DNA from: Candidatus Peregrinibacteria bacterium
GTDB taxonomy: Bacteria > Patescibacteriota > Gracilibacteria > UBA1369 > LOWO2-01-FULL-3
NCBI GenBank assembly: GCA_030688025.1
Contig: JAUYJL010000009.1
Coordinates: 1,503-65,502, forward strand
DNA: 64,000 nt
Direction: 5' to 3'
Shown here: piece after piece, positions 1-64,000 of the stretch
How the letters are laid out: the number at the start of each line of letters is the position of its first letter
Numbering within the stretch: position 1 is the first letter of the stretch
Made by a program: the position numbers and the translations under genes
The notes under the pieces: generated by a model
What the model saw: the letters and a program-made list of their open reading frames with translations, nothing else
Databases searched by the model: none
Told to the model about the DNA's origin: nothing

Positions 1-1
1 T

Positions 2-3000
2 TCGCAAGTTCCGGCAAAAGAAAAAAGAGCAACTGCGCTAAGACTGCAGGGCTACATACAGCTATTAAATCAATATGCATCTATGCAGGGAAGGCTTCTT
101 TCGATAGCCGCGACATACGATTTGATGGGGACAAGGCCGGAAAAGAAACCGGAAGACACAGAGAAAAGATCATGGGAAACCGTAGTGGCAGAGGTAAGGC
201 AGGAGGCTGAAAACTCAAACAATGAAGCGAAGATAGTGGCCTCATTTCTAGATATAAAAGGCTACGAAGGGCAGGATATAAATCAGGCATCTTTGTCACG
301 CCTAACGCTCACATTAATTCAAAAAGAAAACGCAGGTTTGGAAGCAAAATATAAGGGAGTCATGGATAATGTTTCAAATGATTACGGGACTTTGGGAAAC
401 ATAATGGATCAATTTGAAAAAGCTCAAGCTGATCCGGATTGGGCGGAAGAACATGGGACAAAACTTGTAAGAATATTCAATCAGGGATCAGAAGCTTATG
501 CAAAAATGATACCTTCGATAGAGGTCGCCAGAGGAAGATTTAAAGAGATGAAATCAGATTTATCTTTAGCTCTTTTTAGCATTCAACATGGGGACAGTCC
601 GCTATTAAAACTGCATCCACAATTAAGAGATGTATACGCGATGGTATTGGAAAATGCGATAAAAAGTGTGGATCAAGTTTTGGATAATCCAAATTCTCCA
701 ATTTCAACACAACAACTCGAAAAATTAAAATTAGCTCAAAGAAATTTCGAAAAAGCAAAAGAAGATTTCTTGAATGGAGTATTAAAAAACATAGCCGTAT
801 TCACGATAATCATGGCGACATCAATAATGGGTGGAATTGCAGGATCATATTTAATTACAGGAGTGCTCAGGACATCATCGATTTTCCTAGTGCCAATAGG
901 GACATCAGCAGGAGGAGTTATCGGATCAAGAATTGGAATGTCGTTAACAAATGCGACGGGGCTTAGTAATTTCGAAAATATTTGGGATCCAAAACAGATG
1001 GGTAAAGATTTCGTTTACGGATATGGCCTTTCTCTAGGAGCTTTAATGACGGCAAAAGGAGCGATAGGCGCGCTGAAGGTTGCCAGCCATTCCAGAAATG
1101 CAAGAGTCGCAACTGGGGCAGCAAGAATGTTAAATACAATCCAGAAAGCAAAAGCATTAACATCACCATTTGAACTTCATAATGTAAGAACATCATTGGC
1201 AAAATTTGGAGCCAAAGTTGGAGAAGAATTTGCGGAAGAAACAATAGAGGAAGGGGTGGGACAAATTGGGCAAAGAATAAATAATCCTTATTTGGAATTC
1301 TTTGTCAGCGTTATAAATTCATCGGACGGAATGAATGTAAAACTAAATATGGCAGGAGTGAATACCAAGAAAGTTGGACTATCCACTGAGGGAAATAAGC
1401 TTACATATACAACAAAAACCCCACTGGAATTTATCGCAAATCTAAAAGCTCAATTCGCAGGAAAAAAAGGATCCTCTTTTGACGCAAAAATTAATCCCGA
1501 TGGAACAATCGGAATTTCAATTTACGGAAAAACTTTACACCAAAGTATTGCGACACTAACCATCCATCCATCGACAAAAGTCGCAACAGACAGCAAAGCG
1601 GTCGAAGCTAAGTCTAGCCGTAAACAAGGCCGAGCGAGGAATCTTGCCGGAAAAATCAGCAATTCAGAAATAGGAGAAACAGCGATGGAAATTATCGATG
1701 AACTTTTTGGAGAAACTGTGAAAAAATCAAAAACTGCATTCTTGAAAACAGTCGCGAAATTCAAGACAATCGGAGTTTATTTAAAAACTAATGCCAAAGA
1801 ATTAGCAACAATTTTTGATGCGAAATTTAAGGAGCAAGGAGTAGCTTTCGGAATGTCCGGAACTCAGGTTTTGCAGATACTTTATGAAACAGTCGCGAAA
1901 TTTACAAAGAAAAAAGGCACGGTATCTTTATACACAGAAGTAGCAAAGCTTAATGACGGTGCAGAACTGGTCCATATTATTGACGATATTCGGTCTTTGT
2001 ATGGAAAAGATGTAAAAGCTTTTAACAGATTTTCTTCTTTGGTTGCGGGGATTAATCCGAAGTATTTGGGCTTTGTGTTATCCTTTATTGAATCGGGACG
2101 TCCGATATATGAAAATAATATTCCTATGCTTGAGGCGTATGTTCAATTTCTTGCAGGACGTACGGCTGTTGATTCTGGAGATTACGAAAATCGTTCAAGG
2201 ATAAATATTACTGCTGAAGATATTCGCTATCTTATTTCAGCCAAGGAAGTTTATGGTGATAATTTGGAAATGTTTAAGGTTTTTTTGGAGGTTTCCAGTA
2301 AGTACGGAGGCATTAAAGAGCTTTATATAGTGAGAGTTGCATATAAAGAAAATACAGAAATGTTTCTTTCGTTCGCCAAAATAATTAAAAACCATGGTGT
2401 TAATGTGGCTAGGAAACTTGCTTCTGATGGAATGCTTGTTTTCGGAAACGATATAGAAATATTCCGCGAATATGTAAGGATTATTTCCATGAGTGGTCAG
2501 AGCATAGAGAATGCTTATCGCAATATAGGTGTTCTTTCTCTAGCACTTAAGCTTCATTCGAGCCTTAATAATGTTCCTTTCTCTCTAAATTACGACCATG
2601 CTCTTTTTGACATATTGCATTCCGGATATAAGTTAATTGGTGATGAACATGCTTTTATTGAGGAATATCTTGTTTTTCGTGAAAAGCATAAAGGGGAACA
2701 GAGGGAGGAGGCAATTTTGAAAAGCTATCTTAAGACAAGAGTCTTTTCTGACAGGGGCTGGGATTTGGGGAAGATTTATTCTGATCTCAAAAAGCTTTTT
2801 CCAGAATATGATCTTTCTGGCGGCATTACCGAGGATAATTGGCAGTTTGTTCTTGTAGCTTACTGTCATGTGGACGAGATGAATGAGGCATCGGAATTCG
2901 ATAATCAAGTTCAGGCACTCATGGATTCCTCGAAAAATTTGATTCTTGAGCGTTTAATTGGGTTGAGGGATCGGGTGCTCGCCAAAGGTTGGGAGGGATT

Positions 3001-6000
3001 GACTCCTCTGGAAGCGAACTTGCTTACTTTTTTGCATGGTGTTCCAAATTATAAGATGATTGACTCTACGGTCAAATTTATCTCGAATCTTAATCCTTCT
3101 GAAGCGGGACATGCGGATTCGTTTAAGACTATCAGGGAAAAATCACAATCTCTTCTTCGTAAATTTGCCCAGAGGGACAGGACTAATCAGGGGAAAAATA
3201 TTAATTATACTCATGCTGACATTGCTTCATTTTACGAAAAGTTTGGGGTAATAAGATGCGACACGAACTTGCTTCTATCCACTATGAGTACATTTGATGC
3301 CCTTCAGGTAGACAGGGAAAATTACGCATTAATGCAGTCTGGAATTATACAGGGAATAACGTCGCTTATTGCGATTGCTTCCGGCAATGTTCAAACTCAT
3401 ATGCCTCGTATTCAATCAATGATGGATAACCTTGCGGTTAAAATTTCGGGGACAGATGATGTTGCGCAACAAAGGGCTATTCTTCAGGAATGTAATACTC
3501 AAATTACGCAGATGCTAAGCAGTTTCTTCGAACAAGAAATGGGATTAAGAAACCTTCCTCCTGTTACGGCGGAAATGATGGAAAAGATTACTCCGTTTAT
3601 AACTTATCTTACAAATATCGCTAAGGTAAGTCAGGAAAAGCGACTAATCCTTTCGTTTTTCATTTCTCTTCAAATTTTTGGGAAGTGGGACGCATTTAAA
3701 CAAGGAGAGGAGATAGATTTATCTACTCATTTTTCAGATGATAATGTGGCTCAACTACAGGCTTATCTGTCAAAAAGAACGGCATATGATATTTTTGCCG
3801 GGTTTGATCAGTCATTTTTTGCGAAGCTTAATGAATCAACTGAAGCTGTCATGGTTGGGGAGAGTGGAGGTATTGTTGGCACACTTGGAGAGATAGATCG
3901 TCATTCGGCTGACTTAAAAGATCCTGATAATTTTAGCGAAACAGAGCGTCATTTATTTGCTGTCGTTCAGAGGTTTGGACCTAAAAAGGTTGGGAAAGCT
4001 CTTTCTATGCGCTTTAAAGATGCCAGTTATTCTGATGAAGTTATAGAGGCTCTTGGGCATATTGATAATGAAAAAGAGACTTTGCCAACATTACAAAAAG
4101 TTGCTCGTATTTTTGGATCTCTTTTGAAATTTCAGGAGACTATTGAGGCGGCAGATATTGATGGGCATGTTCGTCGGCTTGAAAATGCACTTACTCCATC
4201 TTCTCAGGTTATTGCTGTTTTTCAGAAAATAGATGTAGAGATGAGTGGTAATTCCGGGGCTAAACCGATTAGTGATGATATTGAATATCTTGAATCTATT
4301 CTCAATAAAAAGCGGAGTGAGATTACGGAGGAAGAATATAATACTGCAAAGGGGTATTTGGATGGAGTGAGGAAAACTACGATGGAGCTTTATGTTGTTA
4401 AGGATACAATAACAAAGGAGTTTTCATTGCTTGACGAAGCGAGTAAAAAAACAAGTGAATTGAGTGATATATTTAAGTCGAGGCTGAGTACTTTCCGTAA
4501 GATTCTTGTAGTTGAGGCTGGTGATAAGGCTATAACTTTACGTAGCACTATGACCGGCAACCTTAATGATGTTATTGCCCATATTCGCCAGTGCTTGGGA
4601 TGTAAGGAAAAGGAGGTAAATAATGACACTAATCTTACTTTTGGTGATAGAAATCGATTTTTTATTGTTACTCGTGAGTTCAGTATGAATCCATCTCAAA
4701 GTTTATCTGATGAACTTGTTACCGTACTAGAGACAAAAGAAGAGAATGGCGAAAAAAAACTTTCTTTTGTCATGGATAATGTTTACGGAGCTCGTTCCCC
4801 TGATATTCTTGTAACGAATGTTTTGGCTGTTTTGAGAAAATTGAAGTCAATTAGAAATGTGGCAGGTTCAAGATCAATAGATATATTTGTTACAGATGCA
4901 GCTCTTAATAGTTGCGGATTGACTCTTCAACATTTGCAGGAAAAAATTCAAAAAGAATTTGGAAAAGCTTTGTTAAGTGAGACAATAAAGGCTGTCACAG
5001 TTGCTCCATCGGCAAGCGGGGATGGTCACTATGAGATTGGTGGTGTATTTAATGGAAGAGTATCGGCAGTTACTGGTTTTGACGGAAAAGCTGAGGGGGT
5101 CACCGGTAATATTAGAGGAATTGCTATTTCCTTACCGACAGAGGGGAAGGTGGAACCGACGACTAATGTAGAGGGTGGGGAGGTGGTTTCGAAAGCTGAA
5201 ATTCCTGTTGATGTGTCTGATCAATTTTTAGATCTTGATCTTCTAAGAAAAGATTATGCTAGATATTTTTCAGGTGATTTTGAGGCTGAAGTCGCGGTGC
5301 CTTATCGTGCAAAAATGGCTCAGCTTATTGAAATAAAAAATAAGGCAAAAAATTTATCTCCTGTATTTCGAGACAAGGTTAATGCTTATGTTGATGGGAA
5401 AATCAAATCTTTAAATGATGAATTACAGCGTGGCATTTCAAAAGGTGATAGAAGAAGAATTGATGTGGCATTAAAGAAAGTTGATTCTTACAAGGAAGTC
5501 GATCGATTGTTCACTTCGCATGAATCTTCTTCAGGTATTCGGTCGGAAATAAATAAATTACCTGAGCCTGCTAAAAGATATTTAGAAAAACACTTGGCGG
5601 AATCTGAAAGGAAATCTAGCATTCATCCTAGTTCGATAAGTCTTTCTATAACTGAAAGCTTGGTTCAATATGCGACACAGGATCCCGTTTTCTTTGCGTA
5701 TGCTATTGATAAAATTGGACATTTGGAAATGTATCCTGCTCTTTTGGATTCATTAAAAGATTACAAACAAAAAGCTGAAGAATTGGATTCTGTTCTTCGA
5801 GATGCAGTTGAGAAAAAGAAAATTCTAGAAAAATATCCTAGTTTCGATCAGGAAAGCAATTTTTTTAGTGCTCTTAAAGATTTTCAGGAAATTCCTGCGA
5901 AACTTAAAGAAACCAAAACTTATTCAGAAGCTGAGGAATTATTTAGATCAAACTCTTTACCATTGGTGAAGACGGATGCTTATGGTTCAGGGCATTATAT

Positions 6001-7225
6001 GGATGCTTACAATAGTAGGATCTCTCTCAAGCTTGAAAATATATCTAGATTTGATTCTGAAATCTCTGCCAGGGTGAGTGCCCGTGATTTGCCTGAAGTA
6101 TTAAGTATTTTTAATAAACTTGTTGTTCAAGAACAGCGTCGTTATAGTTATAGAAAAGAACCTATTTCTTTCGATGAATTTAAAAATCGTTTTTCAAATT
6201 ACGAAGCATCTGTTAAGAAATTCAGTTCTTTAGATGTTTTTAAAGTTGAGGGAGGCAGGGAGGTGTTTGCGAAAAATAGTCGTGAATCATTAGAGAATTT
6301 CTTGATACAGGAAATTTTGGAAGAAGGTTTTGATCCTAAAGAGGTTGAATCTTCGGTTTTGGCGGAATATGAAAAAGTAAAAAGTTCTGCTTCTGTAACA
6401 ATTAATGTTCATTCAGATGCACTTATTAAAATTTACGAAGAAGGGGAATACAAAGTTTATGAGGAGCTTACGGATAGACATAGAGATGATAAAAACGAGG
6501 TATATTTGAAGGCGCGAAAAGAGGCTGATAAAAAAATTAGCCACGAACGACGTTTTGTGGTTGGAGCCTTGGCAAGCAAAAATGGATACGATGAAGTTAT
6601 TGGTCCTGCTCCTTTTTATGGACATGGCGTGATTACCTTAAAGGCGGATCCTATAAAGGGACGTGTTTCTTTTTTTGAAGGTGATTCGATGTCTACAAGC
6701 ACTGATACCAGAGGAGCTGAGGTTATGCCCAGATGGTTTTTTAGAAAATTGGCAAATGTTGAATCACGTAGGCTTGATTTCGATTCCGCTGTGTTCTCTA
6801 AGGCTTTGATGGAAAGTTATCTTCATCGTAGGAATTTGACTCATATTCATACGTTGTACATTGAAGCGCATGTGCTTGCACCTGTATTGGCAAAAGATTT
6901 TGAATCTGTTACTTATGGGATTTCTGAGACTGCGCCATCTCAGAAATATGAGCAGTTGAGAGTTTTAGCTGAACAAGAGGGGGTTGTTGAGCCAGGAGGT
7001 GAACTTGAACCTGCAAGGATGGAGGCTTTGGCGAAAAAGCATCAAATTGTTTTGGCAGAGAGGCGTGTTCAGCTAGAGGATTCTGCGAGAAAGATGAAGG
7101 AGTCTAGACCTGATGCACCTGCTCTTCAAATTTTGCAATTTACTGGGGATATCAGGACGGTTGATCTTTCTGGTATGGCTGCCGGATCTGCAAAAGAATC
7201 ATTAGAAGGATATAGACGGTTTTAG
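2..7225 (+). CDS. Giant (>2,400 aa) membrane-anchored protein of unknown function; 5' end truncated by the window edge
   Basis: The reading frame is open from nt 2 with no stop before the first listed ATG at 83, so the gene probably starts upstream. Hydrophobic Gly/Ile-rich segments at about aa 235-340 look like transmembrane helices. The rest is a long, mostly helical, Lys/Glu-rich sequence with no catalytic motif I recognise. Confidence 0.75.
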   Translation, partial: SQVPAKEKRATALRLQGYIQLLNQYASMQGRLLSIAATYDLMGTRPEKKPEDTEKRSWETVVAEVRQEAENSNNEAKIVASFLDIKGYEGQDINQASLSRLTLTLIQKENAGLEAKYKGVMDNVSNDYGTLGNIMDQFEKAQADPDWAEEHGTKLVRIFNQGSEAYAKMIPSIEVARGRFKEMKSDLSLALFSIQHGDSPLLKLHPQLRDVYAMVLENAIKSVDQVLDNPNSPISTQQLEKLKLAQRNFEKAKEDFLNGVLKNIAVFTIIMATSIMGGIAGSYLITGVLRTSSIFLVPIGTSAGGVIGSRIGMSLTNATGLSNFENIWDPKQMGKDFVYGYGLSLGALMTAKGAIGALKVASHSRNARVATGAARMLNTIQKAKALTSPFELHNVRTSLAKFGAKVGEEFAEETIEEGVGQIGQRINNPYLEFFVSVINSSDGMNVKLNMAGVNTKKVGLSTEGNKLTYTTKTPLEFIANLKAQFAGKKGSSFDAKINPDGTIGISIYGKTLHQSIATLTIHPSTKVATDSKAVEAKSSRKQGRARNLAGKISNSEIGETAMEIIDELFGETVKKSKTAFLKTVAKFKTIGVYLKTNAKELATIFDAKFKEQGVAFGMSGTQVLQILYETVAKFTKKKGTVSLYTEVAKLNDGAELVHIIDDIRSLYGKDVKAFNRFSSLVAGINPKYLGFVLSFIESGRPIYENNIPMLEAYVQFLAGRTAVDSGDYENRSRINITAEDIRYLISAKEVYGDNLEMFKVFLEVSSKYGGIKELYIVRVAYKENTEMFLSFAKIIKNHGVNVARKLASDGMLVFGNDIEIFREYVRIISMSGQSIENAYRNIGVLSLALKLHSSLNNVPFSLNYDHALFDILHSGYKLIGDEHAFIEEYLVFREKHKGEQREEAILKSYLKTRVFSDRGWDLGKIYSDLKKLFPEYDLSGGITEDNWQFVLVAYCHVDEMNEASEFDNQVQALMDSSKNLILERLIGLRDRVLAKGWEGLTPLEANLLTFLHGVPNYKMIDSTVKFISNLNPSEAGHADSFKTIREKSQSLLRKFAQRDRTNQGKNINYTHADIASFYEKFGVIRCDTNLLLSTMSTFDALQVDRENYALMQSGIIQGITSLIAIASGNVQTHMPRIQSMMDNLAVKISGTDDVAQQRAILQECNTQITQMLSSFFEQEMGLRNLPPVTAEMMEKITPFITYLTNIAKVSQEKRLILSFFISLQIFGKWDAFKQGEEIDLSTHFSDDNVAQLQAYLSKRTAYDIFAGFDQSFFAKLNESTEAVMVGESGGIVGTLGEIDRHSADLKDPDNFSETERHLFAVVQRFGPKKVGKALSMRFKDASYSDEVIEALGHIDNEKETLPTLQKVARIFGSLLKFQETIEAADIDGHVRRLENALTPSSQVIAVFQKIDVEMSGNSGAKPISDDIEYLESILNKKRSEITEEEYNTAKGYLDGVRKTTMELYVVKDTITKEFSLLDEASKKTSELSDIFKSRLSTFRKILVVEAGDKAITLRSTMTGNLNDVIAHIRQCLGCKEKEVNNDTNLTFGDRNRFFIVTREFSMNPSQSLSDELVTVLETKEENGEKKLSFVMDNVYGARSPDILVTNVLAVLRKLKSIRNVAGSRSIDIFVTDAALNSCGLTLQHLQEKIQKEFGKALLSETIKAVTVAPSASGDGHYEIGGVFNGRVSAVTGFDGKAEGVTGNIRGIAISLPTEGKVEPTTNVEGGEVVSKAEIPVDVSDQFLDLDLLRKDYARYFSGDFEAEVAVPYRAKMAQLIEIKNKAKNLSPVFRDKVNAYVDGKIKSLNDELQRGISKGDRRRIDVALKKVDSYKEVDRLFTSHESSSGIRSEINKLPEPAKRYLEKHLAESERKSSIHPSSISLSITESLVQYATQDPVFFAYAIDKIGHLEMYPALLDSLKDYKQKAEELDSVLRDAVEKKKILEKYPSFDQESNFFSALKDFQEIPAKLKETKTYSEAEELFRSNSLPLVKTDAYGSGHYMDAYNSRISLKLENISRFDSEISARVSARDLPEVLSIFNKLVVQEQRRYSYRKEPISFDEFKNRFSNYEASVKKFSSLDVFKVEGGREVFAKNSRESLENFLIQEILEEGFDPKEVESSVLAEYEKVKSSASVTINVHSDALIKIYEEGEYKVYEELTDRHRDDKNEVYLKARKEADKKISHERRFVVGALASKNGYDEVIGPAPFYGHGVITLKADPIKGRVSFFEGDSMSTSTDTRGAEVMPRWFFRKLANVESRRLDFDSAVFSKALMESYLHRRNLTHIHTLYIEAHVLAPVLAKDFESVTYGISETAPSQKYEQLRVLAEQEGVVEPGGELEPARMEALAKKHQIVLAERRVQLEDSARKMKESRPDAPALQILQFTGDIRTVDLSGMAAGSAKESLEGYRRF

Positions 7226-7315
7226 AGAATGAAGAAGTCAAAAGTGAATATTTTCGCTTCCAAAGTCGGAGACATTCTCACGGAAAATGGAAAGAGGTAT
7301 TCGGTTAAATAAACC

Positions 7316-9157
7316 CTAAACCCCAACCACTGCCTTTATTCTCCTTATCCCACCTGAGGAACTTTCTTCTTTTAGAATCTTGAAACTTTTTAATTCGGAT
7401 GTGTTGTTTACATGAGGACCTCCACAAATTTCACGGCTGAAAACTGTGCCTTTTTCGTCCTCTCCCATTGTGTAAACTTTCACTTTTTCACCATATTTCG
7501 ATTCAAAAAGTCCCATCGCACCTTTCGTTTTTGCCTCATCTACAGTCATTTCTTCGTAGTTCACAGGCAAAGCATTTTTTATTTGTTCATTCACAATTTC
7601 TTCAACTTGTTTGATCTGTTCCGGTGTCATTTTCTCTCCATGGCTGAAATCAAATCGAAGTCTTTCTGCCGTGATATTCGAACCTCTCTGCTCGACATGA
7701 GTCCCCAAAACTGTACGCAAAGCTTTATGTAAAAGATGAGTTGCGGTATGCAGTTTTGTGACTTCCTCGCTATGATCCGCAAGCCCTCCGGCAAATTTTT
7801 TGTCAGCTCCGGCACGTGAAAGGTCTTGGTGTTCTTTGAAAAATTTCTCAAAATTTTCAGTAACAAAATCTTTATCTTTTTTATCTTTTATCCATCCGGA
7901 ATTTTGAAGTTCCTCAACTATCATCTCGATAGGAAAGCCATAAGTAGCGAACATTTCAAAAAAGAAATTTTCTGCGAAAACCTTTAATCCTTCGGATTTT
8001 TGACCATCAAATTTTATCATTTCTTTTTTCAAAACAGCAATTCCATTGTTCAAAGTTTTTCCAAATCTTTCTTCTTCCATCGCCATTTCACTAAAAATTC
8101 TTTCCTGATTCTCAAGAAGTTCTGTGTAAAAATCACAATATTTTTTTACAAAAATACCAGCAAGTTTTCTACAAAAATCAACTTCTATTCCGACCTTCCT
8201 TCCATGTCGAATCGCCCTTCTAATAAGCCTTCGTAGCACATACCCCTGATCAACATTTGAAGGAGTAACGGCAAAGCGATCTCCTAAAATAAAAGTACCT
8301 GCTCTCAAATGATCCGAAATAATTCTCTCAGATTTTTGTATTTCTTCATTTGCCTCAGAATAATTCCCAAGAAGCCTTATCTCTTTTATTACCTCATCAA
8401 AAAGCTCAGTTTCAAACGGAGACGCTACCCCGTTCATAACGGTCAAAACACGCTCAAGCCCCATTCCCGTATCGACATTTTGTTGTTTAAGAGGCTCATA
8501 AGTCCCTTCCGTAGTTTTATTGTATTGCATGAAAACATCGTTCCAAATTTCGACCCATTTTACATCATCAGGATCAAACTTCTTTGGGGCTTCTCCTTCT
8601 CCAGTCCAGAAAAACATTTCTGTATCCGGTCCGCATGGTCCGGTAAGTCCGGCAGGCCCCCACCAATTATTCTTTTTCGGCAAAAACGCAATTCTGTCAT
8701 CAGAAACTCCAAGTCCTCTCCATACATTTGCAGATTCTTCATCTTTTGGTGCATCACTATCTCCGGCAAAACAAGAAAAAGCCAAATTTTTCAAAGAAAG
8801 CCCAAGCTCTTTAGTCAAAAATTCAAAACTCATTTTTATGGCTTCTTCCTTGAAATAATCACCGAGAGACCAATTCCCCAACATTTCAAAAAATGTAAGA
8901 TGGCACATATCTCCAACCTCATCAATGTCATCAGTTCTTATACATTTTTGCACATCTGTGAGCCTTTTCCCTTCTGCGTGAGGCGCTCCCATAAGAAAAG
9001 GAACCAGAGGATGCATTCCGGCCGTTGTAAAAAGAACGGTAGGGTCATTCTCAGGGATAAGAGAAGCTCCTTTTATCTCTCTGTGGCCATGTTTCTCGGC
9101 AAAAAAATTAATATAACGATTTCTTAAGTCCTGAGCTGTCAATTTTTGATTATTCAT
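7316..9157 (-). CDS. alaS: Alanine--tRNA ligase, short form lacking the C-terminal C-Ala/DHHA1 domain
   Basis: N-terminus LRNRYINFFAEKHGHREIKGASLIP...TTAGMHPLVPFLMG is canonical class II AlaRS. Editing-domain motifs HTATHLLH (HxxxH) and CGGPH (CxxxH) are present. The protein ends about 25 aa after CGGPH, at 613 aa. Confidence 0.93.
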   Translation of the reverse strand: MNNQKLTAQDLRNRYINFFAEKHGHREIKGASLIPENDPTVLFTTAGMHPLVPFLMGAPHAEGKRLTDVQKCIRTDDIDEVGDMCHLTFFEMLGNWSLGDYFKEEAIKMSFEFLTKELGLSLKNLAFSCFAGDSDAPKDEESANVWRGLGVSDDRIAFLPKKNNWWGPAGLTGPCGPDTEMFFWTGEGEAPKKFDPDDVKWVEIWNDVFMQYNKTTEGTYEPLKQQNVDTGMGLERVLTVMNGVASPFETELFDEVIKEIRLLGNYSEANEEIQKSERIISDHLRAGTFILGDRFAVTPSNVDQGYVLRRLIRRAIRHGRKVGIEVDFCRKLAGIFVKKYCDFYTELLENQERIFSEMAMEEERFGKTLNNGIAVLKKEMIKFDGQKSEGLKVFAENFFFEMFATYGFPIEMIVEELQNSGWIKDKKDKDFVTENFEKFFKEHQDLSRAGADKKFAGGLADHSEEVTKLHTATHLLHKALRTVLGTHVEQRGSNITAERLRFDFSHGEKMTPEQIKQVEEIVNEQIKNALPVNYEEMTVDEAKTKGAMGLFESKYGEKVKVYTMGEDEKGTVFSREICGGPHVNNTSELKSFKILKEESSSGGIRRIKAVVGV

Positions 9158-9234
9158 ATGTTTTAGTGGGTTTTGCTCGCTTATTCTACGAAAAATTACT
9201 TTAACTTACAAGTAAACTGTGACATATTATTCAC

Positions 9235-11085
9235 ATGGGCAAAAAAGCAAATATCAAAAAAATAGTTAGGGAATTAATCAAAGAAAAAGAAGGAAGAGAC
9301 AAGAAAGATAAGCGCAAGATGAAAAAGGAGCTTGTTAAAGGAATACGAAAAGAGGAACAAGCGAAGGAAAATGAAAAAAATACACACGAGAAAAAACGTA
9401 AAACAAAAGAAAAAGAACAAGCAGAAACAATCCATAAGGAAAAAAAAACAAGAATCAGATTATCTTTCAATAGCAAGAAAATATTTGGAGGAGCTCTTGT
9501 AATCATAATGCTTTCAATACTCGTTGCGACCGGATATTTACTGTTTGAAAAGGTCTTTAAATCCATTCCTATAGCCAAATATTTGCCATCGGACAGAACG
9601 ATAGCTTTCCTCGAAATAAACAGTAATTTTAATCACAATCAACTCACGAAAAGTTTTGAATTATTGAAAGATTATCCGGAATATTCAAAACAAAAAGTAC
9701 AAGAATTATTGGAAAAAAAATTATTGGGAAATTATGACAATGATATCAATCCATGGCTTGGCAGAGGGATGGGAGTAGTTTTTCTAAAAGGAAAATCCGA
9801 TGAAAAATCTTTGGATATTATCTATTTTGCAGAAGCAATAAATCAAAATAACGCAAAAAGATTTATAGAGAGCAAAAATACATACATAAAGATGGAGTAT
9901 GTCGGATATGAAGTTTACTCATCTCAAAGCGGTGAAAACATAGCTTTCGTAGACAGTTATTTAGTCTACACTCAAAACAAAAAAGCGATGGAAGATTTAT
10001 TGAATTTCGAAAAATCCAATGAAAAATCTGTATTTTTATCCGATAAGTATTCAAGGATATCAAACAACATGCCTATCAATAAAATGGCTTTCTTGTACGT
10101 AAATTTCAACCAAATCTCGGAAGAGTTTTTGAAAAACATCCCATTGTTAAAAGATTTTGATATAAATTTTAAGCAATTATTGCCTCTAATAAAACTCATG
10201 GATTCCGACGGCATGGTTCTTGTTGCGATGAATGACAAATTTGCGATTCAAAGCTTTTTAAATTTGACCATAGATAAAGTAAAAGAAGAAAAATATATAA
10301 AAATGAATGAAAAATATTCTGCAAACATTGCGCAGTATGTGGGAGAAAACGCATTGGCATTTTATGGCGGACAAAATGTTGAAAGCCAAATCAAACGTAT
10401 CATAGAGGTATTATCAAGTGGTAAACAAGAAGTGGTGGAAAATTTCGATAAAGTCTTACAAAATTACACTCAAAAATATTTTGGTTCGGAAGTGCTATTC
10501 AATTTGGACATAATGCCTTTACTGAAAAATGAATACGCTCTTGCGATAGAGAATGAAGGAGGAAAGCCAATCTACAAATTTTTTCTTGAACTTTCTGATA
10601 AAGAAAAAGACATGGAAAGGCTGGAAAAAATAGCTGATAATTTTGCAAAGATAGGAGGAGTTTTTAGACAAGAAATAGTCGAACATATTTTACCGGACGG
10701 TACTCCATCAAGAGAGATTATTGCTATTCCTGAAGCCATAAATAAAGAGTCCGAAGATTACAAAGGCATAAAAATTACGGCACTTCACGTAGGAGCAGAA
10801 TCAAAAGGATTCTTTTACGCAACAATAGAAAATGTTGCTGTAATTTCTGATAGCTTAGCCGGAATCAAAAACAGCACAGATTTAAAAGAGAATAAAAATA
10901 ATCTAAAAATTTCTGAAACATTTAAAAAATTAATTGAGCCGGTCTTAAAGAATTCAGACGAAATTTCATACTTTAATCTTGCAAAATTATTACCAAATCT
11001 GCCGTTGCCGGTCTCGGAAATCAGTGGCGGTAATAATTATTTTGATGACGGAATTGTCTCAATCAATTACTTGCATGTTAAATAA
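9235..11085 (+). CDS. Membrane-anchored hypothetical protein with a Lys/Glu-rich N-terminus
   Basis: 616-aa ORF. A highly charged K/E-rich first ~75 aa is followed by one hydrophobic helix (GGALVIIMLSILVATGYLLF) and a large extracytoplasmic-looking domain. Family not recognised with confidence. Confidence 0.6.
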   Translation: MGKKANIKKIVRELIKEKEGRDKKDKRKMKKELVKGIRKEEQAKENEKNTHEKKRKTKEKEQAETIHKEKKTRIRLSFNSKKIFGGALVIIMLSILVATGYLLFEKVFKSIPIAKYLPSDRTIAFLEINSNFNHNQLTKSFELLKDYPEYSKQKVQELLEKKLLGNYDNDINPWLGRGMGVVFLKGKSDEKSLDIIYFAEAINQNNAKRFIESKNTYIKMEYVGYEVYSSQSGENIAFVDSYLVYTQNKKAMEDLLNFEKSNEKSVFLSDKYSRISNNMPINKMAFLYVNFNQISEEFLKNIPLLKDFDINFKQLLPLIKLMDSDGMVLVAMNDKFAIQSFLNLTIDKVKEEKYIKMNEKYSANIAQYVGENALAFYGGQNVESQIKRIIEVLSSGKQEVVENFDKVLQNYTQKYFGSEVLFNLDIMPLLKNEYALAIENEGGKPIYKFFLELSDKEKDMERLEKIADNFAKIGGVFRQEIVEHILPDGTPSREIIAIPEAINKESEDYKGIKITALHVGAESKGFFYATIENVAVISDSLAGIKNSTDLKENKNNLKISETFKKLIEPVLKNSDEISYFNLAKLLPNLPLPVSEISGGNNYFDDGIVSINYLHVK

Positions 11086-11091
11086 CTGTGC

Positions 11092-13227
11092 ATGAAAAAC
11101 TTGCGAGACATACAGGAGGGGACATCAAAAGAAAAAATAGACTTGAGAAAGCCTAAAGATTTAGAGTTGCGAAAAAAAGCTGAAACTTTAAAGAAAAGCA
11201 AAAACATCTTATACAAAAAAACGCCTACGGTAAAAGAAGTAAAGGATTTGTCCGGTAACGATAATCCTTCGTATTCATACATCAAAGGAAAGTCTTATAA
11301 GGCTCCAAAATTCATTGGAAACATTTTGAAAATTGGAATTTTTGGATTTATCATAGTATTCGTATTGAACTCCGTTTCCATTTATTTTCAGGGAAAATCT
11401 TTAAAGAAAGAAATCTCAAATATTGCATACGAAGGGATAAGCTATCTTGTAGATGCAGGAAAAAGTGCGACAAAAATTCAGTTTGAAAATGCATTGGAAA
11501 CTTTCGACAAAGCCTTGAAAAATTTTTCTACAGCGGAAAACGACTTATGGTTTATCAGCAAAGACAAGACCTTTTACGCATCTGACAATAACGCAGGGAA
11601 TGCAGTGGAATCTTTACTCCAAAGTGGTAAACATTTCGCAATAGCCGGAAAATATTTTACGGAAGCACTCGATGAATTTAATAAAATCCCAGTCTTTTTT
11701 GTGTCAAAGAATAATCCTGAAACAACGCAAAAAGTATCAATAACGGAACTGCTGAAAAAAGGCCTTGATAAGACCGAAATAGCATTAAAAGAAATTGCGT
11801 CTGCTACGGAAAAAATAAAAAATATAGATGAAAAATCATTGCCGACGGAAATAGGATCAAGGATAACTTTAGCAAAACAAAAAATAAACGAAGTGTCAGG
11901 CATTTTAAAAACGATATCGGAATCATTCCCTTCGTTGCTAAAACTTTTGGGAGATGAAAAGCTCCACAGATATTTAATTCTTCTGCAAAACAACAATGAA
12001 ATTCGCGCTACAGGCGGATTTATAGGGAGTTATGCAATAGTTGAAATACAGGACGGATATATCGAAAAACTTGATGTACACGATGTTTATGACATCGACG
12101 GAAGTTATAAAGGAGTGATAGAGCCTCCCGAAGAATTGAAATTTTTCACAACAAATTGGAGGTTTAGAGATTCAAATTATTCTCCGGATTTCAAGGTTGC
12201 GGCGGCAAAGGCAAAATGGTTTTTGGAGACGGAAGGTGGCCCGGAAATAGACACAGTAATCGCAATAAATCAGGGACTGCTCAAAGATATGCTGGAAATT
12301 TCAGGGCCTGTACAGGTTGGAAATTTTGGAAAATTAAATTCAGAAAATTACAATTTACTTTTGAGTTTCATAATCGAATCAAAATATTGGGGAGCGGAAG
12401 ATCCGAAACACATATTGAAAGTTTTTATTCCGGAATTCAAAAATCAAATAATGAAAGAAGAAAATGTCAGCAAAATGATGAGCAAGTTATACAAGGCAAT
12501 TCAGCAAAAGCACATCATGGCGTATTCATCTGATCCGCAAGTCGAAGCCCTTTTTGAGTCCTTCGGTCTAAATGGAGAAATGAACAAATTGAAAAATGAT
12601 GAAGATTATTTAAGTGTAATAAATACGTCGGTCGGAGGAACAAAGTCGGATCAATTTATAGAAGAAAAAATATATCACAACACGACGATTGATAAATTTG
12701 GAACGGTTATCGATGAAGTAAATATAAAGCGTACGCATCTGTGGACAGATTCAATCTATTACCAATGGAAAAAAACTCTAGGAGCATATGGAATTGACGG
12801 AATGCCGGATCAAATAATAGACATTTTGGGGCGTGGACGAAATAAAGTATCAACAAGAGTTTATGTGCCTGACGGAGCGATTTTATTGAGCTCAACCGGC
12901 GCAGAAATCCAAACAAAATACGACAGGGATCTAAAAAAAACATATTTCATTTTTCAGGTGGAAGTGAAAGCCGGAGAGTCAAAAGAAATAAATATAAAAT
13001 ATCAATTGCCTTTCAGATTGGATTTTTCGCCTATGGCTACGTATAAAATGTACGCCGATAAACAGCCGGGAAGCAGAGGAAGTATTTTGACAAAAGAAAT
13101 ACACGGGAATGAAATCCACAATTTGGAATTCTATCCTGTGGATCAAAAATCATCCACAAACAAAGAAATAAACTACGAAACGAATCTTGTCTATAATCGA
13201 TATTTCTCAAGTATTTGGGAGAAATAA
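11092..13227 (+). CDS. DUF4012 domain-containing membrane protein
   Basis: N-terminal TM helix, then the stretch LLQNNNEIRATGGFIGSYAIVEIQDGYIEKLDVHDVYDIDG. I recognise this stretch as the DUF4012 signature. Confidence 0.75.
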   Translation: MKNLRDIQEGTSKEKIDLRKPKDLELRKKAETLKKSKNILYKKTPTVKEVKDLSGNDNPSYSYIKGKSYKAPKFIGNILKIGIFGFIIVFVLNSVSIYFQGKSLKKEISNIAYEGISYLVDAGKSATKIQFENALETFDKALKNFSTAENDLWFISKDKTFYASDNNAGNAVESLLQSGKHFAIAGKYFTEALDEFNKIPVFFVSKNNPETTQKVSITELLKKGLDKTEIALKEIASATEKIKNIDEKSLPTEIGSRITLAKQKINEVSGILKTISESFPSLLKLLGDEKLHRYLILLQNNNEIRATGGFIGSYAIVEIQDGYIEKLDVHDVYDIDGSYKGVIEPPEELKFFTTNWRFRDSNYSPDFKVAAAKAKWFLETEGGPEIDTVIAINQGLLKDMLEISGPVQVGNFGKLNSENYNLLLSFIIESKYWGAEDPKHILKVFIPEFKNQIMKEENVSKMMSKLYKAIQQKHIMAYSSDPQVEALFESFGLNGEMNKLKNDEDYLSVINTSVGGTKSDQFIEEKIYHNTTIDKFGTVIDEVNIKRTHLWTDSIYYQWKKTLGAYGIDGMPDQIIDILGRGRNKVSTRVYVPDGAILLSSTGAEIQTKYDRDLKKTYFIFQVEVKAGESKEINIKYQLPFRLDFSPMATYKMYADKQPGSRGSILTKEIHGNEIHNLEFYPVDQKSSTNKEINYETNLVYNRYFSSIWEK

Positions 13228-13228
13228 A

Positions 13229-15007
13229 CTATTTCCTTCCAAACATTTTTGAAAGTTCGGATAGCGTAAGCGAAATCATTGTCGGCCTTCCATGTGGGCA
13301 CGTATAAGGCATTTTAAGTTTTTCCATTTGCATAATCAGAGATTGCATTTCGTCGAGACTAAGTTTTTGCCCAAACTTTATTGCGCTTCTGCAAGCCATG
13401 TATGTGATTATGGTTTCAATGTTCCCCTGAAACCTTGAAGGATTTTTTTCATTTTCAATGTCATCTAAAACTCCTTTTATTACTTGTTCGATGTCTTCTC
13501 CTGCAAAGAATGAAGGAACGGAATAAACATTAAAAGTATTGCCTCCGAAATTCTCTATCTCAAATCCAAGATTTTTAAACACATCAATATTGGCTTCAAT
13601 CTGAGCAATTTCGGTGCTTGTGAACTCTATTTGCGAAGGTACAAGAAGAGGCTGAATTTTTTTGTCGGCACTTGAAAACTGCTCCATCAACTCTTCATAA
13701 CGTACTCTTTCATGTGCCGCATGTTGATCTATAAGGACAAGTCCTTCATCATTTTTTGCGACGATGTAAGAATCGGAAATCTGAACGATGGATTTTAAAA
13801 CAGGTTCTTTTTGTATCATTGCAGAGCTGTTTTGTTCGCGCTTCATCAAAATATCTTTTGAGAAATTTATAGAATCTTGCGCAGGAAAATTTTCACGAGA
13901 ACTACCAAAATTTTTCACAAAACCACCTGAAAAATTAGCATTATTGTTTGAAGGAATTTCTTTCGGCAAACTGTCAGACATATATCTTTGGGTTTCGACA
14001 AAAGCTTTTGGAATTAAATCACTTTTCTCTAACGCAGTTTTTGTAGCAGAATAAAGAACTGAATTCAAGGCTTGCTGGTCAGCAAAACGGACTTCTATCT
14101 TTCTCGGATGCACATTCACATCCACCATCGCCGGATTTATTTTTATATTTATAATGAACACCGGTTTCTTATTTTCCATCAACATAGAATGATATGCGGA
14201 CTTGATTGTATGGGCGAAAAGATGATGTTGGATATACCTCCCATTAACGAAAAAATATTGATGTTGAGAAGTACTTCGGGAAAGAAGAGGTTTCCCTATA
14301 AACCCATCAATTTGTAGCTCACTGCCGCCATAAAAGATAGGAAGCATCGCCTCGGCGGTATTTTTACCAAAAATATCAGCTACCCTCGAAATCAAATCAG
14401 TCGATTTCGGAAAATCGGAAATGACTTTTTCATTATGTATAAGCTTTAAGGCAATATGAGGATTTGCAAGCGCGATATTGTCAAACATCGTAGTGATATG
14501 TCCAAGCTCAGTTGTCTCTTTCTTTAAAAATTTTTGTCTCGCAGGAGTATTAAAAAATAAATCATATACCTCAATAATAGTGCCGACAGGAATTCCGATA
14601 TCGTCTCTGGAAACGGTATTCCCGCCTTTTATATTTATTTCTGTGCCGGAAAGATCCTCAGCATTTTTACTTTTAATAATCATGCTTGAAACGGAAGCGA
14701 TACTTGGTAAAGCTTCGCCCCTAAAGCCCATCGTATTTATTTTCCATAAATCAGACTCGGAAGAAATTTTGCTTGTTGCATGCCTTTGAGTACACATCAT
14801 TGCGTCTTCTCTCGACATTCCGCGCCCATTATCAAAAACCTTTATGAAAGTTTTTCCGGCATCTTTCACCTCAACAACAATGCGATCCGCACCTGCATCG
14901 ATACTATTCTCAACGAGTTCTTTTACCACGCTGGCAGGCCTTTCTACGACCTCTCCGGCGGCAATCTGATTTACGAGGTTCTCAGGTAAAAGTTTGATTA
15001 TAGACAT
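13229..15007 (-). CDS. mutL: DNA mismatch repair protein MutL
   Basis: N-terminus IKLLPENLVNQIAAGEVVERPASVVKELVENSIDAGA (GHKL ATPase). Length of 592 aa fits MutL, and mutS is nearby. Confidence 0.95.
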   Translation of the reverse strand: MSIIKLLPENLVNQIAAGEVVERPASVVKELVENSIDAGADRIVVEVKDAGKTFIKVFDNGRGMSREDAMMCTQRHATSKISSESDLWKINTMGFRGEALPSIASVSSMIIKSKNAEDLSGTEINIKGGNTVSRDDIGIPVGTIIEVYDLFFNTPARQKFLKKETTELGHITTMFDNIALANPHIALKLIHNEKVISDFPKSTDLISRVADIFGKNTAEAMLPIFYGGSELQIDGFIGKPLLSRSTSQHQYFFVNGRYIQHHLFAHTIKSAYHSMLMENKKPVFIINIKINPAMVDVNVHPRKIEVRFADQQALNSVLYSATKTALEKSDLIPKAFVETQRYMSDSLPKEIPSNNNANFSGGFVKNFGSSRENFPAQDSINFSKDILMKREQNSSAMIQKEPVLKSIVQISDSYIVAKNDEGLVLIDQHAAHERVRYEELMEQFSSADKKIQPLLVPSQIEFTSTEIAQIEANIDVFKNLGFEIENFGGNTFNVYSVPSFFAGEDIEQVIKGVLDDIENEKNPSRFQGNIETIITYMACRSAIKFGQKLSLDEMQSLIMQMEKLKMPYTCPHGRPTMISLTLSELSKMFGRK

Positions 15008-15008
15008 C

Positions 15009-15581
15009 TTATTTTGTTGAATAATTTACAACTATTTCGGAAGTTTGAGTTTTTCCATCCTTGAAAGTAGCCGTGAATTTAAAAGTATTTTTACCGACTC
15101 CAAGATTTCCTAATGTTTGGCTGGCCTTATATGAAAAATTTGGATTTCCCTCTTTAAAGCTTTTCAAAGTGTATGCGTCCTTCACGGTTTTTCCATTTTT
15201 TGTAAATGTTGACTCAACTGAAACTTTTGTAACATCAGGAGAAACAGTCCCTAGAAAAACAACAGGCTGTGTCGTTATAACTACATCATTTTCAGGACTT
15301 GTGATTTTTATGAAGCTCGTCGAAGCGCTTTCCTCAGGCTTTTTCTCTTCTGCAGGTTTCCCCTCGATTACGACTACAGGTTCAGCTTTTTTAACCTCAG
15401 CGACAGTCTTCACGTCTTCCTGAACAAGCCCAAGTTTTGTTTGAAGATCTTTTACCTCAATCTGTAATTTTTCAACGGCATCTTTTTGCTCTTTCAAATC
15501 ATCAATATAAGGGATTCTGCATCCTGACAAGACACCTGATGATAAAACAACGAGAGAAATAATTAAGATTTTCTTATACAT
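15009..15581 (-). CDS. Lipoprotein, unknown function
   Basis: Signal peptide with a lipobox-like LSGC (MYKKILIISLVVLSSGVLSGC), followed by a beta-rich domain. It sits between mutL and mutS. Confidence 0.65.
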   Translation of the reverse strand: MYKKILIISLVVLSSGVLSGCRIPYIDDLKEQKDAVEKLQIEVKDLQTKLGLVQEDVKTVAEVKKAEPVVVIEGKPAEEKKPEESASTSFIKITSPENDVVITTQPVVFLGTVSPDVTKVSVESTFTKNGKTVKDAYTLKSFKEGNPNFSYKASQTLGNLGVGKNTFKFTATFKDGKTQTSEIVVNYSTK

Positions 15582-15635
15582 ACATTTTGATTAATCAAAT
15601 AGTTCTGCAGGCGCAGATAATAACAAAAATCCACA

Positions 15636-18170
15636 TTAACTTCCACTCCTTTTCTTTATTTCGTCAAGCTTTTGTAATGCCTGCAGGGGAGTCAAAGAAT
15701 CGATATCAAGTGTCCTTAATTCGCTCAGAATTCCATGAGTTCTTTCATTGGCCTCGAAAAGTTTCATTTGAGAAGGATCAGGAGAAGGTTTATTTATTTT
15801 TTTATTTTCAAGATCTACCAAAACTTCTTTTGCTCTCTCAACAATTTCATAAGGAAGTCCTGCAAGTTTTGCGACCTCGATTCCATAACTTCTATCAATT
15901 CCTCCTTCGATTATTTTATACAAAAATACGACTCCATCTCGTTCATTTTCTTTGATGGCGACGCTGAAATTTTTGGCTGAGGTAAGCCCATCAATAAGCC
16001 CTATCAATTCGTGGTAGTGGGTCGCAAAAAGAGTTTTCGCTTTTACGAAATTATGAATATATTCAGTGATTGCCCATGCAATACTTACTCCATCATAAGT
16101 GGATGTTCCTCGCCCGACTTCATCCAAAATGATCAAACTTTTATCAGTCGCATGATTGAGGATATGAGACGCTTCTTGCATCTCAACCATGAAAGTACTT
16201 TCTCCTTGAACCAAATTATCGCTTGCCCCGACACGTGTAAAAATGCGATCAAATACAGGCATTTTCGCATTATCAGCAGGAACATAACTTCCTATTTGTG
16301 CCATCAGAACTATTATTGCGACTTGCCTCAAATAGGTGGATTTTCCTCCCATATTGGGACCGGTGATCAGTAAAAACCTTAAATCATCATTCATGTTTAA
16401 ATCATTCGGAACAAAGTTTGAAGATTCATTTAAGCGCTCTATGACGGGGTGTCTGCCATTTGTAATTTCAAAAGAATAATCATCCTCAAGGATTTCCGGA
16501 CGACAATAATTATTTTTTACAGCATTAAACGCAAAAGTAGAAAACACATCTGTTAGGGCAACAGCTCTGGCACAAGCCTTAATTTCACTCATCTGTTTTA
16601 CAACTTCCATTCTCACTTTATAAAAAATTTCATATTCCAGTTGTCTGATTTTTTCTTCTGCATTCAAAACTTTTTCTTCATATTCTTTTAATTCAGGAGT
16701 TATAAATCTCTCGGCATTTACCAAAGTTTGTTTGCGTATATAATCGCTTGGAACCGCAGACAGATTGGTATTGCTGATTTCGATGTAATAACCGAAAACA
16801 TTGTTGAATTTTATTTTTAAAGATGAGATTCCTGTCCGTTCAACTTCTCTTTCCTGCAAATTTCTTATAAAAGTTTTTCCTTCCGTCCCGATATTTCGTA
16901 ACTCATCCAATTCTTCATTATAAGAATCTTTTATGATCCCGCCTTCCTTTACGGTCAAAGAAGGCGCATCCACAATAGCCTTATCAATCAAATCAGTAAG
17001 TGCAGAAAAATCTCCGAGACCGGAAATCAAATCCTCAAGTCCTGAAAAATTAGAAAGTTTTTTAATCGTTGGCAAAACTTTCAATGAAGATTTTAGCGCA
17101 ACAAGGTCGCGTGCATTGCCTGTACCAAGGCTTAAACGACTAAGTAATCTTTCTATGTCAAAAATTTCATTTAATATATCGCGCAAATTTCTTAACAAAG
17201 TGGAATCGGAAAAAAAGAAAGAAACTTTGCTTAGCCGGTCATCAATTTCGGATTTTTTTAAGAGGGGATGAAGTATGAAACTCCTCATCATACGGCCACC
17301 CATCGGAGTTTTGGTGTTATCCAAAATAGAAATAACACTACCTTCTTTTTTATCGCGTGAAGTATAAAAAATCTCAAGATTTCTAATACATGATTGATCT
17401 AAAATCATAAAATCAGAGACGGCATAAGAAGAAATTTTTTGAATATGTTTGATGTCGGACTTTTGTGTTTCAAGTAAATATTCATAAAGCATGCCGCTTG
17501 CAAAAATCGCAGAAACCTTTTCCTCAAGCCCAAAAACACTAAGGGAATGAATGCCAAAATATTTTTTCAAACTCTCCTCTGGCACTTTTACATAAGAAAA
17601 AGGAAATGCATAAATCTCTTTCAAGCTTTTTAAGAAGTTAACAAAATTTTCTTTAGAATTTGAATCATAAATAATCTCAGCAGGACTAACGCGTAAAATT
17701 TCAGAACCAAGTTCATTTAAGTTTTGAACCTCAGTCGAATGAAAATCTCCCGTAGTGATATCGCAGTAGGCAAAGCCAAAAATGCCTTTATTCTCATACG
17801 CACAAGCAACGTAATTATTTGCTCTGCTATCGATAATGTTTTCATCAAAAGTTGTCCCCGGAGTGACTACACGTATGACTTCTCTTTCAACAATTCCTTT
17901 TCCGTTTGGCTCTGTAACTTGATCACAAATCGCAACTTTTTTCCCTGCGCGAGTAAGTTTTGAAAGATAATTATCAAGTGCATGATACGGTATTCCGCAC
18001 ATCGGAGTGCCATGCCGTGCTGTTAAAGCAATTTGCAAAATTTTTGAAGCATTTTGTGCATCTTCAAAAAACATCTCATAAAAATCTCCGAGTCGAAACA
18101 TCAAAATAGCATCTTTATGAATTTCTTTAATTTTATGATATTGCGCCATCATTGGCGTAACCTTTTCCAT
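15636..18170 (-). CDS. mutS: DNA mismatch repair protein MutS
   Basis: TPMMAQYHKIKEIHKDAILMFRLGDFYEMFFEDA N-terminus. Walker A is GPNMGGKST, and STFMVEMQE and DEVGRGTSTYDG are also present. Confidence 0.96.
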   Translation of the reverse strand: MEKVTPMMAQYHKIKEIHKDAILMFRLGDFYEMFFEDAQNASKILQIALTARHGTPMCGIPYHALDNYLSKLTRAGKKVAICDQVTEPNGKGIVEREVIRVVTPGTTFDENIIDSRANNYVACAYENKGIFGFAYCDITTGDFHSTEVQNLNELGSEILRVSPAEIIYDSNSKENFVNFLKSLKEIYAFPFSYVKVPEESLKKYFGIHSLSVFGLEEKVSAIFASGMLYEYLLETQKSDIKHIQKISSYAVSDFMILDQSCIRNLEIFYTSRDKKEGSVISILDNTKTPMGGRMMRSFILHPLLKKSEIDDRLSKVSFFFSDSTLLRNLRDILNEIFDIERLLSRLSLGTGNARDLVALKSSLKVLPTIKKLSNFSGLEDLISGLGDFSALTDLIDKAIVDAPSLTVKEGGIIKDSYNEELDELRNIGTEGKTFIRNLQEREVERTGISSLKIKFNNVFGYYIEISNTNLSAVPSDYIRKQTLVNAERFITPELKEYEEKVLNAEEKIRQLEYEIFYKVRMEVVKQMSEIKACARAVALTDVFSTFAFNAVKNNYCRPEILEDDYSFEITNGRHPVIERLNESSNFVPNDLNMNDDLRFLLITGPNMGGKSTYLRQVAIIVLMAQIGSYVPADNAKMPVFDRIFTRVGASDNLVQGESTFMVEMQEASHILNHATDKSLIILDEVGRGTSTYDGVSIAWAITEYIHNFVKAKTLFATHYHELIGLIDGLTSAKNFSVAIKENERDGVVFLYKIIEGGIDRSYGIEVAKLAGLPYEIVERAKEVLVDLENKKINKPSPDPSQMKLFEANERTHGILSELRTLDIDSLTPLQALQKLDEIKKRSGS

Positions 18171-18312
18171 AAACCGAATTTAAATTGCCCATGCCCCTCA
18201 GGAAGCAAAGTCTAGCAAAGATTTTAAGAAAATTTAATGAAAATTTAACAAAAATTTAATCTTCTGCCTTTACAATGTATGAAATTTCTTGCTTTACGCT
18301 TTAATGGAACAA

Positions 18313-18633
18313 CTAATTCAAAAGTGGAATAACATCAATCGCCGGCTCTTCATAAGGATGAACAGCTCTAACAGCAGCCAAAACTTCTTGAAGTTTTTCA
18401 AATGGGCAAATTGTCTCAATCCGTTCCTCTTCGACTTCCTCTATGTCACCAACTTTTCCAATATACGGATTGGCGCCTTCTAGAGGCCTAAATCGTCCGA
18501 CACCCTTCACGCTAAAACTACAAGAATCATAATCTCCAATATGCCCAGCACCTGACTGCGAAAGAGCTTCTCTCACTTTATCAGCATGAGAACTCGGCAC
18601 ATACACAACAATTTTTACATTTTTGAATTCCAT
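18313..18633 (-). CDS. Stand-alone NIF3/YqfO-family PII-like domain protein
   Basis: VKIVVYVPSSHADKVREALSQSGAGHIGDYDSCSF...GRFRPLEGANPYIGKVGDIEEVEEERIE...AHPYEEPAIDV matches the insert domain of NIF3/YbgI-type proteins from memory. The start was chosen at MEFKN (18633) rather than the upstream ATG at 18651. Confidence 0.6.
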   Translation of the reverse strand: MEFKNVKIVVYVPSSHADKVREALSQSGAGHIGDYDSCSFSVKGVGRFRPLEGANPYIGKVGDIEEVEEERIETICPFEKLQEVLAAVRAVHPYEEPAIDVIPLLN

Positions 18634-18755
18634 AAGGCAAGACTGACACAATTTGAGAAATATGTAAATTCAAGTTACAGGATTTAATAATAATTTTAAG
18701 ATTCTTTAACGAAAAGTTAATGTCCACCTGTTATGCCATATAAGCATCTTGGGGT

Positions 18756-18825
18756 GGGGGTGGCAGGTTTGCATTGGTTGACAGCGAATCAACCGATACG
18801 GGTTCGATTCCCGACACCTCCACCA
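18756..18825 (+). ncRNA. tRNA-like / tmRNA-TLD-like minihelix: 7-bp acceptor stem with G3:U70, T-arm, A73-CCA, no D-arm
   Basis: GGGGGTG pairs with CACCTCC, placing a G:T at the 3:70 position. The T-arm is ACGGG-TTCGATT-CCCGA, followed by discriminator A and an encoded CCA. There are 11 unpaired nt where the D-arm should be, and a 6-bp hairpin GGTTGA-cagcgaa-TCAACC where the anticodon arm should be. A rho-independent terminator follows immediately. Confidence 0.4.
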
Positions 18826-18839
18826 CCAATTATGCAAAA

Positions 18840-18862
18840 GGCCTCCTTTTGGAGGCCTTTTT
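18840..18862 (+). terminator. Rho-independent terminator after the tRNA-like element
   Basis: GGCCTCC-tttt-GGAGGCC perfect 7-bp stem followed by TTTTT. Confidence 0.75.
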
Positions 18863-18989
18863 GTGACAAGTCACATCGATTGACAGCGAATACGCTAATT
18901 GTATCAACTTTGTGCATTTTTTTCAATTTTTTTTTGCAACAATGTATCTATCAAATCAGCTACCGAGGATTTCTCGGAAACTGCTCATC

Positions 18990-19065
18990 TGGAGCCACTA
19001 CCCGGAATCGAACCGGGGACCTCTGCTTTACGAAAGCATTGCTCTACCAGCTGAGCTATAGTGGC
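18990..19065 (-). tRNA. tRNA-Thr (anticodon CGT), CCA encoded
   Basis: The reverse complement folds as a canonical cloverleaf. The parts are GCCACTA/TAGTGGC acceptor, GCTC-AGCTGGTA-GAGC D-arm, anticodon loop TTCGTAA, variable AGGTC, CCCGG-TTCGATT-CCGGG T-arm, and T-CCA. Total length is 76 nt. Confidence 0.9.
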
Positions 19066-19117
19066 ACAACGCTGATTCTAGGACATTGGCACGCAGTCGT
19101 AAAGGAAAAATAAAAAT

Positions 19118-19900
19118 CTATTTATTTTTCTTGGATTGAGTTTTCTTGAGAAGATTCCATGATAACTGATACATTTTTTTATGGAAGTCTGCGATCTCTT
19201 TTGAGTTGATGATGATCGCCATTTTTTCTTTCCATGATGCGATCAGGACCTTATCATCATAGATATTTATTTCCGGAGAAAATTCATATTGTTCTTTTGG
19301 AATAAGGATCATCTCGCGATTTTCAACTTTATCTTTTTTTTGCCTGTCTTTAGACATTTTATTGTCTGGAGCAATACATTTGATGTGAATATTTTTTTGC
19401 ACAGCACGTCGTTCATAATATTCAGGGAAAAAAATTGGAAGACATTTATGCATTTCCTCAACATTTGCATATGCCAAAATTTCTTCAGATGAAGTCAAAG
19501 TGTCTTCATATGCCTGTCTCATGCCTTTTTCACCTTCAAAAAAAGTTACCTTTGGTTTTGTACTTTCAGGATTTTCCAAAGATATCAATTCTGGCAAAAT
19601 ATCTTTTATGATTTTCTGCTGTTTCTCAAGTTCCTTCACATGTTCAACCTTTTCTCTTTCTATGTAATTGATCAACTCACGCGGATCTAGTGCCTTGAAA
19701 TATGTAACTCCATTTTTTTGAATAGAACTTATTAGGCCTCTTTTCCCAAGTATTTCAATAATGTCATAGATCGTCGTTCTATTGATTTCAGTTTTTGTTG
19801 CCAACATTGAAGCAGACAAAGAACCCATCCTAACAAGTTGAATATATACTAAAGATTCCTTTTCGTTGAACCCTATTTTTTTAAGTACTTCTATTATCAT
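19118..19900 (-). CDS. TrmB-family transcriptional regulator
   Basis: N-terminal winged-HTH LKKIGFNEKESLVYIQLVRMGSLSASMLATKTEINRTTIYDIIEILGKRGLIS is typical of the TrmB family. Length is 260 aa. Confidence 0.75.
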   Translation of the reverse strand: MIIEVLKKIGFNEKESLVYIQLVRMGSLSASMLATKTEINRTTIYDIIEILGKRGLISSIQKNGVTYFKALDPRELINYIEREKVEHVKELEKQQKIIKDILPELISLENPESTKPKVTFFEGEKGMRQAYEDTLTSSEEILAYANVEEMHKCLPIFFPEYYERRAVQKNIHIKCIAPDNKMSKDRQKKDKVENREMILIPKEQYEFSPEINIYDDKVLIASWKEKMAIIINSKEIADFHKKMYQLSWNLLKKTQSKKNK

Positions 19901-20042
19901 TCTGTTGTCGAAAATTTTACGACAACTCTATTATACAGCTTTAAATAAGGCTAATCAATAGAGAAAACTATCCGTTGGTAGACCATCGACAAACTGTCAA
20001 AAACATGATAGAATAACTTCTTTTAAAAATAACAATTATCCT

Positions 20043-21404
20043 ATGGAAACAATAGATTTGGTACAACCAAGACATGACTACGCGCCACCTTTTGAGTCAG
20101 GTGAACAAGGGCATATTTATATGCCGACAAGTATGCAAACTGTTGCGGCCAGACTCGAGCATGTGGGTGTAGAGACAAGAATTTTTGATGAAAATTTCAG
20201 AAAAGCAAGACTTACAAGCAATATCACAGGTATAAATTTAGTTGGAGCACCATATATTCCAGAGGCAATAGAATTACAAAGAAGAATCAGGGGTGAAAGA
20301 GCAGGTGACGGAAAATTCTTGCTTGGAGGAAAAGTAATTTCGGGACTTAAGCCAGATGAATTTACGCAACTATTTGGTACTGATTCATCCAATGGAAACA
20401 TCGACACAATGCTCACAACAAATTTGCGTATTCAAGGAGTTTTACCGCAAAAAGAAGACGTATCGCTTATAGGAATTTATGAAAAAATAGATGATGACGA
20501 TATGCGCGAATATTTATCTCGTGAATTTGGTTTTTATTTGTCGCAGGGTTGTAATCAAGCTTGTAGTTTTTGTGCGGCAGATAAAGAACAAAGAGAAAGA
20601 TATAGAAATATAGACATTGCAATAAAAGATTTAAACTATTTGATACAAAGAGCAAAGAAACTGGGAATAAATAAGTTATCAATGTATTTATCCAATTTGG
20701 ATTTATTCCAATCTCCCGAAATGCTTTATAATTTTTCACAGGAAATAAAAAGATTAAAAGAAGAAAATCCTAGATTTGAAATAGAAACCAGAGGACTATC
20801 AAGAGTGACAAGTTTTTTAAGTGCGGCAAAAAAACATGAGGAGTGGGTGCATGCAATAAGAGCATCAGGCCTTACAACTGTTGGATTTGGAGTAGATGGT
20901 TTTGACGATTTGGTCTTTAGATTGACACGTAAAAATCAGACAATAGATGAATGTGAAAGGGCAGTAAGAACATCAAGACAAGACTTCGGAATAACTCCTG
21001 AAATATTGATGGTATTCGGACATTATGGCGCAGACACGGTGGAAACACTTTCTGCGGCATATAGATTCACGGTAGAAATGATGGAGAAATATGGTGCAAT
21101 TCCTCGTCCACATATTTCAAAAAGTTTTACCCCTGGAAATGAAGGATGGTTAAATCCAGATCAACACCCAAAAAAGGCCATAGATCAATTAATACAAGAT
21201 CCAAAAATGTTTCAAGTACTGGATTTTACAACACTTGCATCAGAACTGACACATCCGGATCAAGTAATAAGGGACACAGTGAATGGATATTATTTGAAAA
21301 TCTGCAAGCTAAGTCCATTGTCAACGCAGTGGACATCGCCCCAGGGAATCGATGAAACTATAGAGGAAAATAAAGCACGGAATATGGGCAAATATGACAG
21401 ATAA
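20043..21404 (+). CDS. Radical SAM protein (B12-binding-like N-terminal domain), unknown substrate
   Basis: CxxxCxxC cluster motif GCNQACSFCAADKE at about aa 170. The preceding Rossmann-like domain resembles class B radical SAM enzymes. Confidence 0.7.
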   Translation: METIDLVQPRHDYAPPFESGEQGHIYMPTSMQTVAARLEHVGVETRIFDENFRKARLTSNITGINLVGAPYIPEAIELQRRIRGERAGDGKFLLGGKVISGLKPDEFTQLFGTDSSNGNIDTMLTTNLRIQGVLPQKEDVSLIGIYEKIDDDDMREYLSREFGFYLSQGCNQACSFCAADKEQRERYRNIDIAIKDLNYLIQRAKKLGINKLSMYLSNLDLFQSPEMLYNFSQEIKRLKEENPRFEIETRGLSRVTSFLSAAKKHEEWVHAIRASGLTTVGFGVDGFDDLVFRLTRKNQTIDECERAVRTSRQDFGITPEILMVFGHYGADTVETLSAAYRFTVEMMEKYGAIPRPHISKSFTPGNEGWLNPDQHPKKAIDQLIQDPKMFQVLDFTTLASELTHPDQVIRDTVNGYYLKICKLSPLSTQWTSPQGIDETIEENKARNMGKYDR

Positions 21405-21668
21405 AATTAAAAAATCTTTAGGTTGGCATAGGTGCCCAATACTGAGGATGCATAAACATGAATATTACAAAAACCACAAAGCAAACCATTCCGCAAACAA
21501 AACCGATTCGTATACTTTTTGGCAGTTTTTTTATCATAAATTAACAATTATATTTGATTGCAATATATGCATACTACGAAATATGCCACTATAACCATAG
21601 ATATCAAAAATAAAAAACTTGAGACAGCAAATCCTGAAAAACAACCAATACAAAAACATATAACATCC

Positions 21669-23009
21669 TTAAGTTTCATGGGTATTTATAATATCTTTAA
21701 TATTAATTTCTATTTCAAAATTCTTTAAAATCGCAATCGCTTCTAAAACATCAGCCATATGTACACCAACCCATACAGGACTTACTTCATAAGATTTAGC
21801 ATCAAAATCGTAAACATCGAACAATTTGAATTTTACATCGTATAGATTTTGCTCTTTTTGAACAGCCTCATACTCAACTTTCTTTATCCCATGCAAGGAA
21901 AATTGCAGGTCGCTACTTTCAAAATTAACATTCAATCCCTTACTTTCATCTCCAAAATAAACTTGGCCGGTTAAGATATTTTGTTTGATTTGATCTTTAA
22001 CAATAGTAAGGATTTTCGCATATGCTTCATCTGCTTTTATCGCAGAAGCTAGAGAGCTATCGTTACCAAAAACTAATTTCTCCATATTATCCGACAATGA
22101 ATGTTTCAAAAAATAACTGGAATATTTATATCCTGCAAGTGAAAAACCATTTACTAATCTCTCCAGCATGAATTTATAAAAATCTAATTTTCTTTTTTCC
22201 AATATATTGCTATTTAGCCAAGAAGTGAGCCCATCAAACAAACTCAAGTTAACCGAAACATTTGGTTCTTCATCATACCAAATATCAACAGAATCCTCTA
22301 AGAATTCAAAATTTTCGGAATCGATATTCAGTGATTCACTTTGTCCGTTATTCAAATCTCCAGAAAAATAAAAGTTTTGATATTTCTTGGAAGTGGGGGA
22401 TTTTTTATTGTGCAATATTTTCCCATTAACAATTACTTTCAGGTTATCACCATCCGTGCCACCTTTTTGCTTTGCACTTTTGCAAACAGAGGAGATTGAA
22501 AATTTTTCAGGCTTCACTCCTAAAAAGACAAAACTTATCCAAGGCACACCTTTCCTATCAATCTTAATATTCTTAGGCGGACGTAAGTCCTTTAATTGAA
22601 AAACTTCTCCTTCTTCCATTCGAAAAACTTGAATTTCTTGCAGCGAAGGAGTGCAATCAGCATAAAATTTTATATGATGTTCTCCACTTTGTAATTCGCA
22701 GAAAAAATAAATCGTTTTTGTCCCCCCCATTAAAGTGGCACCATCCCAAGAGGAAGCCGTGCCAAAGCCTTTCCATGAAGTTTGTTCTTCATGTATCTCG
22801 TACTTCCCAAATTCATAACCATCTAAAACCAATCGCAAATCATCGTCATCAGTAGATCGATTTTGTTTGGCATTCTTGGCCGAAGCGACGATCTGTATAA
22901 CATATTTACCATTATCAGTCACATCGAAAGAAGTATCTACTCCAGACCAGTGATAGATATTGCCATCCGGAGCTACTGGGAAGTTTATTTTAGAGAAAAC
23001 TTCTTTCAT
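21669..23009 (-). CDS. Hypothetical protein with an internally duplicated beta-sandwich-like N-terminal half
   Basis: 446-aa ORF. The two related segments are ...SAKNAKQNRSTDDDDLRLVLDGYEFG... and ...VCKSAKQKGGTDGDNLKVIVNGKILH.... No family recognised. It lies on the same strand as lexA and downstream of it. Confidence 0.6.
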   Translation of the reverse strand: MKEVFSKINFPVAPDGNIYHWSGVDTSFDVTDNGKYVIQIVASAKNAKQNRSTDDDDLRLVLDGYEFGKYEIHEEQTSWKGFGTASSWDGATLMGGTKTIYFFCELQSGEHHIKFYADCTPSLQEIQVFRMEEGEVFQLKDLRPPKNIKIDRKGVPWISFVFLGVKPEKFSISSVCKSAKQKGGTDGDNLKVIVNGKILHNKKSPTSKKYQNFYFSGDLNNGQSESLNIDSENFEFLEDSVDIWYDEEPNVSVNLSLFDGLTSWLNSNILEKRKLDFYKFMLERLVNGFSLAGYKYSSYFLKHSLSDNMEKLVFGNDSSLASAIKADEAYAKILTIVKDQIKQNILTGQVYFGDESKGLNVNFESSDLQFSLHGIKKVEYEAVQKEQNLYDVKFKLFDVYDFDAKSYEVSPVWVGVHMADVLEAIAILKNFEIEINIKDIINTHET

Positions 23010-23073
23010 TCTGATTAATTTTACAAATAAAGTTTCGCATATAGAGGCTATAAAATCAAAAGAAAATAATCAC

Positions 23074-23274
23074 CTACACCAACACTCCCTGTCCACCGAG
23101 TGCATAGTTTCCTCTAACTCGTTTCAAGGAAAACATTTTGTCAAAGAAACCACGTTTTTTGGCATGCAAACCATTCCTCCAGCTACCTCCGGTACCGGGA
23201 ACAAAGATTTTTTTCTGCATTGTAACAGCAGGTTTTTTCACTTTGTGAGTGTCGATTGTTAGTGTGATAAACAT
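23074..23274 (-). CDS. Small basic hypothetical protein (66 aa; start uncertain)
   Basis: ORF only. It lies between lexA and the 446-aa gene on the same strand. No recognisable motif or clear ribosome-binding site. Confidence 0.3.
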   Translation of the reverse strand: MFITLTIDTHKVKKPAVTMQKKIFVPGTGGSWRNGLHAKKRGFFDKMFSLKRVRGNYALGGQGVLV

Positions 23275-23362
23275 AGGTTTTGGGGTTAGAGAAATAACGT
23301 CTCGTTTAAATAACGAGAAATACGTTTTAATTTTTTTATAATTTTCTTAAGTTATCTGCTTT

Positions 23363-23977
23363 CTAATATTGCCTAATCATTCCGGTAACAACTCCTTGAA
23401 TAGTCAGAGACTCTTTTGGATAAATATCTTTATAATCCTTGTTTTCAGCTTTTAGATAATATTTTCCATTAGTCCTGACAAGTCTCTTCAAAGTATTCCC
23501 TTCGTCAATCAATGCAACAACGATATCTTCCGCCTTTGGCTCTTTTTTTGTATTAACCAAGACCAAATCTCCCTCAAAAATGCCTGCGTCTATCATGCTG
23601 ATACCTGTAACTTTCAAGAAAAAATAATCAGTATTGTTTTTTGCTAGCTCTTCTCCAACTTTCATCCATCCCTCAACATATTCGTCAGTAACTACAGGTC
23701 CACCAGCAGGAACAAATCCCAAAATCGGCAAACTGAAAGCCCCTTCATCAAGTTTTTCTTTCACGCTATTTAGAAGTCCGATTCCACGAGGCGTATCATC
23801 CTTTTGGATATACCCTTTTTCTTTAAGAGCAGTCAAATGCTTAAGGATACTATTGTCAGAGCTGACCCCGAAATGTTCTCTCATTTCTTTTAAAGTAGGG
23901 GATTTACCGTAAGCCAATTGATATTCTTCGATAAATTTTAGTACGGCCTCCTGTTTTTCTGTTAATACTTGATCCAT
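23363..23977 (-). CDS. lexA: LexA repressor (S24 peptidase)
   Basis: Winged HTH LTEKQEAVLKFIEEYQLAYGKSPTLKEMREHFG. Ala-Gly cleavage site in FVPAGGP. The catalytic Ser is in VTGISMIDAG and the catalytic Lys in GNTLKRLV. The start is set at MDQVL (23977) because the upstream ATG at 24010 would lie inside the promoter/operator. Confidence 0.92.
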   Translation of the reverse strand: MDQVLTEKQEAVLKFIEEYQLAYGKSPTLKEMREHFGVSSDNSILKHLTALKEKGYIQKDDTPRGIGLLNSVKEKLDEGAFSLPILGFVPAGGPVVTDEYVEGWMKVGEELAKNNTDYFFLKVTGISMIDAGIFEGDLVLVNTKKEPKAEDIVVALIDEGNTLKRLVRTNGKYYLKAENKDYKDIYPKESLTIQGVVTGMIRQY

Positions 23978-23993
23978 ATAGGTTTTTTTATAA

Positions 23994-24039
23994 GGTGAGT
24001 ATACGCTCACAGTATAGGTGAGTGCTTACTCACCGTCAA
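23994..24039 (-). promoter_or_regulatory. lexA promoter with two palindromic operators (candidate LexA boxes)
   Basis: The minus strand reads TTGACG-GTGAGTAAGCACTCACC-TATACT-GTGAGCGTATACTCACC. The -35 and -10 hexamers are separated by exactly 17 nt, and that spacer is the palindrome GGTGAGT-N4-ACTCACC (24017-24034). A second palindrome, GGTGAG-N6-CTCAC (23994-24011), abuts the -10. Confidence 0.7.
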
Positions 24040-24072
24040 TGGTATTTTTACAAATAAGTTGAAAAAATCGGA

Positions 24073-24600
24073 TTATATGTCGAAGATGTTTAAGACGCCA
24101 TATCCAAAAATGCGAGAAATTGGCTTTAAGACAACGAAATCACGATGAGCATTATATATCCTAATAGTCTCATTATATTTCTTCAAATCATTCTTTGCCT
24201 CATCAAAAACGTTAACAATTTCACTTTTTACTTCAAGAAAAACAGTGTCTTTCAAAGCCTCGGGATTTGTTTTTGCAATGTTAAAAATTTTCCCTAAAGT
24301 CCCGGAAATATCGTGTTCATAAACCATCTTGTTCGCACTTGGCACATATTCTTTTGACGCAATGGATCTTTCTGCAATCAATCCCTCTATAAGCACGTCC
24401 TGTCCGCTTACATGAGCCATAAAAGATTCTATGAAAAGAGGAATCAAATCATGTCTTTTTCTTATTTTTGCATCTACTGTGTCCCATTGGTTTTCGGCAG
24501 ACAGTCTCAAATATTTTAAGTGTCTCAATCCCACGATAACCCACAACGCCAACATAAAAATCACCGCGCCAACTATGATGAGAATATTTACAAGATCCAT
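24073..24600 (-). CDS. lemA: LemA family protein
   Basis: N-terminal TM helix followed by RHLKYLRLSAENQWDTVDAKIRKRHDLIPLFIE, which is typical of LemA. Confidence 0.8.
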   Translation of the reverse strand: MDLVNILIIVGAVIFMLALWVIVGLRHLKYLRLSAENQWDTVDAKIRKRHDLIPLFIESFMAHVSGQDVLIEGLIAERSIASKEYVPSANKMVYEHDISGTLGKIFNIAKTNPEALKDTVFLEVKSEIVNVFDEAKNDLKKYNETIRIYNAHRDFVVLKPISRIFGYGVLNIFDI

Positions 24601-25652
24601 TATTTTTTAAATTTATTGATGATATCAACTATACCGCTCGTCCCATTTTCGACTTTCGCACTTTTGTTTATATTGTTATTAAAAGCATACTCGATGGTTT
24701 TCAAAAATTCATCTGCGGAAATATTTCCGGAAAGCATCGACCATCCGAATTTTCTCACAAAAACCTGTGCATTTGCAATCTGTTCGCCACGACTCGCATG
24801 CATAGCAAGTGGAATAATCAAAACCTTCTTTTGCATTAGTGCGAGCTCAAAAAGGCTATTCGCACCGCCGCGAGAAACCACCATTTCACTCATCGCAAAA
24901 ATGTCTTTCAAGGGTTCATCCAAAAATTCATATTGTCTGTATCCGTCCTTATGTACGCCCATATCAAGATTTCCTTTTCCCGCAATATGCACGATTTGAT
25001 ATCTCTTCAAAAGTTCGTTCAAAGATTCACGAACAAAATCATTTATTTGTTTCGCGCCAAGACTTCCGCCCATTATCAAAATCACGGGACGATGCTTGTC
25101 TAAGCCAGTAAATCTATGTCCGCACTCACTGTCTCCAGTAAGAATACTCTCTCTCACAGGATTTCCAGTCACAACAACTTTTTTCAGCAAAGATTTTGAA
25201 ATAAAACTTTTCGTCTCCTCAAAACTCAAACAAATTTGTTTCGAAAATTTGAAAGAAATTTTATTTGCCAAACCCGGACTTACGTCTGATTCATGCGAAA
25301 CAACAGGGATTCTTAAAAGACTCGCCGCGATTACAACCGGCACGGCAACATATCCTCCCTTACTGAAAACTATATCAGGAGAAAATCCTTTCAAGGCTTT
25401 GTACGCTTGAAAAATTCCGGTCGGAACTTTCAAAGCGTCTACGAAATTTTTCCAAGAAAAATATCTTCTAAGTTTTCCACAATGAACGCCTACAAAAGGC
25501 ACGCCCATTTTTTCCATTATGATTTTTTCAGGTCCACTTTTGGATCCTACATAAAGAACCTCAGCTCCTCCGCGCTTCCTAAGCTCTTCGATAACGGCCA
25601 CGTTGGGGATAACGTGTCCTGCGGTTCCCCCACCTGTTAATATTATTCTCAT
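24600..25652 (-). CDS. murG: Undecaprenyldiphospho-muramoylpentapeptide beta-N-acetylglucosaminyltransferase MurG
   Basis: MRIILTGGGTAGHVIPNVAV N-terminus and the C-terminal VSRGGANSLFELA motif. It is adjacent to ftsW. Confidence 0.93.
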   Translation of the reverse strand: MRIILTGGGTAGHVIPNVAVIEELRKRGGAEVLYVGSKSGPEKIIMEKMGVPFVGVHCGKLRRYFSWKNFVDALKVPTGIFQAYKALKGFSPDIVFSKGGYVAVPVVIAASLLRIPVVSHESDVSPGLANKISFKFSKQICLSFEETKSFISKSLLKKVVVTGNPVRESILTGDSECGHRFTGLDKHRPVILIMGGSLGAKQINDFVRESLNELLKRYQIVHIAGKGNLDMGVHKDGYRQYEFLDEPLKDIFAMSEMVVSRGGANSLFELALMQKKVLIIPLAMHASRGEQIANAQVFVRKFGWSMLSGNISADEFLKTIEYAFNNNINKSAKVENGTSGIVDIINKFKK

Positions 25653-26787
25653 GGTAACTTGTGTTTTGTGAAAGATTTAAAAGAATTCCAACCGCGACTA
25701 AACATGATATAAGAGACGACCCTCCATAACTCACAAACGGCAAAGTGATTCCAGTCACCGGCATAAGCCCTGTATTCACCGCAATATTAACAAAAGCCTG
25801 CACGGTAATCCATATAGTAAGCCCTATCGCCAGCAAAGCTTCAAAACTTCCCTGCGACTTACTCGCAATTTCATATCCACGCAGAGCAATCACAAAATAC
25901 GCAAGAATCACAAAAACAATCCTGAAAAATCCAAGCTCCTCCGCACTTGCCGCAAAAATAAAATCATCGGAAGCCTGTGGCAACCAATAAGATTTTTGCA
26001 CTCCCTGAGTCAGCCCTTTTCCAAACGCTCCACCGCTCCCTACAGCGATATTTGCCTGTTGTGATTGCCAACAATAATCTTCTATACATTCTTCATTTAC
26101 ACTTGTGAATCCCTGAAATCTCTCACGTACATGCGGCACCGCAAGCACAATAACCAGTGTCCCGATAAAAGCGACAAGAAAAAGAATTCCGAGATGTTGT
26201 AATTTCGCTCCAGCCATAAAATACATAGCCACGGCAATAATAGAAACGGTCAACGTTCCACCGAAATCATTCTGCAAAATTATCGGTAAAACAATAATGC
26301 TACAAATTATGCAAAAAGGAATAAGTCCATTCTTAAAATCCTCTATATAAGCCTGTTTTTTGCTAAACCAATACGCGAGATAAAGTATGATCGCCAGTTT
26401 CGCGAACTCCGAAGGCTGAAGAGATGTATTGAAAACCACGAGCCAATTTTGCGCGATTGTTCCGAAAGTGCTTCCAAAAATAAGAACAAACAGCAAAAGC
26501 ATAACGATAAGTCCAAAAAACGGAGTGGCAATTTTCCTCCAAAATTTTATAGGCAATTTATAAGAAATATAAAATGCAAAAAGTCCTATGCCAAGGCGTA
26601 TTAAATGCTTTTTGAAAAGCAAATAACAATCTACATTCGCGTCACTGCAGTTTGGATAAAGTATTCCGGGCGCGGAAAGAGCAATCGATTTTGGAACTCC
26701 GATACTCGTAATCATGATAAGCCCTAGTATAAGCAGAAAAACTACGCTTAAAAAAAGAGGAGTATCAAATTTAAAAACATTTTTCAT
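25579..26787 (-). CDS. ftsW: SEDS-family peptidoglycan glycosyltransferase FtsW/RodA
   Basis: About 10 TM helices with the conserved QPSEFAKL and LPFVSYGGSSL motifs. The 3' end overlaps murG by 74 nt. Confidence 0.9.
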   Translation of the reverse strand: MKNVFKFDTPLFLSVVFLLILGLIMITSIGVPKSIALSAPGILYPNCSDANVDCYLLFKKHLIRLGIGLFAFYISYKLPIKFWRKIATPFFGLIVMLLLFVLIFGSTFGTIAQNWLVVFNTSLQPSEFAKLAIILYLAYWFSKKQAYIEDFKNGLIPFCIICSIIVLPIILQNDFGGTLTVSIIAVAMYFMAGAKLQHLGILFLVAFIGTLVIVLAVPHVRERFQGFTSVNEECIEDYCWQSQQANIAVGSGGAFGKGLTQGVQKSYWLPQASDDFIFAASAEELGFFRIVFVILAYFVIALRGYEIASKSQGSFEALLAIGLTIWITVQAFVNIAVNTGLMPVTGITLPFVSYGGSSLISCLVAVGILLNLSQNTSYHENNINRWGNRRTRYPQRGRYRRA

Positions 26788-26845
26788 CGAAAAAAATTAT
26801 GTCCGAGGCGAATATTACTGGTTTTAAACCAAAAGAGCAATTATA

Positions 26846-27268
26846 ATGAATTGCGTGAAAAAGATATTTTGGAAAATTTTCTCTCTCTCAGTTTTAGTCG
26901 CTTTCATAGATCAGGCGACTAAATTTTTTATTGAAAAAAACTTCCCAGAAATAACCAGCCACAACACAGGAATAGCCTTTGGAATAGACATCGGAAACGT
27001 ATGGGCAATAATAATATCAAACGTCATATTGATAGGGATTGTGATATACGCGGCAAAAAAAGAACTTCGAATAAAAAGCATGTTAACTCAAATTTTTCTC
27101 GCAATGATTCTAGGAGGAGGCATCGGAAATCTGATAGACAGAATTTTCAGAGGATCCGTCTTGGATTTCATTTCTATATGGCTCTATCCGTCATTTAATA
27201 TCGCAGATATCTGTATATCTGTCGGAATCCTCGGAATGATAATTTTCTTCAAAAAAGTGAAGAAATAA
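26846..27268 (+). CDS. lspA: Lipoprotein signal peptidase II
   Basis: 140-aa, 4-TM protein with the NTGIAFGI, GNLIDRI and FNIADICISVG motifs. Confidence 0.9.
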   Translation: MNCVKKIFWKIFSLSVLVAFIDQATKFFIEKNFPEITSHNTGIAFGIDIGNVWAIIISNVILIGIVIYAAKKELRIKSMLTQIFLAMILGGGIGNLIDRIFRGSVLDFISIWLYPSFNIADICISVGILGMIIFFKKVKK

Positions 27269-28108
27269 TCACTCCAAATTCTGTTCAAGCGTTTTTCGCA
27301 TCACCTCCACGGGAGCTTTTTTCTCCGTGAAAATTTCAAATTGTTTTACAGCCTGATACAAAAACATTTTATCTCCGGTGATGTATTTTTTGCCTAGTTC
27401 TTGAGCTTTTTTGACAAGAGGGGTAATCAAAGGGTTGTACGCAATTTCCATAAAACATTCGAAATTTTTCAAGTATTCATCGCTAAAATATTTTCCGATT
27501 TCTGAAAAATCAGCTTCTTTGTTTAGTGTCCAAATCGATGAAGTATTTATGAAAACATTCCCACCTTTTTTTACGTCCTCAAGCCCAAGTCCGACAATCT
27601 CAACTCCAAACATTTCTGAAAATTCTTTTGCCAATTTTTCAGCATTTTCTTTTGTACGATTTACGATACAGGAAACTTTTCCACCATTTTTTAATATTCC
27701 ATAAATAACAGCGCGAGCCGCTCCACCAGCGCCAAAAACCACAGCGTTCACATCTTTCAAATCACTGAAAACTTCTTTCAAAGCCTCTGCCGCACCTACG
27801 AAATCAGTGTTATATCCATACAAAAATCCACCTTTATTTACGACAGTATTCACCGCACCGATTTTTTTCGCATCCTCATCAAGAACATCAATATATCTCA
27901 AAATAGCCTCCTTATAAGGCAAAGAAACGGAAAGCCCACTGATAGGTTCATGTCGAACATTTTCAATAAATACAGAAAGTTCCGTGTCGGGAATTTCAAA
28001 AACGCCATATTGCGCATCAATGCCAATCGCTTTAAAAGCGGCATTATGCACAACAGGGGACAACGAATGTCCGGCAGGATACGCCAAAATTCCATAAGTA
28101 TTTATCAT
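27269..28108 (-). CDS. aroE: Shikimate dehydrogenase
   Basis: YGILAYPAGHSLSPVVHNAAF, VSLPYKE, NTD, and the GAGGAARAV NADP-binding loop. The start is set at MINTYG; the longer ORF runs to 28159. Confidence 0.88.
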   Translation of the reverse strand: MINTYGILAYPAGHSLSPVVHNAAFKAIGIDAQYGVFEIPDTELSVFIENVRHEPISGLSVSLPYKEAILRYIDVLDEDAKKIGAVNTVVNKGGFLYGYNTDFVGAAEALKEVFSDLKDVNAVVFGAGGAARAVIYGILKNGGKVSCIVNRTKENAEKLAKEFSEMFGVEIVGLGLEDVKKGGNVFINTSSIWTLNKEADFSEIGKYFSDEYLKNFECFMEIAYNPLITPLVKKAQELGKKYITGDKMFLYQAVKQFEIFTEKKAPVEVMRKTLEQNLE

Positions 28109-28173
28109 ATAAGAAAACATTATCATAAAAAATAAAAAACTGTTAATATCGAAAAGCAATAATCAAATATAAT

Positions 28174-28758
28174 ATGTTTAAAATCGGAGTTTTGGCCTCA
28201 ACAAAAGGAACGGATCTACAAGCCATTATTGACGAGATGAAGGCCGGTAAAATGGAGGGAGTGGAGCTTGCAGTAGTTATAAGCAATAAACAAGATTCAT
28301 ACGCACTTGAAAGAGCAAAATCACAAGGCTACAAAGCAATTTTCGTAGATCCGAAAGATCTGACACGCGAAGAATTCGACGGAAAAATCGCAAACCTACT
28401 TGAAGAAAACAAAGTCGATTTGGTCGTACTTATCGGATATATGAGAATACTCTCCACAGAATTCGTAAAAAAATTCCCACACAAAATCATAAACGTTCAT
28501 CCTGCGCTTATTCCAAAATTCTCGGGCAAAAATTTCTTCGGTTCAAATGTGCACGAAGCGGTACTTGCGGCGGAAGAGAAAGAAACAGGCATGACTATTC
28601 ATTATGTTGACGAAGAAGTTGATGCCGGAGAAATAATCTTACAAAAAAAATGCGAAGTTTTACCTACGGATACACCTGAAACATTAAAAGAAAAGGTGCA
28701 AGCCTTGGAGAAAAAGTGGTATCCTGAAATAATTCGTCAACTTGCAAAAGAAAAATAA
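28174..28758 (+). CDS. purN: Phosphoribosylglycinamide formyltransferase
   Basis: IGVLASTKGTDLQAIID, INVHPALIPKFSG, and HYVDEEVDAGEIILQ with the catalytic Asp region. Confidence 0.9.
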   Translation: MFKIGVLASTKGTDLQAIIDEMKAGKMEGVELAVVISNKQDSYALERAKSQGYKAIFVDPKDLTREEFDGKIANLLEENKVDLVVLIGYMRILSTEFVKKFPHKIINVHPALIPKFSGKNFFGSNVHEAVLAAEEKETGMTIHYVDEEVDAGEIILQKKCEVLPTDTPETLKEKVQALEKKWYPEIIRQLAKEK

Positions 28759-28813
28759 TTTTGATTTTTTAGAATTTTCATATATCTTAGCCGTACGGGC
28801 ATAATTTAAGAAC

Positions 28814-29683
28814 ATGAAATATCCAATTCCTTTCGATGAAAGGGAGTTAAAATTAAAAACGATTCAGATGCGAAAGGATATCCTTTTGGCTACACACTCA
28901 GCTGGAAGCGGACATCCGGGTGGGTCACTTTCTTCTACGGAAATCTTGACGGTCCTTTATAACTGCATTTTGCGACACGAGCCATCAGAGCCGGAAAACG
29001 AAGACCGAGACAGATTTATTCTTTCAAAAGCGCACATAACTCCGGGATATTATTCAATCCTTGCGAGAACGGGATACATTGATCCTGCGGAAATTCCAAC
29101 ATTCAGAAAATTTGGAAGTTTTCTTCAAGGACATCCAAAAAAAGATCTCAAGCATGGGATAGAAATAGGAGGAGGGTCGTTGGGGCAAAATTTCTCAGTA
29201 GCATGCGGAGTTGCCCTCGGGATTAAACAAAAAAATAAAACAGCGATGGTCTATGATCTTTCAAGTGAAGGAGAATTACAAGAAGGATCAATGTGGGAAG
29301 CGATAATGGCGGCTCCACATTTCAAATTGAATAATTTGTGCATGATAGTTGACTACAACAATCTTCAAATAGACGGATGTGCCTCAGATATAATGGAAGT
29401 TGCACCACTAGATAAAAAATTCGAAGCATTCAATTGGAATGTAATAGTTGTAAAAAACGGACACGATCTAAAAGAGGTTTACGACGCATTCAAAAAAGTT
29501 GAAGAATTATCTAAAACAACAGAAAAACCAACCGTAATAATCGCAACAACAATAAAAGGATACGGAGTTTCTTACATGGCAAATGTTTGCGGATGGCACG
29601 GGAAAGCACCAAACAAAGAAGAATATGACAAAGGAATACAAGAACTTGATGATCAAATTAATCAGCTAAATAACCAACAATGA
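28814..29683 (+). CDS. Transketolase, N-terminal (TPP-binding) subunit
   Basis: GSGHPGGSLS, the GSLGQ motif and EGELQEGSMWEA. Length is 289 aa, followed by the C-terminal subunit with a 4-nt overlap. Confidence 0.92.
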   Translation: MKYPIPFDERELKLKTIQMRKDILLATHSAGSGHPGGSLSSTEILTVLYNCILRHEPSEPENEDRDRFILSKAHITPGYYSILARTGYIDPAEIPTFRKFGSFLQGHPKKDLKHGIEIGGGSLGQNFSVACGVALGIKQKNKTAMVYDLSSEGELQEGSMWEAIMAAPHFKLNNLCMIVDYNNLQIDGCASDIMEVAPLDKKFEAFNWNVIVVKNGHDLKEVYDAFKKVEELSKTTEKPTVIIATTIKGYGVSYMANVCGWHGKAPNKEEYDKGIQELDDQINQLNNQQ

Positions 29684-30627
29684 GAAATTGGGAAATGAAA
29701 TTAGTGAGACAAGGCTGGGCTGATGCTCTAGTTGAATTAGGAGAAAAAAATCCTAATGTTGCGGTATTTGACGCGGATCTTTCAAAATCTACACTTACAA
29801 ATTTATTCAAAGATAAATTCCCGACAAGATCTTTCAATGTTGGAATCGCAGAACAAAACATGGTGAATATGGCTGGAGGATTTTCTCTGATGGGATTTGT
29901 TCCGTTTTGCGCTACATACGGAGTTTTTATGTCAGGTCGCGCATGGGAGCAGATAAGAAATACAGTGTGTATGAATAAGTTGAATGTGAAGTTTGGAGGA
30001 GCTCACGGAGGGCTTTCCGTAGGGCCTGATGGCGCGAGTCACCAAGCTCTTGAGGAAATAGCCGTAATGAGATGTTTGCCAAATATGACAGTGATTGTGC
30101 CTGCGGATTATAATGAAGCGAAAAAAGCGACATTAGCGGCGGCGGAAATAGTAGGTCCAGTTTATCTCAGATTTGGTCGTGAAAAATTGCCGGTTATTTC
30201 TGCTGAAAACACGGAATTCATTGTTGGAAAAGCAAAAATAATGCAAGAAGGAACAGATGTAACAATCGTGGCTTGTGGGGCGATGGTTGCGGAAGCTTTG
30301 GAGGCCGCCGATACATTAAAAGAACAAGGAATCTCAGCGGAAGTAATAAATTTACATACAATCAAACCGATAGATAAAGACGCATTAATAGCCAGCGCAA
30401 AGAAAACGGGAGCGGTGGTCACGGCTGAAGAACATCAAATAATGGGGGGACTGGGAAGCGCGGTCTCAGAAGTTCTATCTGCGAATTTTTCCGTACCGAT
30501 GGGATTTGTTGGAGTTGATAATACTTTTGGAGAATCCGGAACGCCTGAAGAGCTAATGAAAAAATACGGATGCAAATCGGCAAACATAGTCGAAAGAGTT
30601 CTCGAAGTTTTAAAACGAAAAAAATAA
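29680..30627 (+). CDS. Transketolase, C-terminal (pyrimidine-binding) subunit
   Basis: FNVGIAEQNMVNMAGG, GPDGASHQALEDIA-like (GPDGASHQALEEIA) and HTIKPIDKD. Confidence 0.92.
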   Translation: MRNWEMKLVRQGWADALVELGEKNPNVAVFDADLSKSTLTNLFKDKFPTRSFNVGIAEQNMVNMAGGFSLMGFVPFCATYGVFMSGRAWEQIRNTVCMNKLNVKFGGAHGGLSVGPDGASHQALEEIAVMRCLPNMTVIVPADYNEAKKATLAAAEIVGPVYLRFGREKLPVISAENTEFIVGKAKIMQEGTDVTIVACGAMVAEALEAADTLKEQGISAEVINLHTIKPIDKDALIASAKKTGAVVTAEEHQIMGGLGSAVSEVLSANFSVPMGFVGVDNTFGESGTPEELMKKYGCKSANIVERVLEVLKRKK

Positions 30628-30666
30628 ATTATTAAATTTTAAAAATTTTTTAACCTCAAAATCACA

Positions 30667-31866
30667 ATGAAATTCTCAAAAAGGCTCGCAAATCTAGGAA
30701 CAGAAGATGCATTCACAATTCTGAATGTGGCAAAGAAATTCGAACAAGAAGAGCTTACTCCTCAAGGAAAGAGCCTTGTCTACATGCAAATTGGAGAACC
30801 TGCATTTGATACTCCGGAAAATATTAAACAAGCTGGAATCAAAGCAATTCAAGAAAATAAAACTCACTACACACCAACATCAGGATTGATGGAGGTAAGA
30901 CAAGCCGTCGCTGATTACTCAACAAAAGGAACAGGAACACAGTATGAAGCAACAGATGTAACAATTCACTCAGGCGCAAAACCTGGAGTTTTTTACACAC
31001 TAAATGCGATTATTGATGAAGGAGATGAAGTAATTATTTTCGATCCAACATGGCCTATTCATTTCTCTCCGGTAAAATATTTTGGAGGAAAACCTGTCTT
31101 CATAGAACTTAAAGAAGAAGCGGATTTTCAGCCTAATTTAGAAGAAGTAAAGAATGCCATCACAGATAAAACTGTTTTAATGATTGTAAACAGCCCATCA
31201 AATCCAACAGGAGGAATCTTCACAAAAGAAACTCTTGAAGCTCTTGCAAAAATTGCAGTCGAACATGATTTATGGGTTATTTCAGACGAAATCTACGATA
31301 AAATTATCCACGAAGGAACACATCTTTCTATCACGGCAATGCCTGGAATGGCCGAGAGAACAATCCTTGCAAACGGAGCATCAAAAACATTTGCAATGAC
31401 AGGATGGAGAATGGGATGGACGGTAACAAAAAATAAAGACATGCGCGCACAGATTGAACAAATTCAATCAAATGACACTTCTTCTTCTCCGACAATGAAC
31501 CAATTGGCTGTTATGGAAGCCGTTTCAGGCCCACAAGATGCAGTTGAAGAAATGAGAAAAGAATACCTGAGAAAAAGAGATATTCTTGTGCAGTTGGTAA
31601 ACGAAATTCCAGGATTCTCAGCTAAAGCACCAAAAGGGGCTTTCTATTTATTTGCCAACGTGAAGCCACTTTGCGAAAAATTCCAAATGAACTGCTCTGA
31701 TCTTCAAAAGAAAATAATGAGAGAAGCTAATGTCCTACTACTTCCGGGAACAGGCTTCGGACCTCATGGAGAAGGCTTTGTTCGCTTCTCATACGTCGGA
31801 ACGGAAGAAACACTAAGAGAAGGATGCAAGAGAATCAAAGAATGGGCAGAAAAGGCAATGGCGTAA
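30667..31866 (+). CDS. Class I/II pyridoxal-phosphate aminotransferase (aspartate aminotransferase-like)
   Basis: NSPSNPTGG, and SKTFAMTGWRMGW containing the PLP lysine. Length is 399 aa. Confidence 0.88.
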   Translation: MKFSKRLANLGTEDAFTILNVAKKFEQEELTPQGKSLVYMQIGEPAFDTPENIKQAGIKAIQENKTHYTPTSGLMEVRQAVADYSTKGTGTQYEATDVTIHSGAKPGVFYTLNAIIDEGDEVIIFDPTWPIHFSPVKYFGGKPVFIELKEEADFQPNLEEVKNAITDKTVLMIVNSPSNPTGGIFTKETLEALAKIAVEHDLWVISDEIYDKIIHEGTHLSITAMPGMAERTILANGASKTFAMTGWRMGWTVTKNKDMRAQIEQIQSNDTSSSPTMNQLAVMEAVSGPQDAVEEMRKEYLRKRDILVQLVNEIPGFSAKAPKGAFYLFANVKPLCEKFQMNCSDLQKKIMREANVLLLPGTGFGPHGEGFVRFSYVGTEETLREGCKRIKEWAEKAMA

Positions 31867-31882
31867 AACACACACTCAAAAG

Positions 31883-31907
31883 GCCCTCACAAAATGGGGG
31901 CTTTTTT
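31883..31907 (+). terminator. Rho-independent terminator
   Basis: GCCCTCA-caaaa-TGGGGGC 7-bp stem (one G:T pair) followed by TTTTTT. Confidence 0.7.
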
Positions 31908-31975
31908 ATTATCTTGTCCTCGTGAAATTGACAGTATAAGAGCAAGTGGTAGAATAACGCGCTATAAAAGGATTT

Positions 31976-32701
31976 ATGGCTGAAACATCATCACGACAAC
32001 CAGACTTCGATTATGAAAATCCAAAAAATTTCATACCACGACCAACACCAAATTCACAGCTTGCAGTAGCCATGGACATAGAATCGATAAGGCTTCCTAC
32101 CAGGCTTTTTGCTAGAAAAGGAAGAAAGGAATTACAGATAATTGCAAATGAGCTTTTTGGGAAAGGACATCTTAAAGAGATAAAAGACATAAATAAATGG
32201 AAGTTAAATGGTGCAATAGTAGTGGCCTCATACATCAATTCGGCATTACTTTCATGCATAGTAGCACTAAAGCCAGATTTAAAAGGAACACCTGAAATAG
32301 TAGAAATGTTAGCACTTGCATATTTAATTCCATCAATAATTATTTGGGTTATAGACTTGGCTATTGCGGTACCACTATTACAATTTGTTCCAGAGATGAT
32401 AAGTAAGATTAAAGCATCTCGACCGTCACAAAAACTAGGCAGTCAAGATGCTAGAGAATTACTTGAAGAAATGGCGAATATCTTAGCTTTAGTGTCAGAG
32501 GTGAAGGATGTAGTGCCTGAAAATGAAAGAAAAGTCCTATTGGAAGCTTTAATCCTTGAAGCAAAAGAATTAGAGAAGAAAATGAGGGCAATTGAATCGC
32601 TACTAGAAGAACAATCTGGTTCTGATCTGAAAATTCAAGAACTTGCAATTTCAGGAGCAATTAATGCGAGGGTTAAGAGAGCTGTTATAAAAAAAGACTA
32701 A
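31976..32701 (+). CDS. Hypothetical membrane protein
   Basis: 241-aa ORF with two or three central hydrophobic helices and a charged coiled C-terminus. No family recognised. Confidence 0.55.
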   Translation: MAETSSRQPDFDYENPKNFIPRPTPNSQLAVAMDIESIRLPTRLFARKGRKELQIIANELFGKGHLKEIKDINKWKLNGAIVVASYINSALLSCIVALKPDLKGTPEIVEMLALAYLIPSIIIWVIDLAIAVPLLQFVPEMISKIKASRPSQKLGSQDARELLEEMANILALVSEVKDVVPENERKVLLEALILEAKELEKKMRAIESLLEEQSGSDLKIQELAISGAINARVKRAVIKKD

Positions 32702-33490
32702 TCACCACTTCAAGAAATATTTGATAGCACTCGCCAAATGGTACCAAGATATTTTGCTGAATAGAAGCTTGAAAAATGAGCCGTCGCTAAGCCTTTTGTG
32801 ATAATGCATCGCTGAAGCTGTAGGATAGTAAACGACTTTATAACCGGCTTTTCTGGTTTTTCTGCAAAGGTCGAAATCCTCCATGAAAAGGAAATATCTT
32901 TCATCAAATCCACCAATCTCGTCAAAAACTTTTTTTGGCATAACCATAAAAGCACCAGTGATCAAATCCACTTCCTGCTCTTTGGTATGGTCAAAATCAA
33001 ACATTATATAATTTTCATATCTCTTTTTAAACGGCCAAATTTTTCGTAAAAAAGTACGTTTTATAAATAGATCAAAAAACTTAAAATCTCTTCTGCATGA
33101 TTGCTGAACTTCACCACTTTGATACATGAGTTTTGGCCCAACCATGCCAACATTCTTATGTCCATCCAGGTAATCTACAAGTTTTCGGAGAGTGTCTTCT
33201 TCAACAGTAATGTCAGTATTTAAAATCAAAATATATTCGCCTTTAGAGGCATTTGATGCGAAATTGTGTCCACTGCCGTAACCAAGATTTTTCCCAGGTT
33301 CGACGAGTACTATTTCTCCATTTGACGCCGCAGTTTTTAGGTATTGCAAACTGTCATCTGTAGAAGCATTATCGCAAAAAATTATTTCAAATTCAAAATT
33401 TGTTTTGCTCTTCTTTAGGGCTTCCACACAAAATTTTGGAAAATATTTTTGATTGAAATTCACAACTGTTATCGAAAGTTTTGGAGCCAT
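32702..33490 (-). CDS. Family 2 glycosyltransferase
   Basis: LSITVVNFNQ...CDNASTDDS...NLGYGSGHN...LNTD...FMEDFDLCRR-like motifs of GT-A/GT2 enzymes. Confidence 0.85.
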   Translation of the reverse strand: MAPKLSITVVNFNQKYFPKFCVEALKKSKTNFEFEIIFCDNASTDDSLQYLKTAASNGEIVLVEPGKNLGYGSGHNFASNASKGEYILILNTDITVEEDTLRKLVDYLDGHKNVGMVGPKLMYQSGEVQQSCRRDFKFFDLFIKRTFLRKIWPFKKRYENYIMFDFDHTKEQEVDLITGAFMVMPKKVFDEIGGFDERYFLFMEDFDLCRKTRKAGYKVVYYPTASAMHYHKRLSDGSFFKLLFSKISWYHLASAIKYFLKW

Positions 33491-33502
33491 TTTCCGTAAA
33501 AA

Positions 33503-34816
33503 TTATTTTATTTTTTTCTTCATTTCCTCTCGACTTATCTTGCTTATATCTACCTTATTTTCAGAAATTTTCAAAGTAATTTCGCCTCGAACAAAACTCT
33601 TTTCAGGAATATTTTCAGCTATCACAAGCCCTGCACCAATAAAACTATCACTTCCAATTTTTGCACCGGGCATAAAGCTATTATTTATTCCGACACGAAT
33701 ATTATCACCGGTAACAATTCCAAATTTATTTTCCCCTATCGGCATTTTTTGAGAGTCTCCAATTACAGAAATTTCGCCTTCATCAAGCCGTAAATTGCCA
33801 GTCACAGTTCCCGCGCCAAAAGAAACATTATTTCCGATCACGCTATCTCCGATGTAATTTGAATGAGTCCAAACATCGTCCCCAAGAAAACTTCTCGCAA
33901 CTTCAGTAGAAAATCCGATTACACAATTTTTACCAATATTGCTTTCGCGAATCAAAGCATTTGTCGCAATCACGCTATCATCGCCGATATACACAGGTCC
34001 GTTTACAACTGCACCTTCAAGAATTTTTACATTTTCTCCGATAATAACATCGCCTTTCACCACAGCATTTTCCGAAATTTGTGCACTTTTTGCTATAGTT
34101 TTTTCCGTATTCTCAAACAAAAATTTGAAAACTTTATTCACATGCCAAGGGAATTTTATTGGCTGCCAGAAGCCTTCATACTTCACAGCTTTCATCTTTA
34201 TTCCATCGCTAATCATATTTGCCAAAGCGACTTCATACAAATCATCACTGTCACTTTTTGCTTTCTCCAAATATGAAACTAATTTTGAAAAATCTTTATG
34301 AACATGAACAACCAAATTCACCAAATTACTAGGCTCTTTGCCTTTTTCAGGCTTCTCAATAATACTTTTTATGCATCCATCATCTGAGATTTCCAAGTAT
34401 CCACCAGGGAAGTATTCATGGACAACTTTGCCTAGTAAATATCCTTCGCCGTCGCCGACTTCAAATGCTTTGATAATGCCCTCAAATGCGGATTTTTCAA
34501 CTACGTCATTACTACTAAAAATCAAAACTGGTTCACGTCCAATCACATCTTTTGCCGCCAAAACAGCGCCACACATACCAGCATCTAAATCTTTTTGCTC
34601 CACCACGGCGACATCAATCCCCAAGTTCTTACCGCACAATGCCAACTTCTCAAGATTGTGCTTTCCTCCAACAATAACCACTTCATCAAGTCCGGCATTT
34701 TTTATAAGTTCAAGTTGCCACTCAATCAAAGGTTTTCCAAGAAAATTCAAAAAATTCTTGTCAGTAATTGGCTTCATCCTTTTGCTCCTACCTGCGCCGA
34801 GAAGTAATACTTTCAT
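33503..34816 (-). CDS. Sugar-phosphate nucleotidyltransferase with C-terminal left-handed beta-helix (GlmU-like architecture)
   Basis: N-terminal LLGAGRSKRMKP nucleotidyltransferase loop. The C-terminal half has hexapeptide repeats (IGENVKI, IGDDSVI, IGKNCVI, IGNNVSF ...). Confidence 0.8.
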   Translation of the reverse strand: MKVLLLGAGRSKRMKPITDKNFLNFLGKPLIEWQLELIKNAGLDEVVIVGGKHNLEKLALCGKNLGIDVAVVEQKDLDAGMCGAVLAAKDVIGREPVLIFSSNDVVEKSAFEGIIKAFEVGDGEGYLLGKVVHEYFPGGYLEISDDGCIKSIIEKPEKGKEPSNLVNLVVHVHKDFSKLVSYLEKAKSDSDDLYEVALANMISDGIKMKAVKYEGFWQPIKFPWHVNKVFKFLFENTEKTIAKSAQISENAVVKGDVIIGENVKILEGAVVNGPVYIGDDSVIATNALIRESNIGKNCVIGFSTEVARSFLGDDVWTHSNYIGDSVIGNNVSFGAGTVTGNLRLDEGEISVIGDSQKMPIGENKFGIVTGDNIRVGINNSFMPGAKIGSDSFIGAGLVIAENIPEKSFVRGEITLKISENKVDISKISREEMKKKIK

Positions 34817-34926
34817 AAGTCTTAGAATACATGTACCGCGATTATACAGCGGAAAGGGGAGTTTTGAAAGGTTTTAAGGCTACTTCTTTGATTTGACTTT
34901 TTATTTTTTTTTGATATATTTGTTAC

Positions 34927-35012
34927 GGCGTTTGGAGGGTTCGCCCTCTCACGGCTTCCAAGCCGTAACCAAGCGTCAACAAAGAACCCGCTTCAAGGCG
35001 GATTTTTTGTTT
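34927..35012 (+). ncRNA. Candidate small RNA (orphan promoter-to-terminator unit)
   Basis: Promoter TTGACT (34893-34898), 16 nt, then TGaTATATT (extended -10, 34912-34920). About 85 nt of GC-rich structured sequence follows, with mutually exclusive pairings (GTTACGGC or CACGGC with GCCGTAAC; the hairpin GAGGG-ttcg-CCCTC). It ends in the terminator CCGCC-ttgaa-GCGGG-like CCCGC-ttcaa-GGCGG + ATTTTTTGTTTTT. There is no plus-strand ORF downstream. Confidence 0.35.
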
Positions 35013-35489
35013 TTAATCTTCTTCCGGCACGCCGTCATGTAACATTCTTTGCATTGTTTCCATATTCATGCCCCAAAAAGGGATAATACTCCAAAAGAAT
35101 TTATGTCCATCATCTATTTGCTTAACAATTACCCGTATTCGATTTCTTTTTATAACCGCAATAAACTCATAATATTTTACCGGCTTAAGTACGGTATCGG
35201 TTCGACTATGCATGCGTATCCGTTCAAACTTTTTGGTCTCCAATATTCCCTGCAAAGTGTGAGATAACTTCAATATTTCCGGGACAAAATGTAAAAGCTT
35301 AAATCTCATATACTGATCCTGCTCCAAACGAGCCTTCTCGCGCTTCTTGAACTTAAGATGTTCAAGCCCGTGTGATCCAAAAGATACTTTCTCCTTTAAA
35401 TAAGGACAATAAACGTCACAGAGCAATCTGTAAAACATTTCACCCCTTTCTTTTACCTCCTTAAACTGTTCATCTGTAAAATTAAGCAT
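35013..35489 (-). CDS. Hypothetical protein (158 aa)
   Basis: ORF with good coding appearance and no recognised family. Its 3' end abuts the terminator of the candidate small RNA. Confidence 0.55.
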   Translation of the reverse strand: MLNFTDEQFKEVKERGEMFYRLLCDVYCPYLKEKVSFGSHGLEHLKFKKREKARLEQDQYMRFKLLHFVPEILKLSHTLQGILETKKFERIRMHSRTDTVLKPVKYYEFIAVIKRNRIRVIVKQIDDGHKFFWSIIPFWGMNMETMQRMLHDGVPEED

Positions 35490-35604
35490 GACAAAAATTA
35501 TTTAATGTCTTTCTTGTAACACATCGACATTAAATTTTTATTAAAAAAAGTTAAATTCTTTACTAGAAAGTAATAATTTAAATAAGTTGGCAATAGAAAA
35601 AGGC

Positions 35605-36795
35605 CTATGTCAAAATCTCCCCCAACCTTCCTTGTTTCACCGCTTCTTTCACCTCCATTCCAATTCTTTCTCCAAAACTTACACTCTCGCCGTAAAGATA
35701 GGTTGTGCAAGGCGTAAACCTAGTCCCTGGTGATCCCGGAATTCTCATTGAAACATCAAAAACTACAAATTCCTCTTTTCCCTCATACGCTGCGATGGCT
35801 CCTTGTAGAGCAAAAGCACCGATGATTCCGGGAGCGACTTCATTCTTTAAAGTTGCCACAAATTTTTCTCCAGCCTCAAAAGCTTTTTCAAGAATTGATT
35901 CTTTTGTAGTACAAGCCACGTGTCCGGTTTCAATCATCGAAGGCGCGTATCCGGCATTCAAAAGTTCCATCTGTGTATCTGCATTTAATCTCAAAAATCC
36001 ATCCAAAGAAGTCTGTCTTCGTAAGTCTGTTCCCATTATTTCAAGTTCACCATTAAGAGGGGAGTAGAAAAAATTGAAATTTATTTGCGCACCGATAATA
36101 AATTCTTCGATCACAGAATTATCCAAATCTTTCTGATTTATTTTGCCTTCGTTTATCATTTTTTCGCTGACAGTAAAATAAGAATCAGTATTTGTAATAA
36201 CGAAAAAAGCCCTTTCATATCCCCTTATCGCCTCATTCACTTTTACGATCAATGGTCCACCTTTGTCAGTTACAAAATGTGTGTCCAATATTTTTTTAGT
36301 ATCTTCGTAACCCAATTTTTCACCACCTTGTCTGACAATTTTCGGCATTCTTATTCCGGCTTTTTCAAGAAGATAATATTGGTTTTTTGGTTGATCTCTC
36401 TCTTCGAGTTTTACTCCTTCTCTAAGCCCAAAAACCGGCACTTTAAATTGGTCTTCAAAGTCTTTAAAATCTTTGAAATAAACCCAGAAATATCGATTAT
36501 GAATGAAAATCGTATTCATCGCACGAAGCTTTTCTTGAACATCTTCATTGATAATATCTGAAAATTTATCTACCAAAATGATTTCATCAATACATCCACG
36601 TCCATCTTCACGGGTTTTATAATATTTAGAATATGTCTTGTCTCTGCCGTTTTGGCAAACTGCGACAGTTTTAAATCCATGTTTTTTTGCGCCACTGCAA
36701 ACATCGAGTGCGCTGTGTCCGCCAAGAACACCAATCGTAATATTTTTTAAATCGTAAGTCTTCAAAATCTCCAAAATATCTTTTTGTCCGATCAT
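35605..36795 (-). CDS. purP: Archaeal-type FAICAR synthetase PurP paralog (ATP-grasp, formate-dependent)
   Basis: ITIGVLGGHSALDVCSGAKKHGFKTVAVC N-terminus and the ATP-grasp C-terminal half. It is paralogous to the neighbouring gene. Confidence 0.75.
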   Translation of the reverse strand: MIGQKDILEILKTYDLKNITIGVLGGHSALDVCSGAKKHGFKTVAVCQNGRDKTYSKYYKTREDGRGCIDEIILVDKFSDIINEDVQEKLRAMNTIFIHNRYFWVYFKDFKDFEDQFKVPVFGLREGVKLEERDQPKNQYYLLEKAGIRMPKIVRQGGEKLGYEDTKKILDTHFVTDKGGPLIVKVNEAIRGYERAFFVITNTDSYFTVSEKMINEGKINQKDLDNSVIEEFIIGAQINFNFFYSPLNGELEIMGTDLRRQTSLDGFLRLNADTQMELLNAGYAPSMIETGHVACTTKESILEKAFEAGEKFVATLKNEVAPGIIGAFALQGAIAAYEGKEEFVVFDVSMRIPGSPGTRFTPCTTYLYGESVSFGERIGMEVKEAVKQGRLGEILT

Positions 36796-36828
36796 TGCTG
36801 TAAAAATTAAAATATAATTTTGGCTTTC

Positions 36829-37854
36829 TTATCCAAGAACCTCCGAAAGCCTATCCTGCTCTATCGCCATTTTAATATCTCTTGCCAGTCTGCGTCCAGT
36901 GCTCATTGGTTCGTTGTATTTTAGCCAAGTGTAAGGAGAACCGTTTATGTACGGATTTGTCCCGGCCACAATCCTTGCTGAAATTTCAAAAACTGAATAA
37001 TTAAGTTCAGGATCGATGATGCCTTCAAGACAGAAAGGCCCAAAAAGTCCTCCTGTAACCAACTTTTTCGAAGCATCAACTACGCGTTGTCCCATCTCAA
37101 AAATCTCCGGTAAAAGTGATTCTCTGACCACCAAAGGTACATTCCCTGTGATTGTATAAGTCGTACGAATATCTACATCAACCTGATCTTTAGCCGCAAT
37201 TCGTCCGATAGAATCGGCATTTGACTCGTATCTTTTATCAAATCCCATCACCTCAAGTTCGCCGGTAAGTGGGCTGTAAAAATAGTGTGTATAAACAGGA
37301 ACTCCGACTACATATTCCTGAATTGCATATTTTTCGTGCCCTTCTTTTTCTCTATACCCCTCATATCTTTCATAAAATTCTTTTGCGGAATTTGCAATAA
37401 AATATCCTTTTCCGCCGTGCGCTCCATGAAATTTTACGATAACAGCTCTATCTATTTCCTCAGGAGTTTTGAAAATTTTCGGAAGCATGATGTTCGCATC
37501 AAGAAGCCATTGTCTCTCTTTTGTCCTATCTGATTCCCATTCCAAAATCGCCTTTGTTCCATAGTGCATGGCCTTGACCTCCATCATTTTGCTAGGCCCT
37601 ATATAAGCTACAAAAGAACCATGAGGAACGATAATTGCATTCTGTTTTATAAGCTCAGGCTCTATGCTGAAATAATCTTTAAATGAATCTACGGTGATAA
37701 TCTGATCCGCGACCCCGTAAGACAAATAAGGCTTTTCTTTGCCTTTTTCACAGATACATATAGTCTCGAATCCTTCATCCTTTGCCCCTTTTAGAATCTG
37801 AAGAGCAGTGTGGCTTCCAAGTGTCGCTATTTTGTAATCTTTGATGTTTCCCAT
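36829..37854 (-). CDS. purP: Archaeal-type FAICAR synthetase PurP (ATP-grasp, formate-dependent)
   Basis: KIATLGSHTALQILKGAKDEGFETICIC..., IVPHGSF, and FCLEGI...FEISARIVAGTN match the PurP (DUF1246/DUF1297) family as I remember it. Confidence 0.8.
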   Translation of the reverse strand: MGNIKDYKIATLGSHTALQILKGAKDEGFETICICEKGKEKPYLSYGVADQIITVDSFKDYFSIEPELIKQNAIIVPHGSFVAYIGPSKMMEVKAMHYGTKAILEWESDRTKERQWLLDANIMLPKIFKTPEEIDRAVIVKFHGAHGGKGYFIANSAKEFYERYEGYREKEGHEKYAIQEYVVGVPVYTHYFYSPLTGELEVMGFDKRYESNADSIGRIAAKDQVDVDIRTTYTITGNVPLVVRESLLPEIFEMGQRVVDASKKLVTGGLFGPFCLEGIIDPELNYSVFEISARIVAGTNPYINGSPYTWLKYNEPMSTGRRLARDIKMAIEQDRLSEVLG

Positions 37855-37957
37855 ATACTAAAAATTTTAGGTCTTTTGGCCATCGTACAAGAAATTGGAG
37901 GACTTGTCCACGAAATAAAATTCCCCCCAGATTCTAAAAGACCAATTTTCCCAAAAT

Positions 37958-37987
37958 TTGCATAGTTTTTTGTTTATTTGCTATAAT
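37958..37987 (+). promoter_or_regulatory. Promoter for the MNT/HEPN operon (apparently leaderless mRNA)
   Basis: TTGCAT (37958-37963), 18 nt, TATAAT (37982-37987). The MNT ATG at 37994 is only 6 nt downstream of the -10. Confidence 0.5.
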
Positions 37988-37993
37988 AAAAAC

Positions 37994-38287
37994 ATGACAG
38001 TTCAAGCATTAAAAAAACAGATCATTCCCACGTTGCAACGCCGAGGAGCAATAAAAATAGCAATTTTTGGGTCATTTGCTACAAGAAAAGAAAAAAAAAC
38101 AAGCGACGTTGATATTTTAGTAAAATTCAAAAATGAAGTTACTCTGCTTCAATTGTCAAATATGAAGCTGGAATTAGAAGATAAACTGGAAAGAAAAGTA
38201 GATCTCCTGACATATGGAGGCATAAATCCACGCCTAAAAAAGATCATTCTACAGGAACAAAAAATTATATATGAAAAAAGATCCTAA
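37994..38287 (+). CDS. Nucleotidyltransferase-domain antitoxin (MNT) of a HEPN/MNT module
   Basis: IAIFGSFATRKEKKTSDVDILVKF matches the GSxxRG...DxD minimal nucleotidyltransferase motif. It overlaps the HEPN gene by 17 nt. Confidence 0.85.
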   Translation: MTVQALKKQIIPTLQRRGAIKIAIFGSFATRKEKKTSDVDILVKFKNEVTLLQLSNMKLELEDKLERKVDLLTYGGINPRLKKIILQEQKIIYEKRS

Positions 38288-38663
38288 GATCTTTCTCGAA
38301 CATGTCCTAGAAAGCATCGAAGACATCGAAAAATACACAAAAGGACAGACTAAAGAAAAATTTGCAAAAGCAAAAATGATGCAAGATGCAGTCATTAGAA
38401 AATTTGAAATCATTGGGGAAGCAGTTAAAAATCTTCCACCGCCTTTTAGAAAAAAATACCCAAAAATTGCTTGGAGAGACATTGCGGGAATGAGAGATAT
38501 ACTCATACACGAATATTTTGGCATAAACATAAATGTTGTGTGGAAGACGGTACAAGAAGATCTCCCAAGCTTAAAAAGACAAATCACTGAACTTAATGAA
38601 AGCAGGCTTGAAATATCTGCCGGCAAAGGGAAAGTATTGAATTCATTAAAAGATTTGAGGTAA
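38271..38663 (+). CDS. HEPN (DUF86) toxin of a HEPN/MNT module
   Basis: RDILIHEY is the Rx4H HEPN motif. Size (130 aa) and pairing with MNT fit. Confidence 0.85.
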   Translation: MKKDPKIFLEHVLESIEDIEKYTKGQTKEKFAKAKMMQDAVIRKFEIIGEAVKNLPPPFRKKYPKIAWRDIAGMRDILIHEYFGININVVWKTVQEDLPSLKRQITELNESRLEISAGKGKVLNSLKDLR

Positions 38664-38675
38664 TATCGATCTCCT

Positions 38676-38819
38676 ATGGAGATAATTTACAGCTCAAAAT
38701 TTGCTCGAGAATACAAAAAACTGCCCAATAATATCAAATACAGAATAATCTTTGATATTTCAAAAGACAAAAATACGGTACATTTTCATGCGGTTGGAGA
38801 CCACGATATCTATCAATAA
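38676..38819 (+). pseudogene. Internally deleted RelE/ParE-like toxin remnant (47 codons)
   Basis: MEIIYSSKFAREYKKLPNNIKYRIIFDISKDKNTVHFHAVGDHDIYQ. The N-terminal F.reykkLp..ik and C-terminal yRiif.i......v.....vg.h.diY halves of a RelE/ParE fold are present but the middle is missing. There is no antitoxin partner. Confidence 0.4.
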
Positions 38820-38824
38820 TTTTT

Positions 38825-39649
38825 TCAAAGCGGACTTTTAATATTTCGAATACTCGACGCGGAAACCTGAGTATATCTTTGCGTGGTGCGGAGATTTTGA
38901 TGTCCCAAAAGAGTTTGTATGTAACGGATATCGGTGCCATTTTCGAGCAAATGAGTGGCAAAACTATGGCGAAGGCTGTGAAAAGTCGCGTCAGCAAAAA
39001 CGCCAGACTTTAAAAGTGCATTGCTAAAGATTTTTTGCGCAGTACGAGTGGTAAGTCGTCCACCTCGTTCACTTTCAAAAAGGAAATCATTTTTATCTCT
39101 TCCTGCAACAAAATCTATCAAAGGAGAAATCAACTTTTCCGGCAAAATGGTAATTCTGTCTTTATTGCCTTTTGCCTGTATTACGTAAATGATTTTCTCA
39201 GAAATATTCAAATCTTTAACTTTGATTTTTACAACTTCACTAACCCGAAGCCCAGCTCCATAAGCCAAAGAAATCATAAGTCGGTGTTTTAAGTTTGTTA
39301 TGGAATCAATAACTTTCAAAATGTCGTTTTTCGCCAAAACAACAGGAAGTTTCAGGGGTCGACGTGCAAATTTTATATCAATTTTGCAAAAGCATTTCAT
39401 GACATCTCTATAAAAAAACTTAATGGCATTGAGATAAAGATTCACAGTCTCAGGCGCATAATTTTTCAAATGTTTTTGTTTCAAAAAATCTTTAATAATT
39501 TCAACATCGGGAGAAGAAATATCTCTACCGACGAAGTTGAAAAACTCCCTCAAACAAGCCAAATAAGACTTCCTAGTCTGCGGGCTGTAATTTCTGATGA
39601 TGATTTCTCTTTCGGTCTGATTTATGTAAAAAGAATGTTCCATATACAC
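38825..39649 (-). CDS. Integron-integrase-like tyrosine recombinase lacking the IntI-specific additional domain
   Basis: RRPLKLPVVLAKNDI, LAYGAGLRVSEVVKIKVKDL, AKGNKDRITILPEKL, HSLRHSFATHLLENGTDIRYIQTLLGHQNLRTTQRYTQV and a C-terminal IKSPL. It is divergent from the cassette array with the attI-like site about 110 bp upstream. Confidence 0.9.
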   Translation of the reverse strand: MYMEHSFYINQTEREIIIRNYSPQTRKSYLACLREFFNFVGRDISSPDVEIIKDFLKQKHLKNYAPETVNLYLNAIKFFYRDVMKCFCKIDIKFARRPLKLPVVLAKNDILKVIDSITNLKHRLMISLAYGAGLRVSEVVKIKVKDLNISEKIIYVIQAKGNKDRITILPEKLISPLIDFVAGRDKNDFLFESERGGRLTTRTAQKIFSNALLKSGVFADATFHSLRHSFATHLLENGTDIRYIQTLLGHQNLRTTQRYTQVSASSIRNIKSPL

Positions 39650-39716
39650 ACTTATACATCCCCGACTTAAAATATTCTTAAATTTTTCCTGAAATTTTGC
39701 TAAACTCTAAAACCTG

Positions 39717-39746
39717 ATGACAAAACCAACATTGTTCGTATATACT
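39717..39746 (+). promoter_or_regulatory. Candidate cassette promoter (Pc-like) reading into attI
   Basis: ATGACA (39717-39722), 18 nt, TATACT (39741-39746). This is the same -10 hexamer as the lexA promoter, oriented toward the array. Confidence 0.3.
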
Positions 39747-39756
39747 CCCCTCAGAA

Positions 39757-39796
39757 GTTTCTATACGAAAACACTTCGCATAGAAACGAGTTAGCC
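39757..39796 (+). other. attI-like site
   Basis: Imperfect inverted repeat GTTTCTATACGAA-aacac-TTCGCATAGAAAC, followed by GA-GTTAGCC-GAAAT. The GTTAGCC at 39790-39796 supplies the TTAGCC that matches R'' (GGCTAAC) of the first attC. Confidence 0.7.
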
Positions 39797-39846
39797 GAAA
39801 TATCCTTTTATTAAACTCATTATTTAAAATCCTTAACTAAAATGTT

Positions 39847-40362
39847 ATGCACATCAAAAAACGTCCGTTGGTAATTTTTTTATCAATAGTAGCCATCTCT
39901 TTTATTGCTGGGTTGCTATATATGAACAAAGGGGTAGATCCAAACTATTCAATTTCAATTAATGGAAAAAACATAGTTGTTTCTCAGGATAAATGGAAAT
40001 TCGTTGAACCCTTTGAACCAAGTTTATATAGCAAAAATTATAGTGCTATAAATAAAAGAGATGGCCACGAATTTGAGCAGATGATAACAGTCTTTCTACA
40101 AAAAATGACTGACGATAGAAAAATTGGAGAAAAAATTACCAACTCAGAGTATATCGAAGCTTTTGTTGTGCATCCAAATTCAGTTACCGTACAAATCAGA
40201 ATTGATAAAGGTGATTATTGGGTCATGAGTAGAGAAACCTTTGAATCAAAAAATAATTACCCAGATCAAACAGATGTATCTTATTCTGATTTGTTACTGA
40301 ATTTTGAGGATATGCAGAACAGAATCGATAATACAAAATACATTTTAAATAATGAGTTTTAA
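39847..40362 (+). CDS. Cassette 1: membrane-anchored hypothetical protein (171 aa)
   Basis: Single ORF in cassette 39791-40494, with an N-terminal TM helix (LVIFLSIVAISFIAGLLYM). Confidence 0.6.
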   Translation: MHIKKRPLVIFLSIVAISFIAGLLYMNKGVDPNYSISINGKNIVVSQDKWKFVEPFEPSLYSKNYSAINKRDGHEFEQMITVFLQKMTDDRKIGEKITNSEYIEAFVVHPNSVTVQIRIDKGDYWVMSRETFESKNNYPDQTDVSYSDLLLNFEDMQNRIDNTKYILNNEF

Positions 40363-40383
40363 AAAACAATAAAAGGATACATC

Positions 40384-40500
40384 GGCTAACACAGAATATG
40401 CGGTTTCGCTCCCGTTGGTCGCTACACCCATATTTGCCAGCGGTCGCCCTTCGGGCATATTATACCGCTGTCAAACATCGCATATTCTGGGACGTTGTGC
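40384..40500 (+). other. attC 1 (R'' GGCTAAC ... R' GTTGTGC)
   Basis: L'' CAGAATATGCG pairs with L' CGCATATTCTG, and inner TTTGCCAGCGGT pairs with ACCGCTGTCAAA. Spacers are 1 nt after R'' and 4 nt (GGAC) before R'. Confidence 0.85.
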
Positions 40501-40578
40501 GAAATTCTCTTTTGTGAAAAACTGAAAACAAGGATAATTTTGGCACTTTTTAACTCATTAACTCTTAATTTAAAAACT

Positions 40579-41421
40579 ATGAGCGAGCAAACAACATCGA
40601 AACCTTGGTATAAAAAATGGTGGGGAATCATTTTAACAATCGCATTTTTCCCTCTTGTTGTACCATATTTAGTATGGACAAAAACAACTTGGAATAAATG
40701 GGTCAAAATCGCCATAACGGCAGTTTGTGCAATTATTGTTATTTCCAGCATGGTTGATTCCAGTCAAAGAAAGCAGGAATCCTTGGATCTCGTAAATCAA
40801 GCAGAAGTCTTTATCAGTGAAAATAAAATTAGCGATGCTTTGACTGCTTTGAATAAATCTCAAGAACTTAATACTATAAAAAGTGAAAATTCTGCTTTTG
40901 AATTAGAGGAGAAAATAACAAAATTGCAATCAGCAGAGTTTTTGAAAAAGACTTTAGCAGATATGTCAGATAGCGATTTTGACCTTCTACAGAAAGGCGA
41001 GCTAAAAACATCTTTTATCAATCACGATGGACTAAATAAACTTTTCCTTGCAAAGCTACGAGAGAACGCTGATCAGAGAGCCGTATATATTGCTGAAGTT
41101 GAGGAGTTAAGAAAAAAAGAACAAGAAGAAGCTGAGAAGAAAAAACTAGAAGCTGAAGCCAACGCTAGAACAGAAACGATTGAAAAGCAGTTTAGTGCTT
41201 GGGACGGCTCTCACATTAAACTTACAAGATTGATAAAAAATTCCATGAATGACCCAGATAGCTATGAACATGTTGAAACTAAATATTGGGACATGAAAGA
41301 TCATCTTATTGTAAATACAACATTTAGAGGGAAAAATGCTTTCGGCGGAACTGTAAAAAATACAGTAAAAGCCAAGGTTTCTCTTGACGGTGAGAATGTC
41401 GAAATTCTTGAACAATATTAA
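40579..41421 (+). CDS. Cassette 2: two-TM, coiled-coil hypothetical protein (280 aa)
   Basis: The start is set at MSEQTTSKPWYKKWW; the listed ORF start at 40495 is the cassette junction itself. The central region is Glu/Lys-rich and coiled. The C-terminal FSAWDGSH...KNAFGG domain has unknown function. Confidence 0.6.
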   Translation: MSEQTTSKPWYKKWWGIILTIAFFPLVVPYLVWTKTTWNKWVKIAITAVCAIIVISSMVDSSQRKQESLDLVNQAEVFISENKISDALTALNKSQELNTIKSENSAFELEEKITKLQSAEFLKKTLADMSDSDFDLLQKGELKTSFINHDGLNKLFLAKLRENADQRAVYIAEVEELRKKEQEEAEKKKLEAEANARTETIEKQFSAWDGSHIKLTRLIKNSMNDPDSYEHVETKYWDMKDHLIVNTTFRGKNAFGGTVKNTVKAKVSLDGENVEILEQY

Positions 41422-41475
41422 AGCGGATAAAAAGTGCCAAAATTGAATTAGATTTTTTTCACAAAAGAGAACATC

Positions 41476-41552
41476 GCACAACAGCGTGTATGCGGTTCCG
41501 CTACGCTCCACCCATATTGCTTCGCAACATCGCATACACGCAAACGTTAGCC
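41476..41552 (+). other. attC 2 (R'' GCACAAC ... R' GTTAGCC)
   Basis: L'' GCGTGTATGCG pairs with L' CGCATACACGC. There is 1 nt on the R'' side and AAAC on the R' side. Length is 77 bp. Confidence 0.85.
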
Positions 41553-41645
41553 GAAATTCAAAAAATATTTTCCTATAATTAAAGAGTTTTGATAGGCTCT
41601 TAGAAAATAACAAGCTTTATATAATCCACTAACAACATAAAAAAT

Positions 41646-42041
41646 ATGAAAGTACTTATCATCAAAAACGCACTAATACATTTCCTCCTGATTCCATTCT
41701 ATATTTTCACAGCAAAAGAAGTTGCACTCATGCCAGCAGATAGATGGGATACACTTCTTTTATTTATTGGTCTGATTGTCATAGCGCCAATTACCAGCAA
41801 CTTTATCTACAATTACAAAAATGCTGAAACTCAAAAAGCGATAAACTGGGGGCATGTAACGACATTTTTCTCAATGCTGGTAATTGGCATGCTGTTCATA
41901 GCTTTAGATGTTCTTCTCGTTTTAATGGTCGGAAATGTATTAGTTTTTAGATTAGTGCTTGCTCTTTTCTGGCTAGCCGTAGTTACATTTGATTTTGCAG
42001 ATTTTCTGACAAATACAAAGAGCCTATCAAAACAAAAATAA
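41646..42041 (+). CDS. Cassette 3: small 4-TM membrane protein (131 aa)
   Basis: Four hydrophobic helices; no family recognised. Confidence 0.55.
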   Translation: MKVLIIKNALIHFLLIPFYIFTAKEVALMPADRWDTLLLFIGLIVIAPITSNFIYNYKNAETQKAINWGHVTTFFSMLVIGMLFIALDVLLVLMVGNVLVFRLVLALFWLAVVTFDFADFLTNTKSLSKQK

Positions 42042-42113
42042 GGGAAAATATTTTTTGAACTCGCTCCTTTCAGTCGCGCCCCGCTGCGCTCTCCTCCCTT
42101 TGGTCGTCGGGTC

Positions 42114-42226
42114 GGCTAACACTGCATAACAGGTTCGGCTCTTGCAGAGCCTCACCCAAATTGCGCAGGTGTGAGCCTTCGGCTATTATACACCTGCGCA
42201 ACTTCTGTTATGCAGGAACGTTATAT
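42114..42226 (+). other. attC 3 (R'' GGCTAAC ... R' GTTATAT)
   Basis: L'' CTGCATAACAGG pairs with L' TCTGTTATGCAG, and inner TTGCGCAGGTGT pairs with ACACCTGCGCAA. The R'-side spacer is GAAC. Confidence 0.85.
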
Positions 42227-42267
42227 GAAATGCTTTTGGGGCTAACTTTATTTGATACAATCAAAAC

Positions 42268-43182
42268 ATGAAATTTCAATTAACGGAACCGAACAAACAA
42301 TATTCAAATGCTGAACTCATAGAAGATATTCAAAGAGTTGCAGGTGAGCTCGGCAAAAATTCTGTATCCCAACGAGAATATGATCGATTGGGCAATTTTT
42401 CGTATCAGACATTCAAAAAGAGGTTCGGTTCCTGGAAAAGTGCATTAAAAGAAGCTGGGCTTGAACAAAGCAAGCGTCCTTGGGGTGGTGATTTAACAGA
42501 AACACGCATACCCAAAGAACAGCTTATTGCAGATATGAAAAGAGTTGCAGGCGAACTGGAAAAACAAGCTATCACAATTGCTGATTATGATAAGCATGGA
42601 AAGTTTGGCTCTTCGGCAATCTGTAAAAGATTTGGTGGCTGGAACAAGGCAAAAGAAGCAGCAAATCTGAAAATCGGAAGAGTTTATAATTCAACAGACG
42701 AAGACTATTTTGAAAACATAGCTGATGTTTGGGAACATCTTGGTCGCCAACCACGATATCAAGAAATGACAGCACCACTTTCAAAATTAAATATATCATC
42801 ATACGAGCGAAAATTTGGAACATGGCGAAATGCTCTCGAAAAATTTGTTGAATATATAAACTCTAAAGACGACGCCGAAGAGCCGCAAGAAGCAATCGAG
42901 CCAAAGAAATCAGCAATTGTTCCTAAAAAAGAAGAGAAACCAATAAAAAAGCAGGTGGTTAAAAAAAGAACCAACCGCATTGCAAATCTACGACAGAGAT
43001 TTAGAGTAATGAAAAGAGATGGTTTCAAATGTGTATTGTGTGGAAGTTCGCCAGCAACTCAAGTAGGCTGTGAATTGCATATAGATCACATCATACCTTG
43101 GAGTAAAGGTGGTGAAACTGTAGAGGAAAATTTAAGGACGCTTTGTTCAAGCTGTAATTTAGGAAGATCAAATAAAGAATAA
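42268..43182 (+). CDS. Cassette 4: HNH endonuclease with three N-terminal ~55-aa repeats
   Basis: C-terminal CVLCGS...HIDHIIPWSKGGETVEENLRTLCSSCN is an HNH motif. The N-terminus has three copies of ...(Q/D)YD(R/K)...(F/Y)...KRFGSWK(S/N)AL.EAGL-type repeats (homing-endonuclease-associated repeat). Confidence 0.85.
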   Translation: MKFQLTEPNKQYSNAELIEDIQRVAGELGKNSVSQREYDRLGNFSYQTFKKRFGSWKSALKEAGLEQSKRPWGGDLTETRIPKEQLIADMKRVAGELEKQAITIADYDKHGKFGSSAICKRFGGWNKAKEAANLKIGRVYNSTDEDYFENIADVWEHLGRQPRYQEMTAPLSKLNISSYERKFGTWRNALEKFVEYINSKDDAEEPQEAIEPKKSAIVPKKEEKPIKKQVVKKRTNRIANLRQRFRVMKRDGFKCVLCGSSPATQVGCELHIDHIIPWSKGGETVEENLRTLCSSCNLGRSNKE

Positions 43183-43204
43183 TGAACCGCCCCAAAAGCA
43201 CATC

Positions 43205-43282
43205 ATATAACAAGGCATATACGGCTACGCTACGCTTCGCCCATATTGCTATCGCAACATCGTATATGCCGAAACGTTAGCC
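43205..43282 (+). other. attC 4 (R'' ATATAAC ... R' GTTAGCC)
   Basis: L'' GGCATATACGG pairs with L' CGTATATGCC. The R'-side spacer is GAAAC. Length is 78 bp. Confidence 0.85.
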
Positions 43283-43326
43283 GAAATTGAAAGTAATTTT
43301 TTTATTCCTTTAACCAAAATCAAAAC

Positions 43327-43605
43327 ATGGAAAAGTATTTCATTTTAGCAATAACATTTGCATATAGCATCGGCGGTTTAGTCACATTCGCAGGATTTTT
43401 TCCAACAATGAAGGATTTATGGAAAGGAAAACCAAGTGCAAATGTGCACACCTACATAATTTGGTCGATAACAACCTTCCTTACATCTTTATATGCAATA
43501 TTTGTTGTCAAAGACTTGGTTTTCAGTTTGGTTATCAACCTACAATTAGCGGCATGTTTAATAGTTTTGATTTTGAGATTAAGGCTAAAATTAAAAAGAA
43601 CATAA
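43327..43605 (+). CDS. Cassette 5: small 3-TM membrane protein (92 aa; SemiSWEET/PQ-loop-like topology)
   Basis: Three hydrophobic helices in 92 aa. The family assignment is only a guess from topology. Confidence 0.45.
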   Translation: MEKYFILAITFAYSIGGLVTFAGFFPTMKDLWKGKPSANVHTYIIWSITTFLTSLYAIFVVKDLVFSLVINLQLAACLIVLILRLRLKLKRT

Positions 43606-43665
43606 AAAAATTACTTTCAACTCAAGGGGACGCTGCGCTTTCGCTCCCTTCAGTCGCTCACCCTC

Positions 43666-43783
43666 GGCTAACACTGAATGTGCGGTTCGCGGCTTGCAGC
43701 CGCTCTCCCATATTCACTGGCGGTGAATCGCTTTGCGATATATTATACCGCCAGTGAACATCGCACATTCAGAAACGTTAGGC
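43666..43783 (+). other. attC 5 (R'' GGCTAAC ... R' GTTAGGC)
   Basis: L'' CTGAATGTGCG pairs with L' CGCACATTCAG, and inner TTCACTGGCGGT pairs with ACCGCCAGTGAA. The R'-side spacer is AAAC. Confidence 0.85.
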
Positions 43784-43873
43784 GAAAGAAGAAAAAGCAT
43801 TTGTATTTTACAGTCGACTTGACAAGTCGCCAAAAAAAAGTATAAAGTAGAAAACTATTAACACATACTATTT

Positions 43874-44101
43874 ATGGAAAAAATACAATGTCCTGGTTAT
43901 TACTATAAAAATCGTGAAATGCAGCCAGCCTTTCCTGATGATAAAGTTGATGCATTAGTCCAAGAAGTAGATGGCGAACTCATAGTAGCATGCCCATTTT
44001 TAAGACAACCTACTGAGGCCAGCCCATTGTTATGCGGAAGAATACTTCAGATAACGCATACTGACGAAGTAGCGGCTGGCTGCCCCTATTCAACAAAGTA
44101 A
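43874..44101 (+). CDS. Cassette 6: small Cys-containing hypothetical protein (75 aa)
   Basis: Single ORF in cassette 43778-44239; no family recognised. Confidence 0.45.
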   Translation: MEKIQCPGYYYKNREMQPAFPDDKVDALVQEVDGELIVACPFLRQPTEASPLLCGRILQITHTDEVAAGCPYSTK

Positions 44102-44119
44102 ACCGCTTTTTCTTCCATC

Positions 44120-44245
44120 GCCTAACAATGAATAACTGGTTCACTCCTTCACTCCGTTCAGTCGTTCTCCCAAATTTGGCGGCGGTATGTCGCTCCGCTC
44201 CAAATTTTACCGCCACCACACTTCAGTTATTCATGGACGTTAGCT
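44120..44245 (+). other. attC 6 (R'' GCCTAAC ... R' GTTAGCT)
   Basis: L'' ATGAATAACTGG pairs with L' CAGTTATTCAT, and inner TTTGGCGGCGGT pairs with ACCGCCACCACA (imperfect). The R'-side spacer is GGAC. Confidence 0.85.
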
Positions 44246-44474
44246 GAAATATTCCTTTTCTTTTCTGGGCTATCGCCCAATTGTTTTAAAAAATTTTCAA
44301 ATTTCTTTTTCTTTTTTATAAGGGGAAATATGGAGTTTTCTCCGCTCTGCTACGAAAACACTTGTTTTGTAGAGGGGAATAGCGGTGTTTCCTCCGCTTC
44401 GCTCCAGAAACTCTTTATATATTAAGGGAAAAATACTATACTACCATTAACCCGCCTTTGAACATAAAAACCCT

Positions 44475-46535
44475 ATGGAAATTAATTTCAAAAGTAAATT
44501 ATTTGAACTACTAAAAAGAGACCATCGTCTTTGGAATGAAGAGACCAAGGAATTCAATGAAACTCTTTTAAAAGATTTAGTGGATAAGCTGGATGAAAAT
44601 ATCCTCGAGCTACTTTTTAATAACGCGGAAACAAAAGAACGATTTTTCATAAAAATAAAGGATGTTTATGTATTAAAGCAAAACGAGTTAAAATTTTTCA
44701 TTGATGAAAATAAATTAGACAATTCATTTACCCAGCTTGCCAATAAAATTGGCCTCACCATAGATGACAAAAAAGACGAAAGGGTTGTTTTGAACTGGCC
44801 ATTTAAGGATTGTGTATTAGAGGGCGGCATGACAAAAGAAGACGCTGTTGATGTTTATTATAAATTTGATAAAAAGACCGGCGAATGGAAAGAGGAGGCC
44901 GCAAAGAGAAAAGAAATTTTCTTTAATGAAGTTTTAGCTCGCGATGAAATAGACCGGCTTGAAGATCCAAAAACTCTTTATAAGTGGCGAAGATTTACTG
45001 CTGAAAATTCTGAAAATGGAGAAGAGTTAAAAGAAATAAAGAGAGACGAAAAAGGGATTATAAAGGAAAATTTTGTAATCAAAGGCAATAATCTACTTTC
45101 ATTACATAGCTTAAAATCTCAATTTGAAGGGAAAATAAAACTTATCTACATAGATCCCCCATTTAACACTGGTAAGGATGAATTCAAGTATAATGACAAC
45201 TTTAATCATTCTGCATGGCTAACTTTCATGAAAAACAGGCTAGCGGTAGCAAAAGAATTATTAAGAGATGACGGCGTAATTTTTGTACACATTGGCAATG
45301 AGGAAGCGGCATATATGCAAGTTTTATTAGATGAAATTTTTAACAGGGAAAATTATTTGAATCATATTACAATGAGTACTAATGCGGCATCTGGATTTAA
45401 AGCTACCAGTGCTAAAATATTTTCAACAGCAAACCATATTTTTGTTTATGCCAAAAAAGCAGATAAGGGGTATTTGAATAAGTTATATACAAGAAAAGAA
45501 TATGATGATAGTTACGGATATTATTTACTAAATCCAAGCGAACCATATTCAAGATGGAAGTACAAAAAAATTATTGAAATACTCGCCGAAGAAAATGGAT
45601 TTAAAGATGTGAAATCTTTTCAGAAAAGTTTCGCCAAAGAAATTATACTGGAAAAAATAAAAAAATTTGCACATCTAAATAAGGAAAGAGTATTCCGGAC
45701 TGCAGCATTAGGCGGAGGCGCACTTACGAAAAGAAAAGTCACTGTAGAAAAATCCAAAAAAGAAAAAGGGGTTGTTCTCCAACATCCAAATGAAGACGTG
45801 AAAGGTTTTTATATTTTAAATGGAGAACAGATCGTTTTTTGGTCAAATACCTATAAAGAAATTGATGGAGATATTGTGCCAGCAACATCCCTCACAGATG
45901 TATGGACTGACATCGGTTTTACTGGAATCGCAAATGAGGGTGGTATAACCTTAAAAAATGGCAAAAAACCTGAACCTCTCCTTAAAAGGATAATTGAATT
46001 AGGATCAAGCGAAAATGATATAGTACTTGATTTCTTCGCTGGCAGTGGAACCACTTGCGCGGTGGCCCATAAAATGGGACGACAGTGGATTGCCATCGAA
46101 CAACTTGATTATTCTGATAATAACCCTGAGGAAAGAATGAAAGGGGTCATTGCTGGCGATCCTACTGGAATTTCCAAAACAATAAATTGGAAGGGTGGAG
46201 GTGACTTTATTTACACGCAACTGGCAAAATGGAATGAAGAGGCAAAAGAAAAAATTTCTGAAGCAAAATCTTATGATGAGTTAGTGAAGCTATTTTCATT
46301 GCTCTATGAAAAATATTTCCTAAATTATAATGTGCGAGCAAAAGATTTTAAAGAAAGCATAATAGAAAACAATGAATTCAAAAAACTTTCACTCGAAAGA
46401 CAAAAGGAAATATTTGGAAAAATGCTCGATCTAAACCAGATGTACATAAATTTCAGTGAAAGGAATGATAAAAAATATGAGCTAACATCAAGAGATATAG
46501 AACTCAGTGAAAAATTTTATAATGTGAAAAATTAA
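44475..46535 (+). CDS. mod: Cassette 7: Type III restriction-modification methyltransferase (Mod)
   Basis: LIYIDPPFNTGKDEF (motif IV, DPPF) precedes DFFAGSGTTCAVAHKMGRQWIAIE (motif I), a beta-class order typical of Type III Mod. The res gene follows immediately. Confidence 0.88.
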   Translation: MEINFKSKLFELLKRDHRLWNEETKEFNETLLKDLVDKLDENILELLFNNAETKERFFIKIKDVYVLKQNELKFFIDENKLDNSFTQLANKIGLTIDDKKDERVVLNWPFKDCVLEGGMTKEDAVDVYYKFDKKTGEWKEEAAKRKEIFFNEVLARDEIDRLEDPKTLYKWRRFTAENSENGEELKEIKRDEKGIIKENFVIKGNNLLSLHSLKSQFEGKIKLIYIDPPFNTGKDEFKYNDNFNHSAWLTFMKNRLAVAKELLRDDGVIFVHIGNEEAAYMQVLLDEIFNRENYLNHITMSTNAASGFKATSAKIFSTANHIFVYAKKADKGYLNKLYTRKEYDDSYGYYLLNPSEPYSRWKYKKIIEILAEENGFKDVKSFQKSFAKEIILEKIKKFAHLNKERVFRTAALGGGALTKRKVTVEKSKKEKGVVLQHPNEDVKGFYILNGEQIVFWSNTYKEIDGDIVPATSLTDVWTDIGFTGIANEGGITLKNGKKPEPLLKRIIELGSSENDIVLDFFAGSGTTCAVAHKMGRQWIAIEQLDYSDNNPEERMKGVIAGDPTGISKTINWKGGGDFIYTQLAKWNEEAKEKISEAKSYDELVKLFSLLYEKYFLNYNVRAKDFKESIIENNEFKKLSLERQKEIFGKMLDLNQMYINFSERNDKKYELTSRDIELSEKFYNVKN

Positions 46536-46537
46536 GT

Positions 46538-49321
46538 ATGAATGAGCAAAATTTACAACAGCTCATTGAATCAGAAATAGGTCGAAAGACCATTTCGAAA
46601 ATAGATTTGCCTGAATACATCACTACTAATTTAAGGCACGATTTTTGGTATTGGCAAAAAGAAGCATTGCAATATTTTTTTGCATTTGATGATCCTGTAT
46701 ACGAATTTGAGAAAATAGTGAATGAGCCAACTCACTTGATGTTTAACATGGCGACCGGCACAGGCAAAACCATGCTCATGGGAGCACTGATTTTATATTA
46801 CTACACAAAGGGTTATAAACACTTCATTTTCTTTGTAAACCAAAATAACATTGTAGATAAAACGGAAAATAATTTTATCAATAAAAGCCACACTAAATAT
46901 ATTTTCAGGCAGAGGACAGTAATAGATGACAAGACAATCAATATCCGCAAAGTTGAAACTTTTGACGAAACTGATGACATTCAAATTAAATTTGTTTCAA
47001 TTCATAAGCTTCACAACGATGTCTATTTAGCAAAAGAAAATTCCTTAACACTTCAGGAATTACAGACAAGAGATTTAGTCATGATCGGAGACGAAGCACA
47101 TCATTTTAACGCTTCCACAATAAAGAATGGCCAAACAGAAATTGAATTACCAACAGAACTAAAAGAGAATGCCAGTGATAAAGATATTGAGAAAAGCTGG
47201 GAAGATACGGTTTTAAATAAGATTTTGAGAAAAGGAAAAAGTAAACAAGATGTCGAGAATAAAAATGTTTTACTGGAATTTACTGCAACCATTCCTAAAA
47301 ATACAGATGTTATTGAAAAATACCACACAAAGATTATATATAAATTTGAACTCGTTGATTTTTTAAAGGCGGGATATACAAAGGAAATAAACTTAGTATC
47401 CACATCACTGAAAAAGAAAGAGAAAATTTTATTATCCTTGCTTTTTAATTGGTACCGTCATCAGATTGCACTAAAAAATAACATACCAAATTTTAAGCCA
47501 GTCATTCTTTTCAGAAGTAAACTTATTGAAGAATCAGAAAAAGATTATCAGGAATTTTGTTCAATTATTTCAAAACTAAATCCCTCAGATTTTGATTTCT
47601 TAAAAACTGTTGAGGATAGTATAAAACAAGATCAGGACAGTCTATTTAAAGTTTATGAACAAGGAAAAAGTCGCGTAAAGCAGCTTTTGCAGTTTATTAA
47701 GGACGAAAAAATCAACATTCGCCAGATACTGGATTACTTACAATCAGAATTTTCTGAAAAAAATTGCATTATTACGAACTCAAAAGATAACAATGCAACT
47801 ACTAAAGAAAAAACCTCAGAAGAGCAGGAGCAACTACTAAACAGCTTAGAAGATAAAAATAATCATACCCGTGCAATTTTTACGGTAAAACGACTTACTG
47901 AGGGCTGGGATGTATTAAATCTCTTTGATATAGTTAGACTCTATGAAGGAAGAGATGAGGGGCATAAAAACGGTAAAAGAATTGCCGGTCAAGCAACGAC
48001 TCAAGAAATACAACTAATCGGGCGTGGAGTCCGTTATTTCCCCTTTTCTTACAATGAGCATGAAAAAAACAAAAGAAAATTTGACAATGATTTAGAAAAT
48101 CCCCTCAGAGTTTTGGAAGAGTTTTATTATCACAGTGGAGGCGGTGATTTAGAAAAAGAACGCAGATATATTGATGAATTAAAACGAGAACTTAAAAATA
48201 AAGGATATATTCAAGAGAATAGATCACCAAAGAAATTTAGTTTGAAAGAAGAGTTTAAACAAACAGCTTTTTTTAGAGAGATAAAAGTGTGGAAGAATGA
48301 AAGAATAGAGAATCCGGAAAGGCGCCGACATACACTAACGGAATTGCAAAAGAATTTTATTTTTGAGTACAAAACAAAAGATTTGTCGTTAAGTGAGCAA
48401 CGTGTTGTTTTCGATAATGAGGTCGACGAAATGCTTGCTGAAAGTAAAAGTACAGAGAGAAAAACCTTAAACGTAAAAATTTCAGAGTTTGAAAAACATA
48501 TTGTATGGAAAGCTATAAACAGAAAAGCAAAAAAAGATTTATCGATTTTGCGCTTTGATAATTTGAAAGATGAATTGGATATTAAAAGTATTGATGAAAT
48601 TTTCTCCGATAATCTTCTTGGGGAATTTAAGGTAAATATTATTGTTTCAAAAACTAAAAATGGGTTCTCCGAAATAGATAACAAGGAAAAATTAGAAATA
48701 CTACTTTCCTTTTTTGATGAATTTACCAAGAAGCTAAAAGAAATTGCTAATCCATTCAAAGGAACAATGGATTTTATGCCGTTTTCATTTGGTCAACTTT
48801 TTGGCGAGGAAAAAAAGAAAAATGTGCTTATCGACGAAGAGAGTAAGGCTCTTGAGGTAGAGTTACTCCAACACAAATGGTATGTTTTAGACGGGTTTAA
48901 TGGAACAAGTGAGGAAAGAGATTTAATTGAATTTTTCAAAAACAAATTTGGCAATCTTGAAGAAAAATATGACGAAATTTATCTGCTCAGAAACGAGGAG
49001 GTATATAAACTCTATGATTTTGAACAGGGACGTGGATTTGAGCCAGATTTTTTACTTTTCCTGAAAGGTAAGGAAGGAAATTTATATTTCCAAGTATTTA
49101 TTGAGCCAAAAGGTAGTCAATTTACAGATAAAGAAGGTGGTTTCAAGGAAAGCAAAGAAGGATGGAAGGAAGAATTTTTACAACAAATTACAGATAAATA
49201 TGGCACTGGCAACTTATTAAAAGTAGAAAGTAAAAACTACAAATTGATCGGATTACCTTTATTCAACAAGCAAGAAGAACATTCCTTTGATACAGAATTT
49301 AGTAATCTGCTATTAAAATAG
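46538..49321 (+). CDS. res: Cassette 7: Type III restriction enzyme Res subunit (SF2 helicase-nuclease)
   Basis: Walker A is MATGTGKT and the DEAH box is MIGDEAHHF. Helicase motif VI-like QLIGRGVR is present, as is a C-terminal nuclease-like EPDFLLF...IEPKG (PD-ExK). Confidence 0.88.
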   Translation: MNEQNLQQLIESEIGRKTISKIDLPEYITTNLRHDFWYWQKEALQYFFAFDDPVYEFEKIVNEPTHLMFNMATGTGKTMLMGALILYYYTKGYKHFIFFVNQNNIVDKTENNFINKSHTKYIFRQRTVIDDKTINIRKVETFDETDDIQIKFVSIHKLHNDVYLAKENSLTLQELQTRDLVMIGDEAHHFNASTIKNGQTEIELPTELKENASDKDIEKSWEDTVLNKILRKGKSKQDVENKNVLLEFTATIPKNTDVIEKYHTKIIYKFELVDFLKAGYTKEINLVSTSLKKKEKILLSLLFNWYRHQIALKNNIPNFKPVILFRSKLIEESEKDYQEFCSIISKLNPSDFDFLKTVEDSIKQDQDSLFKVYEQGKSRVKQLLQFIKDEKINIRQILDYLQSEFSEKNCIITNSKDNNATTKEKTSEEQEQLLNSLEDKNNHTRAIFTVKRLTEGWDVLNLFDIVRLYEGRDEGHKNGKRIAGQATTQEIQLIGRGVRYFPFSYNEHEKNKRKFDNDLENPLRVLEEFYYHSGGGDLEKERRYIDELKRELKNKGYIQENRSPKKFSLKEEFKQTAFFREIKVWKNERIENPERRRHTLTELQKNFIFEYKTKDLSLSEQRVVFDNEVDEMLAESKSTERKTLNVKISEFEKHIVWKAINRKAKKDLSILRFDNLKDELDIKSIDEIFSDNLLGEFKVNIIVSKTKNGFSEIDNKEKLEILLSFFDEFTKKLKEIANPFKGTMDFMPFSFGQLFGEEKKKNVLIDEESKALEVELLQHKWYVLDGFNGTSEERDLIEFFKNKFGNLEEKYDEIYLLRNEEVYKLYDFEQGRGFEPDFLLFLKGKEGNLYFQVFIEPKGSQFTDKEGGFKESKEGWKEEFLQQITDKYGTGNLLKVESKNYKLIGLPLFNKQEEHSFDTEFSNLLLK

Positions 49322-49324
49322 GAA

Positions 49325-49379
49325 GTTTTCGGTCGGGGCAATTCACCCCTTTAGTTCCCCTCTTGCCCCTCCCTCAAAC
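49325..49379. repeat. Conserved-loop hairpin H1 (degenerate copy)
   Basis: GTTTTCGGTCGGGGCAA - TTCACCCCTTTAGTTCCCCTC - TTGCCCCTCCCTCAAAC, with 13/17 stem pairs. Confidence 0.6.
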
Positions 49380-49390
49380 AAGAAATAGGT

Positions 49391-49445
49391 GTTTTGGGTG
49401 GCGGGCATTCACCCCTTTAATTCCCCTCTGCCCACCACCCAAAAC
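49391..49445. repeat. Conserved-loop hairpin H2
   Basis: GTTTTGGGTGGCGGGCA - TTCACCCCTTTAATTCCCCTC - TGCCCACCACCCAAAAC, with 16/17 stem pairs. Confidence 0.75.
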
Positions 49446-49509
49446 GGAAAAAGAAATTTGAAAATTTTTAAAACAACCGACTATCGACGGAAAAGAAAAG
49501 GAATACATC

Positions 49510-49636
49510 AGCTAACACTGCGTATGCGGTTACGGCTTGCTCCGTACCTCCGCAAGCCTCCACCCATATTTGCCAGTGGTAAGCACTTCGTGCAATTATA
49601 CCACTGGCAAACATCGCATACGCAGGGACGTTATGT
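49510..49636 (+). other. attC 7 (R'' AGCTAAC ... R' GTTATGT)
   Basis: L'' TGCGTATGCG pairs with L' CGCATACGCA, and inner TTTGCCAGTGGT pairs perfectly with ACCACTGGCAAA. The R'-side spacer is GGGAC. Confidence 0.88.
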
Positions 49637-49666
49637 GAAATAGACTTTACTACCTAAGTGCAAAAT

Positions 49667-50437
49667 ATGACAAACGATCAAACTAAAAAATTCTACGATG
49701 AACTATCGGCTGATTATCATTTGATTTTCGGTAATTGGGATAATGCAATAAAAAGACAATCAAAAATTTTAGATAACATTATCCAAAAATATTCAAAAAA
49801 CGAATCAAAAACGTTATTGGATTGTTCTTGCGGGATAGGAACACAAGCCATTGGATTAGCGAATCTTGGATATAAAGTTCATGCAACAGATTTAAGTCCA
49901 AAAGCAATTGTGAGAGCCAGATTAGAAGCAAACAAAAGGGGTGTTTCAATATCTTTCGATGTTGCCGATTTCAAGAAATTAGAAGATCAAGTTGAAGGAA
50001 CTTTTGATATTGTCATTTCTTGTGATAATTCATTACCACATTTATTAACAGACGAAGAATTGCTTTTGGCTGCAAAAAATATTCTTTCTAAAATGAAATC
50101 CAATAGCTTGTTTATCGCAAGCATCAGAGATTATGACCAACTTTTGGAAGACAAACCAATTAGCACTCAACCAAACGTAAAAGATTTTACAAAGGAAAGA
50201 ACAATTTCTTTTCAAGTGTGGGATTGGGATGAAAATAATGTTTATACTGTTAATCATTTTACTCTGAAAGGAATTAATGAAAAATTTGATACGTTTTTGA
50301 GAACAACTAAATATAGAGCATATAAACGCGATGAAATGTCTAAAATTTTTAAAGAAGCAGGATTTATCGAAATCAAATGGTTAATGCCGAATGAATCAGA
50401 ATACTATCAGCCGATAATAATTGCGTTGAAACCGTAA
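49667..50437 (+). CDS. Cassette 8: class I SAM-dependent methyltransferase (small-molecule type)
   Basis: LLDCSCGIGTQAIGLANLGYKVHATDLS (motif I and the post-I acidic residue). The start is set at ATG 49667 (MTNDQ) rather than GTG 49658. Confidence 0.8.
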   Translation: MTNDQTKKFYDELSADYHLIFGNWDNAIKRQSKILDNIIQKYSKNESKTLLDCSCGIGTQAIGLANLGYKVHATDLSPKAIVRARLEANKRGVSISFDVADFKKLEDQVEGTFDIVISCDNSLPHLLTDEELLLAAKNILSKMKSNSLFIASIRDYDQLLEDKPISTQPNVKDFTKERTISFQVWDWDENNVYTVNHFTLKGINEKFDTFLRTTKYRAYKRDEMSKIFKEAGFIEIKWLMPNESEYYQPIIIALKP

Positions 50438-50449
50438 AGTCTACATCAC

Positions 50450-50591
50450 ATAACACGGTATATGGGGTTCAGAAAATTTCACTCAAAAGATTTAAAAGGA
50501 ATGTGAAATTTTCTTCTCCCAAATTTGCCTCACACTATTGATAAAAATTAAGGAGTTCGGCAAACTTCCCATATACCGAAACGTTGTGCGA
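50450..50591 (+). other. attC 8 (R'' ACATAAC ... R' GTTGTGC)
   Basis: L'' CGGTATATGGG pairs with L' CCCATATACCG. An inner hairpin is GAAAATTTCAC...GTGAAATTTTC. The R'-side spacer is AAAC. Length is 142 bp. Confidence 0.85.
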
Positions 50592-50761
50592 AATATTTTT
50601 CAATATTTTTTCTTTAATAAGGAATTTTTGTTGAAGAATTTAAAAAAGGATGGAATTTTTATTTTAATGAGGGGGATATAATGTATTTTTTGCTCCGTTC
50701 CTCCGCAAAAAATGGATTTAATATTTAATGGAAAATCAGTATAATACCACTGTAAAACACT

Positions 50762-51598
50762 ATGGCTAAAAAAACTCAATCAAAAAGATTAACGAATCAG
50801 CATAAAAAATCTCAAGGTGTAGTCGGTATATTCTGTAACGAAGCAAAGTTACATGATAAAACGGTTTGTAAAATTTCATACCTTGTAATTGAACAACTTA
50901 AAAAGGAACTTCCTCAGTTATCTTTTAGATATAGAACGTGTATAAAAAAGGAAGAAATAAACAAAGCGTTAAAGAAAATTGATCCAGAATTGGGGCAAAC
51001 CCTTTTTGTGCCAAATTCAAGTATTATTCCAGATGGTGGTATAATTGAAGTAAAAGATGATAGTGGTAATTGGAGAGTAGTACTTGTAACAGAAGCTAAA
51101 CATCAAGGAAAAGACATTGAAAATATACAAATAGGAAATCTAGTTGGTAAAAATAACAATCAAGACTTAATGGCTGCTGGCAATGCCATAGAAAGATCGC
51201 ATAAAAACATATCAGAAATTGCCAACTTTATGCTATATGAATCCCATTTCCCCTATATCTTATTCCTGGAAGGATCAAATTTTCTTACTAAAACTATTTC
51301 AATTAAAAGACCTGACGGAAGAGTGGTTACTCTTAATTATAACTCAGGCATGTTAAATAGATTGGATAGATTAACTTGTGCAAATTATGGAATGCCAATT
51401 AACACTAATTTATGTAAAAATAAATTTGTTAAACATAAAGATAAAACGATTATGCTTCAAGCAGCTTCAATTTTTACACAAGGAAATGGAGGAAAGTGGG
51501 ATGTAAAAGAAATGTTTGATATTATGATTGAAATTTCAAAAACCTCTCTTCAAGTATTAGGAAGTGAAATATTTAAACAAATAACCAAGCGAAAATAA
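50762..51598 (+). CDS. Cassette 9: EcoRI-family Type II restriction endonuclease
   Basis: Near-colinear similarity, from memory, to R.EcoRI. This includes PQLSFRYR, IIPDGGIIEVKDD, WRVVLVTEAKHQGKDI (catalytic D...E-A-K), QDLMAAGNAIERSHKNISEIANFM, FLEGSNFLT, YGMPIN and IMLQAASI. Length is 278 aa versus 277 aa for EcoRI. Confidence 0.88.
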   Translation: MAKKTQSKRLTNQHKKSQGVVGIFCNEAKLHDKTVCKISYLVIEQLKKELPQLSFRYRTCIKKEEINKALKKIDPELGQTLFVPNSSIIPDGGIIEVKDDSGNWRVVLVTEAKHQGKDIENIQIGNLVGKNNNQDLMAAGNAIERSHKNISEIANFMLYESHFPYILFLEGSNFLTKTISIKRPDGRVVTLNYNSGMLNRLDRLTCANYGMPINTNLCKNKFVKHKDKTIMLQAASIFTQGNGGKWDVKEMFDIMIEISKTSLQVLGSEIFKQITKRK

Positions 51599-51627
51599 GA
51601 GATTTATTCATTTAACATAATCTGATA

Positions 51628-52683
51628 ATGGCAAGAAATGCAACAAACAAATTATTGCAAAAAGCTAAGGAATCAAAGAGTGATGAGTTTTACACTCAAC
51701 TTTCAGATATAGAAAGTGAATTGCAACACTACAAAGGTCATTTTAAGGACAAAGTGGTTTTTTGTAATTGCGATGACCCTAAAATTAGCAACTTCTTTAA
51801 CTATTTTGCTTCAAACTTCAAAGAGTTGGGATTAAAAAAAATAATAGCTTCTTGTCATAGAAAACAAGAAAGAAATTTATTTAATACTAAAGAATTTGAA
51901 AGTGGTTATTTTTATGAATATTCAGGTGCTCCGGGAGAAAAAATAAACCCAAGTTCAAATGACATGATTCATTTTAAAGGAGATGGCGATTTTCGCAGCA
52001 CTGAAAGCATTGAACTATTAAAACAATCCGATATTATTGTTACTAATCCACCATTTTCGTTATTCAGGGATTTCGTAGGTCAATTGGTAAAATATGATAA
52101 AAAATTTTTGATAATAGGCAACGTTAATGCTATTACCTATAAAGAAATTTTTAAATTAATTAAGAAAAACAAGGCGTGGCTAGGAATAAATCTAGGTAGA
52201 GGTATTTCAGGTTTTATTGTACCAGAACATTACGAGCTTTACGGAACGGAAGCTCGTATCGATAGTCTTGGAAATAGAATAATCTCCCCAAATAACTGTT
52301 TATGGCTAACTAATTTAGACACATCCAAAAGGCACGAAGACATTATTCTTACAAAGAGATATTTTGGAAACGAAATTGATTATCCCCGTTACGATAACTA
52401 TGATGGAATTAATATAGATAAAACAAAAGATATTCCTTTAGATTATGCAGGCGTTATGGGAGTACCAATAACCTTTTTACATAAATACAATTCAGAGCAG
52501 TTTGAAATCATTAAATTTAGAAAAGGAAATGATGAGAAAGATTTGTCAGTAAACGGGAAATGTCCTTATTTTAGAATCTTAATCAGAAATAAACGCATAC
52601 AGAAGACTGGCAGTTGTCATGCAAGAATTGCAACAGATCAATGTCAGGAATATAAAATGATACCAATACAAACTTTATTATGA
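51628..52683 (+). CDS. Cassette 9: EcoRI-family N6-adenine DNA methyltransferase
   Basis: MARNATNKLL..SKSDEFYTQ, CNCDDP, GDGDFRS, IIVTNPPFSLF (motif IV NPPF), YDKKFLIIGNVN, GFIVPEHYELYGTEARID, NNCLWLTNLD, GVMGVPITFLHK and CPYFRILI all follow M.EcoRI as I remember it. There is an extra ~25-aa tail. Confidence 0.88.
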   Translation: MARNATNKLLQKAKESKSDEFYTQLSDIESELQHYKGHFKDKVVFCNCDDPKISNFFNYFASNFKELGLKKIIASCHRKQERNLFNTKEFESGYFYEYSGAPGEKINPSSNDMIHFKGDGDFRSTESIELLKQSDIIVTNPPFSLFRDFVGQLVKYDKKFLIIGNVNAITYKEIFKLIKKNKAWLGINLGRGISGFIVPEHYELYGTEARIDSLGNRIISPNNCLWLTNLDTSKRHEDIILTKRYFGNEIDYPRYDNYDGINIDKTKDIPLDYAGVMGVPITFLHKYNSEQFEIIKFRKGNDEKDLSVNGKCPYFRILIRNKRIQKTGSCHARIATDQCQEYKMIPIQTLL

Positions 52684-54176
52684 TAAAGACAATAACCATC
52701 CAAAATTTTAGAGGTATAAGGGAACTAAAAGATTTTGAACTCAAAAATCTTTCATTGCTTGTTGGTGAAAATGGAACAAGTAAAACCTCTATTTTAGAAG
52801 CGATAAATTTTTGTCTTTCTCCTTATTTTATATCTGGAAGAATTAAACATACAGATTTTTACAAAGGTGAAGATATTGAGATAAAAATTATTTTGGAATT
52901 TGATGAAAATTTCAAAGTCTTTTTGCCTGATGGCTATACCAAACAAGAGGTTGAGTGCAATAAGGTTTGTTTAGAAATAAAAAAAAGAGATAGGGCGACT
53001 CCCAAAAAGGCATTTTCGGACATTGTTGTTGTTTCTCATTATGTTTTACCAAGCAAAGAAAAAGATAATGAAAATGGTTGGGAGATAACACGAGGAACGG
53101 GATCAAAATTTAAATTTGATGAAAGACGGTTGTCTTTTCCTTTGGAGTCAGAAGGGCTACCAAAAAGTTTTTATTTTCCAAAAAACCGAGAAAAACAATT
53201 GCAGAGAGGCTTTAATTCTTCTATTTCTTCAGTTTTTGATGACTTTAATTGGAGATTCAATAAAGAAGTAAGAAAAATTGAAACAGAAGAAAATTTTAGT
53301 GGAGAAAAATTTACATCTCAAAAAAATAATTTTGAATCAAGTATTTTAGAAAAAATTGATGAACAATCACAACAAAAGACATTCCAGACACTAAACGAAA
53401 AACTGGAAAAAGTAGGTTTACCAAAAGCTGATCTTTCACTAATTGATTGCAATGCGCCTTTTGACAATGCTTTTCTTTCTCAAAAATTAGAATGTTTAGA
53501 CTTGCCTATATCTCAACTTGGGTCAGGTGTTGAAATGGTTGTTTCTTTATTGTTTTTAGAAACAATGGCAGAAATTTCAAAAGAAAATATCTTGATTTTA
53601 ATTGATGAACCAGAGCTACACCTACACCCAGATTTACAAAATAATTTTATTGATCACATAGTATCAATTTCTGAAAAAAATCAATTTCTATTTTCTACTC
53701 ACTCCCCACTTTTCGTTAAACAAACATTAAATAATGAAAATGGAAAAATTCAAATTCATTGTTTGGAAAAAGAAAATGGAGAAGTAAAAATTTTAGAATT
53801 AGAAAAAAGAGTTTTGCCGTATGTTTCAGCTAACGAAGTAAATTTTATTGCTTTTGGGTTAGCAACAGAAGAATATCACAATGAACTTTATAATGAGATT
53901 GAAATAAATTTTTGGAATGATCCAGATAATGATTTTAAAACATTGAAACAAAACGGAAGTTATGACAATAATGACTGTCGTCAAATTATTTTTGATAACG
54001 AATTTTTCTCAAAATTTAAACAAGAACAAATAGATAGTCCTTTTAGGACTACTCAAAATAAAGTAACAATCCACACCTACATTAGAAATAGAATTCATCA
54101 CTCTAAAGAAAATGGAGAAAGTCCAACAACACAAGAATTAAAACAATCCATAGAGAAAATGCGAGGATTTCTTTAA
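52680..54176 (+). CDS. Cassette 9: ABC/OLD-like (AAA_15/21-type) ATPase with a non-TOPRIM C-terminal domain
   Basis: Walker A GENGTSKTS, Walker B ILILIDEPELHLHP and H-loop FSTHSP. The ~115-aa C-terminus has no DxD/TOPRIM motif but contains RNRIHH (an Rx4H pattern). The start codon overlaps the methyltransferase stop (ATGA). Confidence 0.75.
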   Translation: MIKTITIQNFRGIRELKDFELKNLSLLVGENGTSKTSILEAINFCLSPYFISGRIKHTDFYKGEDIEIKIILEFDENFKVFLPDGYTKQEVECNKVCLEIKKRDRATPKKAFSDIVVVSHYVLPSKEKDNENGWEITRGTGSKFKFDERRLSFPLESEGLPKSFYFPKNREKQLQRGFNSSISSVFDDFNWRFNKEVRKIETEENFSGEKFTSQKNNFESSILEKIDEQSQQKTFQTLNEKLEKVGLPKADLSLIDCNAPFDNAFLSQKLECLDLPISQLGSGVEMVVSLLFLETMAEISKENILILIDEPELHLHPDLQNNFIDHIVSISEKNQFLFSTHSPLFVKQTLNNENGKIQIHCLEKENGEVKILELEKRVLPYVSANEVNFIAFGLATEEYHNELYNEIEINFWNDPDNDFKTLKQNGSYDNNDCRQIIFDNEFFSKFKQEQIDSPFRTTQNKVTIHTYIRNRIHHSKENGESPTTQELKQSIEKMRGFL

Positions 54177-54182
54177 TAAGGT

Positions 54183-54231
54183 GTTTTTCTTTTTCCAATT
54201 CACCCCTAACCCCTCTTGGAAAAAGAAAAAC
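54183..54231. repeat. Conserved-loop hairpin H3
   Basis: GTTTTTCTTTTTCCAA - TTCACCCCTAACCCCTC - TTGGAAAAAGAAAAAC, a perfect 16-bp stem. Confidence 0.75.
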
Positions 54232-54308
54232 GAAAAATAAAAATTCCAAATAGAAATAAAATTCTTCAACAAAAGAATAAGGAATGAAAAAATATTGAAA
54301 AATACATC

Positions 54309-54435
54309 GCACAACAACTCATATCTGGCTCAAGAAATTGACACATTAATATTTCAAAGGAAAGTCAATTTCTTTCGACCCAAATTTTTGCTTCACTACG
54401 TTTTGCAAAAACTTCAGATATGAGTAACGTTAGCC
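54309..54435 (+). other. attC 9 (R'' GCACAAC ... R' GTTAGCC)
   Basis: L'' CTCATATCTGG pairs with L' CAGATATGAG. An inner hairpin is GAAATTGAC...GTCAATTTC. The R'-side spacer is TAAC. Confidence 0.85.
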
Positions 54436-54662
54436 GAAATACATTTTTACTATTCCCTTTTTGTCGCTCCGCTTTTCGGACTTTTAATAAGGAGGGGCGA
54501 ATTGATTCTTTATTTTTAGAGGGGGGGGCTGTCTGCCTTTGGCAGCCAGTAAGGTATTTTCTTGCTCCCTTCGGTCGCTACGAAAAATTTAGAATTATTT
54601 TAGAAATATTTAATAATTGCATGATATAATCACTACGAAATTTTAAATAAATCAGAATAAAT

Positions 54663-56255
54663 ATGAACACAACAGAACAAAACGAATTATTAAGTATTCA
54701 AGAAGCAAGCACATGGGCTAGCTCATTTTTGAAGCGCGTCGTTACAGAAAGCAACATTTCATATCTAATTCAGTATGGCAGAGTTAGAAAAATTGGAGAA
54801 AATGGCACAACTCAAATAATAAAAGCAGATTTACTTAGATATTACGAAAAAAGTCGCCCTAGTCGTGAAATATCATGGAAAAAAACGCTTGGAGATGACT
54901 TAAACTGGTCTTTATCTTTTGAACAATATAGAGAATCTGAAACCACAAAGCATGTTCATCGGTTACATCCATACAAAGGAAAATACATTCCTCAACTTGT
55001 TGAGTATTTTTTAGACGATCACACGGATAATTTTAAGAAACAAACTTATTTTAAAAAGGGTGACATCATTCTTGATCCATTTTGTGGAAGTGGAACAACG
55101 CTTGTGCAAGCAAATGAATTGGGTATGCACTCAATCGGGATAGATATTTCCGCCTTCAATTCCTTAATTTCAAACATTAAAATTGGAAAACATGACTTTG
55201 AAGAACTCACCCTGGTAATTAAGCAAATTACTAACAACTTGGAAAAAATTTTAAAGGACGCACACGCAATAGATTTTGAATCAGAACTATTAAAAGAGCT
55301 AAATCAATTCAATTCAAAAAATTTCCCCTCTCCGGAATTTAAGTACAAAATACGCCAAGGACAGGTTGATGAAAGAAAATTTGGAAGCGAAAAAGAAAAA
55401 GAATTTCTGAAAATTTACGATACATTGGTCAAAAAGTATGGAATTAAATTAAAACAACAAAAAAATGAAACATTCTTAGATAAATGGTATCTACAAGCAA
55501 TCAGAGATGAAATAAATTTCATGTTTGAGCAAATTAAGCAAATCAAAAATCCAGACATCAAAAAAGTAATAAGTGTTATTTTAAGCCGTACTATCAGATC
55601 TTGCCGTGCAACAACCCATTCAGATTTAGCAACGCTCAAGGAGCCACAAATAACAACTTATTATTGCAAAAAGCACGGGAAAATGTGCAAACCTCTTTTT
55701 TCAATTTTGAGCTGGTGGAAGCGATATGCTCAAGACACAATGTATAGGTTTAAACAATTCGAAAAATTACGAACTGATACAAAACAAATTTGCTTAACAG
55801 GTGATTCAAGAGAAATAGATATTTTTGGAGAACTAGATAACCGTTATCCCGATTTTGCTAAAATCGTAAAAACTCAAAAGATTAAAGGTATTTTTTCTTC
55901 ACCTCCTTATGTTGGATTGATTGATTATCACGAACAACATGCCTACGCCTATGATCTCTTCGGATTTAAGCGCAAAGACGAATCTGAAATAGGCCCGCTT
56001 TTTCGAGGACAAGGATTAGAAGCAAGAAAAAGCTATATTGAAGGGATTTCATCTGTACTGCTAAATTGCAAAAAATTTCTAGCAGATGATTTCTCCATAT
56101 TTTTAGTAGCCAATGATAAATGGGGTATGTATCCTGAAATTGCTAAAAAAGCAGGACTAAAAATTGTTGAAGAATTTAAAAGACCCGTTTTAAACCGTAC
56201 CGAAAAAGACAAAGGAGCGTATTCAGAGATAATTTTTCACTTAAAAAATAATTAA
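54663..56255 (+). CDS. Cassette 10: DNA methyltransferase (N4-C/N6-A amino-methyltransferase, SPPY motif, alpha-like order)
   Basis: ILDPFCGSGTTLVQANELGMHSIGIDIS (motif I) lies about 270 aa before IFSSPPYVGLIDY (motif IV). The N-terminal segment LSIQEASTWAS... looks like a small HTH. Confidence 0.82.
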   Translation: MNTTEQNELLSIQEASTWASSFLKRVVTESNISYLIQYGRVRKIGENGTTQIIKADLLRYYEKSRPSREISWKKTLGDDLNWSLSFEQYRESETTKHVHRLHPYKGKYIPQLVEYFLDDHTDNFKKQTYFKKGDIILDPFCGSGTTLVQANELGMHSIGIDISAFNSLISNIKIGKHDFEELTLVIKQITNNLEKILKDAHAIDFESELLKELNQFNSKNFPSPEFKYKIRQGQVDERKFGSEKEKEFLKIYDTLVKKYGIKLKQQKNETFLDKWYLQAIRDEINFMFEQIKQIKNPDIKKVISVILSRTIRSCRATTHSDLATLKEPQITTYYCKKHGKMCKPLFSILSWWKRYAQDTMYRFKQFEKLRTDTKQICLTGDSREIDIFGELDNRYPDFAKIVKTQKIKGIFSSPPYVGLIDYHEQHAYAYDLFGFKRKDESEIGPLFRGQGLEARKSYIEGISSVLLNCKKFLADDFSIFLVANDKWGMYPEIAKKAGLKIVEEFKRPVLNRTEKDKGAYSEIIFHLKNN

Positions 56256-56256
56256 T

Positions 56257-57054
56257 ATGGCACTATCAAAAGATTTACAACAGAAGGTTTATGAATTTCT
56301 AAAGGGGAAAATCCTTAAAAAAATTGATGAATACAACTTGAGCGATGAAGACTCATCAAAACCTTTTCAATATGCTCTTTTTACAAAAAAGGGTTACTTG
56401 GCTAAAGGATTTATTCATGGATGTGAAACAGCACTTGGAAATTGGCACGAAACCATAGCGAAAATTATTGCCACTGAAAATTTTGCAACTGCAAATAAAT
56501 TACAAGGACAAAACAAATTAAAAGGTAAAATCACAAGAGAGGCACAAAGAACATCTGAAAATATTTTAAGTGATCTTGATAGCGTTAAGAGAGAACCAAA
56601 TCACAAGTCAGAGTCAGAAGAAATTTTTAATGCTAGCCAAAACCTCGAACAAACAGAGGACAGAATACAAACTGTTGATCTCTACCTAGAAACAAAAGAC
56701 GGTGAAGAAATTTATTTTGAAATAAAGGGACCTAAGCCAAATAAAAACGAAATGAGAGCAGCAAAAAGAGATTTGCTAGAAATATATGCAATGAGATCAG
56801 CGGAAGGCAAGAAAGTAAAAATTTATTTAGGCATGTACTACAACCCATATTATCCCGAAGAGTACCAAAGATGGACATGTATAAAATTCTTTGATAAAGG
56901 TAATGACTTTCTTATTGGCAAAGACTTTTGGGACTTTTTAGGCGGAAACGGAGCTTATGAGGAATTAATTGATATTTATGAAAAAGTCGGAGAAAAAATA
57001 AGACCAGTGCTAGATCAAAAGTTCAAGGACATTGCAAAAAATCAAGAAGAATAA
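56257..57054 (+). CDS. Cassette 10: PD-(D/E)xK Type II restriction endonuclease (family uncertain, possibly TdeIII-like)
   Basis: VDLYLETKDGEEIYFEIKGPKPN fits D-Xn-E-X-K. The gene starts 2 nt after the methyltransferase stop. The family name is only a recollection. Confidence 0.6.
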   Translation: MALSKDLQQKVYEFLKGKILKKIDEYNLSDEDSSKPFQYALFTKKGYLAKGFIHGCETALGNWHETIAKIIATENFATANKLQGQNKLKGKITREAQRTSENILSDLDSVKREPNHKSESEEIFNASQNLEQTEDRIQTVDLYLETKDGEEIYFEIKGPKPNKNEMRAAKRDLLEIYAMRSAEGKKVKIYLGMYYNPYYPEEYQRWTCIKFFDKGNDFLIGKDFWDFLGGNGAYEELIDIYEKVGEKIRPVLDQKFKDIAKNQEE

Positions 57055-57057
57055 AGT

Positions 57058-57106
57058 GTTTTGGCTCGGGCAATTCACCCCCGGCCCCTCTTGCCCTCGC
57101 CAAAAC
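57058..57106. repeat. Conserved-loop hairpin H4
   Basis: GTTTTGGCTCGGGCAA - TTCACCCCCGGCCCCTC - TTGCCCTCGCCAAAAC, with 14/16 stem pairs. Confidence 0.7.
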
Positions 57107-57238
57107 AGAATCAATTCGCCCCTTATAAATAAGTGAAAAGCGGTCGTGACATCGGGAATAGTAAAAATGTACTTCGTTCGGTCGCTACGCTCCCTCCGAC
57201 CACGCTGCGCTCTCGCTCCACTGCGTTACGCTCGGGTC

Positions 57239-57371
57239 GGCTAACACAGCATAACAGGTTCGGGGCTCGGCTCGCCCCTCACCCAAATTGCTTGTTCGCT
57301 TAGGCGGTGCACTCCGTGCTATTATACCGCCACGCTCACTTCGCAACTTCTGTTATGCTGGAACGTTAGCT
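57239..57371 (+). other. attC 10 (R'' GGCTAAC ... R' GTTAGCT)
   Basis: L'' CAGCATAACAGG pairs with L' TCTGTTATGCTG. The R'-side spacer is GAAC. It is closely related to attC 3. Confidence 0.85.
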
Positions 57372-57532
57372 GAAATTTGACTTATTTTTTCAGAACTACT
57401 AACATTAAGACACAATCACATTTTTAGGAAGAGCAAAAACATTCCGGAAAAGATGAAAATCTTAATTTGGGCACACCCCCGACCACCGTATCCGTTAAAA
57501 AGGAATGAATATTATAACATAACACTTAAACC

Positions 57533-57853
57533 ATGAGACTCGGAATTGTAATCTACTCAAACGACGCTGAAACAGTCTGGAACGCACTCAGATTTGCGAA
57601 TTTTTCGCTTAAAGAAGGGGATAGCGTAAAAATATTTTTGCTTGCGAAAGGAGTTGAATATCAAAAACTGGACAGTGAAAAATTTAACATTCAGGAACAA
57701 ACAAAATCTTTTTTAGAAAAAACCGGCGAAATTTTTGCATGTGGAACATGTCTAAAAAGTCGTGAATCGGAAGGGTCGGAAGTATGCCCTATGTCTACGA
57801 TGAAAGATTTATACGAATTGGTGAAAGAAAGTGACAAAGTCCTTTCATTCTAA
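57533..57853 (+). CDS. DsrE/DsrF-like family protein (possible terminal cassette without attC)
   Basis: 106 aa. IVIYSNDAETVWNALRFANFSL...IFLLAKGV...IFACGTCLKSR resembles the DsrE-like fold family. Confidence 0.6.
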   Translation: MRLGIVIYSNDAETVWNALRFANFSLKEGDSVKIFLLAKGVEYQKLDSEKFNIQEQTKSFLEKTGEIFACGTCLKSRESEGSEVCPMSTMKDLYELVKESDKVLSF

Positions 57854-57928
57854 GATGCTGCCTCTTTCATTTCAGACCTTGACATCCTATATCCTAAAAG
57901 CGGATTATCTTTCCCTATAACAACAAAT

Positions 57929-58225
57929 ATGGTTGAGAAACACGTAGGGAATATAGATAAACATGCAAAGGTAAAAGTAGATGGTGTCCCCTATGCTTTT
58001 GTTCAAACGAATAGAAGTACATCACCTCATCATATGGGATCTTCAAGAGGAGACACTCCTCTGCAGATTTTTAGAAGAGTTAACGAAACCGGCGCATATG
58101 TTTATTTTGGCGAAGCAGGTCCACAGCATGCGATCGACATACTGCCAGTAGATCAAAGAAGAGAACGTCTAAAAACAAGAGTATTAGAACTATTATCAAC
58201 CCTACCTGCACAAGAATCTAAATAA
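57929..58225 (+). CDS. Hypothetical protein (98 aa)
   Basis: ORF only; it lies between the array and purH. Confidence 0.4.
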   Translation: MVEKHVGNIDKHAKVKVDGVPYAFVQTNRSTSPHHMGSSRGDTPLQIFRRVNETGAYVYFGEAGPQHAIDILPVDQRRERLKTRVLELLSTLPAQESK

Positions 58226-58231
58226 GTGGTG

Positions 58232-59770
58232 CTAGTGCTTAAAATACCTTCTTCCTGAGAACACCATCGCAATCCCAAGCTCATCGGCTTTTTTAATGAC
58301 TTCCTCGTCGCTCACAGACCCTCCCGGTTGAATAATAGCTGAAATCCCAAGATCATGGGCCATCTCAACGCTATCCACGAATGGGAAGAATGCATCTGAA
58401 GACATCACAGAGCCTTTTACACGGTCGCCACCCTTGAAACCGGCAATCTTTATGCTATCCACTCTAGACATCTGTCCAGCCCCAATTCCGGTGACTACAG
58501 TGCCTTTTGAGAAGATAATTGCATTGGATCTGACGTGTTTTACGACTTTCGTAGCAAAAAGCATACTCGCCATCTCTTCCGAAGTCGGTTTTGCCTTTGT
58601 AACTACCTTCAAATCGTCCAAAGTAAGATCATAAGAGTCCTTTGTTTGTATCAAAATTCCACCGGCAACCTTCTTGATATCGGTCTGGAACATATCTTTT
58701 TTAAGTTCACCAGTCTCAAGAATTCGTAGATTTTTCCTGGTCATAAGTCTTTTTAGGGCGGAAGGCGCATAAGAAGGCGCAATAATCAATTCCACGAACA
58801 TATTTTCAGCCTTCATCTGATCCAAAATTCCATCAGTCACTTCTCTGTTTAACGCGATAATACAGCCAAAAGCTGACATAGGGTCAACTCTATAAGCCTG
58901 AATAAATGCATCTTCGATATTTTCAGACGATGCAACTCCACAAGGATTATTGTGCTTAACAAAGACCACAGTTGGCTCTTTGAACTCCTTCACAAGCTCA
59001 AGCGCGCTATCCGCATCCACGATATTATTGAAAGATAATTCTTTTCCATGTAAAACTTTTGAATTCGTCACATTCGCATCATGATTATCAGGATGTCTGA
59101 AAAATGCGGCTTTCTGTTGAGGATTTTCACCATATCTCAAACTGCAAACTTTCTCATAATGAAGATCCAAAAGCTCAGCTTCACCAAGCACGCCTCTGAA
59201 ATAATTATCAATCATTTCATCGTACTTGTAAGTCAAAGTGAAAGCCTTTCTGGCCAATTTTTTGCGTGTTTCTAGGCTTGTTTCTGCGTTTTCCTTGATC
59301 TCGGCAAGTACATTCTCGTAATCCCTAGGATCAGTCAAAACAGTCACAAATTTAAAGTTTTTTGCGGCACTTCTTACCATGCTAGGCCCACCAATATCAA
59401 TATTTTCAATAGCTTCTTCCTCTGTCACTCCGGCTTTTTCGATAGTCGCTTTAAATGGATAAAGATTTATAACAACAAGGTCAATAAACTGAATTCCATG
59501 TTTTTCCGCCGTTTCTACATGTTCTTTGTTATCTCTCAAAGCCAAAATTCCACCATGAACAAGAGGATGAAGAGTTTTTACCCTACCTCCCATCATTTCC
59601 GGAAAACCCGTATAGTCAGACACATCTTTTACGCTTACATTAGCCTCTTTTAAGGCCTTTGCCGTCCCTCCGGTAGAAAGAATCTCAACTCCGTTTTTCT
59701 CAAGCTCTCGCGCAAATTCAACAATCCCGGTCTTGTCAGAAACGCTAACTAAAGCTGTTTTTACCGGCAT
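58232..59770 (-). CDS. purH: Bifunctional AICAR formyltransferase / IMP cyclohydrolase
   Basis: ALVSVSDKTGIVEFAREL, GGTAKAL, VKTLHPLVHGGIL, DLVVINLYPF and a C-terminal QPGGSVSD...FSGRRYFKH. Confidence 0.95.
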   Translation of the reverse strand: MPVKTALVSVSDKTGIVEFARELEKNGVEILSTGGTAKALKEANVSVKDVSDYTGFPEMMGGRVKTLHPLVHGGILALRDNKEHVETAEKHGIQFIDLVVINLYPFKATIEKAGVTEEEAIENIDIGGPSMVRSAAKNFKFVTVLTDPRDYENVLAEIKENAETSLETRKKLARKAFTLTYKYDEMIDNYFRGVLGEAELLDLHYEKVCSLRYGENPQQKAAFFRHPDNHDANVTNSKVLHGKELSFNNIVDADSALELVKEFKEPTVVFVKHNNPCGVASSENIEDAFIQAYRVDPMSAFGCIIALNREVTDGILDQMKAENMFVELIIAPSYAPSALKRLMTRKNLRILETGELKKDMFQTDIKKVAGGILIQTKDSYDLTLDDLKVVTKAKPTSEEMASMLFATKVVKHVRSNAIIFSKGTVVTGIGAGQMSRVDSIKIAGFKGGDRVKGSVMSSDAFFPFVDSVEMAHDLGISAIIQPGGSVSDEEVIKKADELGIAMVFSGRRYFKH

Positions 59771-60121
59771 ATTATTTGTCTTATGATTTACTTACACCCG
59801 AGGCAGAAGTTTACTCATCAAGAGCACAAAAATCAAGAGCTTATGAAAGATTCGAATCAACAAACGCATATCCGCGGGCGGTCTTATGGTTTGATTTGAC
59901 AATTTTCCTCGGGGAAAAACATCTCACCGCACGTACCACGATCTTTTTTCAATAATTGTTAAACTCACTAAAACATTTCTGTACGTATTGGATGGGAAAA
60001 ATTCGACTTGACGGATTTTGGGTTGGAAAAATATTTCGCTTATTTTTCTTTCCTGTAAATTTTTTCAAAATTTCTGAAATTTCACATAACTTTTCCCGGA
60101 AAATATGCGGCAGACACACTG

Positions 60122-60139
60122 GGTGAGCGTACGCTCACC
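60122..60139. promoter_or_regulatory. Third copy of the lexA-type operator (perfect palindrome GGTGAGC-GTAC-GCTCACC)
   Basis: Perfect 18-bp palindrome matching GGTGAG-N6-CTCACC, 130 nt upstream of the HNH gene ATG at 60269. Confidence 0.6.
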
Positions 60140-60268
60140 GCCATATCGCCACACCATGATCGCTCCCCGCGAAAATGTGTTAAAATGGCTTATCCCTGCG
60201 GTTTTCTCGTTGATTTTTGCAATATTTTTTGGTATCTTTTTGTCAGATATTTAATAACTTTTAACATC

Positions 60269-61084
60269 ATGGACAAATCAGAATTACACAAAAAATTTGT
60301 AAAATTAGGACAAGAAAAATCCCACATTTCTCATCAATTATTGGCACTTTTGCCGGAAATTTTTGAAAAATCCGTTTTTCTTGATTATGGCTGTGGCTCG
60401 ATTTATGAATATGCGGCGCGTTTTGGAGACGGCTTGAGCGCGGGCGTTGTCGACAAAGTTTTAAAATTGAAAGAAAATTTGTCCGAATGTCCTTCTTTGT
60501 TCGAAACTGTGGCAACCCAAGGAGTGCATAAGGTAGCCATAATCGCGAGTTTGGCGAATAGCAAAACTGAAAAAGAGTTGGTTGAGGTGGTGAAAAATAT
60601 GAGCAAAGACGCGGTTCAAGAATATTCGAAAGTAAAACGCGGGAAAAAGGTGAGAATTATGACAAAAATTGAAATGGACGAAGAAATGGAGTTTTTGTTT
60701 TTGAAGCTAAAGAAAAAACTAAAAACCGTCTCCAACAAGGAAACGATGAAACGGCTTTTACAAGCCATGGATAGACAACTTTTCCCCGAGGAAAAAGTGA
60801 GTGGTGACGGCGGAGTTGTCAAAAAAATCACCAGATATATTCCGAAAGCCAAAAAACGTGAATTGTATCAGGAAACTTTGGGGCGATGTGCTTATGATGG
60901 CTGTAATAGGCCAATCGACACCTTGCACCATACTGATGGCTACAGCAAAACAAAAAATCACAACAATGTCGTCGGACTTTGCGAAATTCATCATCAGTTT
61001 GCTCATAACGGCATAGATAGGCCACTTGTGAAAATGGATTTGCTTTACAGAAGGTACAGGCAAAGGGCACTCGTGGCGGGGTAG
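60269..61084 (+). CDS. HNH endonuclease (DUF222-like architecture), putatively LexA-controlled
   Basis: C-terminal CAYDGCNRPIDTLHHTDGYSKTKNHNNVVGLCEIHHQFAH is an HNH motif. The start is set at MDKSELHKK; the listed ORF runs from 60185. Confidence 0.75.
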   Translation: MDKSELHKKFVKLGQEKSHISHQLLALLPEIFEKSVFLDYGCGSIYEYAARFGDGLSAGVVDKVLKLKENLSECPSLFETVATQGVHKVAIIASLANSKTEKELVEVVKNMSKDAVQEYSKVKRGKKVRIMTKIEMDEEMEFLFLKLKKKLKTVSNKETMKRLLQAMDRQLFPEEKVSGDGGVVKKITRYIPKAKKRELYQETLGRCAYDGCNRPIDTLHHTDGYSKTKNHNNVVGLCEIHHQFAHNGIDRPLVKMDLLYRRYRQRALVAG

Positions 61085-61271
61085 CTTGCGGTGGCGGGGG
61101 TAGTTGAGGCAAACGCGACCACAGGAAAATGACAAACTGTGCTCGCGATGATATAGTTTGTGGTGAAGAAGCTGAGAGACAATTAGCGGAGGAGCCAAGG
61201 TCGTCCTAAACCTTCCGCTAACCCCATCCTTTACTATGCAGGTTATTCCAGCCCATATTCAATTCCATCTT

Positions 61272-61432
61272 CCACGGATTACGCCTCATCCTCTCCACCC
61301 TTGCTCCACGGATTACGCCTCATCCACTCCACCCTTGCTCCACGGATTACGCCTCGTCCACTCCACCCTTGCTCCACGGATTACACCTCATCCACTCCAC
61401 CTTTACTCCAAGGATTACATCTTAGAATTCTC
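61272..61432. repeat. 34-bp tandem repeat (about 4.7 units) derived from the 3' end of yidD
   Basis: Units lie at 61272, 61306, 61340 and 61374, with a degenerate unit at 61408. The consensus is CCACGGATTACGCCTCATCCACTCCACCCTTGCT. The reverse complement encodes ...NPWSKGGVDE(A/V)*, the YidD C-terminus plus stop. Confidence 0.9.
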
Positions 61433-61644
61433 CAAACAGTTTTCAAGCTTCCCAAAACCAGCCCATGCTTTTTCAAGGCAACACGAGAATATTCCGAACA
61501 ACTCGGCTTAAACTTACAATACCCCTGCGGGAAAAACACCTTAAGTAAGCCATGATCAGGCGACAACGTCTTTTGATAAAGACCAACGAAAAAAGCCGCC
61601 GTATTTCTCGGCAGCTTCCATATATATAGTAAAACCTTCTTCAT
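61381..61644 (-). CDS. yidD: Membrane protein insertion efficiency factor YidD
   Basis: CKFKPSCSEYSRVALKKHG...RILRCNPWSKGGVD is the YidD signature. Length is 87 aa. Confidence 0.9.
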   Translation of the reverse strand: MKKVLLYIWKLPRNTAAFFVGLYQKTLSPDHGLLKVFFPQGYCKFKPSCSEYSRVALKKHGLVLGSLKTVWRILRCNPWSKGGVDEV

Positions 61645-61645
61645 C

Positions 61646-62818
61646 CTAGTAATAATTGATAGGGTTTTTCTTCACACCATTTATCGTTACTTCCCAATGT
61701 AAATGGATTCCTGTAATACCGTAAACACGTCCTGTATTTCCCATAATACCAATTACTTCACCTTGGTTTACATGTTGTCCAACAGATACGTTTACGCTAT
61801 CCATGTGAGCATAAAGAGTCTGAACCCCATCTCCATTATCTATGATGACATGATTTCCATATCCACCTCCCCAAGTTCCAGAAGAAGCCTTTATGACTGT
61901 ACCACTAGCCGCAGACCAAATAGGTGGTTTGCCTCTGTCCGCAATATCTATAGCGTAATGTCCTGAGTGATATCCTTGAGTAATTTTACCTCTGGTAGGG
62001 AATATAAATATCTTTCCAACAGCAGGCGCCGCATCCGATGGAGACGCTGAAATCGCACGAATGTCTCTTGTTACAGACGATACCCTATATGTGCTTCCGG
62101 CGATCAAATCACCGCTAATAGGTTTTGCGTTTGGAAGAAAGACCGATTGTCCTTTTGAAAGTGTCTCAGTGCTAAGCCCATTTTGAGCGACGATAACATC
62201 CTGTGAAATAGAATATTTTTTTGCGATTTTGCCTAGAGTGTCACCTGATTTGACTGTATAACTTACTCCGTCAACCGGTGGAACTCGAAGAGATTGGCCT
62301 ATTCTAAGAGAATTCACATTAGCTAAATGATTTTCCCACATAATAGTTTCCATTTTTAGGCCATATCTAGAGGCAATCACCGATAAAGATTCTCCGGATT
62401 CAACTACATGAACCGCATAATCGCTAAGACCTGCCCTTGAAGAAGAATCCGTGACGGGATTCATTTTTACAATATATCCGTTTTCATCTGAAACAAGCAC
62501 ATCTCCGGGAGTAATATATGATTCCATATAGCTTTCCTGATACATCATTGAAGCCGCGGTAAAATTCCCTCCGGCCGTGATAGAAGTCATAGCCAAGGCC
62601 ACAATCGAAACAACGCTGGCTTGGAACAGAAGCCTTTTCTGAGGAGCAACAGGGATAACACTACTAATATAATTCTTAATCCCCTCCAAAAAAGAAAAAG
62701 CCTTCTTGGAAGCAGGATTCTTCAAAAGATAAGTAACGGGGGAGATTGTAAACTTAAGGAAATCAACCACATACATCTTTACAAGATATCCCTTTGAGAA
62801 TATTCGCAGATGGCGCAT
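61646..62818 (-). CDS. M23 family metallopeptidase with two LysM domains
   Basis: The LysM domains are HVVESGESLSVIASRYGL and YTVKSGDTLGKIAKKYSI. The M23 motifs are HYAIDIA, NHVIIDNG...LYAHM and GIHLHWEV. An N-terminal TM helix is present. Confidence 0.9.
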   Translation of the reverse strand: MRHLRIFSKGYLVKMYVVDFLKFTISPVTYLLKNPASKKAFSFLEGIKNYISSVIPVAPQKRLLFQASVVSIVALAMTSITAGGNFTAASMMYQESYMESYITPGDVLVSDENGYIVKMNPVTDSSSRAGLSDYAVHVVESGESLSVIASRYGLKMETIMWENHLANVNSLRIGQSLRVPPVDGVSYTVKSGDTLGKIAKKYSISQDVIVAQNGLSTETLSKGQSVFLPNAKPISGDLIAGSTYRVSSVTRDIRAISASPSDAAPAVGKIFIFPTRGKITQGYHSGHYAIDIADRGKPPIWSAASGTVIKASSGTWGGGYGNHVIIDNGDGVQTLYAHMDSVNVSVGQHVNQGEVIGIMGNTGRVYGITGIHLHWEVTINGVKKNPINYY

Positions 62819-63269
62819 TCTTCTCGCAAACTTGTTTACCTGTAATGTCGTTTCTAATGTTTCTATGATGACTTTGGTTAATGTTTTTTAAGCCACGGAC
62901 TATAACACTATGCGCTTAAAATGTCAACTCCATCAAGATATTACTTTTCCCTATTATGACTGATTTCACCCCCCTAAGACAACACCCCCTAGTTGACTTT
63001 CATAGTGAAACATGGCGAACAGATTATCTTGAAGATTTTTAACACACAGAAAACCTCTCCTGTAAGCCATAATCTAAGTCAAGTGGATTATCGAAGTATA
63101 ACTACTCGGAAAAATAAATACTTGACTTTTTTAGACAATCATTGTCCTTTTCTCTTGCAAAAAAAATGCCATTTTGGTAACTTCCGTCTGCTTTTATATT
63201 TCTGTTCTATCGTTACGCGGCCCAAAGGGCTGCCTAGCCAACACGATAGGGCTATAATCCAAAGAATAT

Positions 63270-63935
63270 ATGGATAAAAGAATCGCAAAATATGAGCTTA
63301 TGCTGATTCTGATGCCGGACATGGGTGAGTCCAAAACGGCTGAAGAATTACAGGAAGTTCGTGAACAAATCACCTCCGTAGGTGGAGAGATCCTAGAAGA
63401 GGATCTTTGGGGTGTCCGCAAACTTGCTTACCAAATCAAAAAGCAAGAAAACGGCTACTATGTAGTGCTCAATCTTACATTGGGAACGGATGAAGTGCAT
63501 GAACTTGAAAAATCACTCATCCTAAATCCGCAGGTGATAAGACATCTTGCAATGAGAGTTTCAGATTCGTACACTCTAAAAAAACTCGCAGACTACGAAG
63601 CGGAGTGGGAAAAAGATGATATTGAAAGCAAGAAAAAAGAAGATGAAGAGCAGGAAAGAAAAGATGGATTGAAAAAAACCGTAAAGAAAGTTAAAGAAGT
63701 GGAAGAAGTTAAAGAAGCTGTAAAAGTTAAGGAGGAGGAGGTAGTGGAGAAAAAGGAAGAAGAAAAACCTAAAAAGGAGGTAAAAGAAGAAAAGGAAGAG
63801 GAAGTTTCTGAGGAAGAAAAACCAAAGAAAGAGGTAAAGAAAAAGAAAGAAGAAGAACCGGATTCAAGATCAAAACTTGATGAATTTGACGAAAAATTAC
63901 GAAGTCTTATAAATGATCCGGATATAACTCTATAA
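63270..63935 (+). CDS. rpsF: 30S ribosomal protein S6 with a ~120-aa Lys/Glu-rich C-terminal extension
   Basis: YELMLILMPDMGE...WGVRKLAYQIKKQENGYYVVLNL is S6. The tail consists of KKEEEKPKKEVKEE-type repeats. Confidence 0.9.
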   Translation: MDKRIAKYELMLILMPDMGESKTAEELQEVREQITSVGGEILEEDLWGVRKLAYQIKKQENGYYVVLNLTLGTDEVHELEKSLILNPQVIRHLAMRVSDSYTLKKLADYEAEWEKDDIESKKKEDEEQERKDGLKKTVKKVKEVEEVKEAVKVKEEEVVEKKEEEKPKKEVKEEKEEEVSEEEKPKKEVKKKKEEEPDSRSKLDEFDEKLRSLINDPDITL

Positions 63936-63953
63936 TCTTTTACCGCTAAAACC

Positions 63954-64000
63954 ATGAGATCAATAAACAAAGTCATTCTTGTAGGAAACCTCACGAGAGA
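63954..64000 (+). CDS. ssb: Single-stranded DNA-binding protein, 5' fragment (runs off the window)
   Basis: MRSINKVILVGNLTR is the canonical SSB N-terminus, and the gene follows rpsF as in many bacteria. Confidence 0.7.
   Translation, partial: MRSINKVILVGNLTR

What the first reader, a model, noticed from the sequence alone, without database searches (positions are those of the whole stretch)
44240..57365. Defence-loaded array: three complete, mechanistically different R-M systems are each packaged as a single oversized cassette with its own promoter
Cassettes 7 (5.4 kb, Type III mod+res), 9 (3.8 kb, EcoRI-like R+M+ATPase) and 10 (2.9 kb, SPPY methyltransferase + PD-ExK nuclease) make up about 12 of the 17.6 kb array. 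Classical cassettes are typically promoterless and carry a single ORF. Here each large cassette has a 170-230 nt leader containing a good -10: TATACT at 44437-44442, TATAAT at 50740-50745, and TGaTATAAT at 54622-54630. The leaders also contain fragments resembling the variable part of attC sites (GCTCCG, GGTCGCTACG), suggesting they arose by fusion or decay of former cassettes. Mobilising whole toxin-like R-M modules by attC recombination would be a route for defence-gene shuffling in an organism with a very small genome.
Basis: partly seen in the sequence, partly recalled or inferred. Interest (0 to 1): 0.7.

Follow-up and report, generated by a model that had tools for sequence, protein, structure and literature searches.

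The report
Restriction-modification cassettes in a CPR integron
Three complete DNA restriction-modification defence systems each sit as one unusually large mobile gene cassette in an integron-like array of a small-genome (CPR) bacterium, and one of them, an EcoRI look-alike, recurs as the same cassette in arrays of other CPR bacteria, so whole defence operons are traded this way.

Summary
Window 39790-57371 is a ten-cassette array next to a divergent tyrosine recombinase in a Candidatus Peregrinibacteria contig. Cassettes 7, 9 and 10 (5391, 3846 and 2936 nt, 69% of the array) carry a full-size Type III mod+res pair, an EcoRI-type R+M pair (REase 74% identical to E. coli EcoRI) plus an AAA_15 ATPase, and an SPPY methyltransferase with a TdeIII-family nuclease.

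No attC lies inside them. Each begins with the exact reverse complement of its own R'' box, followed by cassette-specific inverted repeats. The EcoRI cassette, with the same leader and trailer, occurs in at least eight other contigs. Several of these have homologous recombinases and sit at different array positions. The third gene is the ATPase, an Abi_alpha gene, or absent.

The three -10 boxes exist. Hexamer matches are at chance density overall, but the EcoRI TATAAT is present in all six aligned copies. A fusion or decayed-attC origin for the leaders is not supported.

The unexpected part is the platform. The recombinase lacks the IntI-specific domain, yet its family is tied to attC arrays across CPR (77 sites upstream, 0 downstream, 80 loci). 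The attCs have no extrahelical bases. I call this a new variant of a known kind.

The parts
38825..39649 (-). Tyrosine recombinase (274 aa), divergent from the array. Xer/IntI-like but without the IntI-specific additional domain.
   Evidence: Pfam Phage_integrase plus SAM_4. NCBIfam XerA_Arch 213 bits, TIGR02249 188 bits in 2 stretches. Against VchIntIA 2a3v, 20 aa span a 63-aa segment. Homologs in 80 loci have attCs only upstream.
39717..39746 (+). Candidate array promoter (Pc-like), ATGACA-18-TATACT, between the recombinase gene and attI.
   Evidence: This is a consensus match only.
39772..39802 (+). attI-like site, resembling an L'-R' half attC. Crossover at G39790 of GTTAGCC.
   Evidence: Weak covariance-model hit. 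The R'' of cassette 1 is the exact complement of GTTAGCC.
44120..44245 (+). attC6, the upstream boundary of cassette 7 (R' GTTAGCT at 44239).
   Evidence: Covariance model 107.6 bits. Bottom-strand fold z = -3.1.
44240..44474 (+). Cassette 7 leader. It holds the outer inverted-repeat arm (44246-44317), a small GC hairpin followed by a T-rich stretch (44266-44279), two A/T-stem hairpins, and TTTATA-17-TATACT (44414-44442).
   Evidence: (I1, I4, I12).
44475..46535 (+). Type III methyltransferase (Mod, 686 aa, DPPF motif).
   Evidence: PADLOC MTase_III 3.6e-189 over residues 1-683. Pfam N6_N4_Mtase plus TypeIII_RM_meth.
46538..49321 (+). Type III restriction subunit (Res, 927 aa). Has GTGKT and DEAH helicase motifs and a C-terminal PD...EPK motif.
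   Evidence: PADLOC REase_III 3.7e-100 over residues 19-923. Pfam ResIII. Motifs read in the translation.
49325..49445 (+). Two trailer hairpins with conserved loop ATTCACCCC...CCCCTCT (49325-49379 and 49391-49445).
   Evidence: (D11).
49441..49509 (+). Cassette 7 outer inverted-repeat arm, complementary to 44246-44317.
   Evidence: score 70 against a non-self mean of 18.5 and maximum of 30.
49510..49636 (+). attC7. R'' AGCTAAC is the exact complement of the cassette 7 start.
   Evidence: Covariance model 118 bits. Fold z = -7.0..
50448..50589 (+). attC8, the upstream boundary of cassette 9 (R' GTTGTGC at 50583).
   Evidence: Covariance model 92 bits.
50584..50761 (+). Cassette 9 leader. It holds the outer repeat arm, a G-run, the hairpin TTTTTTGC-TCCGTTCCTCC-GCAAAAAA, and TTAATA-16-TATAAT (50718-50745).
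   Evidence: The whole leader is conserved in six aligned copies.
50762..51598 (+). EcoRI-family restriction endonuclease (278 aa).
   Evidence: Pfam EcoRI 1.4e-146. It is 74% identical to E. coli EcoRI over 274 aa, with PDGG, EAK, MAAGNAIERS and NRLDRLT segments conserved.
51628..52683 (+). EcoRI-family adenine methyltransferase (351 aa).
   Evidence: Pfam EcoRI_methylase 7.2e-130.
52680..54176 (+). AAA_15 (OLD/AriA/PtuA-like) ATPase of 498 aa. Its start overlaps the M stop, and its C-terminal ~150 aa has no family match.
   Evidence: It is 92% identical to the third gene of the L100 copy and absent from other copies.
54183..54231 (+). Trailer hairpin with a 14-bp stem and loop AATTCACCCCTAACCCCTCTT.
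   Evidence: The same element is in L086.
54236..54308 (+). Cassette 9 outer inverted-repeat arm, complementary to 50590-50665.
   Evidence: score 55. (I2, I11).
54309..54435 (+). attC9. R'' GCACAAC is the exact complement of the cassette 9 start. R' GTTAGCC at 54429 starts cassette 10.
   Evidence: Covariance model 73 bits..
54430..54662 (+). Cassette 10 leader. It holds the outer repeat arm (54436-54523), G-runs, a hairpin with loop GCTCCCTTCGGTCGCTAC, and TAGAAA-18-TATAAT with an upstream TG (54601-54630).
54663..56255 (+). Type II DNA methyltransferase (530 aa) with motif I DPFCGSGTT and motif IV SPPY.
   Evidence: PADLOC PDLC03249 5.2e-236. Pfam N6_N4_Mtase. Motifs read.
56257..57054 (+). 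TdeIII-family Type II restriction endonuclease (265 aa).
   Evidence: Pfam RE_TdeIII 7.8e-58 over positions 2-242 of 242.
57058..57238 (+). Cassette 10 trailer. It holds a conserved-loop hairpin (57058-57106), the outer repeat arm (to 57176), and a GC-rich module (57177-57238) just 5' of R''.
   Evidence: (score 72).
57239..57371 (+). attC10, the last attC of the array.
   Evidence: Covariance model 98 bits. Fold z = -5.4.

Best explanation
This is a sedentary, chromosomal, integron-like cassette array in a Candidatus Peregrinibacteria (CPR) genome. It lies between purP and purH and is served by a divergent 274-aa tyrosine recombinase.

Cassettes are bounded by structured attC-type sites: an R'' box, a 12-bp L stem, a branched variable tip, and an R' box. 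By analogy with integrons, they are excised and inserted by single-strand recombination at G|TT. This step is inferred, not shown.

Three cassettes are complete R-M operons: Type III mod-res; EcoRI-type R-M plus an ATPase; and an SPPY methyltransferase with a TdeIII-type nuclease. Each is embedded in a common cassette 'chassis'. The chassis is a 180-235-nt leader (outer inverted-repeat arm, G-run, small hairpins, a sigma-70-like -35/-10 16-32 nt before the first ATG) and a trailer (conserved-loop hairpin or hairpins, the other repeat arm, then the attC).

The internal promoter would keep methylase and nuclease expressed wherever the cassette sits in the array. The R-M systems would provide phage and foreign-DNA restriction. 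As addiction modules, they would also penalise loss of the cassette. All three of these points are inferred.

The units move as wholes. The EcoRI cassette is shared among arrays of different CPR bacteria. It can gain a third defence gene between the M gene and the trailer.
For: Array and boundaries:
- There are 10 attCs, all on the + strand and none elsewhere in the 64 kb.
- There is no attC inside the big cassettes with filters off.
- In 10 of 10 cassettes the first 7 nt are the exact reverse complement of an R'' box 77-142 nt before the next crossover.
- Start-to-end complementarity beyond the boxes is cassette-specific. Self scores are 22-72 against a non-self mean of 18.5 and maximum of 30. 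The three R-M cassettes score 70, 55 and 72.

attC structure:
- Across 91 sites, 91.8% of cells are paired against 73.5% in shuffles.
- 15 of 19 pairs show compensatory changes.
- The covariation score is 0.468 against at most 0.058 when the partners are slid.

Platform:
- A relative with an 88%-identical recombinase has the same purP/purH flanks but entirely different cassettes.
- In 80 loci with homologous recombinases, 77 attC hits lie upstream on the opposite strand and 0 lie downstream. 30 of 35 loci with more than 1.5 kb of upstream sequence have at least one.

R-M identity.

Mobility:
- The EcoRI cassette, with near-identical leader and trailer, lies between attCs in a Pacebacteria MAG next to a 56%-identical recombinase (L086).
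- It is also attC-flanked in L100, L093, L098, L092 and L103.
- L098 again has a 56%-identical recombinase. In L099 and L153 the EcoRI genes lie next to 43-44%-identical recombinase homologs, without an attC call.
- The leader also occurs in L097 and L099.
- The third gene is the ATPase in the window and L100 (92% identity), Abi_alpha in L093, and absent in L086 and L098.

Promoter: TATAAT is present in all six aligned leaders while the bases on either side vary.

Chassis versus genes: E. coli and Klebsiella EcoRI plasmids are homologous only from the REase ATG onward.
Against: - No recombination, transcription or methylation was observed. Everything rests on sequence.
- The recombinase lacks the domain considered necessary for attC recombination in IntI. 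A canonical IntI elsewhere in the genome cannot be excluded from a 64-kb window.
- Promoter-like hexamers occur at chance density.
- The nearest Type III relatives (75-79% Res identity) are not attC-flanked. No second copy of the TdeIII cassette was found. Mobility as a cassette is therefore shown for only one of the three systems.
- GAATTC is not depleted in the window: 26 observed against 28.3 expected. This is compatible with recent arrival or with no long-term activity.
- In other copies of the EcoRI cassette the R' box differs from the complement of R'' by 1-2 bases.
Confidence: 0.8

Rival explanations
1. The R-M operons entered pre-existing small or empty cassettes by their own mobility, through illegitimate or R-M-driven insertion. 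They are now passengers. The large units are not themselves mobilised by attC recombination.
For: The closest Type III systems sit in non-integron contexts with a small integrase and a HARE-HTH gene, with no attC. Enterobacterial EcoRI shares only the coding region with the cassette. The leader and trailer chassis motifs also occur in cassettes with unrelated genes.
Against: The EcoRI cassette travels with its leader, trailer and attC into different arrays and positions. At least this large unit therefore moves as a cassette. Insertion into a chassis explains the origin of the cassette, not an inability to move afterwards.
Confidence: 0.2
2. The array is not integron-like at all. The repeats are Xer/dif-type or REP-like intergenic elements, and the neighbouring recombinase is the housekeeping chromosome-dimer resolvase.
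For: The recombinase is collinear with XerA/XerC/XerD and lacks the IntI domain. The family is very widespread in CPR, with more than 7900 homologs.
Against: - attC hits are strictly upstream, on the opposite strand, and in tandem with ORFs (77 against 0).
- Cassette content differs at a conserved chromosomal site.
- The R'/R'' complement rule is exactly that of a canonical integron used as a control (5 of 5 cassettes).
- The sites are 77-142-nt covarying hairpins, not 28-bp dif sites.
- 35 of 80 recombinase genes lie within 600 nt of a contig end, as expected next to a population-variable or repeat-rich array.
Confidence: 0.08
3. The R-M cassettes are silent stock, or are expressed only by read-through from a Pc promoter as in classical arrays. 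The -10 boxes are chance matches in AT-rich DNA.
For: The scan finds 67 promoter-like sites against 64.9 +/- 8.4 in shuffles. Leaders are about 30% GC.
Against: All three matches lie on the coding strand and end 16-32 nt before the first ATG. The EcoRI TATAAT is present in six copies amid variable flanks. A silent or position-dependent methylase would make acquisition of an R-M cassette lethal or useless; this last point is an inference from known R-M biology.
Confidence: 0.2
4. The oversized cassettes arose by fusion of neighbouring cassettes after attC decay.
For: Leader hairpin loops match attC variable-tip sequences: 18 of 19 nt for cassette 9 against attC7. The EcoRI cassette exists with and without a third gene.
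Against: - No R/L boxes or covariance-model signal lie in the leaders or between genes.
- Gene junctions leave no room for a decayed attC. M and the ATPase overlap by 4 nt, and M and Abi_alpha in L093 are 8 nt apart.
- The whole leader is conserved as one unit in six aligned copies.
- The shared element is a loop sequence on different stems.
Confidence: 0.1

Closest known systems
Sedentary chromosomal integrons carrying anti-phage defence cassettes (Darracq et al., bioRxiv 10.1101/2024.07.02.601686; mobile-integron BRiCs, bioRxiv 10.1101/2024.07.02.601719)
   Same: A chromosomal array at a fixed site next to a divergent tyrosine recombinase, with ORF-plus-attC units in one orientation and variable content between relatives. 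Defence genes, including R-M, are carried in cassettes. The R'/R'' complement rule holds.
   Different: That survey reports that defence systems in integrons are streamlined, 'never exceed 2 components', and are mostly type II/IV R-M. Here a full-size Type III pair fills a 5.4-kb cassette and a three-gene cassette spans 3.8 kb. The integrase lacks the IntI domain. The attCs have no extrahelical bases and carry cassette-specific outer stems. The host is a CPR bacterium.
Integrons of Archaea (Ghaly et al., bioRxiv 10.1101/2022.02.06.479319)
   Same: Integron arrays found outside the classical Proteobacteria, from MAGs. Methylase and restriction cassettes are common (8.3% of annotated cassette proteins).
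   Different: Those IntIs were identified by, and possess, the IntI-specific additional domain. The recombinase here does not have it.
EcoRI R-M system of E. coli plasmids (PDB 1ERI/1CKQ)
   Same: The same gene order, R then M. The REase is 74% identical, with catalytic and recognition segments conserved. Nucleotide identity over the genes is about 71%.
   Different: The enterobacterial copies have no cassette leader, trailer or attC. Here the pair is followed by an ATPase and sits in an attC-bounded cassette.
Toxin-antitoxin cassettes with their own promoters that stabilise Vibrio superintegrons
   Same: Addictive two-gene modules inside single cassettes that must be expressed independently of Pc.
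   Different: Here the module is an R-M system of 3-5 kb. The stabilising effect is inferred, not tested.
pdif (Xer) modules of Acinetobacter plasmids
   Same: Discrete gene modules bounded by sites for a Xer-type recombinase lacking any IntI domain.
   Different: By my knowledge of the literature, pdif sites are about 28-bp duplex sites in alternating orientation and are not arrayed beside the recombinase gene. Here the sites are 77-142-nt covarying hairpins in direct orientation, directly upstream of the recombinase.

Membership tests
Integron (classical definition, as used by IntegronFinder) | intI encoding a tyrosine recombinase with the IntI-specific additional domain around patch III | tested here: not met
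   Against VchIntIA (2a3v), query residues 182-202 span chain residues 182-245, so about 43 aa are missing. TIGR02249 scores 188 bits against a cutoff of 265, in two stretches. The best model is XerA_Arch at 213 against 220. All listed homologs are 259-291 aa.
Integron (classical definition, as used by IntegronFinder) | Array of cassettes, each ORF(s) plus an attC (R''-L''...L'-R' imperfect palindrome), all in one orientation and adjacent to, and divergent from, the integrase gene | tested here: met
   Ten attCs on the + strand immediately upstream of the - strand recombinase. Covariation over 91 sites. The same arrangement is seen in 30 of 35 related loci.
Integron (classical definition, as used by IntegronFinder) | Crossover at G|TT, so that each cassette starts with the complement of its own R'' box | tested here: met
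   10 of 10 exact in the window and 26 of 44 exact in related arrays. A canonical control array gives 5 of 5. The cleavage position itself is inferred.
Integron (classical definition, as used by IntegronFinder) | attC bottom strand with extrahelical bases in the L stem, an unpaired central spacer and a variable terminal structure | tested here: not met
   A spacer is present but asymmetric (1 nt against 4 nt). A branched variable tip is present. The L stem is 12 contiguous pairs with no bulged bases.
Integron (classical definition, as used by IntegronFinder) | attI site and Pc promoter in the platform | tested here: inconclusive
   There is an L'-R'-like half site with GTTAGCC at 39790 (weak covariance-model hit) and an ATGACA-18-TATACT match at 39717-39746. 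Neither has functional evidence.
Integron (classical definition, as used by IntegronFinder) | Cassette content varies between close relatives at a conserved site | tested here: met
   L001/L002 have an 88%-identical recombinase and the same purP and purH flanks but different cassettes.
Type III restriction-modification | Mod with an N6-adenine methyltransferase domain and Type III Mod N-terminal region; Res with SF2 helicase motifs and a PD-(D/E)xK nuclease; mod-res operon | tested here: met
   PADLOC MTase_III 3.6e-189 and REase_III 3.7e-100, both near full length. Pfam TypeIII_RM_meth, N6_N4_Mtase and ResIII. DPPF, GTGKT, DEAH and PD..EPK motifs read. The two genes are 2 nt apart.
EcoRI-type Type IIP R-M (GAATTC) | REase of the EcoRI fold with catalytic D91/E111/K113 and the recognition segment; cognate EcoRI-family m6A methyltransferase | tested here: met
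   Matches 1CKQ at 6.5e-131 with 74% identity. The PDGG, EAK, MAAGNAIERS and NRLDRLT segments are conserved. Pfam EcoRI_methylase scores 7e-130.
EcoRI-type Type IIP R-M (GAATTC) | Actual GAATTC cleavage and methylation | not testable with these tools
   This needs a methylome or enzyme assay. GAATTC is not depleted in the window (26 against 28.3).
TdeIII-family Type II R-M | RE_TdeIII nuclease adjacent to a DNA methyltransferase | tested here: met
   PF09520 scores 7.8e-58 over the whole profile. The adjacent MTase matches PDLC03249 at 5e-236 and has DPFCGSGTT and SPPY motifs. The target sequence and base were not tested.
Xer/dif (pdif) modules | Modules bounded by about 28-bp duplex XerC/XerD sites | tested here: not met
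   The sites are 77-142-nt hairpins with 19 covarying pairs.

The most novel reading that the evidence does not exclude
CPR bacteria (Peregrini-, Gracili-, Sacchari-, Abscondita-, Pace-, Kaiserbacteria and others) may carry a distinct, minimal class of integron. Its integrase is a roughly 270-aa Xer-like enzyme without the IntI-specific domain. Its attC sites lack extrahelical bases. Instead they have an asymmetric spacer and long, cassette-specific outer stems that form only in the excised circle or when the two cassette ends pair. This architecture could allow 3-5-kb, self-expressed, multi-gene defence operons, including the EcoRI system, to be exchanged as cassettes. It would be either a proto-integron or a streamlined derivative. 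IntegronFinder-type surveys would probably not score it as a complete integron, because they require the IntI domain; I did not run such a tool.
Probability: 0.45. Interest if true: 0.85.

Novelty: new variant of a known kind. Interest (0 to 1): 0.64.

Why it matters
R-M genes in integron cassettes are already known, so the bare finding is an extension of existing knowledge. Three things go further.

1. Published surveys describe integron-borne defence as compact, with at most two components. Here a full-size Type III system and a three-gene module are single cassettes. One large R-M cassette demonstrably circulates among CPR bacteria with small genomes, so integron-type shuffling can move whole, self-expressed defence operons.

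2. The recombinase family tied to these arrays lacks the domain that defines integron integrases and is thought to read the extrahelical bases of attC. The attCs lack those bases too. This gives a natural experiment on what is minimally needed for single-strand cassette recombination, and on how integrons arose from Xer-like enzymes.

3. Cassette-specific outer inverted repeats, and a shared leader and trailer chassis distinct from the captured genes (the E. coli EcoRI genes lack it), give a concrete handle on the unsolved question of how cassettes are made.

Tried and rejected
- **Archaeal host** (suggested by two purP genes). Rejected: FtsW/RodA, MutS and an M23/LysM peptidase are present, and NCBI names the contig Candidatus Peregrinibacteria.
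- **Hidden or decayed attCs inside the big cassettes or leaders.** None found with default filters or with filters off.
- **Leaders as decayed attCs.** Only short loop matches were found, and only the cassette 9 match is significant.
- **'Longer cassettes have longer outer repeats'.** This holds for the top three in the window, but there is no correlation over 44 cassettes in related arrays (rho 0.16, p 0.3).
- **Type III cassette in another array.** The four nearest contexts have no attC. There is no TdeIII-family homolog in 171 fetched loci.
- **Exact 36-nt leader pattern in metagenome contigs.** Zero hits. It was replaced by a protein-seeded scan.
- **Restriction-site avoidance as a proxy for activity.** GAATTC is not depleted. 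GGNCC is mildly low (33 against 51), which is not decisive.
- **Promoter enrichment.** None. Terminator-like sites are also at chance, 11 against 10.6.
- **Rfam.** Only a tRNA reaches threshold.
- **Leader peptide reading of the G-run plus ATG in leaders.** Rejected, because the ATG is AAGG in five of the six EcoRI copies.
- **Literature.** No paper in the held library links integrons with CPR lineages. This is absence in that library only.

Full report
**What is there.** On the + strand between 39790 and 57371 lie ten units, each ending in a 77-142-nt repeat. Each repeat has an R'' box (xxxxAAC) at its 5' end and an R' box (GTTxxxx) at its 3' end. The G of each GTT is at 39790 (no repeat upstream, attI-like), 40494, 41546, 42220, 43276, 43777, 44239, 49630, 50583, 54429 and 57365. 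This gives units of 704, 1052, 674, 1056, 501, 462, 5391, 953, 3846 and 2936 nt.

A 274-aa tyrosine recombinase gene lies divergently at 38825-39649. The flanks are purine genes: two purP copies, and purH. FtsW, MutS and an M23/LysM peptidase make the host a bacterium. The identical proteins are on a 67.8-kb NCBI contig named Candidatus Peregrinibacteria.

**The repeats are attC-type sites.**
- Their bottom strands fold better than shuffles (z from -1.8 to -8.1).
- The ten sites share an R stem, an asymmetric spacer (1 nt on one side, 4 nt on the other), a 12-bp L stem and a branched tip. Nine of 19 pairs show compensatory changes.
- A covariance model built from them finds only these ten sites in the 64 kb.
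- Over 91 sites from the window and related loci, 91.8% of cells pair against 73.5% in shuffles. Fifteen of 19 pairs have double changes. The covariation score is 0.468 against at most 0.058 for slid partners.
- No bulged (extrahelical) bases occur in the L stem.

**The three large units are single cassettes.** With filters off, the model finds nothing inside 44200-57450 except the bounding sites; the best internal hit has E = 0.89. In all ten units the first 7 nt are the exact reverse complement of the unit's own R'' box. This is the signature expected if the crossover is at G|TT, and I reproduced it in a canonical Aliivibrio integron, where 5 of 5 cassettes obey it.

Beyond the boxes, the start of each unit is complementary to its own end and not to other units' ends. 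Self scores are 41, 49, 50, 25, 40, 22, 70, 27, 55 and 72, against a non-self mean of 18.5, sd 3.2 and maximum 30. In cassettes 7, 9 and 10 these outer arms run 70-90 nt. The same property holds in related arrays: 23 of 44 cassettes lie above the 99th percentile of non-self scores. In the canonical control, complementarity anchored at the boxes extends only 0-4 nt (n = 5).

**Gene content**.
- Cassette 7: Type III Mod (686 aa; PADLOC 3.6e-189; DPPF) and Res (927 aa; 3.7e-100; GTGKT, DEAH, C-terminal PD..EPK).
- Cassette 9: an EcoRI-family REase, an EcoRI-family methyltransferase and a 498-aa AAA_15 ATPase whose start overlaps the M stop. The REase is 74% identical to E. coli EcoRI over 274 residues, with catalytic and recognition segments conserved.
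- Cassette 10: a 530-aa methyltransferase (DPFCGSGTT, SPPY; PDLC03249 5e-236) and an RE_TdeIII nuclease (7.8e-58).

All proteins match their families over nearly full length. These are not the shortened forms described for integron-borne defence, where systems 'never exceed 2 components'.

**Mobility.** The EcoRI REase has 85-93%-identical relatives in many CPR lineages.
- In a Pacebacteria MAG (L086) it lies between attC hits as a 2.4-kb R+M cassette, downstream of a 56%-identical, divergent recombinase.
- Its leader and trailer are nearly identical to those of window cassette 9, including the small hairpin, the G-run, the TATAAT and the trailer hairpin.
- A protein-seeded metagenome scan gave further attC-flanked copies.
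- L100 has R+M+ATPase in about 3.8 kb. Its ATPase is 92% identical to the window's, and an MTase plus AAA_13 cassette lies upstream.
- L093 has R+M plus an Abi_alpha gene.
- L098 has R+M next to a 56%-identical recombinase. L092 and L103 are further copies.
- L099 and L153 have recombinase homologs directly upstream of the EcoRI genes.
- The leader is also present in L097 and L099.

So one of the three large R-M units is a cassette family that has entered different arrays at different positions and has gained or lost a third defence gene between M and the trailer. The gene junctions leave no room for a lost attC.

The nearest relatives of the Type III Res (75-79% identity) are in other contexts without attC. 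No second TdeIII cassette was found. For those two systems, unit status rests on the in-window anatomy.

**Promoters.** The scan finds 67 sites against 64.9 +/- 8.4 in shuffles, so hexamers alone prove nothing. Small cassettes also have matches, for example TTGACA-18-TAAAGT at 43819-43848. In six aligned copies of the EcoRI leader the TATAAT is present in every copy, while the adjacent bases vary and an indel of about 11 nt lies between it and the ATG. I regard internal promoters as likely (about 0.7) but unproven. A candidate Pc lies at 39717-39746.

**Origin of the leaders.** E. coli and Klebsiella EcoRI plasmids align with the cassette only from the REase ATG to near the end of M, at about 71% identity. 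The leader and trailer are therefore a cassette chassis, distinct from the captured genes.

The attC-like fragments in leaders are hairpins that share a loop with the attC variable tip but have different stems. In the cassette 9 leader the hairpin is TTTTTTGC-TCCGTTCCTCC-GCAAAAAA; in attC7 it is GGCTTGC-TCCGTACCTCC-GCAAGCC. This does not look like decay of a former attC.

**The platform.** The recombinase aligns end to end with archaeal XerA structures. It aligns in two pieces with VchIntIA, skipping the roughly 43-aa IntI-specific segment. It fails the integron-integrase model cutoff.

Even so, in 80 genome loci with 45-88%-identical homologs, all 77 attC hits lie upstream on the opposite strand and none lie downstream, despite twice as much downstream sequence. 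Thirty of 35 loci with enough upstream sequence have at least one attC. Thirty-five of 80 genes lie within 600 nt of a contig end. A relative with 88% identity has the same chromosomal flanks and different cassettes.

Functionally this is an integron. By the standard definition it is not one. I found no paper in the held library that describes integrons in CPR lineages.

**Verdict.** The main interpretation is right, and for the EcoRI cassette it is now backed by comparative evidence. The promoter claim is plausible. The fusion/decay idea is not supported. The most interesting aspect is the non-canonical platform and cassette anatomy, which needs experiments.

Noticed in passing
window 38825-39649 (-); loci L004-L083: The array-linked recombinase family (about 270 aa) lacks the IntI-specific domain. 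Even so, attC hits are 77 upstream and 0 downstream across 80 CPR loci, and 35 of 80 genes lie within 600 nt of a contig end.
   Followed up: yes
window: starts and ends of all ten cassettes, e.g. 44246-44317 / 49441-49509, 50590-50665 / 54236-54308, 54436-54523 / 57090-57176: Cassette-specific inverted repeats of 20-90 nt extend outward from the R boxes. They would lengthen the attC hairpin only in the excised circle or when the cassette ends pair. They are also seen in 23 of 44 cassettes of related arrays, but not in a five-cassette canonical control.
   Followed up: partly
window 49325-49379, 49391-49445, 54183-54231, 57058-57106; also L006, L014, L033, L039, L054, L057, L076, L077: Hairpins with variable stems and a conserved loop (ATTCRCCCC..CCCCTCT) lie between the last stop codon and the attC. 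In the window they occur only in the three R-M cassettes. In other arrays they also occur in cassettes of about 1 kb, always in the same orientation. Their function is unknown.
   Followed up: partly
window 42061-42113, 43630-43665, 57177-57238; L086 9109-9152: A 45-60-nt GC-rich module lies immediately 5' of R'' in some attCs. It is present or absent among copies of the same EcoRI cassette, so it behaves as an indel polymorphism.
   Followed up: partly
window 40434-40463 and 49570-49599: The conserved attC tip carries a -35/-10-like pair (TTGCCA-18-TATTAT or AATTAT) pointing into the next cassette. attCs themselves might therefore drive downstream expression.
   Followed up: no
window 52680-54176; L100 6880-8415; L093 3513-4178: The EcoRI cassette has a variable 'third-gene slot' between M and the trailer. 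It holds an AAA_15 ATPase, an Abi_alpha gene, or nothing. The C-terminal ~150 aa of the ATPase match no family.
   Followed up: partly
window 37991-38663 (+): An MntA-like nucleotidyltransferase and HepT-like RNase toxin-antitoxin pair sits between purP and the 3' end of the recombinase gene. It is absent from the syntenic relative L001.
   Followed up: partly
window 42268-43182 (+): Cassette 4 encodes an HNH nuclease with three homing-endonuclease-associated repeats. Homologs of 37-41% identity lie in the arrays of L004 and L028.
   Followed up: partly
L033 620-3786 (-); L100 924-4250 (+): Other CPR arrays also hold large two-gene defence-type cassettes. One is an N6_N4 methyltransferase with a 757-aa unknown protein (3.9 kb, outer-repeat score 65). 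Another is a methyltransferase with an AAA_13 (PDC-S06) ATPase.
   Followed up: partly
L086, L093, L098, L100 against window 50583-50589: Among copies of the EcoRI cassette the R' box varies (GTTGTGC, GTTGTAC, GTTATAC, GTTCTGC, ATTGCGC) while R'' stays GCACAAC. The A/G differences would be T.G wobbles on the bottom strand. The bases just after the box are invariant, which raises the question of where exactly strand exchange occurs.
   Followed up: no
window 35605-37854 (-): Two tandem archaeal-type purP (formate-dependent FAICAR synthetase) genes occur in a CPR bacterium alongside a bacterial purH.
   Followed up: no
window 83-7225 (+): A 2380-aa ORF lies at the left end of the window. It was not examined.
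   Followed up: no

Follow-up and report, generated by a model that had tools for sequence, protein, structure and literature searches.

Cassette-specific inverted repeats split around the attC sites of an integron-like array in Peregrinibacteria

The locus analysed here raises the question why each cassette of a gene array begins with a sequence complementary to its own end, a split palindrome that bears on the recognition and the making of CPR cassettes. The array was located in an uncultured bacterium of the Peregrinibacteria (CPR) and comprises ten cassettes (C1-C10, 39791-57365); positions refer to the window, i.e. the whole stretch of 64,000 nt that was analysed. The part after R' is referred to as the leader, the part before R'' as the tail, and their complementary stretches as arms. 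Coordinates are given in the table.

Cassette boundaries and the adjacent recombinase

GTTRRRY-GAAAT junctions were found at 39790 (attI), 40494, 41546, 42220, 43276, 43777, 44239, 49630, 50583, 54429 and 57365. The first six bases of each cassette (TTRRRY) were the exact reverse complement of its own R'' in 10/10 cases. The arms confirm the cassette boundaries, as claimed in an earlier note on this DNA. The G|TT crossover rule was met by all ten cassettes, by loci L087 and L088 at attI, and by the R-box covariation between C4 and its L180 counterpart. The boundaries are independently supported by L087 and L088: recombinase and attI agree between these loci, and the two part exactly after ...CGCATAGAAACGAG|TT. 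This comparative evidence, the only kind at hand, suggests real cassette turnover at G|TT.

Integron attC sites are imperfect palindromes of the type R''(RYYYAAC)-L''...L'-R'(GTTRRRY) with a length of about 57-141 nt. The ten sites of the array were 77-142 nt long and fell within this type. According to boundary calls and folding, each had paired R and L boxes, a 1-nt/4-nt unpaired spacer and an inner stem. The folded sites displayed an asymmetric spacer and a large one-sided, C-rich bulge of 25-30 nt instead of the two canonical extrahelical bases, which in integrons are located in the L box and direct recognition of the bottom strand. Within the array the leader of the next cassette follows each attC, and the R box is poorly paired in cis because R' derives from that next cassette. 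A MITE or terminal-inverted-repeat transposon was rejected as an explanation, since the arms flank attC only after circular permutation and no duplications were seen. The locus is an integron-like, chromosomal cassette array in a CPR bacterium.

The adjoining recombinase was compared to NCBIfam models, scoring 213 bits with XerA_Arch (cutoff 220), 188 bits with the integron integrase model TIGR02249 (cutoff 265), and far below the cutoffs of the XerC and XerD models. The best PDB matches were the XerC-like 4a8e and XerA 5hxy. Residues 183-201 stand in place of residues 183-244 of IntI4, and alignment against IntI1 left a 41-aa gap. The CPR protein, about 270 aa in length, has the simple two-domain layout of a tyrosine recombinase and thousands of CPR homologues at about 60% identity. 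The additional domain around patch III is a defining and required feature of IntI according to PMC9668308, which cites Messier and Roy 2001. A 'Cand' subgroup of Xer-related recombinases has been described from candidate phyla (Smyshlyaev et al. 2021, PMC8138268). Judged by scores and alignments, the enzyme is Xer-like, lacks the IntI-specific insertion, and probably belongs to the CPR Xer-related group.

Between the recombinase start and the attI-like junction at 39790 there are 141 nt, and the array reads away from this gene. An imperfect 12-5-12 palindrome is located 3 nt from the attI crossover; a dif site has an 11-6-11 duplex core and marks the replication terminus. Of 110 distinct CPR loci, about half have kept the attI-like motif upstream of their recombinase gene; upstream of the homologue in the complete SR1 genome no such palindrome site was present.

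Features of the cassette array (positions in the window; R-M, restriction-modification; REase, restriction endonuclease; MTase, methyltransferase)
Feature	Position	Strand	Remarks
Xer-like tyrosine recombinase, 274 aa	38825..39649	-	adjoins array, divergent; Pfam Phage_integrase and SAM-like N-terminal domains
attI-like site	39735..39796	+	three TTCGYATA-type motifs, imperfect palindrome TTTCTATACGAA-AACAC-TTCGCATAGAAA, then CGA-G|TTAGCC; read from sequence
C1 leader arm	39801..39830	+	pairs with 40342-40379: 12 perfect bp, 8-nt gap, 18 perfect bp
C1 tail arm	40342..40379	+	distal 18 nt inside ORF 3' end
attC of C1, 117 nt	40384..40500	+	
C2 leader arm	40505..40552	+	score 49; 40 paired nt
C2 tail arm	41428..41471	+	leader/tail alignment
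attC of C2, 77 nt	41476..41552	+	
C3 leader arm	41557..41601	+	score 50
C3 tail arm	42018..42059	+	overlaps last 24 nt of ORF; displaced from R''
Class-B C-rich module of C3	42060..42113	+	between tail arm and R''
attC of C3, 113 nt	42114..42226	+	
C4 (HNH endonuclease) leader arm	42231..42256	+	arm kept in orthologous L180 cassette while R box covaries
C4 tail arm	43167..43200	+	distal part is conserved coding 3' end (..SNKE*)
attC of C4, 78 nt	43205..43282	+	
C5 leader arm	43287..43311	+	score 40
C5 tail arm	43595..43620	+	displaced from R''
Class-B module of C5	43621..43665	+	
attC of C5, 118 nt	43666..43783	+	
C6 leader arm, 11 perfect bp	43788..43798	+	
C6 tail arm	44105..44115	+	
attC of C6, 126 nt	44120..44245	+	
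C7 (type III R-M) leader arm	44250..44317	+	armA, small hairpin TGGGCTATCGCCCA, armB
C7 tail arm	49441..49505	+	
attC of C7, 127 nt	49510..49636	+	
C8 leader arm, 9-10 bp	49641..49650	+	
C8 tail arm	50434..50443	+	holds ORF stop codon
attC of C8, 142 nt	50448..50589	+	
C9 (EcoRI R-M and AAA ATPase) leader arm	50594..50665	+	
C9 tail arm	54234..54304	+	
attC of C9, 127 nt	54309..54435	+	
C10 (MTase and TdeIII-type REase) leader arm	54436..54523	+	
C10 tail arm	57094..57175	+	displaced from R''
Class-B module of C10	57176..57238	+	
attC of C10, 133 nt	57239..57371	+	array's last site

Complementarity of leaders and tails

For each cassette, the 150 nt after R' were aligned with the reverse complement of the 150 nt before R'', and own pairs were compared to mismatched cassette pairs. 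Own pairs scored 41, 49, 50, 25, 40, 22, 70, 27, 55 and 72 (C1-C10), and the 90 mismatched leader/tail pairs gave a mean of 18.3 (sd 3.2, maximum 30); against shuffled sequences, the z values of own pairs ranged from 2.8 to 28.9. According to the earlier note, every leader repeats its own tail in inverted form, with a dot-plot of own against mismatched or shuffled ends as the check; the alignments bore this out for all ten cassettes (own scores 22-72 against 18.3±3.2). Its arm coordinates for C2, C7, C9 and C10 were correct to within a few bases. The weakest own pairs were C6 (11 perfect bp), C4 (12 perfect bp and, farther out, an 11-mer) and C8, in which the 9 perfect bp take in the TAA stop at 50435-50437. 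Perfect pairing beside the site extended over 9-19 nt, and total arm length reached its maximum of 68-88 nt in the three restriction-modification cassettes. Indels and mismatches were found in the distal parts of the arms.

The arms do not simply prolong the R-box stem, as had been supposed. The first 5 nt after the R box (GAAAT vs ACATC) are common to the cassettes and pair at only 3/5 positions, so that a break separates the stem from the R box; the cassette-specific arms beyond this step are as claimed. Nor does the tail arm always lie directly upstream of R'': in C3, C5 and C10 a conserved C-rich module (54, 45 and 63 nt, respectively) separates the tail arm from R''. The mismatched step and the inserted module had both been missed before. 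When the perfect run was counted from directly after the 5-nt step, its median length was 12 nt, and 18/20 class-A cassettes reached at least 8 nt. The corresponding run in 380 mismatched pairs had a mean of 1.8 and a maximum of 7 nt.

Chance matches in AT-rich, low-complexity DNA might be invoked because G+C content of the region is 30-39% and many arms are A/T-rich. With own scores far above those of mismatched and shuffled pairs (z up to 29), and with 0/380 mismatched pairs reaching 8 in-register perfect nt, this explanation was rejected and retains a negligible probability.

The arms would adjoin attC only in a circularised cassette, where they would form the long palindrome that the earlier note had expected: in total about 268 nt in C7, 278 nt in C9 and 366 nt in C10 (inserted module counted), i.e. 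about 270-370 nt compared to 77-142 nt for attC. Canonical cassettes were used as controls. In seven class 1 cassettes own pairs scored 10-14 (mismatched 13.7±2.2), and 0-5 bp were paired past the R box; 0-5 bp were also found in six cassettes of L173, a betaproteobacterial chromosomal integron. The L173 cassettes were delimited by eye, and L172, L174 and L175 were left out of the control set. Compared with these 13 cassettes, the palindromes are longer than canonical ones, as stated earlier.

The feature recurs in other CPR genomes, in arrays beside recombinases of 45-88% identity, and the recommended comparison with related arrays thus yielded the same pattern. For 28 cassettes from other CPR loci (recombinase identity 45-68%), validated by the R-box rule, own scores had a median of 33, compared to 17.5±3.4 for the background, and the own pair mostly ranked first among all pairings. 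At L059, five consecutive cassettes had 8-16 perfect bp each. The same cassette ends were present in distant genomes; the long arms are a conserved end-module with different cargo that distant CPR genomes have in common. Neither this module nor the possibility of pairing across the cassette within the array had been considered in the earlier note.

Related cassettes differ in ways that keep the pairing. ArmA reads GCATGTTTTACTTT in L102 and ACATGTTTTCCTTT in L008 and is identical in leader and tail of each; C10 and L137 differ by an A>T change on both sides of the arm; and where C4 of the window has the R box TTATAT/ATATAAC, its L180 orthologue has TTAAGT/ACTTAAC. These compensatory substitutions support the idea of selection for stable hairpins or pairing, which remains unproven. 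L041, with a C7-like leader without matching tail and a tail without matching leader, was excluded from the covariation analysis as a chimeric or decayed segment. At L176-L179 the tail and attC of the HNH cassette are present and the upstream junction is lost. Pairing was lost at some loci (the L041 chimera, L176) with no obvious consequence, which speaks against the reading preferred below.

Folding of the arms and their possible roles

A cassette corresponds to a circular permutation of the unit tail arm - ACATC - R'' - L'' ... L' - R' - GAAAT - leader arm. The point of strand exchange (G|TT of R') lies within the 3' half of the palindrome, so that integration breaks the palindrome in two, and TTRRRY-GAAAT-leader arm remains at the 5' end of the cassette. 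The leader matches its own tail, which sometimes includes ancestral coding sequence, and not that of the neighbour; the inference is that the palindrome must have been built or maintained while the cassette was circular. Mobilisation of a linear palindrome downstream of a gene by two different sites was ruled out, as the cassette would then carry the arm of its upstream neighbour and not its own.

Cassettes were circularised in silico, and folding was predicted. The circularised junction was more stable than the array junction in 10/10 cassettes, by 15-45 kcal/mol; in C7 the values were -93.8 kcal/mol (z = -14.7) and -49.3 kcal/mol (z = -5.1), respectively. The bottom strand folded more stably than the top strand in all ten. 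Mismatches within the arms were unbiased (13 G·T, 15 A·C), and the sequence is therefore silent on which strand folds and on whether DNA or RNA is involved. GC skew changed sign near 39 kb of the 64-kb window; as it is confounded by gene orientation and foreign cassette DNA, it was left out of any placing of origin, terminus or lagging strand.

The reading considered probable is that the crossover takes place inside a long cassette-specific palindrome that is split by integration, and that the re-paired arms clamp the R arm and/or bring flanking sites together; this function is inferred and has not been demonstrated. On excision, or whenever cassette ends meet in single-stranded DNA, the arms would pair again, and clamping of the R arm of the folded site would be their most likely task. 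The R arm is about 12 nt long, and its outer 5 nt (3/5 paired) would be expected to fray without at least 8-9 closing base pairs. By prediction, such a clamp would account for the 15-45 kcal/mol by which the folded attC of the free cassette exceeds the same attC in the array. With the IntI domain, classical integrases can recognise a short hairpin by its extrahelical bases. A Xer-type recombinase without this domain probably needs a more duplex-like site, and the suggested difference in recombination substrate is plausible on this basis, without being proven. In the long arms (65-90 nt), a small hairpin in each arm might give rise to a four-way junction, and these arms may represent a conserved end-module of large defence cassettes that spread between distant CPR lineages. 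Action of the recombinase on these sites has not been shown by experiment, and circular cassettes have not been observed. A hairpin of the free circle does not obviously predict that arm length rises with cassette length, and distal indels and mismatches would fit decaying relics.

Alternatively, the arms could act before excision in single-stranded array DNA, leader n and tail n looping out the cassette between them. R' of junction n-1 and R'' of cassette n would then make up a perfect R box in trans, and the flanking attC hairpins would come to lie side by side, promoting or directing precise excision; long cassettes would need long arms. Arm length was indeed correlated with cassette length (Spearman 0.58, p = 0.002, n = 26, not phylogenetically independent), and poor pairing of the R box in cis also fits. 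When whole cassettes with both flanking sites were folded as single-stranded DNA, minimum-energy structures contained 13-47 leader-tail pairs, a fully paired cross R box (7/7) in 10/12 folds, and intact L stems on both sides. Minimum-energy predictions for about 1-kb single strands, however, are unreliable in detail, the whole cassette (up to 5.4 kb) would have to be single-stranded at once, and only one of the two cleavage sites required for excision is duplex in such a structure. The correlation may stem from shared ancestry of long-arm modules, as the three long-arm cassettes may share descent. Pairing within the array is regarded as unlikely.

The arms could also be relics of cassette birth without present function, i.e. 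inverted copies of the gene's 3' end made at cassette formation in a templated event, for instance synthesis with fold-back or template switching across the attC hairpin. In C1, C3, C4 and C5 the leader arm is the complement of the 3' end of the ORF, and in C8 it takes in the stop codon. The C-terminus of C4, GRSN(K/Q)E*, is conserved in the non-cassette homologues L181-L185, so that its leader arm complements ancestral coding sequence. Interruption of distal arm portions by indels is also as expected for a relic. Neutral inverted repeats would decay, however, whereas perfect pairing of the proximal 9-19 bp is seen in nearly all cassettes, over recombinases with as little as 45% identity, related cassettes carry compensatory changes, and the long arms are conserved modules with different cargo. 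A mere relic is thus still harder to accept than pairing in the array.

A role at the RNA level, with leader and tail pairing in the transcript, appears very improbable. Such a stalk might free each cassette mRNA from a polycistronic transcript, as in the processing of rRNA precursors, or form a closed loop affecting stability or translation. In its favour, the arms fall within the untranslated 5' and 3' ends of the coding strand, and long-arm cassettes have further conserved leader and tail hairpins, always on that strand. Against this, the arms are always in register with the crossover and directly adjoin an R box or the class-B module. On the transcript strand the conserved 5-nt step yields A·A and A·C, on the bottom strand T·T and a T·G wobble, and in 10/10 cassettes it is the bottom strand that folds better. 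G·U pairs were not enriched, and an Rfam scan of 38-59 kb yielded nothing above noise and no family match. A promoter/terminator scan revealed no enrichment over shuffles (65 vs 62; 11 vs 10). In C7, C9 and C10, promoter-like hexamers lie after the long arm and before the start codon, so that promoters do not explain the arms; the tail hairpins were dismissed as terminators because they are not T-tailed.

Implications and comparison with known systems

Integron recombination is the textbook case of a recombinase reading a folded single strand, with the IntI-specific domain held essential. Here, integron cassette logic (G|TT, R and L boxes, recombinase-side array) is found with a simpler Xer-like enzyme and with duplex far beyond the R box. 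If the arms belong to the substrate, they would illustrate a way for a plain Xer-type enzyme to cope with hairpin sites, and they may mark an intermediate between Xer/dif systems and integrons. The origin of cassettes is an open question for integrons generally. It is conceivable, although doubtful, that the arrays are a widespread undescribed CPR platform with a Xer-type recombinase lacking the IntI domain, an internal-crossover palindrome, and leader arms that are templated inverted copies preserving the footprint of cassette birth. If this is true, the arrays would record cassette birth through fold-back or template switching during synthesis, with a circle or a hairpin as the intermediate; the complementarity between leader and coding 3' end makes one hypothesis of cassette genesis directly testable. 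In practice, the arms provide a model-free means to delimit cassettes and to spot decayed or fused ones in CPR genomes, in which standard tools would call these arrays attC clusters without integrase. Movement of long-arm modules with restriction-modification cargo between distant CPR lineages bears on the exchange of defence genes in tiny genomes.

As in classical integrons, the array adjoins a divergent tyrosine recombinase gene and attI, the R''-L''...L'-R' imperfect palindromes have a G|TTRRRY crossover and a more stably folding bottom strand, and promoterless small cassettes occur alongside defence and TA-like cargo. Unlike in classical integrons, the recombinase is without the IntI-specific insertion, a mismatched 5-nt step (GAAAT/ACATC) follows the R box, complementarity comprises 9-88 nt compared to 0-5 bp in the 13 canonical cassettes examined, attC carries the C-rich bulge in place of two extrahelical bases, and some sites have an extra 45-63 nt module 5' of R''.

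For CTXphi-type IMEX, XerCD is said to act on a folded single-stranded attP(+) hairpin, as reportedly found by Val et al. in 2005. Both systems combine a recombinase of the Xer family or, in the CPR array, a Xer-like one with a long imperfect single-stranded hairpin mimicking a duplex core site, and a circle without its own recombinase integrates, or in the CPR case would integrate, successively into arrays at one chromosomal site. CTXphi differs in being a replicating phage that integrates at dif, the chromosome dimer resolution site, whereas the CPR units are small cassettes with integron-type R/L boxes, and the recombinase-adjacent site has not been shown to be dif. The 'Cand' Xer recombinases (PMC8138268) and archaeal XerA are comparable as well, the best matches of the CPR recombinase in sequence and structure being XerA and XerC-like proteins. 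Their assumed role is chromosome dimer resolution, and no association with cassette arrays was described in the searchable literature. The pdif modules of Acinetobacter plasmids (PMC7399989) are also small gene modules, presumably mobilised by Xer recombinases of the host. They have duplex XerC/XerD sites in inverted orientation, without a hairpin site with split palindrome, a G|TT cassette rule or an array beside a recombinase gene. No description of CPR integrons, extended attC complementarity or Xer-run cassette arrays was found in the literature searched, and one may exist elsewhere. By this comparison, the array is a new variant of the integron cassette system.

Complementary cassette ends

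Complementarity between the start of each cassette after R' (leader) and the stretch before its own R'' (tail) was assayed by aligning 150-nt segments: those following R' were compared with the reverse complements of those preceding R'', in all 100 leader/tail combinations of the ten gene cassettes (C1-C10, in array order). Own-pair scores for C1 to C10 were 41, 49, 50, 25, 40, 22, 70, 27, 55 and 72. Mismatched pairs, taken from different cassettes, had a mean of 18.3 (sd 3.2, maximum 30, n = 90), and own-pair z-scores against shuffled tails were 2.8-28.9. The claim of the earlier note that each leader is complementary to its own tail was therefore borne out well above both backgrounds, and chance matching is excluded as the cause. 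The weakest three cassettes (C4, C6, C8) still contained 9-12 perfect bp in exact register. Arm coordinates previously proposed for C2, C7, C9 and C10 were right within a few bases, and the tail arm of C8 includes the ORF stop codon as claimed.

In a cleaner count with the register held fixed, perfect runs were measured from directly after a 5-nt step (GAAAT after R', ACATC before R'') in class-A cassettes of the window and its relatives. Own runs had a median of 12 nt and reached at least 8 nt in 18/20 cassettes; none of the mismatched pairs (n = 380) exceeded 7 nt. Pairing had been described as starting right after the junction and as ending just upstream of R''. The former holds beyond 5 nt, but not for the first five nucleotides: in most sites GAAAT stands opposite ACATC with 3/5 positions paired, which is not cassette-specific. 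Top-strand mismatches in this step are A·A and A·C, and the bottom strand has T·T and a wobble T·G. The latter holds for most cassettes, but in C3, C5 and C10 a C-rich module intervenes (class B; lengths in the table). This conserved module (..CGCTGCGCTCTC..TCGGGTC) is present in a subset of attCs, and the arrangement was also found in other genomes (loci L133, L137, L056, L084). In class-B cassettes of the R-box-validated non-window set, the tail arm lay 56-100 nt upstream of R''. The module, of unknown function, might serve for accessory binding or might mark strand asymmetry.

Upon folding as ssDNA, the circular junction (tail, attC and own leader) was 15-45 kcal/mol more stable than the array junction (tail, attC and next leader) in all ten cassettes, and the bottom strand was always the more stable one. 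For C7, values were -93.8 kcal/mol (z = -14.7) and -49.3 kcal/mol (z = -5.1), respectively. A palindrome of up to about 280 bp had been predicted, which fits C7 (~268 nt) and C9 (~278 nt) but is exceeded by C10 (~366 nt).

Controls were seven class 1 cassettes delimited on four plasmids (class 1 loci L166-L170) and six from the chromosomal integron of a betaproteobacterium (L173; IntI 78% identical to IntI1). In the circular form of these 13 canonical cassettes, cassette-specific complementarity continued past the R box for only 0-5 bp (e.g. ATCAC, CCCAC, GCCAG, GTCAG), in agreement with the earlier view that the palindromes studied here are longer than canonical. Local scores with 100-nt flanks were at background (own 10-14, mismatched 13.7±2.2). 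Since the controls extend by 0-5 bp, a short extension (R-arm duplex of ~10-12 bp) appears ordinary; arms of 9-88 nt are specific to the CPR arrays examined. The motif CTCGCTCCTTTCAGTCGC occurs in CPR attC bulges and class-B modules (window 42060-42078, 43640-43657) and at the equivalent position in L173 attCs (6304-6398, 8724-8818, 9314-9408), which hints at common descent or possible attC exchange between CPR and Proteobacteria.

Array, recombinase and attI-like region

The ten-cassette array runs from the junction at 39790 rightwards to 57365 and is followed by purH. Its attCs are 77-142 nt long. All array junctions read GTTRRRY + GAAAT (GAAAG in one case). Each of the ten cassettes opens with six bases (TTRRRY) that exactly match the reverse complement of RYYYAA in its own R'', an integron-type signature of predicted strand exchange between G and TT. 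All three long-arm cassettes (C7, C9, C10) are restriction-modification units; several small cassettes other than C4 and C8 encode unknown proteins.

Features of the array region (window coordinates)
Feature	Position	Remarks
Tyrosine recombinase	38825-39649	274 aa, minus strand
attI-like region	39735-39796	
C4 cassette	42221-43276	small; HNH endonuclease
C7 cargo		type III Mod + Res
C8 cargo		small cassette; SAM methyltransferase
C9 cargo		EcoRI endonuclease + methylase, AAA_15 ATPase
C10 cargo		N6/N4 methyltransferase + TdeIII-type endonuclease
Class-B module, C3	42060-42113	54 nt between tail arm and R''
Class-B module, C5	43621-43665	45 nt between tail arm and R''
Class-B module, C10	57176-57238	63 nt between tail arm and R''
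Tail hairpins	49325-49379, 49391-49445, 54183-54231, 57058-57106	
Leader G box + hairpins, R-M cassettes	44318-44412, 50668-50713, 54455-54600	

Past the last attC, segment 57366-58231 carries a DsrE-like ORF (57533-57853) and a 98-aa ORF. No terminal attC precedes purH, and the segment is either a cassette whose site was lost or the original attI flank. A ~33-nt unit, CCACGGATTACGCCTCATCCACTCCACCCTTGCT, is repeated in tandem about four times at ~61270-61410. GC skew (22000-54000) turns from negative to positive at ~39 kb, the recombinase/attI boundary; gene orientation and the foreign DNA of the cassettes confound this signal.

The recombinase matched Pfam Phage_integrase. Among curated models, archaeal XerA scored best (213 bits, cutoff 220); the score for integron integrase was far under the cutoff of that model. 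Compared to the IntI4 structure, residues 183-201 replace IntI4 residues 183-244, and alignment with IntI1 left a 41-residue gap exactly at the IntI-specific domain; the enzyme is Xer-like, without that insertion. It is 100% identical to a protein of a Peregrinibacteria MAG, and thousands of CPR proteins of ~270 aa are ~60% identical. This family, usually annotated as XerC/XerD or 'integron integrase', corresponds to the 'Cand' Xer-related subgroup (Smyshlyaev et al., PMC8138268).

The attI-like region contains three TTCGYATA motifs (direct, inverted, direct) that together make up an imperfect 12-5-12 palindrome, which lies 3 nt from the crossover; TCGYATA also occurs in the attC L' box. Of 110 distinct loci, about half have the conserved sequence ..TTCGCATAGAAACGAG|TTRRRY GAAAT upstream of their recombinase, and many contigs end at this very point. 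The complete SR1 genome (L036) lacks the region upstream of its homologue.

Related loci and origin of the arms

Scans of genome and metagenome collections yielded 160 loci. Many MAG and metagenome contigs (L006-L165) stop 100-900 nt upstream of the recombinase gene. Such breaks are expected if assembly fails at repeated attC arrays, and cassette arrays in CPR are probably under-assembled. The closest relative (L001/L002/L006, 88% identity) has its array at the same chromosomal position (recombinase, array, purH) with entirely different cassettes, the first with arms of 10 + 24 bp. Loci L087 and L088 have recombinase and attI in common, with divergence setting in exactly after G|TT; this comparison gives direct evidence of cassette turnover at this position.

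Own-pair complementarity was also found in arrays of related genomes. Non-window cassettes validated by the R-box rule alone (n = 28) had a median own score of 33 (background 17.5±3.4), and most ranked first among all pairings. In L059, with a recombinase only 46% identical, five consecutive cassettes had 8-16 perfect bp.

Long-arm sequences recurred at 72-95% identity (L008, L016/L102, L035, L041, L056, L078, L079, L094, L139) with different cargo, often in the first cassette. They consist of the 5-nt step, armA (~15 nt), a small hairpin and armB (~30 nt); as the small hairpins of leader and tail differ, the folded palindrome would hold a four-way junction. ArmA is GCATGTTTTACTTT in L102 and ACATGTTTTCCTTT in L008; within each locus the leader and tail versions are identical. 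C10 differs from L137 by A>T on both arm sides. The C4 orthologue in the L180 array (87% protein identity) retains the arms, and both sides of its R box have changed: it reads TTAAGT/ACTTAAC, against TTATAT/ATATAAC in the window. On sequence comparison, arm differences among related members are compensated.

Tail hairpins were present in 29 copies in 17 loci, in every case on the coding strand of the cassette. Their C-rich loop, TTCACCCC(n)CCCCTC, is conserved; the stems (15-17 bp, enclosed by GTTTT..AAAAC) covary clearly. The hairpins lack a T-tail and match no Rfam family. The leader G box AGAGGGGnAAnnnGGTG of the R-M cassettes is complementary to this loop and is followed by small hairpins (loop ~CTCCGCTTCGCTCC). 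The same leader module heads first cassettes of many distant CPR arrays (L008, L016, L056, L059, L079, L094, L139).

In C1, C3, C4 and C5 the 3'-terminal 11-24 nt of the ORF fall within the tail arm. The C4 C-terminus, GRSN(K/Q)E*, is conserved in ordinary-gene homologues outside cassettes. The coding sequence complemented by the distal leader arm CTTTATTTGAT is therefore ancestral, and the arm itself must be derived. This HNH gene was found as an intact cassette (L180), as a copy without upstream junction (L176-L179) and as an ordinary non-cassette gene in other genomes (L181-L185), a series useful for studying the conversion of genes into cassettes. A linear palindrome behind a gene, mobilised via two different sites, would carry the arm of its upstream neighbour; from own-pairing it follows that the palindrome arose, or is maintained, in the circular state. 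Such a templated cassette birth could have left the arms partly as relics. Continuing constraint is favoured, however, by the perfect pairing of the proximal clamps, by the compensated substitutions and by conservation across deep CPR lineages.

Possible function and comparison with known systems

These results establish that the crossover lies inside a longer palindrome, which integration splits, and that the arms are cassette-specific, conserved as pairs and thermodynamically strong. The most likely role of the arms, inferred from these features, is that of a clamp on the R arm. Tyrosine recombinases typically bind arms of ~11-13 bp. Counted outward from the cleavage point, the arm would here be TT-RRRY-GAAAT. 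Its outer part, conserved in sequence and mismatched, would be duplex only if closed by further pairing, and this need would explain the at least ~9 perfect bp directly beyond the step in every cassette. The IntI domain of classical integrases contacts extrahelical bases of a short hairpin, and an enzyme lacking it would plausibly need a more duplex-like site. Because the clamp would form only with the own cassette ends joined, it may favour the excised, folded form as substrate for attI insertion.

The same complementarity can act within the array by bringing two flanking sites together. When whole small cassettes with both flanking sites were folded as ssDNA, minimum-energy structures held the leader-tail stem, formed the R box in trans between upstream-junction R' and cassette R'' (7/7 in 10/12 folds), left both L stems intact and juxtaposed the two sites. 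Arm length also rises with cassette length (Spearman 0.58, p = 0.002, n = 26), which fits this rival model of in-array pairing, but this correlation is uncorrected for shared ancestry of long-arm modules. Sequence alone cannot separate pairing in the array from the circular hairpin. Pairing in the transcript cannot be excluded and is conceivable since the arms lie in untranslated ends on the coding strand; against an RNA role stand the fixed register of the arms relative to the crossover, the better pairing of the conserved step on the bottom strand and the lack of G·U enrichment. The feature is real and general, and the main uncertainty is the function of the arms, not their existence.

The literature searched contained no account of cassette arrays in CPR or of attC complementarity that reaches far past the R box; coverage was incomplete and novelty is not proven. 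The array works like an integron, yet its recombinase fails the defining IntI-domain test, and for this reason it is not counted among integrons in the strict sense. CTXphi attP(+) offers the nearest functional parallel to a Xer-type enzyme that acts on a long folded hairpin.

Follow-up and report, generated by a model that had tools for sequence, protein, structure and literature searches.

The DNA analysed here (64,000 nucleotides; hereafter the window) contains, at 39.8-57.4 kb, an integron-like array of ten cassettes beside an Xer-like tyrosine recombinase, and the large cassettes 7, 9 and 10 carry hairpins at their 3' ends, here called M, raising the question of what such hairpins do at this position. 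In these cassettes M forms the part of the 3' non-coding arm that lies nearest to the cargo and folds on itself, and most likely it helps single-stranded cassette DNA to fold for recombination rather than regulating the R-M genes. The features concerned are as follows:

38825..39649, - strand: 274-aa Xer-like tyrosine recombinase belonging to the array, its gene pointing away from the cassettes
39760..39802, + strand: attI-like site (TTCGCATAGAAACGA|GTTAGCCGAAAT) at the array start, conserved in 10 related loci
49325..49379, + strand: hairpin M1 of cassette 7, first of a tandem pair
49391..49445, + strand: hairpin M2 of cassette 7 (covariance model, 84.9 bits)
49446..49636, + strand: trailer spacer and attC-like site of cassette 7 (R'' AAC at 49514, R' GTT at 49630)
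54183..54231, + strand: hairpin M3 of cassette 9 (covariance model, 70.3 bits)
54232..54435, + strand: trailer spacer and attC-like site of cassette 9 (R'' at 54313, R' at 54429)
57058..57106, + strand: hairpin M4 of cassette 10 (covariance model, 58.9 bits)
57107..57371, + strand: trailer spacer and attC-like site of cassette 10 (R'' at 57243, R' at 57365), the final site of the array

The loop motif TTCACCCC-N(2-9)-CCCCTC was found four times in the 64 kb, on the + strand only, and not once in 100 shuffled sequences, so that the hairpin family with a conserved loop proposed in a preliminary description of this DNA is real. A covariance model of the kind that description had called for, trained on 58 relatives and run over the window, recovered precisely these four copies, all in the array, with E-values of 1e-8 to 1e-15; the only other window match at E<0.01 was the reverse strand of one copy. 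As had been claimed, the model detected no M in the seven small cassettes or in the 46 kb outside the array. The four copies share the loop TTCACCCC-N3-7-CCCCTC (its spacer had been given as 3-6 nt) on stems that differ yet remain complementary, and of the ends reported for the family, GTTTT and AAAAC, the latter is to be corrected to CAAAC in M1. In M1 the stem contains two tandem U.C/C.U mismatches on the + strand, equivalent to tandem G.A on the - strand, and its 'CGGTCGGGGCAA' type is again first in the tandem pairs of L021, L027, L030, L064, L069 and L115. M2 has a 17-bp stem, which as first quoted carries one C.A mismatch on the + strand (G.T on the - strand), and the loop TTCACCCCTTTAATTCCCCTC. 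M3, whose extent is corrected above, has an A/T-rich 16-bp stem with no mismatch and the loop TTCACCCCTAACCCCTC; a conserved AATAAGG directly upstream contains the stop codon of the ORF at 52680..54176, and hairpin and flanks are identical in L010, L014, L017, L020, L029, L041 and L048. M4 has a UC/UC internal loop in its stem (GA/GA on the - strand) and the loop TTCACCCCCGGCCCCTC. Compared with shuffled sequences, three of the four copies fold strongly (z = -3.4 to -4.3), whereas the + strand fold of M1 is weak (z = -0.5) because of its tandem mismatches.

The stem covariation noted earlier was borne out in the 58 sequences, in which 91.3% of the stem cells are paired compared with 72.8% after shuffling (0 of 500 shuffles reached the observed value), with double-sided changes at 11 of the 17 stem pairs; 113 distinct arm pairs were counted among the M copies. 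This speaks for selection on the stem structure. The loop sequence, too, is taken to be under selection: metagenome hairpins gathered by their flanks only had the exact loop in 63 of 73 cases, 1-3 substitutions in 8 and an unrelated loop in 2. More than 230 copies are present in MAGs and metagenomes, mainly of Patescibacteria, and the genes upstream of M in other genomes span 87 Pfam families (98 upstream proteins), showing that the association with R-M genes in the window is incidental. An attC-like palindrome lies downstream of M, at a median distance of 91 nt, in 69 of 112 cases as scored with a crude detector (6 of 123 in the upstream control), and the orientation of M is always that of the array. 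Since neither the literature nor Rfam yielded a match to M, and the literature searched describes neither M nor the mirrored leader box considered below, M is apparently a widespread, undescribed module of mobile cassettes in uncultivated bacteria, where it follows the last gene and precedes the recombination site.

The preliminary description had also reported G-boxes complementary to the M loop in the leaders of the same cassettes. Reading of the sequence verified four of these boxes, and the first lies at 44320-44329, one base from where it had been placed. The leaders are:

44239..44414, + strand: leader of cassette 7, inverted copy of the trailer at 49322-49520 (alignment score 113), with G-boxes at 44320-44329 and 44371-44379 mirroring M2 and M1; it also contains two small hairpins whose loops are CGCT-rich
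50583..50715, + strand: leader of cassette 9, inverted copy of the trailer at 54232-54320 starting from R' GTT, with a G-box at 50669-50675 and a leader hairpin at 50684-50712
54429..54590, + strand: leader of cassette 10, inverted copy of the trailer at 57107-57250, with G-boxes at 54492-54497 and 54519-54528 plus leader hairpins

In all 10 window cassettes the leader is an inverted copy of the cassette's own trailer, starting from the R'/R'' boxes. In the large cassettes this repeat extends for 85-150 nt, and its two arms take in the leader G-box and the M loop, respectively, which are complementary over 6-9 nt. The trend toward longer repeats in bigger cassettes is clear in the window, the set in which it could be measured reliably. 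Median leader/trailer alignment scores were 53 within a cassette, 25 with the adjacent cassette and 22 for random pairs. Leaders identified through the inverted 3' flank alone contained RGGGG in 26 of 27 cases, compared with 17 of 540 background windows, and the bases adjoining the G and C tracts covary within cassettes (p = 0.009). Thus the suggestion that the hairpins are relics of a mobile unit came close to the truth: hairpin and G-box are halves of the cassette's own long inverted repeat.

Several observations point to the bottom strand. At non-Watson-Crick stem positions, A:C outnumbers G:T by 37 to 10 and T:C/C:T outnumbers A:G by 61 to 10; mutation bias could contribute to the A:C excess. 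With a neutral loop and DNA parameters, imperfect stems are stabler as the bottom strand in 61 cases and as the top strand in 18 (p = 2e-7), or 31 versus 5 when counted by arm type. The attC sites lean the same way: the bottom strand gives the better fold in 9 of the 10 window sites and in 62 of the 65 from related loci, and in classical integrons it is this strand whose attC fold is recombinogenic. Mismatches in the outer leader/trailer stem show a weak strand bias when one conserved position is left out.

We tentatively favour, giving it nearly even weight, the reading that M is an accessory ssDNA fold which stabilises or positions the recombination substrate, whether it clamps the structure, nucleates it or binds a protein. 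M would act in bottom-strand single-stranded DNA. When a cassette becomes single-stranded, as an excised circle or as part of an array that is being replicated or transferred by conjugation or transformation, its leader and trailer would zip together with attC at the tip, and M would stand as a separate hairpin at the base of the long stem, its G-rich loop beside the C-rich box of the leader arm. Predicted folds of circular-junction constructs show this arrangement, with attC at the tip of the long stem, M at its base and the leader box unpaired beside M. Two options may be considered: a) the M loop would pair with the leader box, clamping the structure by a kissing contact or nucleating the zipper, or b) the loop would be a fixed site to which the recombinase or a host protein binds; with either, the recombination substrate would be stabilised or positioned. 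Such a fold may matter most where the cargo measures several kilobases and the recombinase lacks the IntI domain that reads extrahelical bases. A need for pairing only would permit lineage-specific loop/box pairs, but the invariance of the tracts suggests that a third partner is involved; a protein or nucleic-acid recognition site, close to the protein or RNA site proposed earlier, remains the best description of the invariant loop.

It is unlikely, in our judgement, that M instead works in sense-strand RNA, ending or protecting the cassette mRNA while its C-rich loop pairs with the 5' leader G-box and closes or regulates the transcript. The loop/G-box complementarity would suit such a role, as would the position of M, since in 108 of 135 cases it follows the end of an ORF on the same strand at a distance of no more than about 15 nt, the gap being exactly 3 nt in 42. 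A Shine-Dalgarno-like TAAGGAG is conserved between stop codon and M; it is not explained by the inverted repeat and hints at a sense RNA function. As reported earlier, the hairpins are not classical terminators, inspection of the sequence showing no T-run after the window copies, and a U-tract is absent 3' of M on both strands; as the host shows no canonical terminator enrichment anywhere, this absence is not decisive. However, the sense-strand stems are systematically poorer, containing C.A and tandem U.C at positions that are G.T and G.A on the antisense strand, which disfavours the regulatory RNA first considered. Intact copies also adjoin oppositely oriented genes, their orientation tracking attC and not the neighbouring gene, so that M is not simply a 3' UTR element. 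The repeat, moreover, begins at the recombination boxes in all cassettes, which points to DNA, and the best promoter-like sites of the window leaders lie downstream of the G-box (weak evidence), so the box may be outside the cargo mRNA.

Quite improbable is a different task for M in bottom-strand ssDNA, i.e. priming or second-strand synthesis, nicking as at ssoA-type/HUH Rep origins, or formation of a G-quadruplex. Origin hairpins of rolling-circle replicons and ssoA-type single-strand origins, which act in single-stranded DNA, are recognisable by covarying stems that carry an invariant loop. M shares this signature, and its preference for the bottom strand would suit such a task. The bottom-strand loop, GAGGGG-N3-7-GGGGTGAA, has two G4 tracts separated by a variable linker of 3-7 nt, and tandem copies would provide four; the conserved bases beside the tracts (AGA..., ...TGAA) would, however, be superfluous in a quadruplex. 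Excision of cassettes from ssDNA by a single strand exchange (PMC12614218) would also fit such a task. Against it, no Rep or HUH gene was found among the 25 most frequent of the 87 Pfam families or the eight window proteins scanned, small cassettes of the same arrays lack M although they would need the same step, and the mirrored leader box is left unexplained. Unlike such origins, M is also tied to a recombination site.

About equally improbable is that M and the leader box are functionless remnants of a founding palindromic element or its TIRs, kept by descent and hitch-hiking with the spread of cassettes: TIR-like inverted repeats do surround the cargo, discrete stem types with their flanks and attC are common to distant MAGs, and chimeric hairpins exist whose 5' and 3' arms belong to different types (L084, L093, L081, L065, L086, L046), but stem types keep their complementarity through double changes, the loop stays unchanged although arms and flanks have diverged, mismatches are strand-biased, the repeat runs on from the R boxes and is not bounded by target duplications, and the arms are kept in M but lost in the leader copy, indicating that they are maintained locally.

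The array resembles integrons in that i) cassettes of one orientation lie beside a divergent tyrosine recombinase and an attI-like site, ii) each cassette ends, like attC (59-be), in an imperfect palindrome with ...AAC (R''), GTT... (R') and inner L boxes, iii) each cassette begins with bases complementary to its own R'', iv) the bottom strand folds better, and v) genes for defence, R-M and toxins abound in the cargo. In contrast to integrons, the recombinase has no IntI-specific additional domain, complementarity continues 12-140 nt past the R boxes (0-5 nt in three classical class 1 cassettes used as a control), and the large cassettes add M and its mirrored leader box. The best scores of the recombinase were with XerA/XerC-type models and structures, and the 3' half of the array sites (e.g. 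ACATCGCATAC-N9-TTATGTGAAAT) resembles E. coli dif, GGTGCGCATAA-TGTATA-TTATGTTAAAT. Xer/dif recombination, pdif modules included, also offers accessory sequences for comparison: cer/psi combine a core site with about 180 bp of flanking accessory DNA controlling the reaction; for the array, no accessory proteins are known. Unlike Xer/dif sites, those of the array are long palindromes in cassette arrays, and their strand bias suggests folded single strands and not duplex sites. M shares with REP/BIME elements and intrinsic terminators the form of a stable intergenic hairpin just 3' of a stop codon, but terminators need the U-tract that M lacks, and the REP-like nature first considered is not supported, since REP conserves the stem and is scattered genome-wide whereas M conserves the loop and is confined to cassettes. 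In CopA/CopT and RNAI/RNAII kissing, a structured loop likewise offers a short G/C-rich sequence to its complement and nucleates a longer duplex; these are RNA-RNA pairs with pair-specific loops, while M is probably ssDNA with one loop in all lineages. Kissing-loop recognition serves as our working analogy for M and the leader box.

The loop motif TTCACCCC-N-CCCCTC occurs four times in the window, always on the + strand, against a chance expectation of none. The four hairpins (M), which lie at the 3' ends of the large cassettes of an integron-like array, the first two in tandem in cassette 7, were each detected by both the loop pattern and a covariance model:

49325-49379, + strand, hairpin M1
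49391-49445, + strand, hairpin M2
54183-54231, + strand, hairpin M3
57058-57106, + strand, hairpin M4

Three of the four copies folded strongly better than shuffled sequence (z -3.4 to -4.3), whereas two tandem U.C/C.U mismatches weaken M1 on the + strand, and the covariance model, built from relatives, matched these four copies only in the 64 kb. The hairpin family proposed in the preliminary description is thus real, and the account given of it stood overall, with small corrections to the end of copy 1, the spacer length and the coordinates of copy 3. The G-boxes reported in the leaders (the 5' non-coding arms of the cassettes) were also recovered, each within one base of where it had been placed. 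M is carried by the three large cassettes (7, 9 and 10) and is absent from the seven small ones. In the trailer (3' arm) of small cassette 1, AATAATGAGTTTT-AA-AAAACAATAAAAGG (40346-40377) corresponds to the flanks of M minus stem and loop (model E = 0.12), a match that could be coincidental in A+T-rich DNA or could represent the module without its hairpin.

The region from 39.8 to 57.4 kb consists of ten cassettes in one orientation, each closed, as in integrons, by an imperfect palindrome with ...AAC and GTT... boxes, R''(RYYYAAC)/L'' plus L'/R'(GTTRRRY). A tyrosine recombinase gene with divergent transcription adjoins the array, and an attI-like insertion site is present at the array start beside this gene:

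about 39765-39802, attI-like site, with GTTAGCC at about 39791
40388-40494, attC-like site 1
41480-41546, attC-like site 2
42118-42220, attC-like site 3
43209-43276, attC-like site 4
43670-43777, attC-like site 5
44124-44239, attC-like site 6
49514-49630, attC-like site 7
50452-50583, attC-like site 8
54313-54429, attC-like site 9
57243-57365, attC-like site 10

A shared attI, TTCGCATA-AAA-GGA|GTTA, was readable beside the array in 10 of 12 related loci from other genomes. A CCCCTC box beside the attI of the window, considered as an accessory site of the recombinase, was rejected as chance, being absent from the ten readable related attI regions. All ten window sites were recovered by a crude palindrome detector, which gave about 0.4 false hits per kb; in 69 of 112 cases, the start of an attC-like site lay between 20 and 300 nt downstream of M, at a median of 91 nt, compared with 6 of 123 on the upstream side. 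M type, spacer and attC type travel together behind unrelated genes.

Several smaller features recur at these sites. Just outside the R boxes, all ten cassette boundaries have a conserved two-base mismatch (e.g. 49509-49513 versus 44246-44250; trailer ACATC, leader GAAAT; top strand A.A and C.A, bottom strand T.T and G.T), which might act as extrahelical bases do in classical attC. The central unpaired part of every attC contains CNCCCA(A/T)ATTT (e.g. 57282-57292, 49567-49577 and 54406-54416), which reads AAAT(A/T)TGGGNG on the bottom strand; since TCACCC/GGGTGA is common to this motif and the M loop, a single factor might read both. A second covarying hairpin, GTTTTC-loop-GAAAAC, was observed in the leaders (44334-44359, 44385-44414, 50684-50712 and 54551-54588) and in many of the related loci; its loops are pyrimidine-rich and CGCT-rich (TCCGCTCCGCTAC), and similar loops occur within attC and just 5' of R''.

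A pattern scan of one genome per species yielded at least 118 loci, about a dozen being expected by chance (our own estimate). Among the matches listed, the hosts were mostly Patescibacteria/CPR MAGs, with further labels of Omnitrophota, Gammaproteobacteria, Ignavibacteria, Bdellovibrionales, Polaribacter, Altarchaeum and Methanosarcinales. The flanks of M are also conserved, with AATAAGGA upstream and AAAAC plus an A-rich run (e.g. AAAAAAATCAAATTT) downstream, and the stems are of many types (type d is GGGCTTCGGGCA), each still complementary. In 58 sequences gathered via the loop, 91% of the stem cells were paired, versus 73% after shuffling, and both sides had changed at 11 of 17 pairs, bearing out the compensatory covariation of the preliminary description. 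When hairpins were collected again from metagenomes by their flanks alone, 63 of 73 had the exact loop, 8 had 1-3 substitutions and 2 had an unrelated loop; the invariance of the loop is therefore real.

Chimeric hairpins, with the 5' arm of one type, the 3' arm of another and the conserved loop as the joint, were seen in related loci (locus:position L084:3076, L093:2007, L081:73, L065:3635, L086:4184, L046:1171 and L106:561, with L081 and L065 counted on the reverse strand of the locus), as expected if two M copies of an array had recombined or been joined by a deletion. Most copies have a conserved AATAAGGAG 5' of M (e.g. 54175-54183 in the window), and a near-perfect Shine-Dalgarno-like TAAGGAG overlaps the stop codon upstream of M, for which the inverted repeat with the leader does not account.

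An open reading frame on the same strand ends at M in 108 of 135 cases, 42 of them with the TAA of AATAAGGA, 3 nt 5' of GTTTT, as stop codon. The 98 upstream proteins examined belong to 87 Pfam families, with a predominance of defence-type functions (N6_Mtase, GmrSD, type I S subunits, Fic, AbiEii-like AAA_21, AAA_15, KilA-N and Schlafen, for example), and M is therefore no feature of restriction-modification (R-M) genes, to which it had been tied. In the window, the cargo of cassette 7 is a type III mod/res pair; cassette 9 (50762-54176) carries genes for an endonuclease and a methylase closely related to those of the EcoRI system (Pfam E 1e-146 and 7e-130) as well as a third ORF of 498 aa (52680-54176), and cassette 10 a methyltransferase gene and a second ORF. 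A few cassettes have a neighbouring gene on the opposite strand, a clear methyltransferase in locus L043 and further cases in L055, L117 and L091; the orientation of M was kept in all four and M was intact in three. No locus with hairpins on both strands was found.

In every cassette of the window, the cassette's own leader and trailer are inverted repeats of each other when the former is read from the R' GTT and the latter back from R''. The repeat length is about 20-70 nt for the small cassettes, and cassettes 7, 9 and 10 reach about 85-150 nt; in other loci, where length was set against cassette size, anchored extension halted at the first indel and lenient local alignment over-called in A+T-rich coding DNA. 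The relation extends to these other loci, where median leader/trailer scores were 53 within a cassette, 25 across attC to the next cassette and 22 for random pairs, and in three class 1 cassettes used as controls (aadA2, cmlA1 and aadA1) the repeat goes 0-5 nt past the R box. The palindrome around the recombination site spans up to about 400 nt, one end reaching the stop codon and the other most of the way to the start codon. The leader copy of the repeat lacks the hairpin arms, and the two leader G-boxes of cassette 7, complementary to the M loop, align with the loops of the tandem M1 and M2 in mirrored order. The leaders share the motif AAATTTGATTTTTTT-N10-(A)GAGGGG-(N)ATAAGGTG, after which comes a small hairpin whose loop is CGCT-rich. 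When leaders elsewhere were located by the inverted 3' flank of M alone, RGGGG was present within the next 45 nt in 26 of 27, versus 17 of 540 background windows; the mirroring of M by the G-boxes thus holds in the window and beyond, loops and boxes aligning as halves of the cassette's inverted repeat. Bases that flank the G and C tracts show covariation inside cassettes (p = 0.009). M is a conserved module, selected for both structure and loop sequence, and lies in the 3' arm of a long cassette palindrome centred on attC.

The recombinase ORF (38825-39649, - strand) matches the Pfam families Phage_integrase and SAM_4, and its homologues in 12 related loci, with the same arrangement, share 37-56% identity with it. 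The best family model was XerA_Arch, of the archaeal XerA type (213 bits, cut-off 220), whereas the integron-integrase model TIGR02249 scored 187.8 bits (cut-off 265) with the match split in two. The IntI-specific additional domain, located around patch III in the statement of PMC9668308 that cites Messier and Roy (2001), is regarded as defining for integron integrases (PMC9668308). This domain was not found in the window recombinase, which is about 43 residues short: in the alignment to the Vibrio IntI4 structure (VchIntIA, 2a3v), IntI4 residues 183-244 (62 residues) correspond to 19 residues here. The twelve homologues gave no sign of an insertion, their tblastn alignments being at most 7 columns longer than the stretch of query covered. 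By its sequence, the array recombinase is Xer-like and not a canonical integron integrase; the array behaves as an integron, yet misses the defining IntI domain, and tools based on this domain would presumably report such arrays as attC clusters without integrase.

At Xer/dif-type sites, a recombinase of the Xer family acts on an 11-6/8-11 core flanked by accessory DNA, and E. coli dif reads GGTGCGCATAA-TGTATA-TTATGTTAAAT. The L'-spacer-R' half-sites of the window extend to a conserved ...GAAAT (49606-49641, the 3' halves of all attC sites, and attI at 39765-39802). The half-site ACATCGCATAC-N9-TTATGTGAAAT resembles dif, which suggests 11-bp Xer-type binding arms. The similarity of the core to dif was judged by eye, and an accessory role of the trailer is putative.

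The non-Watson-Crick positions of M are asymmetric, with A:C versus G:T at 37 to 10 and T:C/C:T versus A:G at 61 to 10; on the bottom strand, opposite to the + strand of the array, the same positions become G.T wobbles and tandem G.A pairs. In a comparison of 80 distinct imperfect stems, all given a GAAA loop and arms of equal length, the bottom strand was the stabler in 61 and the top in 18 under DNA parameters, and in 58 and 15, respectively, under RNA parameters (p about 2e-7 for each); grouped by arm type, 31 favoured the bottom and 5 the top. In integrons, the folded bottom strand of attC is what recombines. Computed folds likewise predict the attC-like sites to be stabler as bottom strand, in 9 of 10 cases within the window and in 62 of 65 within related loci, as well as circular-junction constructs of four cassettes, by 3-10 kcal/mol. 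In the latter, attC is the tip of a long leader/trailer stem, M a separate basal hairpin and the leader box unpaired beside it. A wobble bias in the outer leader/trailer stem (86 versus 47) was not used, about 30 of the 86 coming from one conserved position.

We consider it plausible, with somewhat less than even confidence, that M has an accessory role, on the single-stranded bottom strand, in folding or synapsis. In the excised circle, a leader zipped to its trailer would lengthen the attC stem; in the array, such zipping would join the two boundaries of a cassette, and the M loop and the complementary leader box could clamp or nucleate the long stem or bind a common protein. Since cassettes can be excised from linear ssDNA in a single strand exchange (PMC12614218), a single-stranded intermediate is plausible, the more so in organisms believed to rely on DNA uptake. 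However, the tracts are completely invariant where simple pairing would permit covariation, and the Shine-Dalgarno-like TAAGGAG is left unaccounted for. That M is instead a 3' hairpin of the sense RNA with 5'-3' pairing seems unlikely. M also resembles rolling-circle and ssoA origins in having an invariant loop on a variable stem; the families listed for the 98 upstream proteins and the 8 window proteins include no Rep/HUH family, and a role as a priming, nicking or quadruplex element on ssDNA is improbable. It is quite improbable, too, that M is a relic without function, the loop being invariant in more than 200 copies from many lineages.

Other readings were considered. An intrinsic terminator is incompatible with the absence of a U-tract, M being followed by AAAAC and an A-rich run on the + strand and by TCCTTATT on the - strand, in agreement with the earlier view that the hairpins are not classical terminators; the terminator scan did not pick up the full hairpins, its sole call (49396-49414, inside M2) pairing a stem arm with the loop, and in this A+T-rich DNA promoter and terminator scans gave the same counts as shuffled sequence. 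The REP-like role once considered, like a BIME, is not supported, since the 46 kb of window sequence beyond the array hold no copy, copies are tied to attC, stems vary and the loop is constant; no RAYT (IS200-like) transposase was among the Pfam families listed for the upstream and window proteins. As in MITE/TIR transposons, inverted repeats flank the cassette cargo, but they are continuous with the R'/R'' boxes, no target-site duplications were seen, and every copy is located in a cassette array, with one exception, a lone decayed cassette in locus L035. A small ORF inside M was excluded by the different frames that the start-like codons of different stem types give the conserved loop, and a DNA-uptake sequence by confinement of the motif to cassettes.

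Integrons are a major route of gene capture, and the present cassette family, common among uncultivated bacteria, bears on how attC sites get joined to genes and how distant sites find each other on single-stranded DNA. If M and its mirrored box do aid substrate folding or synapsis, they would be the first described case of an accessory DNA element in cassette recombination and would show a way for an Xer-like enzyme to run an integron-like system. It is conceivable, although rather doubtful, that the arrays are a gene-capture system in their own right, standing between Xer/dif and the classical integrons and found across Patescibacteria and other uncultivated lineages, in which an Xer-like recombinase lacking the IntI domain would act on very long palindromic sites and the inverted-repeat arms of each cassette would zip its two boundaries in ssDNA, with M locking or nucleating the fold. 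The invariant, telomere-like G-rich M loop might then act by kissing, by forming a quadruplex or through a dedicated protein, and the sharp joining of unrelated genes to the same module at the stop codon would offer a handle on how cassettes are made. The covariance model of M (R1) and the leader motif are practical markers for such arrays in MAGs.

Our literature search found no prior description of M with its leader box, of attC palindromes extending far past the R boxes, or of integrons in Patescibacteria/CPR. The trailers had no BLAST match among annotated plasmids and phages, and IMG/VR gave only 3 pattern matches; within these collections M is therefore neither a phage nor a plasmid element. 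In Rfam searches, one tRNA alone passed the gathering threshold in the window, and a permissive scan of the array gave weak, chance-like matches, none corresponding to the hairpin family; one overlapped a hairpin (alpha_tmRNA, 54177-54264, - strand, 12.5 bits versus a gathering threshold of 50, E = 3.2). The lone cassette-like unit outside any array, L035:3300-6760 on Polaribacter chromosome OY729423.1, starts with GTTAGAC and has a degenerate leader without G-box, a 1037-aa ORF and an intact M, with no attC downstream. Outside the array of the window, a 34-nt unit (TCCACGGATTACGCCTCATCCACTCCACCCTTGC) is repeated five times head-to-tail at 61237-61440.
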